A stretch of 64,000 nt of DNA. Source: Bugula neritina (taxonomy: Eukaryota; Animalia; Bryozoa). The stretch covers positions 16,300,581 to 16,364,580 of the forward strand of contig OZ037767.1 of NCBI GenBank assembly GCA_964035545.1, written 5' to 3'. Under the pieces are notes generated by a model. The model had not been told where the DNA came from and made no database searches. It saw only the letters and a list, made by a program, of their open reading frames with translations. Below, piece after piece: positions 1 to 64,000 of the stretch (its first letter is position 1; each line of letters opens with the position of its first letter). Made by a program: the position numbers and the translations under genes.

Positions 1-3000
1 TCACTGCACGTCCTCGTTCTCGTGAGATCAGAGAAAACTCGAGTATTCGCGGAGCTTGTGGCACTTTTACTGCTTCCTGTTGTGTTACGACTACTTCCTG
101 TGAGACTTCGAGTGCTGCCGGTGCCGTACGTCTCGTGACTATGTTCAGAGATGGCGCTGAGTAACAAAACAAGTATAGTAATAAGAATAGCACACAGTAG
201 ACTAATAATAGCACACAGTAGACTAAGAATAGCACATAGTAGACTAAGAATAGCACACAGTAGACTAAGAATAGCACACAGTAGACTAAGAATAGCACAC
301 AGTAGACTAAGAATAGCACATAGTAGACTAAGAATAGCACACAGTAGACTAAGAATAGCACATAGTAGACTAAGAATAGCACACAGTAGACTAAGAATAG
401 CACACAGTAGACTAAGAATAGCACACAGTAGACTAAGAATAGCACACAGTAGACTAAGAATAGCACACAGTAGACTAAGAATAGCACACAGTAGACTAAG
501 AATAGCACACAGTAGACTAAGAATAGCACACAGTATACTAAGAATAGCACATAGTAGACTAAGAATAGCACACAGTAGACTAAGAATAGCACACAGTAGA
601 CTAAGAATAGCACATAGTAGACTAAGAATAGCACACAGTAGACTAAGAATAGCACATAGTAGACTAAGAATAGCACACAGTAGACTATGAATAGCACACA
701 GTAGACGAATAATAGCACACAGTAGACGCTGACCTGAGATGCTGAGTCATGGCAAAGTCTACGGATGGTCTGGCTGCCGAAATGAACTTGGGAGCAGCTG
801 CCGTGTTCTTTATTGAGCTGACTTCAAATTCCGACAGCGGTGCGGCATCAGAGTTAAACGGAGTGGAGGCCAGCCGGGCTTGCTGGGAGAAGTTGAACTC
901 TGTGTGACACTCGGTCACCTCCCTGCAAGGAATGGCAGATGTGAGGAAAACAGCACGCTGTCGACAGCACACACACAGCAGCCTCCAGAAATCTGCTGCT
1001 TTGTGTTTTTTAATATCCAATACTGGGTGGCTTGAAGGAAAATATCATTGTCATATACACTGGCTGAATGCCGGAAAAGGAGAACATTTAGAGAGAAAAA
1101 GAACATGGTTTATTTGGTGCTCAAAGCTACTAGCTTACTGCAACACTTCTCAGTAACCTCAATTAGTATATAACAAGCCAACTCACAAAAATTGACTTTA
1201 AAAAAAATTTTTTTAGCTCATGCTTTTACAAAATAACTTGAATGTTCTAATTTAAGTGAAAAGCAGAAACAGCTGGATGATTTCCATCTCTAGGTAATGC
1301 TGTGCTAGTCAATGCAAGAGAGAACATGTAGAGATAACATACTGTTGCAAAGTATCCGTGCTTTGTGGTGGAATTCTTGCAGGCAGATTCTCCTAAAACA
1401 GAAGGGAAATGAAGCTTTGGTTCTGTGGACTTATCTGTTGAGATGAATCATGACGAAACTCAATCCAAACCTTGACTTACAATATAAACTGCATCAGCCT
1501 AACAAGCACATGCTTATATTATACTTTTACAGACTAACATTAATCCTATATGAAAGAGTGTCTCAGGATAGCTGACAGTGTCAAGTGTGACAGGTGTGTC
1601 AAGTGTGACAGGTGTGTCAAGTGTGGCAGGTGTGTCAAGTGTAACAGGTGTCCAAAGTGTGACAGGTGTCCAAAGTGTGACAAGGGTGGCAGGTGTGTCA
1701 AGTGTGTCAATTAATACAAGTGTGTCAAGTGTGTTAAATGTGACAGGTGTCTACAGTATGGCAAGTGTGTCAAGTGTGGCAGGTGTGGGGCAAGGGTGAT
1801 AAGTGTGTAAACCGTGACATGTGTGCCACGTGTGGCAGGTGTGTCAGGGGTGGCAAGGGTGTCAAGCACAGCATGTGACATGTGAGTAAACTGTGTCAAA
1901 TGCATCAGGTGTGGCAAGTGTTTCAAGTGTGGCAGGGGGTGGCAGATGCGGCGGTGACACAACAGCCTGTACCTTATCAGAGTAGACTGAGAACGCTGAA
2001 TGTCGCCCAATGCTGACTTTTGGTGAATGCTGCTCGGCATTAAGTGACGTCTGCTGCCCGGAGACTGCTTCTACCTGTTGACATCCATGTGAGGGAGAAA
2101 CAAATCTCTCGAGAGGCGCAATACCCGTATTCGGCTCATCAGTATACATTTTAAAGTTGGAAGGTTTGAGGCTTGCGCTAACAGGTTCTTGATTATCAAC
2201 ATAAACCTGGAAGCTTGATGGCTTTTGAAAGGCATCTGCAGGTTCTTGGAGTCCTTGGTCATCAACATAAACCTGGAAGTTTGATGGCTTTTGAATGGCA
2301 GCTGCAGGTTCTTGGAGTCCTTGGTCATCAACATAAACCTGGAAGTTTGATGACTTTGGAACGGCAGCAGCAGTTTGCTGCTCAACATCAGCCCTTGCCA
2401 AAGCAGATAACCTACAGAGAGTATAAAACAGCTGAGAGAAGGAGACGCAAAGCCTTCCGAGTTTACACACAAAGTTCAGTCAATCAACTCCAGTATTTGA
2501 GGAGTAAGACGATAACACAGCCAGGGTGTCACACATTACTAGAATGTCAGACATTGCTAAGATGTCACAAATTGCTAATGTGTCACACATTGCTAGGGGG
2601 TCACACGTTGCTAGGGTGTCACACATTGCTAGGGTGTCATACATTGCTAGGGTGTTACATCCCGTTAGCCTGTGTCTAGTTCTCGGGAAGGACTCACCTA
2701 GTTGATGGTATTCTATCTATTTGAGAGTTCTGATTGGATGCACTGAATGTTTGGTTATACAAGTCGTTCATCAGCCTGTCACAGTCTTGAGTCATTCCAA
2801 AAGGTGACATCTACAGCACACAAAACACAAAAGTAAAATCTGCAGCAAACAAGGTGTCAGCATTGTCTCAGCTTTTTAGCAGCATCAACTAACTACAAGG
2901 TTTGTCTAACTTGAACATAGTGACAGCCAGGCTCTGCACCAATGTGCGGGGGGGGGGCTGAGCAAGCTCACCTTGATGAAGGACTTCTTGGCACAAGATG

Positions 3001-3610
3001 TGTCTGGTGTGCGGTGTCTCTTTGAGCTCCTTACAGACGACACAGACTTGGGATCAGGAGTTCTGCAACAGAAAACATGTGTGAAACCAGACGTGAGAGC
3101 AAACTGCGAAGAGAGTAACTGAAGGCTGTTGACTAAACTTCCACGTACTTGTCATCCATCTGCTGAGAATGTGCTTCCTTGTTAGAGCCAGAGCAAGAGA
3201 GCTTGGTCTCAGTAGTGGATCCAGAGAGCTCAGGGCCAGTGGTGGATCTAGAGAGCTTAGGACCAGTGGTGGATCCAGATGGCCAGTGGTCAGTGGTGGA
3301 TCTAGCGAGCCGGTGGTCAGTGGTGGATCCAGCGAGCCGGTGGTCAGTGGTGGATCCAGAGAGATCAGGGCTAGTGGTGAGTCCAGAGATCCTGTGGTCA
3401 GTGGTGGATCCAGAGATCCTGTGGTCAGTGGTGAATCCAGAGAGCTCAGGGCCAGTGGTGGATCTAGATGGCTTATCACTATAGAATGCTGCCTGAGCTT
3501 TGGTTTCTTCCAGAATTTGTTTCACCGTTTCAGATCTCAGTTCTACCAACTCATCTCTAAAAGACTTCATACTACAAATAAAACATATTATGACACAATT
3601 GGTACTCACT
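1..3610 (-). CDS. BUB1: Partial duplicate of BUB1/MadBub (middle exons only; continues beyond the left window edge; 5' exons absent); functional status unknown
   Basis: Colinear, same-strand match to 55228-59378. Exons at about 3146-3571, 2971-3061, 2697-2810, 1973-2419, 1343-1393, 735-923 and 1-158 keep open frames and GT-AG sites (ABBA repeats FQVYVD, ARLASTPF, LSAISE). Homology stops abruptly at about 3610. Confidence 0.8.
181..724. repeat. Intronic 21-bp minisatellite (AGAATAGCACACAGTAGACTA), about 25 units
   Basis: Direct tandem repeat; same unit as 55408-56562. Confidence 0.97.
1575..1935. repeat. Degenerate 9/18-bp intronic repeat (TGTCAAGTGTGGCAGG-like)
   Basis: Visible tandem units; counterpart at about 57405-57745. 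Confidence 0.85.
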
Positions 3611-4959
3611 ATATATAATATATAGCAATAATTTTACACAAGTCAAAATACCAGCCTAATTTCAAATGAAAATAGTAGAATTGTGAGGAGTTTATTATGA
3701 AATAAGATTTCTTAGAGTTATCATCCCTTGATTTAGACACCAAAAATAAACTATTCCAGAAGGTTTTAGAAGATTGTTAAAATACAGTTTTTCACTTTAA
3801 CATGCTAGTCAAGACATGATATTATTTAGACGCTGTTAGATGACGTGTTACCATGCAACATTAAACCATGAGCTTCCCTATCTAAACTATGTAACTTATA
3901 AAAATGTAACTATAAGTATTTATCTATAAGCTTTGATTATAAAGCCTTTGGGAAAAATTTATAGTGAAATATTAATGATTAAATTTTTCTATGAAATGTT
4001 TTTCCTCGTAAAGGAAGCCTAAAGTACTCACCTGACAGTTAATTGAATTGTTATATTTTTTTAGTTGTTTGTAAATTATTTAATAGCAAAAAATATAGAC
4101 AGATATATCCTGGATAGCTGATTCTAAAGAATTTAAGCTAATCAGAATTGGTGACTGAATTTCCTTTGAATTTCTATACATTACTTATTTAATAGTTTCA
4201 AATTACAAATCCTCAGGGAATTAGGAGTTGTGCCCTATTGAATTTTCATGGTGTCGCTATCTATTTTGTAAACATTAATGATTTATGTACCATGAATTGG
4301 CTTTCCAAGAATTATCTAACTATTTGCTTTTCAGGATGTGGTGGTTGTATTTGTTTTTTAAATGATATTATTCATAAGTACATAGGAAATTCTAATACAA
4401 CTTTCAGTAAATTGAACAAAGCATTGAGTGAAACATGGGAATTTCTCAAAAGCTTGTTTCATAGCTATGATTGTATATCATTCTTGACCTGTTTCATTGA
4501 AATTATCAAAAGCTTAAGAGTGATAGCCAGGTTTTCAAAGTAAATATACTACAAGTTAGGGGGAGGGTTTCAAAGAGCTATTAAACTGACAAAGTTTCAA
4601 TGAAAATAAGCTAATTTAAAAACTGGCTGACTTAAAAACAATAATTGATATTAAAACTTTAATAATTTTCAAAATGTTGAATCATTTTTGCGAGAGAGGC
4701 ATTGATCTAAATTATGAAGAACTTTTATAAAATATTTGGTTTAAGTGTATAGCTTTTTTATAAAACAAGTGTCTAATTGTCTTTATAAGTTGCTTTTGAG
4801 TTTGATCAGCTGTAATTGCTAAACTTTTTAATTGTAAAATATATCTATATAAATCTACATAATTATTACTTTCACAACATTGCAATTGAAGACTATGCAC
4901 AAACACGCTGTTTATTTGACTGGCAGCAAAATTATCTTGATTTTATTATTCACCGACAG

Positions 4960-7920
4960 CGTGGATACGACTTGTTCAAATCGGGCTTCTCGAATCCAGC
5001 CTCTGTTCTTTACCACAACTCATCACCTTTACATCGGCCTCAACACCAGGCTCCACAACCCTCACTAACTTCTAGTCTGTTAACTCCACCACTGAGTGAA
5101 CGTAGCAGCAGCAGTGTAGGTGAGTGATAGGGTAGACAACTCCAGTTCTCATTTGACAATAACATTCGAAAATAATTAATGACTCCTATAATAAATTGAT
5201 TAGCATAACATTGTATATAGTTGAAAATAGTTTTCAACAACCAGGTTTTAACTTTTGAGCTTTTAGGTATAAATAATGAAGAAAGCAATCAAATAAAAAG
5301 ACTAAATTATTTGAATTTATAGAAGTTACTCTCTCTTTACTGGGAAAATCTTTTGGTAGAAATACAAGCTATGCTAGATGCATATTAAATACTATTACAT
5401 ATTATATCTATCTAACCCTGAGTTTAGAAAACTTTTGGACTGCTTCTGAATTTTTGTAGGCACGATAAAATATTATTTTTTGTGATTGCAGTTATATATA
5501 TTATGATTGTTTACAGAGTCCTCAAATGAAGGAGTTTCTTCCCCTACATCAACCAAGTCGGCCATCTTGGATTTAAGAAAATCTACTGCTAAAGAAACAT
5601 CATTGAAACGAAAAACACCAAACAAAGGTAATCCTAAACTTAAATGTCTATTTTGTTAGGTTTGCTGAGTATATGCAACGTCATAAATAATATTATTTTG
5701 ATCTAGTATCTGTTATTTTATTTGAAATTTTTAGTCAAAATTATGCCTTCAACATCTTTACATAACACACGTTACATTCGTAAGCATATTTAAGCATATT
5801 TAAGCATAAATACAAGCATATATAAGCAAGTATGTGTAAACATGCTTAAACATCCTTAAACATGCATAAGTGTGTATAAGCACATGTATGCACATTTCAG
5901 CATGATTAAATAAAGACATCATAATTTCAGAAGTTGCTAATCCACCAAAGAAAAAGCGAGAAAACTCAAAGCAGAACTTGAAGCAAACTCGCAAGCTGAG
6001 CGTTACTGAGCAGTCACCTATATCTGGCATTCTGATTCGAAGAGTCACTAAGTCCCATAATTCTACACCAGATGTCAAATGTAGCTCAGAACTCTGTGGG
6101 GATATTGACTCTATGTAAGTGTTGCTAATTATTTGTTTCTATTTTACTTTCAGAAAAAAACTGTTGGAAACTCAAATTTTCCACTGACCAAAAAAGAATT
6201 ATTGCTTATACAAAAATTATCGTACAATTTCAACTTTTCTGTACTACATTTTGACTTTCAACATGAATTTTTTTAAGAACTAAATCGGATGCTGCTATTA
6301 TTATATTATTGACCTATTTTTGGAAAAAATAATATATTTAATTGCAAAAAGAAAAGAAATATTTGTTAGGGTTTTGTCTATTATATGTTATCTGCAGACA
6401 TAATAATATAAATAAATGAGTTGACTACAGCACAAATTTGCCATCTAAAATTTTGTAAGCTATACCTGCATTGGGCTGTTATTTTACCTGCATGCAGGTA
6501 CAATGTGGTGATTATCATTTTACCTGCTGCATATGGCTTAATGTTGGGCTATTTTTTACCAGCAGGTATAACAATGTCATAGACTATTATTCTACCTACA
6601 GGTATAACAATGTTGGGCTATTACTTTACCTGCAAGTATAACAATGTTGGGCTATTACTTTACCTGCAAGTATAACAATGTTGGGCTATTACTTTACCTG
6701 CAAGTATAACAATGTTGGGCTATTACTTTACCTGCAAGTATAACAATGTTGGGCTATTACTTTACCTGCAGGTATAACAATGTTGGGCTATTACTTTACC
6801 TGCAAGTATAACAATGTTGGGCTATTACTTTACCTGCAGGTATAACAATGTTGGGCTATTATTTAACTGCAAGTATAACAATGTTTAGGCTACCTATTAT
6901 TTTACCTGCAGGTACAATGTGGTGGACAAATCGGAAGAATCTCAGAGAAAGCTGATGAGCATCAAGAACGTAATTGGAGACTATATCTGTAGGCTGTGTG
7001 ACACCAAGTATGCAAGTGTGTACGACCTGGCTGAACACAGATGTCCGAGCATCATCTACATAGAGTACAAGTGTCCTGAGTGCTCAAAAGGTTAGAGATC
7101 ATGTAGTGTTAAGTTCACCCACTATAAGCCCTTGTAGTGCAAGGGTTCGAATCCCAGTGGGGGCAAAAAATTTAATAAGTAAAAGTTTGATTAAACTAAA
7201 ATGAACAAATTTTCCCATGTAACAAATAAACTTTTATACTTTTTGTTGAATATTCAACTGAATTAAATAATGTAACACAGCTATAGACCTGGGTAAATGA
7301 CATGTAAAATGCAGTAAATAACAATAATTGGTAACAGGCAGCAAAAATTCTTATGCTGCTGCCAATGTTTAAAAGCTGTTTAACTTTTAGAAGTACAACT
7401 ATAGTTAGTCATACCATGTTATGATATATTGAATAAATAAATGTTTTTTCTTTCAAATTAACCGTAAACTATAAAAATAAGAATAGATAAATTTATAAAA
7501 TACAAAGTATTGAAAAAGCATATTAAAAACTTATTTACTAAAGCTTTTGGCAACCAAAACTTTAGTAAGCTAATATATATATGACTATAAAGAGGTTTAC
7601 TTTGTGGTAAGTAGAGAAATTCAAATTATGTCTACTATATTGTAATACATTTATATTATCTATATTATATTACAAATTATTCTATAATCAATATCTTTAT
7701 ATCATGTTATTTAAATATTTTATCTGTTGACTTTAACTTTTCAGTGTTCAACTGCCCAGCAAACTTGGCATCCCACAGGCGTTGGCACAAACCTAAACCT
7801 GCAGCAGACTCTCAACAAAACACTTCAAAACACAGAGAGAAGACAACTACCAAACAAATAGTTATTGCAGCTCCGCAGCGGATACCAAACCCTGGAAGGA
7901 TAACGTCTCATGATGACTAA
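4960..7920 (+). CDS. INSM: INSM1/Nerfin/EGL-46-like C2H2 zinc-finger transcription factor; exons 4960-5119, 5517-5627, 5931-6114, 6912-7090, 7745-7920; start exon not identified
   Basis: Phase-consistent splicing gives SPISGILIRR...GDIDSMYNVV...IGDYICRLC...LAEHRC...[26 protein letters not shown], the INSM/Nerfin signature. Stop TAA at 7918-7920. Confidence 0.9.
6470..6915. repeat. 34-bp intronic minisatellite built on the 3' splice site (TTACTTTACCTGCA(A/G)GTATAACAATGTTGGGCTA)
   Basis: Period of 34 bp (6631, 6665, ...). The last unit is the functional acceptor at 6911/6912. Confidence 0.93.
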
Positions 7921-10338
7921 TTTAAAATAATGTGTAAAATTCTTGTGAGACTTCCTTTGCTGAATTCTTTCATTCATAGTAAAATATTTTGAAGAACAAA
8001 CCCCCCCATCCACTTTCTCACTTTGTGGTTACTTATTTATATTATTTATTAGAGACCTTTATAGCCAAAGGCTTTGTGCAATCCTATAAATATAAATATT
8101 GTCTTAGATTTTAGTGTTTTTATAGTATAATTATATTATATATTGTTTCCTTTCCATGATTTAATCTAAGTTATTTATGATGTTGTCTACCAATTGAATT
8201 CCGTCCAATAAATCTCTAATTGTCAAGTACATGTGTATACGCAACATGCTTCAAATGGAGTGGAACAAAAGTGAAGGATGAAAATCTCTACAGTATATAT
8301 AAGTTACATAATTCTACATCTCCAGTACTAAAGCATTTAGACTAAGATGCAGCTAACTCAAACAAAAATTAGCTATTTCTGTGAGTTTCAGGGACTAAAG
8401 TATTAGAATTATCTTTCCAGAAAACTATAAGCCTAAAGTCTTTACTTTATAAATATAAAAATTTAGTGAAAATAATAATCTTCCAATTTTTGTTTTCACA
8501 TATTTGAAAGTATTTGGAATTACTTTAGAATTTTAAAATTCTGACAATATCAACCGAATAAAAGTTTTCACTTTGTATTTGCTTAATAATGTTTAAAACA
8601 TTGTCATGGCATTTCTTTCTTGTAGTTTTAAAATTTTCTACAGTTGCATTAGAAGTTACAAATTTTAGTTATAAGGATAATATAAAAACAGCATTTCCCT
8701 CTGCTTACAAAGCTTTACAACTATAGCTAACACTTGCAGTGGAATTATTTCACAGATCAAAAGCCTGAAAAAGAATTTGTTGTTTATTTGCAGAAATGGA
8801 GAAATTAAATTCATTTTTCTGTTTAATGTACCATCTGAACATATTTGCTAAAAAAAACTCCGAGTTGGAAGAAAAATAGAACCATTTGCTTACTTGAAAT
8901 TTTGAAAACTACATAATATAATATAAATATATATTATATAAAATATAGTACGATATAAATATAGTCAACTTGAGAAAATAGTTTATAGATATTTAAGCTA
9001 ACAAGCTTTGCACTCCATTAAGCTTTTCTTATAAAGCTCATAGATACTGCTTCAAGCTATGGAAACAGCCATGACTAGCTGAAAACTATAATATGCTGAT
9101 TATAATTTCTATAAATAGAAAGATTAGATGTCCAGTTATTAGTAAGATCTGACTGCAGTGAAGCTAGCTAGGAATAATTATATTAATATTCTGCATGATA
9201 CTTTATATACGGCATGAAAATACTAAGATGTTATAATGACAGTTATATTCTTTCTGTTTATTATTTCTATTATTTTGCTGATAAACTTAAAATTTTTATG
9301 AGAATTCTTTTCAAAATGATTATTTATATTACCTTCATTTTTAAATTGAAGTTTTTCAGCTTGAAAATGCAAGTATAGAAGATTATTTACTGGTTCAAAA
9401 CAATGTTCTTTATTTTACTGATTATAATATACAAAGCGTTTATTATAATAGATTATAATTCGAGCAGTTTACTTACACTGTTACATTACATTAGCTTATA
9501 ACATACTTTGAGAAGTTGCAATTTAGGATATTTTTAATGGTTTCGATTTTATTGAAATTATTCCAACTATATGGTGTGAAATGATAAAATTATTTTGATT
9601 AAACTAACACAAAAAATCTATAAAACCTACATTTACCTTTTTTGTTGTAGAACTGCAGTAAAACTCTACTACTCCTGGACGTGGTGATTCATCACAATAC
9701 TATGCAGCAACTATACCAATTGGAGCCCTCCCACAAATATCTCATTTTCTCTGCATCTTCTTGTTTTTTTATTGAATGTTATAGGAGTTATCTTTTCTCG
9801 AGGAATTGTTTTTACCTGGTAAGCATTGTTGCTAGCAAGAAATAATTTTATCATTCTACAAGATCTTTTAGTTTGAAATTGTAACTGATTAACAGTTTTG
9901 GTTTATTGTCAACTATAAGATTTTATGGCAGCTCAAATTCAAAGAGCTTTCGTGCACTATTTTATTACCTTTTTTTCTGAAGAAAACTCTGTTTATAAAA
10001 AAATATAGCGTATAAAAATTTTAAAAAATTATTTTTTAATGGCTTCTACTAAAATTAAAATTAAAACAATATTTTTTTGGATTAAGGTATTAAAATTTGT
10101 TCAACTAAAACAAAAGAAAAATTGATGACGTGTATTAACTATTAAGCATTTGACTGGTTTTGTTGTAGAGTTACAGTAAAATTCTGGAGAGAATTCAAAA
10201 AAGCTACAGAAGTTAAAATTCTAATGAATGAAGTTGGTATAGAAAGACCTAAAAAAGTGCCATCTTCTAGTACATCTGTGACAAGAAAGTGGGTTTGGTC
10301 TTCCCCCACAACAAAGTTTATTAGCTACAACAATATAA

Positions 10339-10524
10339 GTGTTTTACAAAACGCATTACTGCAACTGGATGTGTTCCTCTCAACTAATATACTATGATTG
10401 GACAAAGAGTAGCCTCAACTCATAATGTTCAGACTGTAAGCATCACAACTCACTAAGTGTCCATCTCTGCACGAAGCTGTGAGCTGAGTTTCTCCTACAC
10501 CGAGGTCAGGTGCTGGACAGCCTC
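10339..10524 (-). pseudogene. Isolated BUB1 exon/intron remnant
   Basis: Matches 60017-60221 on the same strand. The exon is 5'-truncated and has an in-frame CAG>TAG stop; the GTGAG donor is retained. Confidence 0.85.
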
Positions 10525-12217
10525 AAGTGATGCTATTATGTTAACAAAATTCAATCTACATTTCTGTATTTTTATGTGTGAAATTATCATATTAATGGTG
10601 TAAATGTGTGATAGTTGAATTATACACAGAAGTTCAAAGTTTGCATCTTTTCTAACCATCAAACTGCCAAGTTTTATATGTTTTCAAGTTGAAATGTTTA
10701 AGTTTGCAAGTTATTTTTGGTACCTACCTATTTTGATACCTGAGCTATATTTTCTCTACATCTAAACTTGAAACTCTAACACATGCCAATATAAAAACAG
10801 CTCACAACATTTAGTACCGAGTGATTTCAATTATAAGTTTTTAAAGGCATTTATATATTCTTTTGCTTATATAGTTAGAATTATCCTACTCTAGCCGCAG
10901 TTTAAGTAGTTCAAACACTTTATCACCTACTTTATTTCCCTGGCAAAAAGTTTACGCTATTTTGGTATCAGCTTTTAGTAATATATAATCCGTGGAACTT
11001 TCAGCTAAACAAATTAGTCTAGTTAATCTTGCAAGCCAGAAGAAAGAAGGGGTAGCAATAATTCTGTATCCTAATTATTATGTAATAAGGTCCACTTTCA
11101 AAAGACTCACGCCCTTGAAAAGCTGTATAATTACTGACCAATCAGAGAGGATTAAAATTTGAGAAACTCAGAAAGCTAAAAGTCAAAGGCTGTAGTTAAA
11201 GACTTACATAATAGAGTAGCTGTCATCAGCTGGTGATTACAGTTTAGTTGTGGGTAATTTTTGTACTTGCATGTGAGCTGTATATCCAATGAAATGAGTT
11301 TAACTTATACTAAATTTGACCCAGTAAATTTGTTTTTAAAGTTTAGGTCGCTCTTACCATCAAAGAATAATGCACCAACTATTTTTAATTATAGCAAATG
11401 AATTCCTGCAAGACTTTATTTTCTCAACCATCATTTTTAGCTTTGATTTGTCAGTTTTAATCTTTGGAAATGTGATTGTACAATTTTTACACCTATTTCA
11501 AACTTTCAAATTTTATTTGAGAGAAAATATGGTTATAAAATACTATTAATAAAAATATGTTATACACACCATAAAACATCCATTATATAGTTGGACTGGT
11601 CAAAGCATACTTCAATTCAAAAAAAATTTCTATTTCAATAATATAACATATACTATATACATATAAAGCATGGATTTTATGACCACCATTTTAGTTTTCT
11701 TGCATATTGTGGCTTCATATATAACTATAAAACTTGAACTGTTATAAATGTTTTTGTTTGCTGCAAGAAGCATCAAATAAATCAAGTAATTTTCATGTTA
11801 ATTATTTGCACTGCTTTACTTCCTTTCTACCTTTCTATTAGTACAAATGGCAGAACCTTTAATAAATAGGATGTTTTATTTTACTCTCAATAGTTACTTT
11901 ACTAATGGCAGTGGGAGACAAAATTAGCCAACTAGAGTTATTATATAAATTACTAAAACATAATAGTTCATTATGGATTCAGCTGGCATCTTGAACTATT
12001 TCTCTAAAATGCTTGGATAAGACTAATTGCACATTCAAACGTTCTTCATCACCACTTGGAGTTTGGTTTTATAAAATATTCTAAGTAGTTGGCCTAAGTT
12101 TACTTATTGACCAATCACATGCATCCATTACTGCATTTGCTCAACCTGGTTACTTCTGAGATAGGGCTCTTCCCAGGAGATAGGGTTCTTCCCAGAGTTG
12201 TTGACCTAGTTTTATGT

Positions 12218-12260
12218 TGACCAATCAAATTCGAACACATTCCATTGTGACTATAAATAC
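12218..12260 (+). promoter_or_regulatory. Putative Pol II promoter (CCAAT box plus TATAAA) of the orphan gene
   Basis: GACCAATCA at about 12218 (second copy at about 12109) and CTATAAATA at 12251-12259, about 80 bp upstream of the ATG at 12335. Confidence 0.55.
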
Positions 12261-12334
12261 AGCAGTGTGTTCTTTAAGGTTCAGTCTACAAATTATCTGT
12301 GTAATACATCTGAATCTGAACTCTATACTCCACA

Positions 12335-13316
12335 ATGAGCAGCAACAGCACATTTGGTGAGTGATTATGCATACAATACTTGTATTTTTCTAATTTATCA
12401 GGGAGCATTAAAGAGAATATTCTATCTTGAAATTTTGGAACTAAATTATATCTGAGAGTAATTAAAAACATTTTCATCCTTATAGTTAAAAAATCTTTTT
12501 AATTGTTTTTCTATTTTTAAGATGTAACTATTAATAAATTTTATGCATGTAACTTTAGTTTAGCTTGCAGAGCCTTTAAAACTTATTCTATAATCTGATT
12601 CTAATCTACAAACTAGTAATACTGCAAATTGGTTGTATAATATCACAGCTAACTCTTTCATCACAGCTTATTTGTTTAAATTAAAAATACTTGCTTAGTA
12701 CTAAATTGCAGTGCAATACAATAGTGTAATACATAGTGGAGTACAAAATGTGATGTATAAAATTGCATAACCTTATATTTTAATTTTAGACATTAAAAAA
12801 CTCCCTCCAAAGAAGAGATACACATTAGTATGGAGAAATTTTAACATTCCTCCACCTGCACACATAGCAAGACAATATGTTGAGATAACCCAACCAGAAC
12901 CATACTATGATTATAATGAGTAAGTTCTGCTTTACTGCTGAGTCTTTCTGTTGCAACCAAAATTCTTAGTCAAACTGCTCTCTGATTACCAGATAAACTT
13001 TCTCCATACTGATATTTTTAGTCTAGATCTGTCAGGTATGTGTTTGCAAGGCTTAAATTAACAATAAAGGCATATATTTAGATATAGAAATATTCCATGC
13101 AATCAGTAGTTCTATTAGATGATGGTGTAATTCTAAACTTTGACTGACACAAGAGAAACTGTTATTAATCTTCATATAATAATATCTGAATAACTATTAT
13201 TTTATTATACTTTTAGAAAGATGACAAGTTACCTCCAAGATGGTAGACTACATACATATTATGTAATAAACTCTGATACTCAGGTGAAAAGGAGAGCTGA
13301 ATCTGCCACATGCTGA
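12335..13316 (+). CDS. Small 3-exon gene, 83 aa, unknown function (exons 12335-12356, 12790-12919, 13217-13316)
   Basis: Donors GTGAGT and GTAAGT, acceptors TTTTAG, consistent phases. Product MSSNSTFDIKKLPPKKRYTLVWRNF...AESATC*. TATA upstream, AATAAA at about 13505. Confidence 0.7.
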
Positions 13317-13991
13317 TGAATTGAATTACTCGGTTTTCTGTATTTTATTAACTGATCTAAACAAGTTTCCTCAAGTGTAAAGTTAGCTGAAATGTCAAAC
13401 AAGCATGTCAACATGATATTTCTATTTATATAACTATATAATTATAAAATAATGTATATAAATATAAAATGTACTATATTTTACTTTATTGTATTATTTG
13501 AACTAATAAAACTATTTTATTATCTTGTATATACCACGCGGGCTGCAGTATGAATGTGATTTGAATATATGTGCTTACAAATATATTTTATTTCATCTAA
13601 TAATAGATTGTAATCTTTATCGCCTGCCAAACAAGCAACTAACAGAAAATTTGAGTGAAAAAATAACAAGAGCTAAGACTCTATTTCTGTAGTAGACTAC
13701 ATAATATTTTAAAGACTGCTGCTTTAACCATATGTAGTAACTGCTTTGAATTCAGCAGCAATCAGTCTGTATATCTAGTGTTAGCGAAGAATATTTTTAA
13801 TTTGCATGTATTATTATTTTAACACACCCAGCTAAGACTTTCTCTACATTTAAACATGAAATTATAATTGCAGAATCAACACATGCCAATAGTAATTATA
13901 ACCGCAATTTATATATTCAATATTTTATATTTTGCTTGCTTAAATAATTATAACGCAATTCTTATTCTTTATTCAGCTTTAACAGTACAAA

Positions 13992-16900
13992 TAGTCTGGC
14001 AGAAAAATGCCAATTTTTGACTTAGGTTCGCAACCCCGGATAAAGTTTTTTTCTCTCTTGATTATTCAAATATAGGGTCTAGGTAAATGTTTCCAGGTGG
14101 GTGTGGACTTCTTACCCTTGAGCATTTTGAGAAATTCAAGATGGCCGCCAGGCACCAAAGGATTTTTTCTAATTCAAATGTACCTACCCATTGGGGCTAA
14201 GTTTAAGGTTCCAATGCTTTGAAATCTTTAGAAATTAATATAATAAAGATGCATGTACCTTTATCATGTGCATTATTGAGTAATAGGCAAATGATACCCA
14301 AGGGTAACTAAGCTAAGCCTTAATCATTCATTTTAGCCTTGCCGTGTTTATAATTTCCTTGCATCTCTGCATCAGTTTGTTCTAACTTCATGAAAATTTA
14401 CTATATGGTGTGATTTTATATGCTGATTACAAATATGTCCACCAAATAAAGCTGAAAAGGGTTCTGCAAACTTAAAATGCAACGTCATTGCCATATGAGC
14501 TAAATAGCAATTTATTTCAAACTAGCATGCCTATCAAAAAGGTTTGTTGAGCTGCCAACTTAATGGTTATTTTCAGTTTTAAAACTTTAGCTATGTTTTT
14601 TAAAGTTATAAAAAGGGGTCAACAACTTTAATAACACAGCACCATGGCTTCTTAACATAATTTAATTGCTTTATTATTTATTATTGCTTTCGAAAACTGT
14701 TTCTGCAATTAGCAAATTCGACTTTTCCTCTAAAAGCATTTGTAAACAGTTTTTTATGAATGAAAATGTATTTCATGCTGGAGGAAGTAATACATCTATT
14801 AGAACAGTGGTTTCCTACCTTTTTCATACCAATCTCTTTCATTAACGTTTACTGTTAATTTCTCCCCTTTTAATGACCTATGTTGGGTGCACTGGAACAC
14901 TAATAGCTAAAAGTGATTTGGTAGAAAGTTAATTTTACTTTTGGTGGTTTCTCCAAAATGCTAAATAGAAAAAGTTTCCCCAGAATGTACGAGGTTTGAG
15001 AATATTGGTGGGAGAACTGTTAAAGCTAGTCTTGATGAAAGTGTAATCACTAGTATGAAAGACCTTGAAAAGATGTTGATTAAGATTGCAGAGAGATCAA
15101 TAACAGCAAAACTGTGGGTCATGTGCTTTATTGGACCAATTTTTATCAACACCCACATCATAGCTGTTAGAGAAGGAGACTGGGCCTTACACTTAGCAAT
15201 GGAAGAGGAAATGCACTATCTGCACAGCATGGAGGTCATGCCCCAAGATGTAAAGATTGAATTCGCGGCTGGTAACCACACAATGCATCATAAACGCGGC
15301 CAGCTCGACGGCATCTGCTCGGACATGACCATTGAGGTGACCTTCGTGAGATTTGGTCACAGCAAGGGGAAATCATTGGCATCACCACTAAATCTGAAAC
15401 TCTCAAGGTGTGGGTGTATAGCACTTCTGCATGCAACAAGATACAGTAAGGCCTCAGTGACCTGAGGGATGAGTCTGAAATAAATGCTTTCACTACTCAT
15501 AAGGATTAGATGCAGTCAAGAATCTAATCTGATTCAAAGGACAGGAAGTCTGTCAAACGGAAGATTGAACTCTGCAATGACCCACTCAAAGAATGATGCC
15601 ACCCAGTTGCTCTTGTCAATATTGAAGCAGATGAGTGCAACTGAGATGCGGATGCTTTGACACATTTACAATATAAATTGGGAAGACCATGTAACAAATT
15701 ATAATATAAAGGAGGAGGCCAAAATAGAAGCCATCGCAATAGACATGAGGAAGAGACCTCTTCAATGGTATGGACTTATGCACAGAAGAGATAGGGAGGA
15801 AGATATTATAATGGTGGCTGTGATGAAGATACAGAGAAAGAAGAAGAGAGGGGCCAAAGAAAAGGTTAATGGATACAGTGAAGGATGGCATACTGAAATG
15901 TGGCTTTTCAGATGAAGATGTGGACAATAGAATCAGATGACACTCTCTGATAGCACTTGGTGCCCTGCAAAACCGCTACTCATCCTGGACCACAGCATAC
16001 TAGGTGAAAAAGTTCGAGACAAGGTCCTATGATGAACAATTTGCTGCTTTTCCATGGCCTCTCAGTGGCAACAATGTAAAATATTGGAAAGGAAGTCATA
16101 CTAAATGTCTTGGTAGAAGTAAAGTGTGATTTGGTGACACTAGTGCTTTTTTCAGGATGACTATTCATACAAGCTACCAAGTTTATGCTATGTCGCCACA
16201 ATTATGCAAAGTGCTCCTTCATGACATCTACAAGACAAAAGGCTTGGGAAACCAAGGTCAGCAATGCTATTTGTGATGTGCCTTTAACTTATGTACTTTG
16301 CCTCCTACAGATGAAGCTATTGGACAATGTCACCAGACCACACCCCCAGGTAGCCATATGAAACTTCGGCATTAAACCCACTAGAACATTGGTAGGTGAA
16401 AGAGGATCTAATAGAATCTCTTTTCCCAAAAGGAGTAGGAAATGATGTTGTGCTTACACCAGACAGTATTATGAAGTGGATCATTTTACTTAATTCAGTG
16501 TACACTCGACGACTCTAGCTTTTGGCGATTTTTTACAATTTTTACAATTGTATATAGATTTTTGCCTCAAACTATCAAAATTTTAACAAATAAAACTCTG
16601 AATAATTAAGGCTTTTCCTAATTTATTATTACATTGAGATATTATATAGGCCGTGATGATTCACAAATATATATGTAGCTCATATGACAATGACGCCGCG
16701 CTTAAATGTTGCAGGACCTCTTCCCAGTCATTTTTGTTATGCAAAGTCTATTACCCCATTCTAGTAAGTTTTCATGAATTTTGAGCAAACTTTAAAATGT
16801 TTGATCATAATCTGCTGATGTGTACTAAATAAAGTAAAATAGCCCAAATTCATTAAATACTCCTGTGGAAGCCAACAATCATGCAAAACAACAAGATATG

Positions 16901-17562
16901 GCTGTTCTAGTACATCTATCCCATGCACAGAGTTCTGCCCTTGTGAAGCAGCAACAGGAGTGTGCTGCAAAAAACTAACATTTATAACAAATGCTAATAA
17001 TAGAAAAAAATGAAAAGGTGTTTAATATGAACATGAGTGAAAGTTTGTCGCATTTGTACGATTATATATATGTTCCATTTTAACTTTAGCTGAGCAATAT
17101 GCTGCATCTGTATCTTTTTTCACTTTCTATTCACTGGCAATAAGCAATGTTTTTCTTTATATATCTGTCCAGTGTCCAAACAGTTATTCAAAAACCTTGT
17201 ATCATTTCTCTGCACCATATGTGATGTTTTATTGAAGCAATTCCGATTTTTGAGCTGAGAAACATGTCTCTTGGCTCTTTATTTTGATTCCTTTATCACC
17301 GGCATGGCACATATTCATTCCAAAAATGCACATCTATCTGAATCATCAAAAATTTTTTGTTTTTGCAACATAATATAGACTTTATGCCTACTAGATTACG
17401 ATTTTTTCATAATTGGCGGCCATCTTGGATTTCTCGAAATGCTCGAGGGTGACAGGTCCACACCCACCTGGAAACGTGTACCTGGACCCTCAAGATAAAT
17501 AATCAAAAGAGAAAAAAACTTTATCCGAGATTGCGAACCTAACCCCCAGTTCTGCCAGACTA
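13992..17562 (+). mobile_element. Decayed Academ-superfamily DNA transposon
   Basis: Termini TAGTCTGGCAGAA/TTCTGCCAGACTA, long imperfect TIRs (about 160 bp), 3-bp AAA TSD. Transposase remnant VREGDWALHL...SDMTIEVTFVRFGH at 15055-15465 with frameshifts; Cys-rich remnant at about 16850-16975. Confidence 0.8.
15705..16010 (+). mobile_element. 5'-truncated RTE-clade LINE 3' end nested in the Academ (boundaries approximate)
   Basis: Translates to MRKRPLQWYGLMHRR...KRGPKKRLMDTVKDG...DVDNRIR*, resembling the RTE C-terminal RLRWYGHV..RGRPKKRW.D.V motif. Confidence 0.7.
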
Positions 17563-20538
17563 AAAAACCATATTTTGTCACTTATGCTGCCTATTTCTCT
17601 CCTAATAAACAAAAGTTTTGATTATTTTGGCATGGGCATGTTTCTTCAATGTTAAAGGTCTTTCAGGTAAAAGAAATTTAAGAGTTCAATAGTTTAATTT
17701 ATTTACAGGCCAATGAATGAAAATTTCGTAATTACGTATCATAATTATTATGTAATAAAATCTACTCTCAAGAGACTCACATCTTTGAAAAGCTGTATGA
17801 TTGCTGGCCAATCTGTTAGGATTAAAAATTGAGAAACTCAGAAAGCTAAAAATTAAAGCCAGTAAATATAAAGTTACATAATAGAGTAGCTGGTATTAGC
17901 TGGTAATTACAGTCAGCTTGGTAAGTGCTGTGCATCTGAGCTAAGTCTATGGAATCTACTCTACTTATACTAAATTTGGTCCCATAAACAAGTTTTCAGA
18001 GTTTAGGTTGTCTTCAACACAAAGAATAATTCACCAACCAATCTTAAGCAGTATGATGGCTGCAGCAAAAGTCATCAACTGAAGCCATCATATTAATAAT
18101 TTAATTAATTGCTCCTTGCTTTATACATGCATAATATAATTATTATATAGTCTTATATTTAATCAAATATAACAAAACAAATATCGACTTGTATTGTATA
18201 TTATGTCTATCATATATGAGGTGCGTTTTTAGAAAGGGGGAATTTAATAGTAAGCATTATGGAAGGGGAGATGACGGTATGACAAAGGCTTGGTATCACT
18301 GGGCTAGATGAACCATAAGAACTCTACCCTAGCATCACATCTCTTTGCCATCTTGATCTCAACTTGCCAGTTGGGAAAGTTCAGGACTAATCAGAGATTC
18401 AATGATGTCCCTGAAGATGCTAGTGCTAAAACGCTCACTTTATATGTAGTAAAAAAAAAATTACTCAATATAGAAGTACAAACAAATAAAATGCAAGTGG
18501 TGGCTGACACTGAAGGTTACTATTAAAAGAGGCAAATTTCTTGTAAAGATTCTGCTACTACAATGGAAATTGATGTTATCAGTATATTTGTAATTTGAAC
18601 ATATACATGATCAAAATTAAACATTTTCAAAGCGAAAACAGCTGTCAATTTATTTTTGTTCTGGGAATGCTTTGGCTTACAGAAAAGTTTGTTGCATTTA
18701 AGATGGTTAGTAATTATGATCTTACAAAATAGCGGCAAATATAAATAAAATCATTTATATTGTTATGAAATGAGCAGCGCTTTAGCGTCGGTAACGTATA
18801 ATTATTGTTTACATCTCGTAACTAAGTAGCTAGCCGCCACAATTAACGATCCTTGACTCCGCCGCTAAAAAGTTTCATTTAATTTATTCAAAATACGTTT
18901 CCGTAATTTTTCACTGCGCGAATGAAAAATCTATTTGCATGCAAATCAAGCAACATAATATTATTATTTTTCTCTCATTACTATTATAGAGCCGACCTTA
19001 GTAGTTGAGTGACGCGTAATAATCCTTCTGCGCATAGAACTTCCGTGTTATTTTTGGTTTTATTTTGCTTTTCTCCGTTACTAGTTGCCAAGTGTCCGAC
19101 CAGTTTACTGACTGATACTATACACTATAGACTCCCGTGAGGTGAGAACAGTCTGAGTCATATCATCATTTCTCAAATTAATTAGGTGCTTTACTACTTA
19201 CTATATCCATAAGCATTAGATTTAGTATTGCAATTGGTTTTATTACCATGTCCCGTGTCCGCTATCACTCAGCTATGGCTATCATCATCATGATCATGAG
19301 ATGAGTGATCATCCTAAATTTATTTATAGTCATAAATGATAATCATAATGATAATCTACCTTACTCAATTTGAATATTAGAATATCTTACCACTGGCACT
19401 AGTCAGTTATTAATCTCAATGCATGGTAATCCGAATCGCTACATGTTATCATAATGATAATATTAATAGCAACGGCATGACAAATGGGATGAATCTGAAA
19501 TAATTTTTGCTTAGAGTTTATTAGAAATATAGCCAAACATTATTCAGGCTAGCTTTAAAAGTAAAAACATAGCTGCAGCTATTGTAACCATCAAGTATCA
19601 ACCAACTAAAAGTTAACCCACAGTCAACATAATATGAATGAATAGCCATCAAAATAATATGAATATGATTATAGTTCTAAGCTCTGCATGAACAAACAAG
19701 GAAATATTATGATTAAATCTTAATAAAATCTGGATTCTTGACACTCAAACTTCTAAATGAGAAAATTGAATGACTTGCCTCTGACACGATAAGATAAGAT
19801 AATATGTCTGGACTAAACTGTGCATCTTAACAGCTTTATGTTCTCCAAATTGTTAATACAAAAAAACTGGATAGCCAGAAGCTATATTCACATTGATATT
19901 TGTAAGAACCCCTTTGGGATGAATGCAATTGACTTCGAATTGACTTCGATGGTTAGTGATGATTGAAATAAATTGCAAGACAATAATTGGCTAGATATGG
20001 GTGTAGAAGCTCCCAACTCATGAAATAACTACACCTGACCTAACTGAAGCACCAACATGTTAAATTAGTATGTTTCACATCACCATAGTTTCTATTAGAT
20101 GATTAGAATAGAAAGCTAGCAGCTGATGGCAGTTTTCCTGGCTGATGGAAGGGTGGGTCTAAGTAAAAATGTTTAAATAATGCATCACCAACACTGCAGA
20201 AATGTTAGAATGAGTTTCGTCATTTAGATTATTAACAAAACAAAGTATTTTCAACACCCAGCACAAAATATTTGATGAAACTATGTTTTCTCACACTACT
20301 ATGGTTCCCTGCTGTTTAGTGTCTTGCTCATGTTATACACTCCTTGCTATGGAATAGTTCAAAGTACACACTGGGAAAGAACAAAGTCTACCCTATGCTC
20401 AGGTGTGGACTCTTTCCCAGTAGTGTATCAAAATGCTCAGTTAGAAACAAATTTATTATTGTAAGTTCTGGTGTAGTGTAGAATATTATGCTAAGAGCAT
20501 GTGTATCTTTTACAGAATCTACTTATCATATAACCAAG

Positions 20539-23500
20539 ATGGCAGAATCCAGAGTTGTGAAAAAAAGAGTAAACAACTCGTATCGCTGTGGGTACTGCTC
20601 ACAGTACTTCAACAAACTTGAAGACCCCAGAACTCTGCCCTGTCTGCATGTGTACTGCATGAGATGTTTGAAGACTGACATCGGTGGTAGGAAGGATCAT
20701 ATCAGATGTGCTTATTGTAGGTGAGTTACAGTAAATAACACAATATATCATGTCATAGACTTGCATATAATTTTCTCACTATTATCTAGGAGTTGTCTGA
20801 TCTGTGTCTATGAAAAGCTAACAATACTGTATATTCTATGTGAACTCTGGTTAAAAACTTGTGGATAATGAATGTATTTTTGCTAATTATTTAAATCCAA
20901 TTTAAATGCTCCCACTTTTTGTACCTTCTACCCTCTATAATTTTATATAATAGAGTTTTGTTAATCATTGTAATTGAAGTCAAAGTTTTGGCATCTGAAA
21001 AGGTGTCTATTATTAAGTACTTTGCTTAGTAATTAACAATAAGTTCTCACTATTATTAGCAGACAAAGTTTTAGCGAACAGTCTTTTTCTACTTCTCAGA
21101 TATATCTTGTGTCTTTTCATGGATCGATCGATCTGAGACAGTGATTGTGTGATAGCCTGTGGTCTATATAATGATGTGTGTTGATGAGTGATGAGTATCT
21201 ATTTGAGTATTTGTCAAGGACATAGCTGTGTGTGTGGATGGAGTATTTCATTACTTGAGACATCATATTATATTAGACTTCCTGTATACTAAACAGAGAT
21301 AACACACTGAATAATATATTTAAGGAAAGATCACTATGACATAACAGACCCCACTACTCTACCTGTCGCAAAGCATGGAGACCCGCTGGAATATAAATCT
21401 CCACCCAAACCTGCACCCATTCCTTGCGATGTTTGTAAAGATGGAACAGAAGCTGCCACGTTCTGTGTCGACAGTCAAAAGAGGTTGTGTCAGCAGCATC
21501 AAGAAGTGAGTCTTTCTTAGTAGTAGAGGGTGGATGGTCCTGGCTCACTCTTCTTCCCCTGTCGAGTCTTTGACTCGCCAGTGTCAGAAGAGCGATCCAG
21601 GACGCATCCACCCTCTACTACTCTATTAGTTTTTTTATTAAGTTTTAAAAATTGTACATTTTAGTAGTCAAGTTTTTAACTCTTTCCGGTGTCCTAGGAC
21701 GCATTCACCTACTACTTTATTATTTTATTAATGTTTTTTAATATTAATTTAGAATATTTTGCTCCAGAAATTTTTCCCCCGTCGAGTTTTCGACTCTCCG
21801 GTGTCCCAGGACGCATCCACTTACTACTACTCTATTAGTTTTTTTATTAAGTTTTAGAAATTATACGTTTTAGGACAGTTTATTATTTTATTGTTTCAAA
21901 ATTGTACGTTTTTTAGGGCAAACATTAATCCTTCCCCCGTCGAGTTTTCGGTGTTCCAGGACGCATCCACTTACTACTCTATTAGTTTTTTTTGTTAAGT
22001 TTTAGAAATTATACGTTTTAGGACAGTTTATTATTTTATTGTCCTAGAATTGCACGTTTTTAGGACATACATTAACTTTTATTTTGGAATGTATTCACTC
22101 GTTACTATTAGTAATAAATTATTATACGCTAAGAATATAATAATTTATTAATAGTGTTTAAACGTTATAACTTGAAAATGTTGGTAAAGATTCAGTAGAT
22201 TCGGTTATACCTCCATCGCTAGTTGATATTACTAATTTATTACCCGTTGCTCCTTGTAATTTAGGAATAGCGTAATTATCTATATTATAAGTAGTAATAA
22301 TATCCGCAATGCTTATACCGGTTTCTATAATATTACCATCACTCGAAAATATTAATAATTTACTTCCCGTTGATAATTGCGGTTTAGGTATAGCAAAATT
22401 ATTTATATTACTAGTCGTAATAACATCGCTAACGCTTAAGCTACTATCTATGACATTACCCGAAGTAGTTGAAACGGTTAATTTTTCATTCGCGGGTTGT
22501 ATTTTATTTATAGCAAAATTATTTATATTACTAGTCGTAATAACATCACTAACGCTTAAACTACTATCAATAATATTACCCGTATTAGTTGATACGGTTA
22601 ATTTTTCAGTCGGGTCTTGTATAAGAGGTACGGCGTAATTAGATATATTAGTTTTCGTAACGACGTCATCAACTTTTAAATTACTATCTATAACGCGTCC
22701 GTCATCAGTTGATATAGTTAATTGATTAATAGGGTTTTGTATAAGAGGTATTGCGTAATTAGATACATTAGTTTTTGTAATTACATCATCAACTTTTAAA
22801 TCACTATCTATAACGCGTCCATCATTAGTTGATATAGTTAACTGATTAATAGGGTTTTGTATTTTAGGCATACTCGTATCATCAACGTATTTTTTTGTAG
22901 CCGCGTCTTGATCGTCAGCTGGATCAATAACTCTAGATATTTTATTTTCCCCCATATCTAGCGTACCCGTAAGAGTACTACTACCATTTATTAAAACGAA
23001 TTTTTTCGTATTTATTTCCGTTTTTCCACTTCCTCCGAATTTATAAACACTCATTTATTACGGTATATAAAATTCGTCTAATCCGTGTCTATACCTTCCA
23101 TTATTTTTTGAGGAAGAAAGATCTAAAGTAATAAAGCCGTGAGGTTTTTGCCATCCTTTATAACAAAAGTTTTTAAATTCGTTTAACGTTAAATCTCCGT
23201 TTATGTGATCTTGATATATATGATTTAAATTTTTTCCGTCTTGAGGAAATAAACAAATAAAATTAGCGTTTTCCCGAATAGTGTTTCTAGGCAGCTTAAA
23301 ATAATTTTGCGATAAATAAAAACAATCGACGTTATTGTGCCGTCCTCTTACGTAATAACTTTCGCAAGTTTTTTGTTTTTCCAACATTAAATCATCGAAT
23401 ATTATTAAATTTTTATTATTAGCGTCTAATTCGCTAGGATCATAAACGTCGTCACTAGATTCGATAAATTCGGCGTTTATATTACCGTTACCCCTACTAT

Positions 23501-26500
23501 TTTTTAAAACACGAGTTACGTTTATACCCGAATTTATTATCGCGTCACTATTTTTAAAAAAATTTAAAATTTCTTCTTTAGTTAATTTACGTTCGAAAGC
23601 CTTCCTCATATTTATATATTCGGGTTGAGAAAGGCTTTTTCCGTAAATCATAAGTTTATCGTAATCGAGCCAATTAGGTTGTAATAGCAAGTTACAAAGT
23701 AACGTAGTTTTACCGCATCCAGATTTTCCAACGATAAGACCTCTTATGCTTTTAGGAAGTAAAGGATTATTATTACGATTAATTTCGTTTTTCCACGAAA
23801 GATTTTCTATTTCCATTTATTATAATAAATGTATTGTTGTAGGTGTAAAACTAAAACGAAAACTCTTAATTATGAAAAAAGAGTAAGTAAAAATAATAGA
23901 CTAATGGGTTACGGTAATTGCGGTCATTGCGGATGTAAAAAGACTACATTTGTTGGGTTGGGTTTAGCGAATAATTTAATAAATAATTTACCCTTTGAAT
24001 TGCATTATCCAGGTCATAATTTTTTAGGACCGGGTACTAAATTAAATAAGCGTTTAAATGACGACACGACTCCTAAAGAATGGAGTAAACCGGTAGATCG
24101 AGACGACGCTATAGCCATGAGACACGACGTGTGTTACGCGCTTAATAAAGATACTAAGACTAGAAACGAAATATGCGATAAAAATATGCTAGACGAATTA
24201 AAAGCTATACCTAATCCTACGCCCTCTGAACAGCGACACAGTCGTTTTGCCTCGGCAATAATAGGAGCGAAAAAGCGTTTAGGATGGGGATGGACGAACG
24301 AGTTAGCCGAAGAATTACATAAACCCGTACAAAAAAAATTTCGTAAAAGACGAGTTTGGGTATCGGGTATTGATAATATTTGGGCTGCTGACTTGGTTGA
24401 TATGACTGAATTCGCTAAATTTAATAACGGTTATAAATATTTACTAACGGTAATAGACGTGTTTTCAAAATACGGTTGGATAATACCTTTAAAAAATAAA
24501 ACCGGTAAAGCGACGGCTTTAGCTTTAAAAACAATTTTAACTCGTCGTAAGCCACAACATTTATGGGTTGACAAGGGAAAAGAGTTTTATAATAAAGACG
24601 TAAAGTCCTTAATAGACTTATATTCTACGGAAAATGAAGAAAAGTCTAGCGTAGTAGAGAGGTGGAATAGAACAATGAAAGAGCGAATGTTTAAATATTT
24701 TTCGGCTAATAATACTTATAAATATATAGACGTACTAAAAAATTTAGTAAAATGATATAACGAGACTAAACATTCGTCTATTGGAATGACACCGATTGAA
24801 GCTAGTAATCCCTCTAATGAAAATAAAGTACGCGTAAAATTATATTCAAACTTACCAGCGCCTTCTAAACCTAAATTTGCTATAGGTGATAGAGTGCGTA
24901 TACCTCGTAAGAAACGAACGTTTGAAAAAGGTTATACAGTTAGATGGACGGAGGAAGTGTTTACTATAAGTAAAATATTATATACTAATCCGACTACTTA
25001 TAAATTAACTGACTCGGGAGGAGAAGAAATTCAAGGATCTTTTTACGAACAGGAATTACAAAAGACGAGTCAAAAAATGTATAGAATAGAACGCGTAATT
25101 AAAAAGAAAGGTAAAAAGGCTTTAGTAAAATGGTTGGGTTATCCCGATTCTCAAAACTCTTGGGTAAATTTAAACGTTTTAGAACGATTATAGTGGACAC
25201 AAAAGTGAATATTAGACACAAATGTGGACACTAGACACAAATGTGGACACAAAAGTGGACACTAGACACAAAAGTAGACACAAATGTGGACACAAATTAA
25301 TATATAATAAATGAGTTACTTAAAGATTCACGACCCTATAAAAAGAGATAAAATTGTACAAGATTTTATTTCTCAAAAGAATAAATTAAAAGAAAATTTT
25401 AAACGAGAACGCGAGCGAGAATTAAATGCCGCGATAGCTCAAGAAAAATATTTTGAACCCGTAACGACTTCGCAAGCTCAAACGACTGACGCGTTAAAAC
25501 AATTGCTTACATTACCCAATTATAATGTTCAACCGGCTATAACGGATGGAGTTATAAATTTAGACGAATTTACGCAAAACGCTTTAGCTGGCTTAGAACC
25601 CGGCGCTTATAACGTAAAGTGGGATGGTAATAGACACGTTATTGGTACAAAACCTATAAGCTTTAACGATGGTAAAATAATTTTTGAAAACGAAGAATAT
25701 CCGGCGACTAGAGGACTTTTAAGTCTTTTAACGCGTAAAACGCCTATAGGATACGATGATAATGATTTAGCGAATTACGCTAATATACTCGATAATAGCG
25801 GCGCTATATATCAAAGTAAACACGGTCCTATAGATAAAAATAGTGACAAGTGGAGACGTATCGTTAGACCTATTTGGGAACAATTATATCCTCAGAGAGC
25901 GAAACTCGCCGATAGTAAAAAAGCTAAAAGGCAAGTCGGTGATGGAGTAGTATATTTATCGTCTGATCCTAACGCTTTAATAGAACGACTCGAACTTTTA
26001 ATTTCTAGCGCTAAAGCCGGAAATACGGGAGTGCGAAACGAAATTGTGTCTATATTAGACGAATTACTTAGAATGAAAATTATTACTCGTGATTATTATA
26101 AAAGTATTCTCGTATAATAAATGTACGTTTACGATAAAAGACAACGATTACAAAAACACTACGCCGGTGGTGGAATATTTGATACCATTAGGAATGTAGT
26201 AACTAAAATAGCTAGTAATTCTAGCGTAAGAGAATTAGGTAAAAAGGCTATAGCTAAAGCGGGTACCGCGGCCGGTGAAAAAATTGTTAACGCGATTAAA
26301 AAAAGAAGGCAAAAAAAATTAAACGCTAAAAGTCAAGCTATATTACAAAAACTTAGTTTAGCTAAAGATGTATTAAATAATAATAATATAAGTAATATTT
26401 TAGAAGGAAGCGGACAAGCTATAGCTTATTAAGAAATTATTTTACTATAATAAATGGACTCTCTAAACATTACGCAAAAAATTGTACTCGATACGAGCGT

Positions 26501-29500
26501 AGAGCGCGATCAGGTACACGAATATGAACCCGTAACGGGAACGAATTTAAATTACCCCGGTGAAATTAGAATAGTTATTAATCAACAAGATTTGTACGTT
26601 CAGCCGAGTAAAAGTTATTTGATTATCGAAGGACGTTTAACGAAAAATGATGGAACCGCTTACGCCGACGCCGACTTAGTAACGTTAATTAATAACGGTA
26701 TGGCTTATTTGTTTAAAAGTATTAGATATCAACTCGACGGACACGACTTGGAATATATAAATAATCCCGGACACGCTTCGACCATGATGGGTTTATTAAC
26801 TTATCCCGACGACTACGGCAAGTCGAGAGGTCTTAACCAATTATGGTCAAAAGATACTACCGCAGCCGCTGCCGCCGCTAATTTAGGTTTTAACGCGCGT
26901 CAAATTTATATTATACAAAAGCCTGATCCTAAAGGTACTTTTAGTATTAAAGTGGATCTCAGACATTTGTTTGGGTTCGCTGACGATTATGAAAAAGTAT
27001 TATACGGTATAAAACATCAATTAACGCTAGTACGCGATACCAACGATAACGCTATATTTAGAGCTAACGGTGTAGACGCGGGAAAAATAACGTTGGATAA
27101 AGTATCGTGGTGGATGCCTCACGTAACGCCTAGTTTTGAAATGAAGCATAAACTCTATAAAATTATAGAAAGTAAGGCGCAGCTTCCCTTAATTTATAGA
27201 TCTAGATGGTGTGATAGTATCGCGGTGCCGCAAACTACAAACTTTACGTGGCGTTTGGGTTCTAGAGGAGATACCGAAAAACCTAAATATATTATTGTAG
27301 GTTTTCAAACGGATAAGGCTGAAAGTCAAACGACTAATCCGGCTGTATTCGATCACATTAACGTTAAAAGTATATACGCGATGCTAAATAGCGAGCGATA
27401 TCCCGAAGTTGATTATGATATAGATTTTGCTAAAATGAAGTTTAGTAGAGTGTACGGAGACGTTTCTAAATTTTGCGGAGAATATTACGGTATAAACGAA
27501 CTAATCGCTTATTCAAACGTATTACCTTCCGAATATAAAGATCTTTACGCTTTGTTCGTAATAGACGTTAGTAAGCAAAGCGAGGCTCTTAAAAGTAGCG
27601 TAGCCGATATTCAATTAAGAGTACAGTTTAGTCAAAATGTGCCGGCTAATACTCAAGCGTACGCATTAATTCTATCGGATAAAACTATGTCTCTCGGTTC
27701 CGATGGAAATAATTTAAAAGTTATATAAATGGAAAACAAATTATTAAGAGAAATTGCTGATAATACGGCCTCTAAACAAACAATGACTATAGGAGTTACC
27801 GATACTAAAACGAGAATAATTACTCAACTTAATCCGCCTATAGAGTTAAATAAAAATAAAAAATACGAAATGTGTCTTATTAGTTTAGATACGTTTTATT
27901 CTTTTCCAAACATTAGTACCGATAGAAATTCCTATAGATGGTCTAAAGACGGTGGTACTACGTGGCATTTAGTTTCGTTACCAGTCGGAGTGTACGAATT
28001 AGATCAACTAGAAGAAGCTATTCAAGACGAAATAGTAAAAGAGGGGGGTAATAGAAACGGTATTACTTTGCAAGCTAATAAAGTAACTTTTAGAATTATA
28101 CTTAAATTAAAACCTAATTATCGAGTAGATTTTAACGTTGAAAATTCTCTAAGAGACGTTTTAGGTTTTGACGCGGCGATATATGATCAACCATATATCG
28201 AAGCTACGAACATAGTAAATATTTTAAATATAAACGCTATACACGTACAAGTTGATTGTATTAACGGAAGCTATATCGATGGTACTTATAAACCCGTTAT
28301 TTATTCATTTTTTCCGAGCGTTAGTCCGGGGTATAAAATAATAGAAAAACCTCATAATTTAATATACTTACCCGTTCACGTTAAATATATTAAGACGTTA
28401 ACCGTTACGGTAACCGATCAAAAGGGTAATTTATTAGATCTTAGCGGCGAACAACTTTCAATAAGATTTCATTTAAGAGAAGTTTAACGTGTTATATAAA
28501 TGGGTTATTGCGAAATTATAGGAAATGTGCCACAGGCGCAAAAACAAAAAATAATGAACGCTTATAGAAGCGGTAAGGGTTGCGTTATTAAATTGCCTCT
28601 CGAAAGCGGAAACGATAAACTAGTCGTTACGAAAACGCAAAACGATAATATTTTAAAAGCGTTAAACGTGAATAAAAAAAATATAACGCTCGAAATGTCT
28701 CCGTCATTAGTAAAAACTAACGCGTCAATGAGCGGAGGATTTTTAGGAGCTCTATTAGGTATAGCCACGAGAGTAATACCTACGCTATTAAAAACTATTA
28801 TACCCGGCGTACTTTCGGGAGCCGCTAGCGCGGGAGTCGAAAGAGCTATTAAAGGTAAAGGTCTTTATTTAAAAAAAGGTGGATGCGTATGTTCCGTAGA
28901 ACCTAATTCAAACGGTTCTATTACTTTAAAACCAGTCGCGTCGTCTAATTTAATGAAGGGTAACGGTTTATATTTAAAACAAGGTTCTAGCTATATAAAA
29001 GGCGAAGGTTTAATTTTAGGTCCGAATAGTCCGTTTAAAAATATTCCTCTTTTAGGTATGCTGTTATAGTTTAAGAAAACATATATAAATGTCAACAGTA
29101 ATTATTTATAAAAGCCTCGACGGCACCCCAATTACCGAAACAATATATAAAACTTCCGAATACGAAAAACGAATGTACGAAAGCGGTGATTTAAAAGAAA
29201 TAATTATATATAAAAATTTTAATATATTAAACGAAATGACTAATCCGTCTAACGAACGAGGATTGTTTGAAGAACGCGTTTATACTAATAAAAGAGAAAT
29301 TATTTATAAAGAAGATGATGGAAAAATAAAAATAAAAACTATTTATAAAACTAAAGAAATAATTCAAGAACTTAATGTAGGTTTAATGAATTATGCGGCG
29401 GCTAGAATACCGTCATTTTTTACTAAACTAAAATACGCCGAAGACGAAATAGAAAAAAGAAGAAATGACGCTTTACATTAAAATATTATAGTTAAAGAAA

Positions 29501-32500
29501 ACATATATAAATATTAGCAGCCTATACGGATATTTTTGTATTGAACTCCCTTTTTTAATTAATTATAATATATAATTAATTAACAAACGTTACGAGCGAC
29601 TATTATATCGCTTTTTTTATCCGATATTACGTTATTAATATTTTTATATTTTTCGGTTATAGCGTCATACTCCTGTTCGTCTATATGAGAGTCGCTTAAA
29701 AATTTTGATAACATAGAATTAATTTCTAATTTTGAATCTTTTATAAAGGTATATATATCTAAATACATTAACGTAGATTTAATTAATTTAGTGTCTTGAG
29801 AAGAAATAGAAGTAGTAATTACACTCATTATACTTACAATTATAGATAATGGTAATAACGTTTGTTTAGTAACGTTAGCGTTTAATAACGCCGTAATAAT
29901 GACACCGCATATTAAATTCGTTGTACCGCATAATCCCGAAATTATTTTTAACGATTTTGATAACCAATTAAAACGATTAAGTTTTTGTTCGTATTCGTTT
30001 TCTAATTTAATAATTTCATCGTTTAAGAGTTCTAATTTTTCTCGTCGAAAATCCATTTATATAAAAAAATGATTTTTATTATTTTATTATTTTATAATAT
30101 GGATCTTACCGTTGAATTACTCGATAAACTAATAGCTGAAGCCGAACAAAAAAAATATACACCGTTACTCGAATATTTATATATACCAGTAATTAATAAT
30201 ATATCTCTTAAAGAAATTAATTTTAGAACGAGAAAACAAATTCCTAACATTAATAAATATTTTTATATAAAAAGTATTTTAAAACGCGAAGCTTATAAAC
30301 GAAAAGAAGAAAATAAAGACGTATAACAGCCCACGTTAGTTTCTCAGTATTATTACTTATTTTACATAAGTAATAATATTAAAAATTGATATTACTATTA
30401 AAGAATATATTATATAAATGGAGTTCAATACAAAAATTACCGTAAAAGCTTTAAAGGCTTTAGCTAAAGAAAGAGGATTAAAACGATATTCTCGATTAAA
30501 AAAAGCCGAACTTATACGGCTATTATCGCCTATGGACGAACCCGTTCCAAATATAGGACAAGCCCCGTTAATACCTACACCCGTAAAAAAAATTATGCGA
30601 GAAATATTTACACAAACTACGCGTAATATAAAAAAATGGGTTGTAAAGCCAATTATAAAAATTATAAATCCAATTAAGGATAAAATTATGGCTTTATATA
30701 ATCAACCTAAACTTAAAGAACAAGCCGCTAACGGTTGGTTTCAAACTTATGAAATTAAAGGTTTACCCGGATACGATATAAATTCATTTTGCAAATTAGT
30801 AAAACTAAACGTACTAAAATTATTAAAACCTACTATAAAAGTTAAAATATTTATATATTGCGAAATGAAAAAGCATAATATAAGTACCGGAGAAATTATT
30901 ATAGAAACTATGCCATTTACATCAAATGTTGAAATTATATTAGCTTCTACGAATATTAATGAAATATACGATGAAATAATTGAACGTATAAAAGAAAATT
31001 TTGCTTCATTAAACGCGAAAGGAAGTAGCTGGACGTTTAAAGCCATTAAAAAAATGGAAATTAATATTAATAAATATCAACCTCTTAACGGATCATCGTG
31101 GATTGATCTTCCAAAAGAAATTAAATTAAAGAAAGCCGTAATAAATCCAAAAAATAAAGACGATAAATGCTTTATGTGGGCCATTTTAATGGGAGTTTAT
31201 CCGGTTAATAAAAATGTTGAAAGAATTAGTAATTATAAAGAGCACGTTAATAAATTATTGTGGGAAGGAGTAGAATTTCCGGCTACGAAAGAATCCATCG
31301 ACGCTTTTGAAAAAGTTAATCCCTCAATAGGAATTAATGTATTTATGTGGGACAGTAAAACGATAAATTTATGGAGAAAAACTAGCAGTCAAAATAAAAT
31401 TATAAATTTACTTTATATAACTGATGGCAAAAAAAATCATTATACGTATATTAAAAATTTAAATAAATTACTCGGTTCGCAAATAAATAAACGCGTTAGC
31501 GCTAAACATATTTGCGTAAATTGTATGAATTCGTTTCGATCTAACGAATCATTAAAAAAGCATCAAGATTGGTGCTTAAGAAACGATAGCGTGACTACGA
31601 CATTTCCAAAATTAGAAGATAAAATAAAATTTCAGTCTAGTCATTATTGTCGTGGTATGAGAGTACCGTTTGTAGTATACGCGGACTTTGAATGTTTTAC
31701 AAAGCCTATACAAGGCTGTAATCCTAATTTTAAAGAAAGTTATACTAATCAATATCAACAACACGAACCGTCGGGTTTTGGATATTATATAGTAAGCGTT
31801 ACCGGCGAGTGTAATTATAGAAGTTATACTAAAGAAACCGAAGACGAAGATATTGGCGAACAATTTATAAGACTATTAGAATTTGACATTAAAAATATTT
31901 ATAAAAAACATAAATTCGCTAAAACTATGCAAATTAGAACTGACGAGCAAAAGTCTTTTGAGTTGGCCAAAATTTGTTATATATGCGAAAAAGAATTAGG
32001 CGATGACAAAGTAAGAGATCACTGTCACTTAACCGGAAATTATAGAGGAGCCGCGCATAAAAATTGTAATTTAAATTATAAAATTCCAAAATTTTATCCA
32101 ATATTTATTCATAACTTGTCGGGTTATGACGCCCACTTATTTATTAAAAATTTAGGCGGTGAACCTTCGTGTATACCTAATACCGAAGAAAAATATATAT
32201 CTTTTAGTAAAAAATTATTAGTAGACGAATTTACCAATAAAGAAGGTGAAAAAATTAAAGTTACGCGTGAAATTCGCTTTTTAGACTCGTATAAATTTAT
32301 GAGTTCTAGTTTAGCGAGTTTAGTGGCGAATTTAAAACGCGATGACTTTAAATACTTAGGTGAATATTATAAAAAAAAACAATTAAACTTGGTATTAAGA
32401 AAAGGAGTATTTCCGTATGACTATTTTAATAATCTAAGCGTGTTGAATGAAACGTCTTTACCACCTAAAGAAAAGTTTTATTCAAGCTTAACCGAGCAAA

Positions 32501-35500
32501 ATATTTCGGAAGAAGATTATATACGCGCTCAAAAAGTTTGGCGAGAATTTAATATGAGAACATTTAAAGAATATCACGATTTATATATGAAAGTTGATGT
32601 ATTACATTTAGCCGACGTTTTTGAAAACTTTAGAAACGTGTGTTTAAAATATTACAAATTAGATCCCGCTTGGTATTATACGGCCCCGGGTTTAAGTTGG
32701 GACGCTATGCTTAAAACTACTAAATTAGAACTAGACCCAATTACCGATGTTGACCAATTACTCTTCTTTGAAAAGGCTATTAGAGGCGGTGTAAGTATGA
32801 TCAGTCATAGATACGCTAAAGCCAATAATAAGTATATGAAAAATTATAACGCTAGCGAACCTAGCAGTTATATTACTTATTTAGACGCTAATAATTTATA
32901 CGGTTGGGCTATGTCCAAAAATTTACCCGTGGGTAATTTTAAGTGGATGACTGAAAAGCGATGTAAAAACTTGGAAAAAAGTTTAAATTTTCCGCCCAGC
33001 TTTTTAGAAGTAGATTTAGAATATTCTAAAAAATTACACGATTCGCATAAAGATTATCCATTTTGCCCCGAAAGGTTAACGATTAATAAAGTAGAAAAGT
33101 TAGTGCCAAACTTAAATAATAAAAAAAATTATATTATACATTACGAGGCGTTAAAACAATGCCTTATGTATGGCTTAAAATTAACAAAAATTCATAGAGG
33201 TATAACCTTTAATGAATCGAATAAGTTAAAAAAATATATAAAATTAAATACCGAACTAAGAACTTTAGCTCGAAGCGATTTTGAAAAAGATTTCTTTAAG
33301 CTAATGAATAATTCCGTGTTCGGTAAAACGATGGAAGATATTCGTAATAGAGTTAACGTTAAATTAGTTACTAGTGAAAGCGAAGCTAAAAAGTTTACTA
33401 ATCAACCAAACTTTAAAAGCTTCACTATATTTTCCGAAAATTTAATAGCCGTTCATATGAACGTAACTAAATTAAAGTTTAATAAACCGGTATATTTAGG
33501 AGCGGCTATATTAGATATAAGTAAAACTCTAATGTATGACTTCCATTACGAGTATATTAAACCAAAATACGGTAATAAGGCTCAGTTATTGTTTACGGAT
33601 ACCGATAGCTTAATGTATCACATAAAAACAGAAAATTTTTATAAGGATATATTACCAGACATTAAAAATAAATTCGATACGAGTAATTATCCTAACAATC
33701 ACTCGTTACCAACGGGTGTGAATAAAAAAGTAATAGGTATGTTTAAAGACGAAGCCGGTGGAAAACAAATTACTGAATTTGTAGGCCTAAGAGCTAAATT
33801 ATATTCTTACAAGATGGATGATATAGAAGAGAAAAAATGTAAGGGTATTAATAAAACAACTCGTGATAATCGCATAACATTTGATGATTATAAAAAGTGT
33901 TTATTAACGCGGCAAAATCAGCTTAGAACAATGAACGTGTTAAGAAGTCATAAGCATACGATGTACGCCGAGACTATAAATAAAGTAGCTCTGTCGGCCG
34001 AGGATGATAAGAGAATTATACTCGAAGACGGTATAACTACAGTCCCTTACGGTTATATAAATGATTAAAATAAAAAATATAAAATTACCGAATAAAGCTC
34101 TTTCAAATATTGAATTAGAGTTTACGATTAAAAAATTAAAAATTAAAAATTTTAGAGGAGTATTTTCAAGAAACGATTTACCCGATAAACCGCGTAAAAA
34201 AGAGTGCGGTATATTAAATTTAGACAATTTAATGGGTAACGGTACTCATTGGGTAGCTTGGTATAAAAATAACAATAAAAAATATTATTTTGATAGTTTC
34301 GGATTACATCCACCGCTAGAAATAATGAAATATTTAAAACCACCTATATTTTATAATACGGAACGAGTACAAGAATTCGGTACCGTTATATGCGGACACT
34401 TATGTTTATATTGGCTTAAAGAAATGTCTAAACACGAATCGCCTCAATTAATTATAAATAAATTACTTATATAAATGACTTCAGTATATATTTTTGGAAA
34501 TTCGGCTAAGGCCACTATAATAAATGAAAAACCGTATATTACAAAGATCATAATTCCGTCAGAATTTACGTATTATTCCGAAGGATTTGCTGCTACATTA
34601 GTTAAAGATTTTTTAGTCGATGAACCAATTGAAATAACAAATATATTAGTACAATTTTACGGTGAACAAGCTCATAATACTAAAGAACTTTATTGGACTG
34701 ATAAACGAATAGGCTTACACGTTAGAAATAGCGCTGAAATATTCGGTGGAGCCAATGAAAATACTTTTTATGATATAAGCGGTGGCGAACATAATCTTCC
34801 GTTTAGCGAAATAAACGCTAATAAAATTATTGAAGCTAATAAAAATTTTAAATTAACAATGGTGTTATCAAAAACTTATCCTAGTCATAAACCTAGCGAC
34901 GTAATTTTAACCAATACTCCCGCTAGTGAAATAACTGCCGCGGCGTTACCTTTTCATTACGTATTACTAAAACTTTATTATAATTATAAATGAATATCTA
35001 TAAATTTAGTAAAGTCAATATAACGACTAATAAAGCGTATATTACGAGTATTATACCTAAACACGAATTTTATTATTACGAAGATATTAATAGCTTTACG
35101 GTAGATTTAATTAATGATTATTTAGTTAATAAATCTATAGAAATAACGCACGCGTTAATACAATTTATAATGAAAGTTTGCCTAATAATAAAACGAAAGA
35201 ATTATATTGGACCAATAAAAAATTAGGTTTACATATTCGTGATAGCGTAAACCCATTTGATGAATCTAAAGAAAATTTATTTTATAGTATTAGCGGTGCC
35301 GAACATAATGTTCCGTATAATAAAATAAATATTAATAAAACCGTTAACGCTAATAATAATTTTTCATTTACAATAGCTCTTTCGAGTGATTATCCGAGTC
35401 ATAAACCCAATGACGTAATTCTTGTTAATACACCGAGTGAATTCGCTACTGATGCACTACCTTTTGATTACGTATATTTAAAACTTTATTATAATAGTTT

Positions 35501-38500
35501 AACTAATTAAACGCTGTTATATTTTATAAAATTTATTACTAATAGTAAAAAAAATTATTTATTCAACGCTTCTTTTTTTAAAAAAAATTAAAAAAAATAT
35601 TTATATTTTAAATTAATATTTACCCTAAAAAACATACAATTTCTAAGGCAAAATATTCTAAATTAATATAAAAAAACATTAATAAAATAATAGAGTAGTA
35701 GGTGAATGCGTCCTAGGACACCGGAAAGAGTTAAAAACTTGACTACTAAAATGTACAATTTTTAAAACTTAATAAAAAAACTAATAGAGTAGTAGAGGGT
35801 GGATGCGTCCTGGATCGCTCTTCTGACACTGGCGAGTCAAAGACTCGACAGGGGAAGAAGAGTGAGCCAGGACCATCCACCCTCTACTACTTTTCTTATA
35901 TCATGTCTCAAGATTAGTTACTAAACCAGTTCTGGTTTGTATGTAGAATATTATTGAAAAGAAATGTCAAGTCTGTGTGACTTTTTATACTAAACACACA
36001 GTTTCACAGTGCAGTGAGTCAACTATGACAGACTTGTTGGTGAAAATACAACCAACTAAACTGTTGACCTTTATTATACAGACTCACAGAGAGCTGATGG
36101 GAGATAGACATCAGTTTATTGACATTGAGGTTTACAGAGCTTCTCCCCAAAGATATACTATAACTGAATGTGAACATCATAAACAGGAACAGCTGACAGA
36201 AGTGTGTTCCAATTGTCACCAGATATTCTGTATGAGATGTGATATGAGGACTGGCTGTAAGGATAAAACAGGTATTTACTTGCTGTTTCTATTTTTGTAG
36301 AAAGAAACTGAGAAATATTACACGAACCTGTTATTGATTATTTTATCATTAAAATAAGTTATGTAACAGCAAAAGAGGCCGTAGGTTTTTCAGACTGAGT
36401 TGATATGAATATTGAAACTAGATCTTGTGAAAAAAAATTAAAAAAGACACGCTAACGGCTGGAGGTATTTGTCAGCAAATTTAGGTTTGTGTGAGACAGA
36501 AGTGCATAGTGCAGGAGTTTATATTCTCACTGTTATGTTGAATATTCAGTATATTTCATCCTTCAAGTGTCTGTTTCCTTGATAAGATGGCATAGACATA
36601 ACTTTAACTCACCAGTGTCCCGCCTTTTTCAAACCATTCCGCCTTTTTATAAGTGTTTTCTATGAAGTTTCCCCCTTTTAAGAAACACTATTTTATATTT
36701 ATAAAGAAAATCTGGGACAGGTTCTTTTCCCTAATAATTCTTTGAGTGTAAGAAAAGTCACTTAGTTTTTGACAACATGGAACAGTGTCTGCAACAACTT
36801 CAGTTATTAGCTTTGAAAGCATTGATGCTGCTATTAAAAGCTGTGAGTTGATGATTAAACTCATTCATTTTAGATTCAGATTTTTTAGTGGAGCAAATAT
36901 ATCTACTAGGTATGCAGTAAATTGTTTATAGGGATCAGTTTGACTGGCTGCAAAAAATTTCCTGTTGTTTTTTGCTTTAAAGAAACTTTTTAACCTCCAT
37001 TCGTAGCAAGAGGGGTAGCAGTTAGGGTAGAGTGAATATTAGACACATGTATATAGAAGTAAACTTAGATTATAGAGTGTAGTGTGGATAAATAAGTGAA
37101 CTAAATAAAACGAAGGTTTTATAGTCTAGTTATACATATACATGTAACTTAGAATACAAGGGAAGCGCTTAAAGAGCTGGAAAAAACTGTGTGAATTTTT
37201 TAAAAATCAAAACCCCTTTTAAGCCCAAATTCTACACACGGAGGAGCTCCCCTAAGGTTGGAGCTACTGCTTTAAATTTTTTAATTACATTATTCCAAGT
37301 GCAGTGAATAATGAGCTAACCATGTGACATCTTTCTAGAATGTCCCTTTGTGTAAATTAGTGCTAGAGAAAGGTCAGCTATGATCAACTCAGATAGCAAT
37401 ACTTGAGAGAGAGTCCAACTGTTTAGTAATTACATAGTATCTGTATAGTGATACATCATCAACCTGTAGTCGCAGATAGTAGGTGTACAATATCATATCT
37501 AAAAGTATATTACTTTTATTAATAGTGTGATTTTATGTATACAGAAGAGACAGTAGCATTCCATGACTTGGCATCTTTGGGTGATTTGTCTTGTGAGTTA
37601 CGAGAAAGTCTGACTGGTGGAATAGAGACTCTGTCTAAGAAAGTTGCAGAGTTGAATGACATCTCAAAGGATGCCTGGAAAGAACTGAGTAAAATAGAAG
37701 ATGAAGTGAAGAAGATGGTTGCCAGAGTAAACGCTGTAGCTGATGCTCAGGTATGCTGACATATGGTGATGTCATCTAATGTATTTCTGTTTGTCTGAAA
37801 TTAGATTTTGCATTTGGTCTTTCAGTTGTAATCAGAAATGAATTTCATTTGTCATTAAAATTAACTGGCCATTAAAGCATTATCATTCTGTGTGCAGGTA
37901 GCAGTAGTCATGCATTCATCACATGTTACTCAGTGCAGGTGAACCTGTCAATACAGATGACTCACTCATCCTTCTCCAACTGTCAATCACTCAAACAGGG
38001 AGGTTGGCTGTGTGAGTGATTGACAGGTGTCAGGAGGAGGAGACTAGTCACGTTATGTACTAACTTTCTGCTGTGTATTATGAAGTGTCATTGTATTCTT
38101 AGTGGGTGATTTGTCACTTTCATTTCAAGTGTAGAGGTTGTGAGGTTCAGAGGTGGTTATCCTGTGTTACTATTTATTAGATAGAAAAGATTAGAAAGAG
38201 AGCTACAAACCTGAGGCTAGAAATATATGGATATTTGAAGAGCTGCACACAGATAGTGGATAATTATAGAATTGAGCTGGCCTTGAGTAAGACAATGGGC
38301 AGACAGTCTCTGCTGGACACAGTACAACATGCAGTTGATAAGTTCAATGATGCAAGGATTGTGAGAGACTACAAAGAGATGAGTGGGAAGATGGAAAAGG
38401 CTACAGATCTTGGTGTAATAGAGAAGTGTGTACTTCCAGACAGCATTTTGGTACCAACATGTAGGTGGAGTCTATAAATAGTAACACTAACTATAAATAA

Positions 38501-41500
38501 CTTTTTGCTTGTAATCAGTTAGCCTAGGGCCACACGGCGGGTATTTTCGCATGCGAAAATTGAAATCACAAGTAGCAAAGGTGTCCACTGTGCGCGTTTA
38601 GAAAACCTTCGCACTTGTCGCTCTGCATTTTCAACGCAAGTGCGAATCGTCTCCGTCGCCGTCACCTAATTGGTTGGTAGTTATTCAGCGAGCCCAATTT
38701 CTTTATTTAGTGCTATATTCCAGTAAATTGCGTTTTATTGAAAGCGAGTGCGATTTAAAAATGAAAGCTTTATTTATCACGCATCACTGACGCTACAGTG
38801 GACACCTTTGCTACTTGTGATTTTATTTTTTGCATGCGAAAATACGCACAGTGTGGCCCTAGGCTTAAATTGGTTTCATTGAATATTTAAATAGGAGAAT
38901 AAAGAGAAGCCTCTAATAATTAGAAAAGTAGATAGAGTTTATTTATTAGAGAATTAAGTTTTGTTCTACTCTCACATTATGAGACATTTCTGCAGTGTTT
39001 CAGAGTTTATGATGTATAAGTGAGCTGCTAAACTGTGTTATGCTGACTACCTGCTGTCAGTATTAACAAAATATTCTCACTTAGACCTGTGCATCACGTA
39101 GCAACTTGTAGTAACTACAGAATGTTTGTATTTAAAATATCTTTTCATTTTTTGGTTTGAAAAGCTGTTCCCCACCTCCTCAGGTGATTAGATTCTCAAG
39201 TTATAGAATTGTTATTTTGTTGTTGCAGACAGTGAAAACAGTCTGGGACTGAAGCTGCTGCAGCCACCATCTTCTCTACAGTTTGATGGACTTCCTGTAC
39301 GTGGAGCGTGTTACACAGTAAACATCTCAGCTGATGGACATGTGTTGTGTCGGACAGGAGGAGGTATAGAAATAAGAAATAGAGACTCTCTGAATACTAT
39401 AATCAGCTCGGTGAAGGACACCGACACTACAAAGTGGTGGGAAATAATCCAACCTGAAGGGGTGATGGTTGGCAGCTGGCGTAACAGAGAGGAAGACACA
39501 GCTGAAGTTTCACTTCTTGATCCGAACTCCTTTGAAAAGTCTCGCTCTGTCTACAAGCTGTCGGTTATAGATGGACTCTTTCCTTACTGTAGAATAGCTC
39601 AGCACCTCTCACTGATCTATATTGTATACAGGAGTGAGAAACAGCTGGTAGTCTGTGATCTAGTTGACAATAAAATACAGAAGTTTCCTCTTCCTGAGAT
39701 GGAGTACCCTGACAGTGTATGCATCCTCCCAGACTCAACTCTCCTCATAGGAGACTACGCTGCAGATGGTAAAGTAAGAAGGTATAAAGTGGAGAACACA
39801 ACTCTCACTCTAATGTGGGAGTTTCCTCACACCTCACACCCAACTGGTATTTCCTTTGATCCAACATCTGAACTGATTCACATCTGTACACTGAGAGGAC
39901 CTCTCCTCATCCTCTCACTTGAAGGTAAATACTGTGTTTATTATAGTAAGTTTAGTTATTTTATATATAATTATGTTGCAGTAAATAATATATTTAAATA
40001 ATTAACAGTAAACAACTTCCACTCATAAGATATAATATTGTTAGTATATATCAAGTCAGTGATGTTATTTGTAGCTAAAAGTTATGTAATAAAGACTGTA
40101 ACATGCTGATAGTAGATGTTATATTCTTCATCACATGACTTGTAGCTAATAATATTAGTGAATAATACTGTCTCCCTACAATAAGTTTATTTCCAGCTGC
40201 AGTAACATGCAGGATGTAAGCACAGGTAGAAGTGTATATTATATTGTATAGGTTTAAGGTGTACTCTGTGTAGTGTGCAGTGAGCTCTTAGTAAACTTTC
40301 CATTCAGTCTTCCTTTCCAAGGGTCCACCTGGTAGTGCAGAGGATAGGGACTCCACACAGCTAAGTGAGTTGGTACAGCAAGGGGTTCAAACCCACCTAT
40401 TAGCATGTCTAGTTAGTATACTATGGAAGTGTTTTACAGTAATTTTAGAGGTGCTCAGTCTAACAAATGTACAGACTGCCAGCTACACTTGAGTTGAGTT
40501 GTAGTTTGACTTCAGTCTATAGCCCGGTGGCAAGTGCCTCAAAAGGTGCTTAGTTTTTAAGTTTCGTAAAAAAAATGATGTAGATACCTGGAAACACACT
40601 TATCTGGGGTAAAATTTTATGCTGAAAAGCATGGCGGGGGTCTACCTTAACGTACCAGTGGCTTTCGGGGGTTAAAAAGCAATTTGAGCTCAGGCTATAA
40701 CTTCCATCTAACTTTCCCCATTTCGTAAGCTCTATTATACTGTTCATACAACCAGTACAAAGACCACTAAAAGGTATCTATATTATGTGAGACGAAGCTC
40801 AATTTAGTCACCGATTTATCCTAAAGATGGGTATTCAACCTCTTACCCCAACTACTTTCCAAGTATAGAGAACTTAGGCTTAATATGCTAGTATAATGCA
40901 ATATGTTCGACTATCCAGTAAGAAGTGATATAGAGCTGGTAACAATATTAGACATAATATGTGTTTATTGTAATAAGCTATGTATTCAAAAAGATTAAAC
41001 TATATAAATGAAGGCAACAGGAAGTAATTTGGTAAATGAGCTAAGGCTACAAAATGTGCCTCCTGAGTAGTTAGCGGATTAGATGCATGAAATACAAGAA
41101 ATATAATAGTGACTAAGTTTCTCAAATTTAAAACAGATTGACAGCTAACTTGCAGCCATGCACTAGTTTCCAATAAGTTAGGAACTTAGTCTATCAATAT
41201 GACTTCATGCTAGGTGTAGCATTCTGCAAACATGAGGTTAATGACACTTAAAACTACTGAAATATTCATGAACAAAATTGTAACCTTAAAAGTCAAATGC
41301 TTTATAAATTCCATGGAATACAATCATGCTGAAAAACACTCATCTGGATTGTCATCATCATCCAAATCTTCATCAGAAGAAAGATTTTCAACCATTTTGT
41401 TCTCACAATTAAGGCAACTGCACAGTGCTGTACATCGCAATTTATCTTGTACACACAAACATTTTCCACCTTTACAGTTGGTCTTTTTTCAAGAACATTT

Positions 41501-44500
41501 CCTTGTTTTTAAGATGTCACTGGGTGCATGAGGCTCACTCAGCCATGCTATCTCAAGTTGTTCATCCACAATCTTCCATCCTTGATTATCAGGACTTGGA
41601 CAGTTCATGATGGGCATGAGAGCAGAGCGCCACACTTTAGTCTGGTAGTTTGCCCATTTACAATGCAGAGTGAGTGCATCATAATTAGGTGGCAAGGATC
41701 TGTCTGTCGCACTACCAGTTCTAAAAAGTTCGTATCTAGCATCATTGACCGAGCTTACTGCACTGTTGTAGATCTTGCAAACTAGGTTTTCAATGCCTTC
41801 TGGCACAACTGACAACTGAAAGTGTTGCCCGAAACCTGATAAGGCTTTGAGATGATTCTGGTTGCTCAGTGCTGTGATGGCAATTGACTTTTTGCCCTTT
41901 CCATAAAAGCTGGAAGTAGTGTCGCACCCACTGAATGCGTGTATAGGGCCGGTAAATTTCTAGACTTCTCATCTCCTAACTAATCAGCAATTTCAGAGAG
42001 GCACACAAGTCTTTGATTTTTCCCTGAACCAGTAGCAAAAAAAACCTGTGCTGGAATCGCACTACAATGTGAAATGCCAATAACAGCTACATCAGTGTCT
42101 GGAGACCATATTATTACATTTTCATGATGTTGACTAGCTATTTTTGCATGTAAGACCAACCTTGTATCTGCTTCCTCATGATCACTCCGCATCTCTGGGC
42201 AATCGGTAGTCTGTGGCAGTTGATCGGGATTGAACAACAGCCTAAATACATCTGTTGTTAACGCAACATAGAGAGCGACTGATGTAGAATGAGTTACAAG
42301 TTTAAGATGGTCGGCGATAAAACATTGTAGAGCTTGCTTGTTTTTTCTAGATGTTAAAAACTTCTTCCACTGAGATGGCCTACGCTGATCACTGCCATAG
42401 ATCTTGACTTCCTGCACAGACTGACACCGTCTAGTTCTCTCACCTTCTTTAATACTTATTCTGTGATAGCAATCCCCAACTATATCTACGCGGGTAGCTC
42501 TGAACTGTGAGGCTATCTGCAAAATGCGGTTTAGAAGAGCCAGTGCAAGCTCACCATATGTGGATGGTAGTTTTGATAATGAAAAGCTTTGAACTAGTGC
42601 CATGAAGTCTATCATAATGGCAGAAGATGATGGTTTACAACTAGCTATGCAAGATGGAGTCGTTTCTTCGAGATATTTTAGCAAAACCGATTTAACAGTC
42701 TTGCAGAGTCCGGTGCCATTTGCATTAGATAGACTTCCCGGAACTTCTGAAAGAGAATAGCGGAGTATCTCTTTTAAGTTGATGTCACGCTCTTTTGCTA
42801 CAAGAAGAAGTTTGATGAAAAGAGACCGGTCTGACTTCAGAGATGTAATATTGCTGGTTGTGGAACTTTTACTTCTAGTTTTAGATTTGCAAGAAGCAAA
42901 AGTTTGCAATTTAGCTTTTTTAATGGTGGCAAAAAAGTCCTCTTCCTGTTTGCAAACACGTCTGTCTAGAAACTCTTGCAGTTCTGCAAACTCGCCATCA
43001 GCTACAATCCCAGAACTTAAGGAGACCAGTTCCGTGTGTGTACAGCTGAAAGGGTCAATTCTGGAAGATATGGCCTCCAATAGCAAGTTTACGGCTCGGA
43101 TAATTGTTTATGTATGTGTTTTTCAAGTTCTGCTAAGCCCATATCACATTTGGTAACCAAGTCACTAGCATTCTTTCGTAAACTGGAGTGGAACTTTAGC
43201 TGACCCCTATAATCTCTTTGTAGTCTGTACTTGAGCCAATTTGTGCTATGCTGAGTATGATCTAGTGGGCTGAGTGTCTCATACAGTTTTAAAAGTTGGG
43301 TTAGAGAGAGCTTTTCATTTGATGTGATTATCCTTCTTTCAATAACTTCTTCGCAGAACTTTTTCCAATATGGGTCTTCTGTATACTCTTTGTTGATTGA
43401 TTGAATCATATTCTTATATGACAAAACATATCCTGAGCGACAGGAATTGTGATACTTTACTTCCAAAGCAACGCAATCTTGATTTCCAAGCAGTGTTATC
43501 AGTCTATTATCCTCCATCCCCTTAGCAGCCTCCAATAGCTTGCCACATGAAATGGTCTCAGCAGAGTGAAGTGGTTCATTGCGTCCATGCTTTTGCCTTT
43601 TACGATGCTTCTCACAGATGATACAGACTTGTGGTAGGACATTTGATGTCATTTTGAGATTAGCTTTAGACCTTGTATATTTCACAGCAGGCTCATCATC
43701 ACCTCTACTCTGTGATTCTTCCTCTGATACATGGAGTACCTAGTAAAGTACCATATGAATGTAAAGTGTTATACAATGTCAGCCATGTTTATTTTATTAA
43801 ACAAAAAAAATTATTTTAAAATTGTATTTGCATTGATTATATTCAATTAGTAATTAATATAAATATTATTATTATAATATAATTATACTGTTTATCATCA
43901 CAATGATTATAATACTAACTATACTATAATAATTATATTGATGCTAGGTTAAAAGTTTTTATATGGCAAAATTGTATATAAAATATTAAAATCAAAAATA
44001 ACACAGGTTATAATAATAATAAAACATTAGGATAATTTAATACATAAATATTAATATCTATTATATTTTATTCATTTATCAATATAATTAATAATTCAAT
44101 ATATGATATTTATTTCATAATAATAATATAACTGCATGTATGTATTAATTCTAATTTATTGTTATAAGTTGAATAAAAATATATTTAAAATTAAAAATAA
44201 TCTTACTAAATTGCTAAATACCACACACCTTTCTCTTAGAAGACATAGCCCTTTCTAGCTAGCTTTTAGCACACAATCTAGCATAGCATTGTGCATGGTA
44301 ATATCTATGACTTTGACTAGTATCACATTTTGATTTTTGACCTTCTGGATCTAGACCTAGTTCATCAGACAAAAACTTGTTGGCAATAGCACACTCAGGC
44401 TGTTTTAGAGTTTGTAGCCAAGAGTTGGCAATTGTTTTTGTTTTTTCTAACTTTTCTCCTTCCAATATCAGCAGTGTTTCATTTGCAATTTGTTTGTAAT

Positions 44501-45432
44501 GAATAGCACATTCCATGATCAGCTAAAATCTGTTCATGCTTACAAACAGGAAGTGAAAAATATGGATGAATATTTGAACAGTTGTATTTAGTCTGAGTAA
44601 TCAAAATAAATTAAGGGGGTCTATGTTAGCGTCCCGCTTATATTCTCTTCTAAGGATCAGAACCTCGACTATTTTTTTAAATTGAGAGCATAACTCCTAA
44701 TACTTTGCTTTAAGAATTTCGGCTTTTAATTCTAAAAATTAAGGGTGAAAGCCACAACTAGGTTAAGGTACAGTATTTTTTTTTCATGTTCAGCATATTT
44801 CAATTGACCAAAAAAGTGTTTCAGAAAGTATCTACATGAAATTTTTTACGAACTTGAAAGATAAACCTCAGTTGCCACCAGACTACTAGTGCTGCAATTG
44901 TTTTGGTTATCAGATAGTTTAAAGATAAATAGTTTGATACTTTTGACTACCATGCATGATTACTGAGAGTATTGTAATTTGATGATGGCTGGTAGAGCAG
45001 TGTTTGCTGGTGGGACTCAGGTGGCTGTGGTTGGTTCTTGTCAAGTATTTAATATGCGATGATGTTGGAATAGCTGCAGTAGTATTAGAAGTAGTCATGT
45101 TGGTGTGTTCTTGCCAAAAGCCACAGGCTAAGTTTGTGGGTCAAGGTCAATACATTAGTATAATGAAACACTGTTTGCTGCTCTGTTTGAATATTTACTT
45201 CGTGCATATAACCTGCTTAGTTCCATCTTTAAAGGAAGTCTGTCTGTTTTTCTCAATGCACACCAATTGCTACAATATGATGCTATTATTTACAGGTCAA
45301 CTGGTGCTCACAGTTCCCAGAGAAAGTCTTGGTGTGAGTGGCTGGGTGTGGGACATTGCTGTGTATAGCAGAGACACAGTGTTTCTAGCATGTGAATCTG
45401 ATGGTCTAAGGAGATACACAATAAAATACTAA
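20539..45432 (+). CDS. TRIM-like E3 ligase (RING, B-box1, B-box2, coiled coil, NHL-like beta-propeller); exons 20539-20720, 21325-21505, 36082-36271, 37545-37750, 38181-38460, 39229-39924, 45296-45432
   Basis: C3HC4 RING (CGYC..LPCLHVYCMRC..CAYC); B-box1 spliced across the Polinton (CDVC..FCVDSQKRLCQQHQE|THREL); B-box2 (CEHH..CSNC..CMRC); propeller repeats (YPDSVCI, HPTGISFD). All junctions are GT-AG and in phase. Confidence 0.88.
21519..21762 (+). repeat. Left terminal inverted repeat (244 bp)
   Basis: Reverse complement of 35648-35891; I count 2 mismatches by eye. Confidence 0.96.
22112..22150. terminator. Perfect 15-bp AT stem, 9-nt loop, just downstream of the fibre gene stop
   Basis: TAATAAATTATTATA-cgctaagaa-TATAATAATTTATTA. 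The terminator role is inferred. Confidence 0.5.
22158..23054 (-). CDS. Putative virion fibre/spike protein with about six 40-aa repeats
   Basis: GTLDMGENKISRVIDPADDQDAATKKYVD resembles tail-fibre/trimeric-adhesin neck motifs, followed by tandem 40-aa units. Confidence 0.7.
   Translation of the reverse strand: MSVYKFGGSGKTEINTKKFVLINGSSTLTGTLDMGENKISRVIDPADDQDAATKKYVDDTSMPKIQNPINQLTISTNDGRVIDSDLKVDDVITKTNVSNYAIPLIQNPINQLTISTDDGRVIDSNLKVDDVVTKTNISNYAVPLIQDPTEKLTVSTNTGNIIDSSLSVSDVITTSNINNFAINKIQPANEKLTVSTTSGNVIDSSLSVSDVITTSNINNFAIPKPQLSTGSKLLIFSSDGNIIETGISIADIITTYNIDNYAIPKLQGATGNKLVISTSDGGITESTESLPTFSSYNV
23058..23816 (-). CDS. A32/FtsK-like genome packaging ATPase
   Basis: Walker A GKSGCGKT, Walker B IIFDD, RGRH arginine motif, LSQ motif. 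Confidence 0.95.
   Translation of the reverse strand: MEIENLSWKNEINRNNNPLLPKSIRGLIVGKSGCGKTTLLCNLLLQPNWLDYDKLMIYGKSLSQPEYINMRKAFERKLTKEEILNFFKNSDAIINSGINVTRVLKNSRGNGNINAEFIESSDDVYDPSELDANNKNLIIFDDLMLEKQKTCESYYVRGRHNNVDCFYLSQNYFKLPRNTIRENANFICLFPQDGKNLNHIYQDHINGDLTLNEFKNFCYKGWQKPHGFITLDLSSSKNNGRYRHGLDEFYIP
23814..23831. promoter_or_regulatory. Perfect 18-bp palindrome CATTTATTATAATAAATG containing both divergent start codons
   Basis: Read directly; TAAATG is present on both strands. Confidence 0.7.
23829..25193 (+). CDS. Zn-ribbon + parvovirus-type PLA2 + retroviral-like integrase + chromodomain fusion (454 codons), interrupted by one in-frame TGA at 24753-24755
   Basis: CxxC..CxxC; GHNFLGPGT and HDVCY (PLA2); WAADLVD, WVDKGKEF, VVERWNRT (DDE triad). 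Frame continues VK*YNETKHSSIGMTP to LVKWLGYPDSQNSWV (chromodomain). Confidence 0.93.
25193..25297. repeat. Intergenic array of 9 GACAC(AAA) motifs
   Basis: GACAC at 25196, 25215, 25227, 25234, 25246, 25258, 25265, 25277 and 25289. Confidence 0.9.
25311..26117 (+). CDS. Polinton-associated protein of unknown function
   Basis: Intact 268-aa ORF. C-terminal DPNALIERLELL..SAKAGN...NEIVSILDEL motif, which I recognise from Polinton ORFs, follows a VGDG possible cleavage site. Confidence 0.75.
   Translation: MSYLKIHDPIKRDKIVQDFISQKNKLKENFKRERERELNAAIAQEKYFEPVTTSQAQTTDALKQLLTLPNYNVQPAITDGVINLDEFTQNALAGLEPGAYNVKWDGNRHVIGTKPISFNDGKIIFENEEYPATRGLLSLLTRKTPIGYDDNDLANYANILDNSGAIYQSKHGPIDKNSDKWRRIVRPIWEQLYPQRAKLADSKKAKRQVGDGVVYLSSDPNALIERLELLISSAKAGNTGVRNEIVSILDELLRMKIITRDYYKSILV
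26121..26432 (+). CDS. Basic virion core protein, adenovirus pVI-like layout
   Basis: YAGG|G followed by amphipathic GIFDTIRNVVTKIA; KKRR patch; C-terminal LEGS|G; lies directly before the major capsid gene. Confidence 0.6.
   Translation: MYVYDKRQRLQKHYAGGGIFDTIRNVVTKIASNSSVRELGKKAIAKAGTAAGEKIVNAIKKRRQKKLNAKSQAILQKLSLAKDVLNNNNISNILEGSGQAIAY
26454..27728 (+). CDS. Double jelly-roll major capsid protein
   Basis: 424-aa beta-rich ORF with YEP..G.NLN..GEIRI.I, PKYIIVGFQT, LNSERYP and LFVIDVSKQ motifs typical of Polinton MCP. Confidence 0.9.
   Translation: MDSLNITQKIVLDTSVERDQVHEYEPVTGTNLNYPGEIRIVINQQDLYVQPSKSYLIIEGRLTKNDGTAYADADLVTLINNGMAYLFKSIRYQLDGHDLEYINNPGHASTMMGLLTYPDDYGKSRGLNQLWSKDTTAAAAAANLGFNARQIYIIQKPDPKGTFSIKVDLRHLFGFADDYEKVLYGIKHQLTLVRDTNDNAIFRANGVDAGKITLDKVSWWMPHVTPSFEMKHKLYKIIESKAQLPLIYRSRWCDSIAVPQTTNFTWRLGSRGDTEKPKYIIVGFQTDKAESQTTNPAVFDHINVKSIYAMLNSERYPEVDYDIDFAKMKFSRVYGDVSKFCGEYYGINELIAYSNVLPSEYKDLYALFVIDVSKQSEALKSSVADIQLRVQFSQNVPANTQAYALILSDKTMSLGSDGNNLKVI
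27729..28487 (+). CDS. Minor capsid (penton) protein
   Basis: LNPPIEL..YEMCL, LP.G.Y, LGF, IYLPV, DQKGNLLDL.GE.LSIRFHLR motifs; follows the MCP gene. Confidence 0.88.
   Translation: MENKLLREIADNTASKQTMTIGVTDTKTRIITQLNPPIELNKNKKYEMCLISLDTFYSFPNISTDRNSYRWSKDGGTTWHLVSLPVGVYELDQLEEAIQDEIVKEGGNRNGITLQANKVTFRIILKLKPNYRVDFNVENSLRDVLGFDAAIYDQPYIEATNIVNILNINAIHVQVDCINGSYIDGTYKPVIYSFFPSVSPGYKIIEKPHNLIYLPVHVKYIKTLTVTVTDQKGNLLDLSGEQLSIRFHLREV
28500..29069 (+). CDS. Protease-processed core protein with an adenovirus pX-like hydrophobic segment
   Basis: MSGG|FLGALLGIATRVIP, plus IKGK|G, MKGN|G and IKGE|G matching the adenain consensus. Confidence 0.65.
   Translation: MGYCEIIGNVPQAQKQKIMNAYRSGKGCVIKLPLESGNDKLVVTKTQNDNILKALNVNKKNITLEMSPSLVKTNASMSGGFLGALLGIATRVIPTLLKTIIPGVLSGAASAGVERAIKGKGLYLKKGGCVCSVEPNSNGSITLKPVASSNLMKGNGLYLKQGSSYIKGEGLILGPNSPFKNIPLLGMLL
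29089..29481 (+). CDS. Hypothetical protein with repeated IYK motifs
   Basis: Intact 130-aa ORF with a TAAATG start. Confidence 0.65.
   Translation: MSTVIIYKSLDGTPITETIYKTSEYEKRMYESGDLKEIIIYKNFNILNEMTNPSNERGLFEERVYTNKREIIYKEDDGKIKIKTIYKTKEIIQELNVGLMNYAAARIPSFFTKLKYAEDEIEKRRNDALH
29555..29583. terminator. Perfect 13-bp stem, 3-nt loop, between convergent genes
   Basis: TTAATTAATTATA-ata-TATAATTAATTAA, overlapping the stop codon of 29580-30056. The terminator role is inferred. Confidence 0.5.
29580..30056 (-). CDS. Two-transmembrane-helix protein with flanking coiled coils
   Basis: Two hydrophobic stretches (IISGLCG...ITALL; LLPLSIIVSIMSVITTSI); TAAATG start. Confidence 0.7.
   Translation of the reverse strand: MDFRREKLELLNDEIIKLENEYEQKLNRFNWLSKSLKIISGLCGTTNLICGVIITALLNANVTKQTLLPLSIIVSIMSVITTSISSQDTKLIKSTLMYLDIYTFIKDSKLEINSMLSKFLSDSHIDEQEYDAITEKYKNINNVISDKKSDIIVARNVC
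30069..30326 (+). CDS. Small hypothetical protein (start at 30069 or 30099)
   Basis: Open frame in a gene-dense element, followed by a hairpin. Confidence 0.5.
   Translation: MIFIILLFYNMDLTVELLDKLIAEAEQKKYTPLLEYLYIPVINNISLKEINFRTRKQIPNINKYFYIKSILKREAYKRKEENKDV
30348..30378. terminator. Perfect 13-bp stem, 5-nt loop
   Basis: TATTATTACTTAT-tttac-ATAAGTAATAATA, 22 bp after the stop at 30326. The terminator role is inferred. Confidence 0.55.
30418..34068 (+). CDS. Protein-primed family B DNA polymerase (pPolB)
   Basis: Exonuclease YADFE and HNLSGYD; polymerase YLDANNLYGWAM, KLMNNSVFGK, TDTDS. Also N-terminal HEH-like helix pair, DDKCF..NHY, C2H2-like finger and an EndoVII-like insert. Confidence 0.97.
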   Translation: MEFNTKITVKALKALAKERGLKRYSRLKKAELIRLLSPMDEPVPNIGQAPLIPTPVKKIMREIFTQTTRNIKKWVVKPIIKIINPIKDKIMALYNQPKLKEQAANGWFQTYEIKGLPGYDINSFCKLVKLNVLKLLKPTIKVKIFIYCEMKKHNISTGEIIIETMPFTSNVEIILASTNINEIYDEIIERIKENFASLNAKGSSWTFKAIKKMEININKYQPLNGSSWIDLPKEIKLKKAVINPKNKDDKCFMWAILMGVYPVNKNVERISNYKEHVNKLLWEGVEFPATKESIDAFEKVNPSIGINVFMWDSKTINLWRKTSSQNKIINLLYITDGKKNHYTYIKNLNKLLGSQINKRVSAKHICVNCMNSFRSNESLKKHQDWCLRNDSVTTTFPKLEDKIKFQSSHYCRGMRVPFVVYADFECFTKPIQGCNPNFKESYTNQYQQHEPSGFGYYIVSVTGECNYRSYTKETEDEDIGEQFIRLLEFDIKNIYKKHKFAKTMQIRTDEQKSFELAKICYICEKELGDDKVRDHCHLTGNYRGAAHKNCNLNYKIPKFYPIFIHNLSGYDAHLFIKNLGGEPSCIPNTEEKYISFSKKLLVDEFTNKEGEKIKVTREIRFLDSYKFMSSSLASLVANLKRDDFKYLGEYYKKKQLNLVLRKGVFPYDYFNNLSVLNETSLPPKEKFYSSLTEQNISEEDYIRAQKVWREFNMRTFKEYHDLYMKVDVLHLADVFENFRNVCLKYYKLDPAWYYTAPGLSWDAMLKTTKLELDPITDVDQLLFFEKAIRGGVSMISHRYAKANNKYMKNYNASEPSSYITYLDANNLYGWAMSKNLPVGNFKWMTEKRCKNLEKSLNFPPSFLEVDLEYSKKLHDSHKDYPFCPERLTINKVEKLVPNLNNKKNYIIHYEALKQCLMYGLKLTKIHRGITFNESNKLKKYIKLNTELRTLARSDFEKDFFKLMNNSVFGKTMEDIRNRVNVKLVTSESEAKKFTNQPNFKSFTIFSENLIAVHMNVTKLKFNKPVYLGAAILDISKTLMYDFHYEYIKPKYGNKAQLLFTDTDSLMYHIKTENFYKDILPDIKNKFDTSNYPNNHSLPTGVNKKVIGMFKDEAGGKQITEFVGLRAKLYSYKMDDIEEKKCKGINKTTRDNRITFDDYKKCLLTRQNQLRTMNVLRSHKHTMYAETINKVALSAEDDKRIILEDGITTVPYGYIND
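34061..34474 (+). CDS. Adenain-like cysteine maturation protease
   Basis: GTHWVA (His), YFDSFG (Asp), Q..GTVICGHLC (Gln/Cys). Confidence 0.93.
   Translation: MIKIKNIKLPNKALSNIELEFTIKKLKIKNFRGVFSRNDLPDKPRKKECGILNLDNLMGNGTHWVAWYKNNNKKYYFDSFGLHPPLEIMKYLKPPIFYNTERVQEFGTVICGHLCLYWLKEMSKHESPQLIINKLLI
34475..34993 (+). CDS. Hypothetical beta-rich protein, paralog A (possible spike head)
   Basis: 172 aa; aligns end to end with 34990-35510. Confidence 0.7.
   Translation: MTSVYIFGNSAKATIINEKPYITKIIIPSEFTYYSEGFAATLVKDFLVDEPIEITNILVQFYGEQAHNTKELYWTDKRIGLHVRNSAEIFGGANENTFYDISGGEHNLPFSEINANKIIEANKNFKLTMVLSKTYPSHKPSDVILTNTPASEITAAALPFHYVLLKLYYNYK
34990..35510 (+). pseudogene. Paralog B, split by a 1-bp deletion in a T run at 35164-35166
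   Basis: Adding one T restores QFYNESLPNNKTKELYWTNKKLGLHIR, colinear with QFYGEQAHNTKELYWTDKRIGLHVR of paralog A. Confidence 0.8.
35648..35891 (-). repeat. Right terminal inverted repeat (244 bp)
   Basis: Reverse complement of 21519-21762. Confidence 0.96.
38522..38864. mobile_element. MITE, PIF/Harbinger-like, 343 bp
   Basis: About 70-bp TIRs (GCCTAGGGCCACAC/GTGTGGCCCTAGGC) and TTA TSD at 38519-38521 and 38865-38867. Confidence 0.85.
40520..44885 (-). mobile_element. Academ (XPG-type) DNA transposon, 4,366 bp, internally deleted and pseudogenised, in the last TRIM intron
   Basis: TAG...CTA termini, imperfect TIRs of about 110 bp, CTA TSD (40517-40519 and 44886-44888). XPG/PIN-like motifs HEEADTR, DTDV, HAFSGCDT and a C-terminal Cys cluster. 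Stops at 44259, 41980 and 41489; intron at about 43741-44228. Confidence 0.85.
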
Positions 45433-46675
45433 ACTCATCAGCTACAGTTTACTAATAATTAGCTCAATGAGGTACTGAGAGATAAAATGGATAATATTTG
45501 TCATCAACATAATTATATTCATTACAATTCAATACACACACTAATGATAGTGTCAGGTATATTATATTGTGTGTTTCATTTACACTTTAATTATACTTCT
45601 GTATATTATTATATATTCAACAGAACTTGCACTGCTTATATGCATTATTATATGGTAATTGTCATGAGTTGTAGTTATTTAAGATATTTGACTGTATAAA
45701 ATATATGTTGCCATTTTACTATCTAATAAAGTTTATTTGTTAGTGAAAAGATATTTTGTTTTCATGCCTCATTAGCTTTAGTTCAGGTTGAGTTTGGTTA
45801 CTAAAAAATAATCTTTACTGGAGCAGTAACTGTAAATGACTCCTCTGTGGGAGAATGCATTCACTGAATTGACATGCAGGTGCAAGTAACTCAAACATGA
45901 CTGTAGGCAAATTTTTCCAAACATATATAAAATACATTTTATTGCTGTGTATACAACAGCATTGAGTAGCCAATCAAATTGCTTCTTGCCATGCATTCAG
46001 GAAGCTGATAAATAATATATAAGGCAATCAACTAGATATAAACACTTTGGTTCTCTACATATGAGCTGTCTGTGATGCAGTTGCTTTGTAAAATGTATTT
46101 CATTTGATAAGTTCAATTCAATTGGTTGCAGTTTAATTATGACATGTTCCCTATTCACCTGGTAGAAATACTGTTCATATCTGTACTAACACTATCAAAA
46201 ACAAGCATGAGGAATCCAAAGTTTTTACATAATATTTATTTACATGGTGGGAAAAGAAGTTTACATTTCAGCGCATCTGTTTCAGTAACATCTCAAGTAG
46301 ATATCAGCGTATTGACAGGCAAAGAAATCAAGTTGCTATGTTGACCATCAAACAAACCCCATACATAAGATAATGAGAGAACTCTCACATAGTGTCATAT
46401 AATAGTATATGATATAAATAATAAGCAATGCAATAATCGAGAAGGTAAAACAATATTTACAACAAGGTACAACAATTGGTAGGATGAAATATAGATTGTG
46501 ATGTATTATAAAGTGTATTAGCTACAGGCATTGATGTTAATAGGTCATATTATAGATACACTGCAATTTAATTTATTGGCTTTCTATCTTATTGATGGTT
46601 GAATGTTCTAGAAAACGTTATCTGCAGCAAATATATTACCATACAAGTTGAAGAAAGAATATCTGCAGCAAAATC

Positions 46676-49600
46676 TTATTTCATGATAGAGTTTATTCGT
46701 TTATACTCCTTGTTATACTCTTTCATGTTAAACTCAGCCTCAAACTTTTCCCTCCATTCGCACACTGAAGGTATCTTGTCACATGACTCTATGTTTAGCA
46801 GCTCTGTAAACATCTCCGCCCATAATCTCGACTTGTATATTCTGGAGAGGAGAAAACTCCATATAATGATTACATTATTCTCACTACTCCAAATAGTATA
46901 ACAGCAATGTGAATACATGTAATGCAGCTCCTCACCATCAAACTTATTATTACAACATAAACTGCTGGTGAGACAATTCCTAATACCAGTGAGAAAACTG
47001 TTAACCTCTACAAGCCTACCTGTGCAAATTGAACTTGGCTGGTTGCCAAAGCTGGCCGTTGTAGGTGACAAGCATGTAGTTTTGGAAGAGTAGAGTGTAC
47101 ACCGTGCCCAGTATTCCAAACAGATCCGTCTGAAACATGCATGATACTGCTGTGAATACAGTGTCAGTAATACAGTAATACAAGCTGAGTAATACAGTAA
47201 TACTAGTTGAGTAATACAGTAATACTAGCTGAGTAATACAATAATACTAGCTGAGTAATACAGTAATACTAGCTGAGTAATACAGTAATACTAGTTGAGT
47301 AATACAGTAATACTAGCTGAGTAATACAATAATACTAGCTGAGTAATACAGTAATACTAGCTGAGTAATACAGTAATACTAGCTGAGTAATATAAGACAG
47401 TACCTGGTAGGTCCAGGGTCTCTGTGTCTTCATCTCGATGCACATGAACCCTTCGGTCTCGTTGTTAGCGGTGAAGGTCGTTCCTCGAGGAAACTTAGAC
47501 ATGTCAATACCTCTGCCAAAGTCTATCAGCTTTATGCTGGATGAGGAAAACGGCTTTTCGGGAAATACTTCGGGACTACACGGGGTAAAGTATACAGAGT
47601 AGAGTATACAGAGTAGAGTATACAGAGTATACAGAGTAGAGTATACAGAGTATACAGAGTATACAGAGTATACAGAGTATACAGAGTATACAGAGTATAC
47701 AGAGTATACAGAGTATACAGAGTATACAGAGTATACAGAGTATACAGAGTATACAGAGTATACAGAGTAGAGTATACAGAGTAGAGTATACAGAGTATAC
47801 AGAGTATACAGAGTATACAGAGTATACAGAGTATACAGAGTATACAGAGTAGAGTATACAGAGTAGAGTATACAGAGTATACAGAGTAGAGTATACAGAG
47901 TAGAGTATACAGAGTAGAGTGTAGAGTATACAGAGTATACAGAGTAGAGTATACAGAGTATACAGAGTAGAGTATACAGAGTATACAGAGTATACAGAGT
48001 ATACAGAGTATACAGAGTATACAGAGTAGACAGAGTATACAGAGTAGAGTATACAGAGTATACAGAGTAGAGTATACAGAGTATACAGAGTATACAGAGT
48101 ATACAGAGTATACAGAGTATACAGAGTATACAGAGTATACAGAGTAGACAGAGTATACAGAGTAGAGTATACAGAGTATAAAGACACTTACAACCCACAG
48201 AAGAGGATGTTGTCTGGCTTGATGTCTCCATGAATTATCTTACAGCGGTGCATGACCTCTACAGCATGCAGTAGCTCGATGGTGACGTACATGACTAACG
48301 ACTCCGGGATCTGTAAACAGCAGACGTAAACAAAGACTGAGCAGTGAGCAAAGTACAGTGCAACTCATAAACTGAACAGCCAATGAGAATACAGACACAC
48401 GCCAAACAGCCAATAAGAACGCAGCTTACTTTACAAGAGTTGGCCTTCATGCCGTTGACGAGGTTGAGAAGAGAGCCGAGGGGCACCAGTTCGTTGACCA
48501 TGAGGGATCCGTCGGAGAAGAAGACGGAGTGGGTGATGTCCATCAGTTTGCTGCCGATATCTCTCTCGATGTCTTCGTCCATGCAGGATACTCGCTGCCG
48601 CAACTCCTTGCAGATGTACAGTTCCCACGGGCAGCTCGGCTTCTGTGCCTTCACACACACATCGTCACTCTCGGAGAAAGCTGTAGAGTCGAGAGTGTTG
48701 CACATGGAGATTTTACCTGCGTAGAGAGACATACTCGTGTAATATAAACATATGCTAGTAATATAAACATATACTAGTAATATAAACATATGCTGGTAAT
48801 ATAAACATATACTAGTAATATAAACATATAGTAGTAATATAAACATATACTGGTAATATAAACATATGCTGGTAATATAAACATATACTTGTAATATAAA
48901 CATATGCTGGTAATATAAACATATACTAGTAATATAAACATATAGTAGTAATATAAACATATACTGGTAATATAAACATATACTTGTAATATAAACATAT
49001 ACTAGTAATATAAACATATACTAGTAATATAAACATATAGTAGTAATATAAACATACCCAAGCTGGTGGATCTGTCGGCAGAAGTTACGATAGCCTTGTA
49101 GGCAACGGCGAAACCCCCAACACCTACAAACATCGTGGCAAGTAAATATCATATCCTAGTCTAGTCATGTGTATCTTTAGTCTACCTGCACAGAGAGGGC
49201 ACCTGCACAGAGAGAGCACCTGCACAGAGAGCACCTGCACAGAGAGAGCACCTGCACAGAGAGCACCTGCACACAGAGAGAGCACCTGCACACAGAGAGC
49301 ACATGCACACACAGAGAGAGAACACCTGCACAGAGAGAGCACCTGCACAGAGAGCACCTGCACACAGAGAGAGCACCTGCACACAGAGAGAGCACCTGCA
49401 CACAGAGAGAGCACCTGCGCAGAGAGCACAGAGAGAGTACCTGCTGAAGAACTCACCCAGCTTAGACATCAGCTTTACTGTGAGATTTGACACAGTCACC
49501 TGACTGCCAACTTTCAACTTGGGCATTGAATCTTTCCTGACTTCTACATTCTCATATGACGTGATGTCAACCTATGATATATAGAGTATAGTATCATAGT

Positions 49601-52600
49601 ATTAGAATATATAGTATCATAGTATTAGAATATATAGTATCATAGTATTAGAATATATAGAGTATCATAGTATTAGAATATATAGTATCATAGTATTAGA
49701 GTATATAGTATCATAGTATTAGAGTATATAGTATCATAGTATTAGAGTATAGAGTATCATAGTATTAGAATATATAGTATCATAGTATTAGAATATATAG
49801 TATCATAGTATTAGAGTATATAGTATCATAGTATTAGAGTATATAGTATCATAGTATTAGAGTATATAGTATCATAGTATTAGAATATATAGTATCATAG
49901 TATTAGAGTATAGAGTATCATAGTATTAGAGTATAGAGTATCATAGTATTAGAATATATAGTATCATAGTATTAGAGTGTATAGTATCATAGTATTAGAG
50001 TATATAGTATCATAGTATTAGAATATATAGTTTCATAGTATTAGAATATATAGTATCATAGTATTAGAATATATAGTATCATAGTATTAGAATATAGAGT
50101 ATCATAGTATTAGAATATATAGTATCATAGTATTAGAATATATAGTATCATAGTATTAGAATATATAGTATCACAGTATTAGAATATATAGTATCATAGT
50201 ATTAGAATATATAGTATCATAGTATTAGAATATAGAGTATCATAGTATTAGAATATAGAGTATCATAGTATTAGAGTATATAGTATCATAGTATTAGAGT
50301 ATATAGTATCATAGTATTAGAATATATAGTATCATAGTATTAGAGTATAGAGTATCATAGTATTAGAATATAGAATATCATAGTATTAGAATATAGAGTA
50401 TCATAGTATTAGAGTATATAGTATCATAGTATTAGAATATATAGTATCATAGTACTAGAATATATAGTATCATAGTATTAGAATATATAGTATCATAGTA
50501 TTAGAGTATAGAGTATCATAGTATTATAATATATAGTATCATAGTATTAGAATATATAGTATCATAGTATTAGAGTATATAGTATCATAGTATTAGAGTA
50601 TATAGTATCATAGTATTAGAATATATAGAGTATCATAGTATTAGAATATATAGTATCATAGTATTAGAGTATATAGTATCATAGTATTAGAATATATAGT
50701 ATCATAGTATTAGAATATATAGTATCATAGTATTAGAGTATATAGTATCATAGTATTAGAGTATATAGTATCATAGTATTAGAGTATATAGTATCATAGT
50801 ATTAGAGTATATAGTATCATAGTATTAGAATATATAGTATCATAGTATTAGAGTATATAGTATCATAGTATTAGAATATATAGAGTATTATAGTATTAGA
50901 ATATATAGTATCATAGTATTAGAGTATATAGTATCATAGTATTAGAATATATAGTATCATAGTATTAGAGTATATAGTATCATAGTATTAGAATATATAG
51001 TATCATAGTATTAGAATATATAGAGTATCATAGTATTAGAATATATAGTATCATAGTATTAGAGTATATAGTATCATAGTATTAGAATATATAGTATCAT
51101 AGTATTAGAATATATAGTATCATAGTATTAGAGTATATAGTATCATAGTATTAGAATATATAGTATCATAGTATTAGAATATATAGAGTATCATAGTATT
51201 AGAATATATAGTATCATAGTATTAGAGTATATAGTATCATACTATTAGAATATATAGTATCACAGTATTAGAGTATATAGTATCATAGTATTAGAATATA
51301 GAGTATCATAGTATTAGAATATATAGTATCATAGTATTAGAATATATAGTATCATAGTATTAGAGTATATAGTATCATAGTATTAGAATATAGAGTATCA
51401 TAGTATTAGAATATATAGAGTATCATAGTATTAGAATATATAGTATCATAGTATTAGAATATATAGTATCATAGTATTAGAATATATAGTATCATAGTAT
51501 TAGAGTATATAGTATCATAGTATTAGAATATATAGTATCATAGTATTAGAATATATAGTATCATAGTATTAGAATATATAGTATCATAGTATTAGAGTAT
51601 ATAGTATCATAGTATTAGAATATATAGTATCATAGTATTAGAGTATATAGTATCATAGTATTAGAATATATAGTATCATAGTATTAGAATATATAGTATC
51701 ATAGTATTAGAATATATAGTATCATAGTATTAGAGTATATAGTATCATAGTATTAGAATATATAGTATCATAGTATTAGAGTATATAGTATCATAGTATT
51801 AGAATATATAGTATCATAGTATTAGAATATATAGTATCATAGTATTAGAGTATAGAGTATCATAGTATTATAATATATAGTATCATAGTATTAGAATATA
51901 TAGTATCATAGTATTAGAGTATATAGTATCATAGTATTAGAGTATATAGTATCATAGTATTAGAATATATAGAGTATCATAGTATTAGAATATATAGTAT
52001 CATAGTATTAGAGTATATAGTATCATAGTATTAGAGTATATAGTATCATAGTATTAGAATATATAGAGTATCATAGTATTAGAATATATAGTATCATAGT
52101 ATTAGAGTATATAGTATCATAGTATTAGAATATATAGTATCATAGTATTAGAATATATAGTATCATAGTATTAGAGTATATAGTATCATAGTATTAGAGT
52201 ATATAGTATCATAGTATTAGAGTATATAGTATCATAGTATTAGAGTATATAGTATCATAGTATTAGAATATATAGTATCATAGTATTAGAGTATATAGTA
52301 TCATAGTATTAGAATATATAGAGTATTATAGTATTAGAATATATAGTATCATAGTATTAGAGTATATAGTATCATAGTATTAGAATATATAGTATCATAG
52401 TATTAGAGTATATAGTATCATAGTATTAGAATATATAGTATCATAGTATTAGAATATATAGAGTATCATAGTATTAGAATATATAGTATCATAGTATTAG
52501 AGTATATAGTATCATAGTATTAGAATATATAGTATCATAGTATTAGAGTATATAGTATCATAGTATTAGAATATATAGTATCATAGTATTAGAATATATA

Positions 52601-55600
52601 GTATCATAGTATTAGAGTATATAGTATCATAGTATTAGAATATATAGTATCATAGTATTAGAATATATAGTATCATAGTATTAGAATATATAGTATCATA
52701 GTATTAGAGTATATAGTATCATAGTATTAGAATATAGAGTATCATAGTATTAGAATATATAGAGTATCATAGTATTAGAATATATAGTATCATAGTATTA
52801 GAATATATAGTATCATAGTATTAGAATATATAGTATCATAGTATTAGAGTATATAGTATCATAGTATTAGAATATATAGTATCATAGTATTAGAATATAT
52901 AGTATCATAGTATTAGAATATATAGTATCATAGTATTAGAGTATATAGTATCATAGTATTAGAATATATAGTATCATAGTATTAGAGTATATAGTATCAT
53001 AGTATTAGAATATATAGTATCATAGTATTAGAATATATAGTATCATAGTATTAGAATATATAGTATCATAGTATTAGAGTATATAGTATCATAGTATTAG
53101 AATATATAGTATCATAGTATTAGAGTATATAGTATCATAGTATTAGAATATATAGTATCATAGTATTAGAATATATAGTATCATAGTATTAGAGTATATA
53201 GTATCATAGTATTAGAATATATAGTATCATAGTATTAGAATATAGAGTATCATAGTATTAGAATATATAGTATCATAGTATTAGAGTATATAGTATCATA
53301 GTATTAGAATATATAGTATCATAGTATTAGAATATATAGTATCACAGTATTAGAGTATATAGTATCATAGTATTAGAATATAGAGTATCATAGTATTAGA
53401 ATATATAGTATCATAGTATTAGAATATATAGTATCATAGTATTAGAGTATATAGTATCATAGTATTAGAATATAGAGTATCATAGTATTAGAATATATAG
53501 AGTATCATAGTATTAGAATATATAGTATCATAGTATTAGAATATATAGTATCATAGTATTAGAATATATAGTATCATAGTATTAGAGTATATAGTATCAT
53601 AGTATTAGAATATATAGTATCATAGTATTAGAATATATAGTATCATAGTATTAGAATATATAGTATCATAGTATTAGAGTATATAGTATCATAGTATTAG
53701 AATATATAGTATCATAGTATTAGAGTATATAGTATCATAGTATTAGAATATATAGTATCATAGTATTAGAATATATAGTATCATAGTATTAGAATATATA
53801 GTATCATAGTATTAGAGTATATAGTATCATAGTATTAGAATATATAGTATCATAGTATTAGAGTATATAGTATCATAGTATTAGAATATATAGTATCATA
53901 GTATTAGAATATATAGTATCATAGTATTAGAGTATATAGTATCATAGTATTAGAATATATAGTATCATAGTATTAGAATATAGAGTATCATAGTATTAGA
54001 ATATATAGTATCATAGTATTAGAGTATAGAGTATCATAGTATTAGAATATATAGTATCATAGTATTAGAATATAGAGTATCATAGTATTAGAATATATAG
54101 TATCATAGTATTAGAATATATAGTATCATAGTATTAGAATATAGAGTATCATAGTATTAGAATATATAGTATCACAGTATTAGAGTATATAGTATCATAG
54201 TATTAGAATATATAGTATCATAGTATTAGAATATATAGTATCATAGTATTAGAGTATATAGTATCATAGTATTAGAATATATAGTATCATAGTATTAGAA
54301 TATAGAGTATCATAGTATTAGAATATATAGTATCATAGTATTAGAATATATAGTATCATAGTATTAGAATATATAGTATCATAGTATTAGAATATATAGT
54401 ATCATAGTATTAGAATATATAGTATCATAGTATTAGAGTATATAGTATCATAGTATTAGAATATAGAGTATCATAGTATTAGAATATATAGTATCACAGT
54501 ATTAGAGTATATAGTATCATAGTATTAGAATATATAGTATCATAGTATTAGAATATATAGTATCATAGTATTAGAGTATATAGTATCATAGTATTAGAAT
54601 ATATAGTATCATAGTATTAGAATATATAGTATCATAGTATTAGAGTATATAGTATCATAGTATTAGAATATATAGTATCATAGTATTAGAATATATAGTA
54701 TCATAGTATTAGAGTATATAGTATCATAGTATTAGAGTATATAGTATCATAGTATTAGAGTATATAGTATCATAGTATTAGAATATCCACTAGAGTTGCC
54801 CCACCTTTCTCAACACCTTGGCCTGAACACTCTCAGAGAAAGGGTTGCTGGGATCAATGAAGACAGTGGTGTTCAGCATAGCCTCGGTGAGCTCCGGGGG
54901 TTGATAGAACGTCGTATCCACCACTGGCGTCATTCTCTGTAACATCAGATCTGATTTCACCATGTCATCCGCTCCAGCCGCCATCTCCCCGCTCTCTTCT
55001 CTCACGATGTCTAAATCATAACACTCATCAGTTACTACAGCTCTCTATCAGGCAGCAAAGATATGTAAACCAACGCAATGAAAGTCAACTTCACCACTAA
55101 CCAGTAGGTATAAACTAGAAACTCACCCAAATGGTGTTCACCCTGTTCGTCGGCAGCACACACAGCTGCGGCAGCGACAGACGTCTGCTGCCCGTCAACA
55201 GATGTCAAGTGCTCAGTTGGCTGAGAATCACTGCACGTCCTCGTTCTCGTGAGATCAGAGAAAACTCGAGTATTCGCGGAGCTTGTGGCACTTTTACTGC
55301 TTCCTGTTGTGTTACGACTACTTCCTGTGAGACTACGAGTGCTGCCGGTGCCGTACGTCTCGTGACTATGTTCAGAGATGGCGCTGAGTAACAAAACAAG
55401 TATAGTAATAAGAATAGCACATAGTAGACTAAGAATAGCACATAGTAGACTAAGAATAGCACACAGTAGACTAAGAATAGCACATAGTAGACTAAGAATA
55501 GCACATAGTAGACTAAGAATAGCACACAGTAGACTAAGAATAGCACACAGTAGACTAAGAATAGCACATAGTAGACTAAGAATAGCACATAGTAGACTAA

Positions 55601-58600
55601 GAATAGCACACAGTAGACTAATAATAGTACACAGTACACTAAGAATAGCACACAGTAGACTAAGAATAGCACATAGTAGACTAAGAATAGCACATAGTAG
55701 ACTAAGAATAGCACACAGTAGACTAATAATAGTACACAGTACACTAAGAATAGCACACAGGAGACTAAGAATAGCACACAGTAGACTAAGAATAGCACAC
55801 AGTAGACTAAGAATAGCACACAGTAGACTAAGAATAGCACACAGTAGACTAAGAATAGCACATAGTAGACTAAGAATAGCACATAGTAGACTAAGAATAG
55901 CACACAGTAGACTAAGAATAGCACATAGTAGACTAAGAATAGCACACAGTAGACTAAGAATAGCACACAGTAGACTAAGAATAGCACATAGTAGACTAAG
56001 AATAGCACATAGTAGACTAAGAATAGCACACAGTAGACTAAGAATAGCACATAGTAGACTAAGAATAGCACATAGTAGACTAAGAATAGCACACAGTAGA
56101 CTAAGAATAGCACACAGTAGACTAAGAATAGCACATAGTAGACTAAGAATAGCACATAGTAGACTAAGAATAGCACACAGTAGACTAAGAATAGCACATA
56201 GTAGACTAAGAATAGCACGCAGTAGACTAAGAATAGCACACAGTAGACTAAGAATAGCACACAGTAGACTAAGAATAGCACACAGTAGACTAAGAATAGC
56301 ACACAGTAGACTAAGAATAGCACACAGTAGACTAAGAATAGCACACAGTAGACTAAGAATAGCACATAGTAAACTAAGAATAGCGCATAGTAGACTAAGA
56401 ATAGCACATAGTAGACTAAGAATAGCACACAGTAGACTAAGAATAGCACATAGTAGACTAAGAATAGTACACAGCAGACTAAGAATAGTATACAGTAGAC
56501 TAAGAATAGCACACAGTAGACTAAGAATAGCACACAGTAGACTAAGAATAGCACACAGTAGACGCTGACCTGAGATGCTGAGTCATGGCAAAGTCTACGG
56601 ATGGTCTGGCTGCCGAAATGAACTTAGGAGCAGCTGCCGTGTTCTTTATTGAGCTGACTCCAAATTCCGACAGCGGTGCGGCATCAGAGTTAAACGGAGT
56701 GGAGGCCAGCCGGGCTTGCTGGGAGAAGTTGAACTCTGTGTGACACTCGGTCACCTCCCTGCAAGGAATGGCAGAAGTGAGGAAAACAGCACGCTGTCGA
56801 CAGCACACACACACCAGCCTCCAGAAATCTGCTGCTTTGTGTTTTTTAATATGCAATACTGGGTGGCTTGAAGGAAAATATCATTGTCATATAGACTGGC
56901 TGAACGCCAAAAAAGGAGAACATTTAGAGAGAAAAAGAACATGCTTTATTTGGTGCTCAAAGCTACTAGCTTACTGCAACACTTCTCAGTAATCTCAATT
57001 AGTATATAACAAGCCAACTCACAAAAATTTACTTTAAAAAAAATTTTTTTTAGCTTATGCTTTTATAAAATAACTTGAATGTTCTAATTTAAGTGAAAAG
57101 CAGAGACGGCTGGATTAGCTTCAACTCTCTGTGCTAGTCAATGCAAGAGAGAACATGTTGTAGAGATAACATACTGTTGCAAAGTATCCGTGCTTTGTGG
57201 TGGGACTCTTGCAGGCAGATTCTCCTAAAACAGAAGGGAAATGAAGCTTTGGTTCTGTGGACTTATCTGTTGAGATGAATCATGACGAAACTCAATCCAA
57301 ACCTTGACTTACAATATAAACTGCATCAGCTTAACAAGCACATGCTTATATTATACTTCTACAGACTAACATTAATCCTATATGAAAAAGTGTCTCAGGA
57401 TAGCTGGCAGTGTCAAGTGTGACAGGTGTGTAAAGTGTAACAGGTGTCAAAAAGGTGACAAGGGTGGCAGGTGTGTCAAGTGTAACAGGTGTCTAAAGTG
57501 TGTCAAGTGTCTAGTGTGTCAATTGTTTCAAATGTGTTAAATGTGACGGGTATCTTCAGTATGGCAAGTGTGTCAAGTGTGGGGCAAGCGTGATAAGTGT
57601 GTAGAGTGTAACATGTGTGCCAAGTGTGGCAGGTGTGTCAGGGGTGGCAGGTGTGGCAGGGGTGTCAAGCACAGCATGTGGCATGTGAGTAAACTGTGTC
57701 AAATGCATCAGGTGTGGAAAGTGTGAAAAGTGTGGCAGGGGTGGCAGATGTGGCAGTGACGCAACAGCCTGTACCTTATCAGTGTAGACTGAGAACGCTG
57801 AATGTCGTCCAATGCTGACTTTTGGTGAATGCTGCTCGACATCAAGTGGCGTCTGCTGCCCGGAGGCTGCTTCTACCTGTTGACATCCATGTGAGGGAGA
57901 AACAAATCTCTCGAGAGGCGCAATACCCGTATTCGGCTCATCAGTATAAACTTTAAAGTTAGAAGGTTTGAGGGTCGAGCTAACAGGTTCTTGGTCATCA
58001 ACATAAACCTGGAAGTTTGATGGCTTTTGAATGGGAGCTGCAGGTTCTTGGAGTTCTTGGTCATCAACATAAACCTGGAAGTTTGATGGCTTTTGAATGG
58101 GAGCTGCAGGTTCTTGGAGTTTTTGGTCATCAACATAAACCTGGAAGTTTGATGGCTTTTGAATGGGAGCTGCAGGTTCTTGGAGTTCTTGGTCATCAAC
58201 ATAAACCTGGAAGTTTGATGACTTTGGAACGGCAGCAGCAGTTTGCTGCTCAACATCAGCCCTTGCCAAAGCAGATAACCTACAGAGAGTATAAAACAGC
58301 TGAGAGAAGGAGACGCAAAGCCTTCCGAGTTTAAACACAAAGTTCAGTCCATCAACTCCAGTATTTGAGAAGTAAGACAATGACACAGACTAGGTCTAAT
58401 GGGTCACACATTGCTAGTGTGTCACACACTACTAAGGTGTCACACATTACTAGAGTGTCACACGTTGCTAGGGTGTCACACATTGCTAGCATGTCACACA
58501 TTGCGGGGGTGTTACATCCCGTTAGCCTGTGTCTAATTCTCGGAAAGGACTCACCTAGTTGATGGTATTCTATCTATTCGAGAGCTCTGATTGGATGCAC

Positions 58601-61600
58601 TGAATGTTTGGTTGTACAAGTCGTTCATCAGCCTGTCACAGTCTTGAGTCATTCCAAAAGGTGACATCTACAGCACACAAAACACAAAAGTAAAATCTGC
58701 AGCAAACAAGGTGTCAGCATTGTCTCAGCTTTTTAGCAGCATCAACTAACTACAAACTCTTGTCCAACTTGAACATAGTGACAACCAAGCTCTGCACCAA
58801 TATGCGGGGGGGGGGCTGAGCAAGCTCACCTTGATGAAGGACTTTTTGGCACAAGATGTGTCTGGTGTGCGGTGTCTCTTTGAGCTCCTTACAGACGACA
58901 CAGACTTGGGATCAGGAGTCCTGCAACAGAAAACATGTGTGAAACCAGACGTGAGACTGTGAAGAGAGTAACTGAAGGTTGCTGACTAAACTTCCACGTA
59001 CTTGTCATTCATCTGCTGAGATTGTGCCTCCTTGTTAGAGCCAGAGCAAGAGAGCTTGGTCTCAGTGGTGGATCCAGAGAGCTCAGGGCCAGTGGTGGAT
59101 CCAGAGAACTTAGGACCAGTGGTGGATCCAGAGAGCTCAGGGCCAGTGGTGGATCCAGAGATCCTGTGGTCAGTGGTGGATCCAGAGATCCTGTGGTCAG
59201 TGGTGGATCCAGAGAGACTGTGGTCAGTGGTGGATCTAGATGGCTTATCACTATAGAGTGCTGCCTGAGCTTTGGTTTCTTCCAGAATTTGTTTCACCGT
59301 TTCAGATCTCAGTTCTGCCAACTCATCTCTAAAAGACTTCATACTACAAATAAAACATGTGACACAATTGGTACTCACAAACGGATAATACGGCACGATA
59401 TATTTACAGCAATTTATCACACTCGGCGCCTCGACTAGCTACAGTGCTATTGCGCCATAGGCCCTGTCATTTTGTTTATTTTTTCTCAATTAATTTTTTT
59501 CTCTAACTACGACAAAATAAAACAAACAAACAAACAAACAAACAAACACTGGCCCCACTTCCCTGCAATCATTAAATTAACCAGCACTTTGTAGAAGCCA
59601 AGAGTAAACAACTGCTAACTCGGATACAAAAATAATAATCAATCATCAACTAGTAAATGTGTCAGCTAGTAAATGTGTCAGCTAGTAAATGTGTCAGCCA
59701 GTAAATATGACAGCAAGTAAATGTGTCAGCCAGTAAATGTGTCAACTAGTACATGTGTCAGCTAGTAAATGTGTCAGCAAGTAAATGTGTCAGCTAGTAA
59801 ATGTGTCAACAAGTAAATGTGTCAGCTAGTAAATGTGTCAACTTGTAAACGTGTCAACTAGTAAATGAATCGGCTAAGTAACATCCCAATAACTTTGCTA
59901 TATAAAAAGGTAAGCAACACATCACTTGGAATTATTGATGAGCAAAACAGTTGATAGAGTCAACAGCATGATAACAATGAAATGGAGAAGCTAGACCCAA
60001 GTGGTGAAAGGAATGTGTGTTTTACAAGAAGCATTACTGCAACTGGATGTGCTCCTCTTAAATAATTTTATGATTGGACAGCCCAGGCCATCTAGAGGTC
60101 AAAGAGTAGCCTCAGCTCATAGTGTTCAGACTGTAAGCGGCACAACTCACTAAGTGTCCATCTCTGCACGGAGCTGTGAGCTGAGTTTCTCCTGCACCGA
60201 GGCCAGGTGCTGCACAGCCTCGTCAGCTAGCTGTTGTAAGTCAGCTATTTGCTGTTGTGTATGTTCGCTAACTGACTCTTTACATGACGCCACTTTATCG
60301 GCCATTTCTAAAGAGTAAGGAGAGAGAATCAACAAAACAAGAGTTTGTGCTTGGCTCTAACACCTGTTATATTATAGTATATGATGTTATATTATAGTAT
60401 ATGATGTTATATTATAGTATATGATGTTATATTATAGTATATGATGTTATATTATAGTATATGATGTTATATTATAGTATATGATGTTATATTATAGTAT
60501 ATGATGTTATATTATAGTATATGATGTTATATTATAGTATATGATGTTATATTATAGTATATGATGTTATATTATAGTATATGATGTTATATTATAGTAT
60601 ATGATGTTATATTATAGTATATGATGTTATATTATAGTATATGATGTTATATTATAGTATATGATGTTATATTATAGTATATGATGCTATAACTCTTTGT
60701 TTACAGAACCAAATATTAATTAGTGAATAAAAAAATTAAGTACTTATAAAAATTAGAACGAATTCGCAATTTACAAAAGTATTTTAAACAAATAAGAAAT
60801 GTACAGATTTGAGCATTATAGAGGTGTGTCCAGATTCAGTGGGAAGGGAGACACGGATCAGACGGAGATCCTGGTAAGAAGTGCAGACAACTCCGACGGC
60901 TAGAGTTTAGATGGAAACTATACCTTTCTGCTCTTTTAGCTTTTCCTGTTGTTTCTTCCACCGGATAGCGCGTAGTTCTTCAGGAGAGTATTCAGTCACC
61001 CCGGCATACACCTGAACAGGAAGTAGCAGATTACAGGAAGTGACACGCCACAGGAAGTAACATGTCACAGGAAGTGTCACGCCACAGGAAGTAACACCTA
61101 ACAGGAAGTAACACATCACAGGAAGTGGGGAACTCACCAGGTCCTTCCTGTACATGGGCAACTCTTGGATGATTTCACCTGGGTCGGTAGTCGTGATGAA
61201 CACCGTCTTCAGGACATTATCCGCCGTCTCCACAGGCTTATCTCTTTTTCTCACACTGTAAGGGGAAGACAACTACAGTCAGTAAACCTCTGCACAGGAG
61301 AGGCTATATATAAATGTACACACATAGCAGCAACACTTAACCATTCTGATGTGTCTTATAGGGGATTTCAACGCAAATGATTTCAAATCCAGCCAATCAA
61401 AATGAAATTATCTACTTTCATCTGGTTTTCTTCGGATAACAGGCAGCTGTGCCTGTTATGTAATCTTGTTGATTATTAATTTGTTAACTAGGTCACATAT
61501 TGGGCACCAGACAGTACTCTTACTATCACTGCGTTTCCATGACTGCGCAGAATGAATGCCCCGTAAGGATTATTTGTGGTTTGTGGTTTGCATTAACTTT

Positions 61601-63705
61601 TAGTTGCGGTTTCATTCAATGTAACTGTTTCCATTAGCCGAATGAAAAAATCCATTCGCATAATGCGATAATGGAAACGGAAACGCAGTGTATATCATCC
61701 TATTCCCTCTTTTAAAGAGTGGCCTGACATTTTCAACACTTGCAACAGAAATAGTATGAACATTCTTTGCCATTTCTCAGCACAGCCAAGAGCTTAACCT
61801 GCAGTCATTTACCACAGTAACAGAGCGAGCAACTCCCACTGTAAGATATTTGAGGTGATACACTGACTAGTATCTCAACTCCTATATACCTGAGACCGAG
61901 TCCCGTGCCCACAGTCTTTGTCTGACCCTTGGGGGACGCACCCTCACACCCTTCATCCTCGTGTATCTCGAAATCTGTGCTGGCAGCAGTCGAACTGATC
62001 GGCTTGCCGCTCTGAAACACAGTAAAGTATCCCATCATACTAAAACTTATTTTAATGGAGTAATAGATAAATCAAAATGATTGCCCAAAGTTAACAGCAA
62101 ACGTTATGATAAACTCAGTCACAGTACTTTCTTTATTCTGCTTTATTCTCAACCACATGGAGATAATAGATGCAATGATAACAAAGGTAGGATTATCAGC
62201 ATGTCATAATATGAATAGCATGCAGGATACAGCCAATGTGACTCAACTTTAATACAGACACACAGTCATATAGAAGATGCTCTGATCAGATAACACCAGA
62301 GCAGAATAAACACATTGAATCACCTTGCTCGTTGACTTTGTCCATTTGCCAGCTTCTTTGACATTCTCTTTAGTATTGGGCAAACCTCGATTGCGATTGG
62401 ATGGATTGGCAAGAGTGGGTGGAGCATTCTCACCAGTGTAAATCTGCAGAAGAAGCAGAGAAATGAGTGTTTTCTGCTAAATAAAAGGTGAGGGAGAGCT
62501 ACAGAACATACTGGTAAATAAAAGGTAAGCCCACCTGTATAGGTTTCTGCTGTTTTTGCTGCACTGCTGACGGCTGCAGGACTACACTGCGCCCGGGTCT
62601 AGAGGAAGAGGCCCTGTCAGCTGGTACGGCGCCTCTCTTGGTCAGGGCTAGCGGTGCCAGTGAGTGGCGCTCACTCTCCGCCGGCTCTTCCGGCTCGTCG
62701 ACGACTGAGACTGCTGCTATGGCTTGACGACACGTTCGTGTGAGAAAGGCACTGCAAAGAATATCAGCCATTCCTACAACTCTCTATACGTGTATAACTT
62801 ACTCTGTCTATATATAACTTCCTCTATCAGTATATAACTTACTTTGTCTGTATATAACTTACTCTATCTGTATATAACTTACTCTGTACGTGTATAACTT
62901 ACTCTGTATGTATATAACTTACTCTATCTGTATATACTTACTCTATCTGTATATAACTTACTCTATCTGTATATAACTTACTCTATCTGTATATAACTTA
63001 CTCTATCTGTATATAACTTACTCTGTCTGTATATAACTTACTCTGTATGTTTATAACTTACTCTATCTGTATATAACTTACTCTATCTGTATATAACTTA
63101 CTCTATCTGTATATAACTTACTCTATCTGTATATAACTTACTCTCGGTATTTCTTCAAAGTGTTCAAAGGCTGAGCATCAGCACTGATGCCCTCCAGTAG
63201 GATTCTGTCTGCCCGCTTGGTGTCTCCCTGTTCCTCTACACACGTAGCCCAGGCCACGTAAAAGGCCGTCATCTGCACGCCAATAGACTTGCTTTTCATG
63301 TATTGGAACATCTCATTGGGCTCACTAAACTTTCCACACTGTATAAAATACAGAGTTTTATCACTAGTTATACTGGGCTGGTTACTCTTTTAACTCATAT
63401 TTTAATTTTGTAACATTACCCTATGTCTAAATCAGCGAACTCAATAGCCTCAACTTTGCAGATTGATTATAAAACCTGCACTTGATAGCAATGAACTTAC
63501 AAAATGAATCCAGATTTGAACAAATCTGTCATCGTTGTTGTATTGATCTGTGTTCTTAAAGTTCATCACGCAGGCCTTCAACAGCTGAGTCAGCTGGCTA
63601 GACTTCCCTCCACTCGGGTAGTTCTGCTCAGTCCAGTTTATATAACTATGCCACACGGAGAGGGGGTCGTCTCCCTCGTATGACCGTAGTGCTAGCTCAT
63701 ATTTC
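46676..63705 (-). CDS. BUB1: Spindle checkpoint kinase BUB1/MadBub, about 20 exons; first exon(s) at or beyond the right window edge
   Basis: TPR domain (GDDPLSVWHSYINW, 63501-63705 and 63142-63338); KEN (TKENVKEAGKW); ABBA (FEIHED); GLEBS (MYRKDLVYAGVTEYSPEELRA); ABBA repeats; ARLASTPF; KARD-like LSAISE; kinase motifs LGVGGFA, VK, HGDIKPDN, DFG. Stop at 46676. Confidence 0.95.
47165..47395. repeat. 22-bp intronic minisatellite (GTAATACTAGCTGAGTAATACA)
   Basis: Direct tandem repeat. Confidence 0.93.
47588..48180. repeat. 9-bp intronic repeat (AGAGTATAC) with AGAGT inserts
   Basis: Direct tandem repeat filling the intron. Confidence 0.95.
48735..49056. repeat. 19-bp intronic minisatellite (GTAATATAAACATATACTA)
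   Basis: Direct tandem repeat starting at the donor site. Confidence 0.95.
49184..49445. repeat. 15-21-bp intronic repeat; on the sense (minus) strand GTGCTCTCTCTGTG(TG)CAG
   Basis: Direct tandem repeat. Confidence 0.93.
49575..54786. repeat. 5.2-kb 21-bp satellite (TATAGTATCATAGTATTAGA(A/G)) filling one BUB1 intron
   Basis: Roughly 245 units (length divided by 21), with occasional 23-bp variants. Confidence 0.99.
55408..56562. repeat. 21-bp intronic minisatellite, about 55 units
   Basis: Same unit as 181-724. Confidence 0.97.
59649..59866. repeat. 16-bp intronic minisatellite (GCTAGTAAATGTGTCA)
   Basis: Direct tandem repeat. Confidence 0.92.
60366..60690. repeat. 20-bp homogeneous minisatellite (GTTATATTATAGTATATGAT)
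   Basis: About 16 near-identical units. Confidence 0.96.
61527..61690. mobile_element. 164-bp MITE with CACTG ends (CMC/EnSpm-like)
   Basis: TIR CACTGCGTTTCC/GGAAACGCAGTG; TAT on both flanks. Confidence 0.65.
62790..63141. repeat. 20-bp minisatellite made of the 5' splice site (sense strand GTAAGTTATATACAGATAGA)
   Basis: About 17 units; the first unit is the functional donor at 63142/63141. Confidence 0.95.
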
Positions 63706-63884
63706 CTAGAGAAGTGTTGAATAATTGTTACATATAAACTAGGTATGTTGCAAGACAAACTCAAAGTGTTGCATCTTTTACTTTTAGATCAAAGTCTTAG
63801 AGTTAGTACATGCATTTGAAATATTGTTACAAGTTACAGTCTCACTTTAACTTTTACTTTTAGTAATTTAAATTATAATTAACA

Positions 63885-63983
63885 ACTACTGAACTAGTAG
63901 TAGTACTACTAGTAGTAGTAGTACAGTACTAGTAGTAGTACAGTACTAGTAGTAGTACAGTACTAGTACTAGTAGTAGTACTA
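63885..63983. repeat. Imperfect (AGT)n microsatellite
   Basis: Read directly. Confidence 0.85.
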
Positions 63984-64000
63984 CCATTGTCCATTGGCAT

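Follow-up and report, generated by a model that had tools for sequence, protein, structure and literature searches.

Fourteen of the 15 genes of a Maverick/Polinton in the bryozoan Bugula neritina begin in ATAAATG, a heptamer found at only 4 of the 212 other ATGs of the element (Fisher p 6e-18; gene starts and in-frame internal ATGs are excluded from the controls). By analogy with viral promoters, we lean towards the view that each ATAAATG is a transcription initiator for its own gene, recognised by the RNA polymerase of a large DNA virus infecting the same cell; the element would then be a virophage-like parasite. The wider question is gene expression in animal Mavericks/Polintons, and why, according to a 2026 survey, their virions have never been observed. 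Positions refer to the window, the whole 64,000-nucleotide stretch that was analysed.

The element and its genes

The ends and insertion site of the element are as follows.

21519..35891 (.), whole Maverick/Polinton, 14,373 bp, 31% G+C, ends AGTAGT...ACTACT
21519..21772, left terminal inverted repeat, 254 nt, 98% complementary to 35638-35891
35638..35891, right terminal inverted repeat
21513..21518 (+), target-site duplication TTTCTT, 6 bp, second copy at 35892-35897, read directly
21506..35946 (+), host intron running from a GTGAGT donor (21506) to an AG acceptor (35945-35946), 62 nt once the element is removed

The inverted ends, the 6-bp duplication, an rve integrase and a capsid module bear out the initial annotation of a Polinton, as does an empty site (joint 21512 to 35892) present in two runs, X1 and X10, of the four out of 17 that were compared, all of them contigs of uncertain kind. 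In profile searches the capsid module is complete (PF21738 capsid, PF04665 ATPase and a weak PF00770 protease); its capsid matches the Polinton-type PF21738 and is not of the virophage type (Virophaviricetes), and capsid genes from the genomes of molluscs and bryozoans share 54-60% identity with it. Rfam gave no matches. Judging from the splice signals and a B-box-like reading across the element, the insertion appears to lie in an intron of a RING/B-box/NHL-type TRIM gene, whose RING, B-box and NHL domains we take to be such from their Cys/His spacing. The ratio of observed to expected CpG is 2.0 in the element and 0.32-0.43 in the flanks, which suggests that the lineage was not shaped mainly under the CpG loss of its CpG-poor host and speaks for a helper polymerase.

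Each gene is a single ORF and seems to be intronless.

22158..23054 (-), tail-fibre-like gene, 298 aa, start GTAATAAATG; PHROG tail-fibre matches at E 6e-6 to 9e-5
23058..23816 (-), A32-type packaging ATPase, start TATAATAAATG; PF04665 E 1.6e-8
23814..23831 (.), perfect 18-bp palindrome CATTTATTATAATAAATG that includes both divergent starts, of the ATPase and the integrase
23829..25193 (+), gene with PLA2-like domain, rve integrase and chromodomain, start TATAATAAATG; PF08398, PF00665, PF00385
25311..26117 (+), conserved Polinton gene, 268 aa, start TATAATAAATG, 117 nt past the previous stop; homologues at many loci
26121..26432 (+), small basic gene, 103 aa, start TATAATAAATG
26454..27728 (+), double jelly-roll major capsid protein, start TATAATAAATG; PF21738 E 9e-58
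27729..28487 (+), candidate minor capsid (penton) gene, start TATATAAATG; no profile match
28500..29069 (+), conserved gene, 189 aa, start TATATAAATG
29089..29481 (+), lineage-specific gene, 130 aa, start TATATAAATG; 8 homologues
29580..30056 (-), 158-aa gene with two hydrophobic stretches, divergent start TATATAAATG
30099..30326 (+), 75-aa ORF (85 aa from 30069), the sole start without the heptamer, TATAATATG
30418..34068 (+), presumed family B DNA polymerase, 1216 aa, start TATATAAATG, 91 nt past the previous stop
34061..34474 (+), adenain-like cysteine protease, motif within the final codons of the polymerase gene; PF00770 E 0.003
34475..34993 (+), 172-aa beta-sandwich protein, start TATATAAATG; model pLDDT 72
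34990..35502 (+), tandem paralogue of the 172-aa gene, frameshifted, start TTATAAATG; 78-aa ORF to 35226

Several of these names rest on indirect evidence. The product of 27729..28487 is probably the minor capsid (penton) protein, given its conservation in relatives and its position, and the 189-aa gene likely encodes a core/mu-like protein; a profile search found no family match for the 268-aa gene. The 130-aa protein is predicted to form a beta-meander plus helices, for which a fold search gave no clear match. The modelled 172-aa protein, whose gene shares 70% DNA identity with its tandem paralogue, resembles iridovirus/ascovirus and collagen-fibre head proteins (Foldseek E about 1e-5; the top PDB hit, Z 7.8, is unspecific), and on that model it is likely a fibre-head type domain. 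We take the 1216-aa ORF to be a family B DNA polymerase from its motifs DANNLY, KLMNNSVFGK and TDTDS. It is 51-56% identical to genes at the same position in relatives and has no polymerase profile or PDB match; such a lack of matches is expected for the divergent Beta class of polymerase described in PMC8502044.

Two genes are broken in this copy: the 172-aa paralogue by its frameshift, and the integrase gene (rve match PF00665 at E 7e-9) by a premature stop at 24753-24755. An ATG at 24786 was considered as a gene start of its own and rejected, as it lies in the integrase frame downstream of that stop.

The heptamer at gene starts and its possible readers

All 14 starts for which the initial annotation claimed ATAAATG carry it, and the small ORF that it singled out as deviant reads TATAAAAAAATG or TATAATATG. 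The heptamer occurs at just 1 of 34 control ATGs in an equally A/T-rich context, and shuffling the 20 nt upstream of each start gives p 2e-18. Over the window as a whole it is found 30 times, against 27.5 +/- 5.1 expected; the count is at chance level, so the signal is positional. (In-frame internal ATGs, with 0/697, were discarded as a control because a preceding TAA would be a stop.) A longer consensus, TATA(A)TAAATG, is present at 12 of the 14 starts, as TATAATAAATG in five genes and TATATAAATG in seven.

As a result of the motif, T occupies position -3 at 14 of the 15 starts. The preference for a purine there is nearly universal, and selection acts against U from -6 to -1 (PMC5823381). Because T at -3 is disfavoured by scanning ribosomes, ATAAATG is ill-suited to normal animal translation. 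A viral polymerase could remove this difficulty. Vaccinia late genes have a TAAAT(G) that overlaps their start site and is preceded by a core (PMC5294985); slippage at these starts produces oligo(A) leaders, and the same happens at the TAAAN of yeast virus-like elements (PMC6211774). If the Polinton works like the yeast elements and like poxvirus post-replicative promoters, each gene would have its own 20-40-nt A/T-rich promoter, where the polymerase would initiate within AAA and slip, giving the mRNA a short oligo(A) leader. The mRNA would then read A...AAUG, so that the T encoded in the DNA would never reach the ribosome. Until a large DNA virus infects the cell, the integrated copy would be mostly silent or read only leakily. 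Among the loose contig ends listed for the four runs compared, none was an A leader at a gene start, though contigs do not reveal RNA ends.

We consider it unlikely that host RNA polymerase II instead transcribes these genes in the nucleus, in an adenovirus-like manner, with TATA(A)TAAATG being a lineage-specific A/T-rich start context or a host-factor site fixed by compaction. TATAAA does resemble a TATA box, and a nuclear phase is implied by the integrase and chromodomain; if a TATA box overlapped the ATG, however, polymerase II would begin transcription 25-30 nt into the ORF. There is also hardly any space for upstream promoters, the divergent starts at 23816 and 23829 being 12 nt apart, and the disfavoured T at -3 speaks against this alternative as well. 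In its favour, and against a helper polymerase, PMC8502044 reports, in its Discussion, adintovirus transcripts in fish tissues and mentions no helper there.

The arrangement of the genes bears on a translational role, in which the in-frame TAA before the ATG would serve stop-start reinitiation or ORF insulation on long polycistronic transcripts. The genes are mostly co-oriented, and six of the 14 motif starts abut the upstream stop (two), follow it after a 3-nt gap (two) or overlap it (two, with the motif retained within the coding end of the upstream gene). But the same motif is found at the remaining eight, of which three are divergent and five spaced by 12-117 nt; stop-start coupling does not account for these, as the initial annotation had argued, and it has no need of a conserved TATA(A) upstream of the TAA. 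We therefore judge this explanation improbable.

We give very little credence to the idea that the motif serves the upstream gene as a polyadenylation signal and merely overlaps the ATG that follows. Six of the 14 starts do contain AATAAA and eight TATAAA, and a related clade of 44 loci favours AATAAATG; yet at the three divergent starts there is no upstream gene for it to terminate, and of six free gene ends only one has an AATAAA no more than 80 nt away (three have ATTAAA). Nor is AATAAA avoided within genes, with 50 seen on coding strands and 48.8 expected.

It is just as remote, in our estimate, that the motif is a relic without present function, left by local duplication between genes or by a helper-dependent ancestor. 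This would fit the two broken genes. It would also fit a 35-nt duplicate of one promoter (29064-29098) that is located past the 130-aa gene at 29486-29520, and a stretch at 29519-29553 that is left over from the polymerase start in inverted orientation. The upstream sequences, however, diverge beyond the last 8-10 nt, the motif is retained at lineage-specific genes and inside coding overlaps, and the geneless duplicate reads TATATAAATA, with the G missing.

Other signals were sought with little return. An apparent avoidance of internal TAAATG (5 vs 16.1 in synonymous shuffles) was rejected, as it shrank to 5 vs 8.7 when codon-junction dinucleotides were fixed, with 66 of 1000 such shuffles as low as the count observed. 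We found no avoidance of splice signals in the element, and the poxvirus early terminator TTTTTNT is not significantly depleted in the window (5 vs 7.4). Its depletion in both kinds of relatives was set aside because the antisense form is depleted too, which is likely homopolymer avoidance. Early and late genes alike bear the one motif, and this counts against reading by a helper polymerase.

The missing polymerase and known systems

We found no Pfam match to an RNA polymerase subunit among 16 ORFs of the window or among 24 ORFs and 43 cargo representatives of relatives, and the best matches of the two orphan folds (the 130-aa and 172-aa proteins) are not polymerase subunits. The element thus resembles virophages in having no recognisable RNA polymerase of its own and one motif common to nearly all starts. 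A pox-like polymerase would be the closest match to the motif; this is an analogy and not a finding. The likeness to the poxvirus late initiator proposed in the initial annotation stands insofar as TAAAT(G) overlaps the start codon, but TATAATAAATG also begins genes in non-pox giant-virus contigs, so the motif appears not to single out poxviruses. In those contigs it starts single genes, only 5 of 50 neighbouring ORFs beginning with TAAATG, and the palindrome search of viral contigs, which selects for the motif by design, points to no helper.

Like Mavericks/Polintons (Polintoviricetes; adintoviruses, PMC8502044), the element has terminal inverted repeats, a 6-bp duplication, an rve integrase with a chromodomain, a presumed PolB, an A32 ATPase, an adenain, a double jelly-roll capsid and a PLA2 domain. 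Unlike them as described, it may have a shared promoter motif and depend on a helper, both absent from the papers examined: the word 'promoter' occurs 0 times in PMC8502044 and in two 2026 surveys, and our literature search found no paper reporting such a motif in Polintons.

Virophages and helper-dependent Polinton-like viruses (Mavirus/EMALEs with CroV, Gezel-14T with PgV, Tetraselmis PLVs) are likewise integrating and capsid-coding, lack an RNA polymerase and carry one motif beside their start codons; virophages and helper have promoter motifs in common (PMC10945749; Gezel-14T preprint). They differ in their protist hosts, their known helpers, which are mimivirus relatives, and their motifs (TCTA late, AAAATTGA early). 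Their helper dependence was shown by infection, whereas the present element has an animal host, a Maverick-type capsid and a hypothetical helper. Poxvirus intermediate/late promoters (TAAAT) and yeast virus-like initiators (TAAAN) share with the element a start codon within TAAATG and an A/T-rich upstream core, but those systems encode their own RNA polymerase, and for this element initiation within AAA and slippage are predicted by analogy.

A further comparison is with the Polinton-like viruses associated with entomopoxviruses (Barth et al. 2024, PMC11296320), animal Polinton-related elements proposed to be poxvirus parasites. They occur in insect entomopoxvirus occlusion bodies, and two fall in a Maverick-Polinton capsid clade; they differ in being highly divergent, some with no detected rve integrase. 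The main text of that paper holds no promoter analysis ('promoter', 'motif' and 'TAAAT' occur 0 times). A bolder proposal, which we make tentatively and regard as somewhat doubtful, is that animal Mavericks of this family might be endogenous virophages, wired for the cytoplasmic polymerase of an undiscovered poxvirus-like virus of aquatic invertebrates; the motif of a lineage would then fingerprint its helper, and virions would go unseen in uninfected animals. The strict gene-by-gene motif with T at -3 makes reading by a helper polymerase sharply testable. If true, virophage-type parasitism would reach integrated elements of animals, and the motif would be a bait for unknown large DNA viruses of invertebrates.

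Start motifs in related loci

The strict start recurs in a second Polinton clade (44 loci), at 49 of 62 genes, where an A-run peaks near -20 to -18. This clade lacks the CpG excess (0.73-0.92), which counts against a helper polymerase. At the other 38 loci the strict start is found at 1 of 85 genes; these have a looser T-A-run-ATG instead, with A at -3 in 78 of the 85. Such starts are acceptable to ordinary scanning, which argues against a helper polymerase and favours polymerase II. The claim that ATAAATG is a viral-polymerase initiator is thus upheld in part: T at -3, the A/T-rich stretch upstream of each gene and the recurrence in a second clade support it, but most relatives use a start compatible with scanning. 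Nothing in the analysis speaks for or against the defence role that the initial annotation also raised. An independent origin of the strict start in the two clades was considered and set aside: they lie apart in free trees, but an AU test that took 30 of 93 rows leaves their union unrejected (p 0.29).

Two observations on the cargo of relatives also favour a helper polymerase. At L072, a locus of the 44-locus clade whose element ends are not mapped, a matrixin gene adjoins the fibre gene and also starts in TTATAATAAATG. The relatives L026 and L082 carry PF10927, which we take to be a large-DNA-virus ssDNA-binding family.

Anatomy and insertion site of the element

The element and its recognizable genes are as follows.

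21519-35891: Maverick/Polinton, beginning AGTAGT, with 254-nt inverted ends
Either side of the element: target duplication TTTCTT
Within the element: A32 ATPase gene
Within the element: PLA2-integrase-chromodomain gene
Within the element: double jelly-roll capsid protein gene
Within the element: adenain-like protease gene
Within the element: fibre-like protein gene

Two genes are broken, the integrase gene by a premature stop and the last one by a frameshift. Searches with the capsid protein found at least 3,710 relatives, of which the named ones come from a scallop and a bryozoan. We take a 1216-aa ORF to be PolB from its sequence motifs; no profile match to it was found. None of the element's ORFs resembled an RNA polymerase subunit in family searches or, for two orphans, in fold comparison, and family searches with 43 cargo representatives from relatives gave no such subunit either.

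The insertion site appears to be an intron of a TRIM-type gene, 62 nt long without the element and 14.4 kb with it (21506-35946); the element lies 7 nt past the splice donor. In contigs from sequencing runs X1 and X10, position 21512 is joined to 35892; this empty site may represent either an allele or a paralogue. Contigs from a further run, X3, have loose ends at 31457 (polymerase gene) and 26313 (103-aa gene); there may be insertions at these positions in other copies of the element. Short tandem repeats (GTGGACAC / AGACACAAA) lie between the integrase and a 268-aa gene (25194-25300), and subterminal repeats of GGACGCATCC and CTACTACTCTATTAG at 21519-22020 reach beyond the left inverted repeat. 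The TRIM gene is flanked by two minus-strand copies of one gene (1-3600 and 47000-64000), 92-96% identical, whose translations suggest BUB1-like kinase and N-terminal exons. At 49494-54800 lies a satellite with a 23-nt unit, repeated about 220 times.

Composition changes sharply at the element's ends; the CpG observed/expected ratio is 2.0 in 21519-35891 versus 0.32-0.43 in the host flanks, and CpA/TpG is 0.59 versus 1.2-1.3 in host DNA. This CpG ratio is far higher than that of related Polintons (0.10-1.41), and the excess is not common to the separate 44-locus clade described below.

ATAAATG at gene starts

The initial annotation placed ATAAATG at 14 named gene starts, and direct inspection of the window found the heptamer at all 14. 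The motif is not enriched across the whole window (30 found, 27.5 expected); the element holds 18 of these, and gene starts account for 14 of the 18. As a fair null set, we used ATGs that are neither gene starts nor in-frame internal codons. ATAA precedes 14 of 15 starts versus 4 of 212 null ATGs (Fisher p = 6e-18), and 1 of 34 null ATGs in an equally A/T-rich context; shuffling the 20 nt upstream of each start gave p = 2e-18. The placement of ATAAATG at starts is real and very far from random, in a Polinton that is ordinary in other respects. A longer form, TATAATAAATG or TATATAAATG, is found at 12 of the 14 motif starts, and the one start lacking the heptamer, at 30099, reads TATAATATG. Internal TAAATG seemed to be avoided, but the effect did not survive a stricter shuffle.

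A single 18-bp palindrome holds the starts of both the ATPase and the integrase gene; it is also present in 22 viral contigs. In 11 of them an ORF begins at the palindrome, and 3 of the 11 contain genes typical of giant viruses (capsid, Rpb5, Rpb9). Because ORFs begin at the palindrome in giant-virus contigs, yet TAAATG starts only 5 of 50 other ORFs in those contigs, the element's start appears to be of a general large-DNA-virus style, with a strictness most like that of poxvirus late genes.

A putative promoter at 29064-29098 has a duplicate after a 130-aa gene (29486-29520), and 29519-29553 holds a remnant of the polymerase start in inverted orientation. These may be traces of cargo genes inserted with a ready promoter.

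Possible roles of the motif

By analogy with known viral systems, we lean slightly toward ATAAATG being an initiator read by the polymerase of a helper virus. Vaccinia intermediate and late promoters are described as combining an A/T-rich core with a TAAA(T) initiator that overlaps the start site (PMC5294985); slippage on three template Ts yields 5' oligo(A), as it does for the polymerase of yeast virus-like elements at TAAAN (PMC6211774). Initiation at TAAA with slippage would likewise place 5' oligo(A) on the element's mRNAs. An element without its own polymerase would need a helper, as reported for Mavirus-type virophages (PMC10945749) and Gezel-14T (preprint). The motif, its placement, the anatomy of the element and the distribution of the motif in relatives are direct observations; promoter function, slippage and helper dependence we infer for the element by analogy. 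Taken within the element alone, AATAAA and splice signals show no avoidance on coding strands, which is compatible with cytoplasmic transcription. Transcription by host polymerase II is the next most probable reading, though an unlikely one.

That the motif is a translational signal is less probable still. Stop-start coupling, which had been argued not to explain every case, indeed covers at most 6 of the 14 starts, since 3 belong to divergent genes and another 5 are separated from the preceding stop by 12-117 nt. The translation context is also poor: 14 of 15 starts carry T at -3, a position at which purines are favoured almost universally (PMC5823381). If a helper polymerase starts by slippage, this T would be absent from the mRNA, and the poor context would therefore be resolved. 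A poly(A) signal overlapping the next start is very improbable, as this reading fails where starts diverge and, of 6 free gene ends, a single one has AATAAA close by. We give equally little credence to the motif being a relic.

We found no report of the motif in animal Polintons in a search covering mainly open-access papers and the main text of preprints. Barth et al. propose Polinton-like parasites of entomopoxviruses, with no promoter analysis in the available text (PMC11296320). Starrett et al. describe adintovirus particles from insect cells infected with a baculovirus, as well as adintovirus transcripts in fish (PMC8502044).

Start contexts in relatives

Capsid-profile scans yielded 80 metagenome loci (the best 80 of at least 261 confirmed) and 2 viral loci. 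Taking the first ATG of ORFs whose alignment to window proteins begins at the N-terminus gave 161 starts, or 147 once duplicates were removed. ATAAATG is found at 49 of 62 starts in a 44-locus clade (SH-aLRT 100 in a quick tree) and at 1 of 85 in the other 38 loci. We count the 44 loci as one lineage because they are close kin, many of them degraded. In the other 38 loci, T-A(2-6) lies within 2 bases of the ATG in 67 of 85 starts, and A is at -3 in 78 of 85. In both groups, about 30 nt of A/T-rich sequence precedes the starts, with a run of A near -20 to -30. More distant Polinton-like viruses, retrieved through PolB, likewise begin their genes in A/T-rich sequence, and TAAATG is scarce there.

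The window capsid falls outside the strict clade, and the nearest scored neighbours in its own clade lack the strict form. An AU test did not reject grouping the two clades together (p = 0.29); therefore, the strict motif may have had one origin or two.

Five related Polintons (L049, L057, L065, L066 and L069) have starts mostly without the T-A-run; these are possibly helper-independent lineages and natural controls. PF10927 (DUF2738), presumably a large-DNA-virus ssDNA-binding protein, is carried by two others (L026:11330-11977 and L082:988-1752), possibly reflecting gene exchange with large DNA viruses. In the 44-locus clade (e.g. L009, L030, L072), TpA is strongly avoided in coding DNA (0.33-0.52), yet every putative promoter is built on TAA. 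Two loci have a Matrixin (M10 metalloprotease) gene adjoining the fibre gene (L072:1623-2279 and L030:3208-3402), and that of L072 has the element's start motif.
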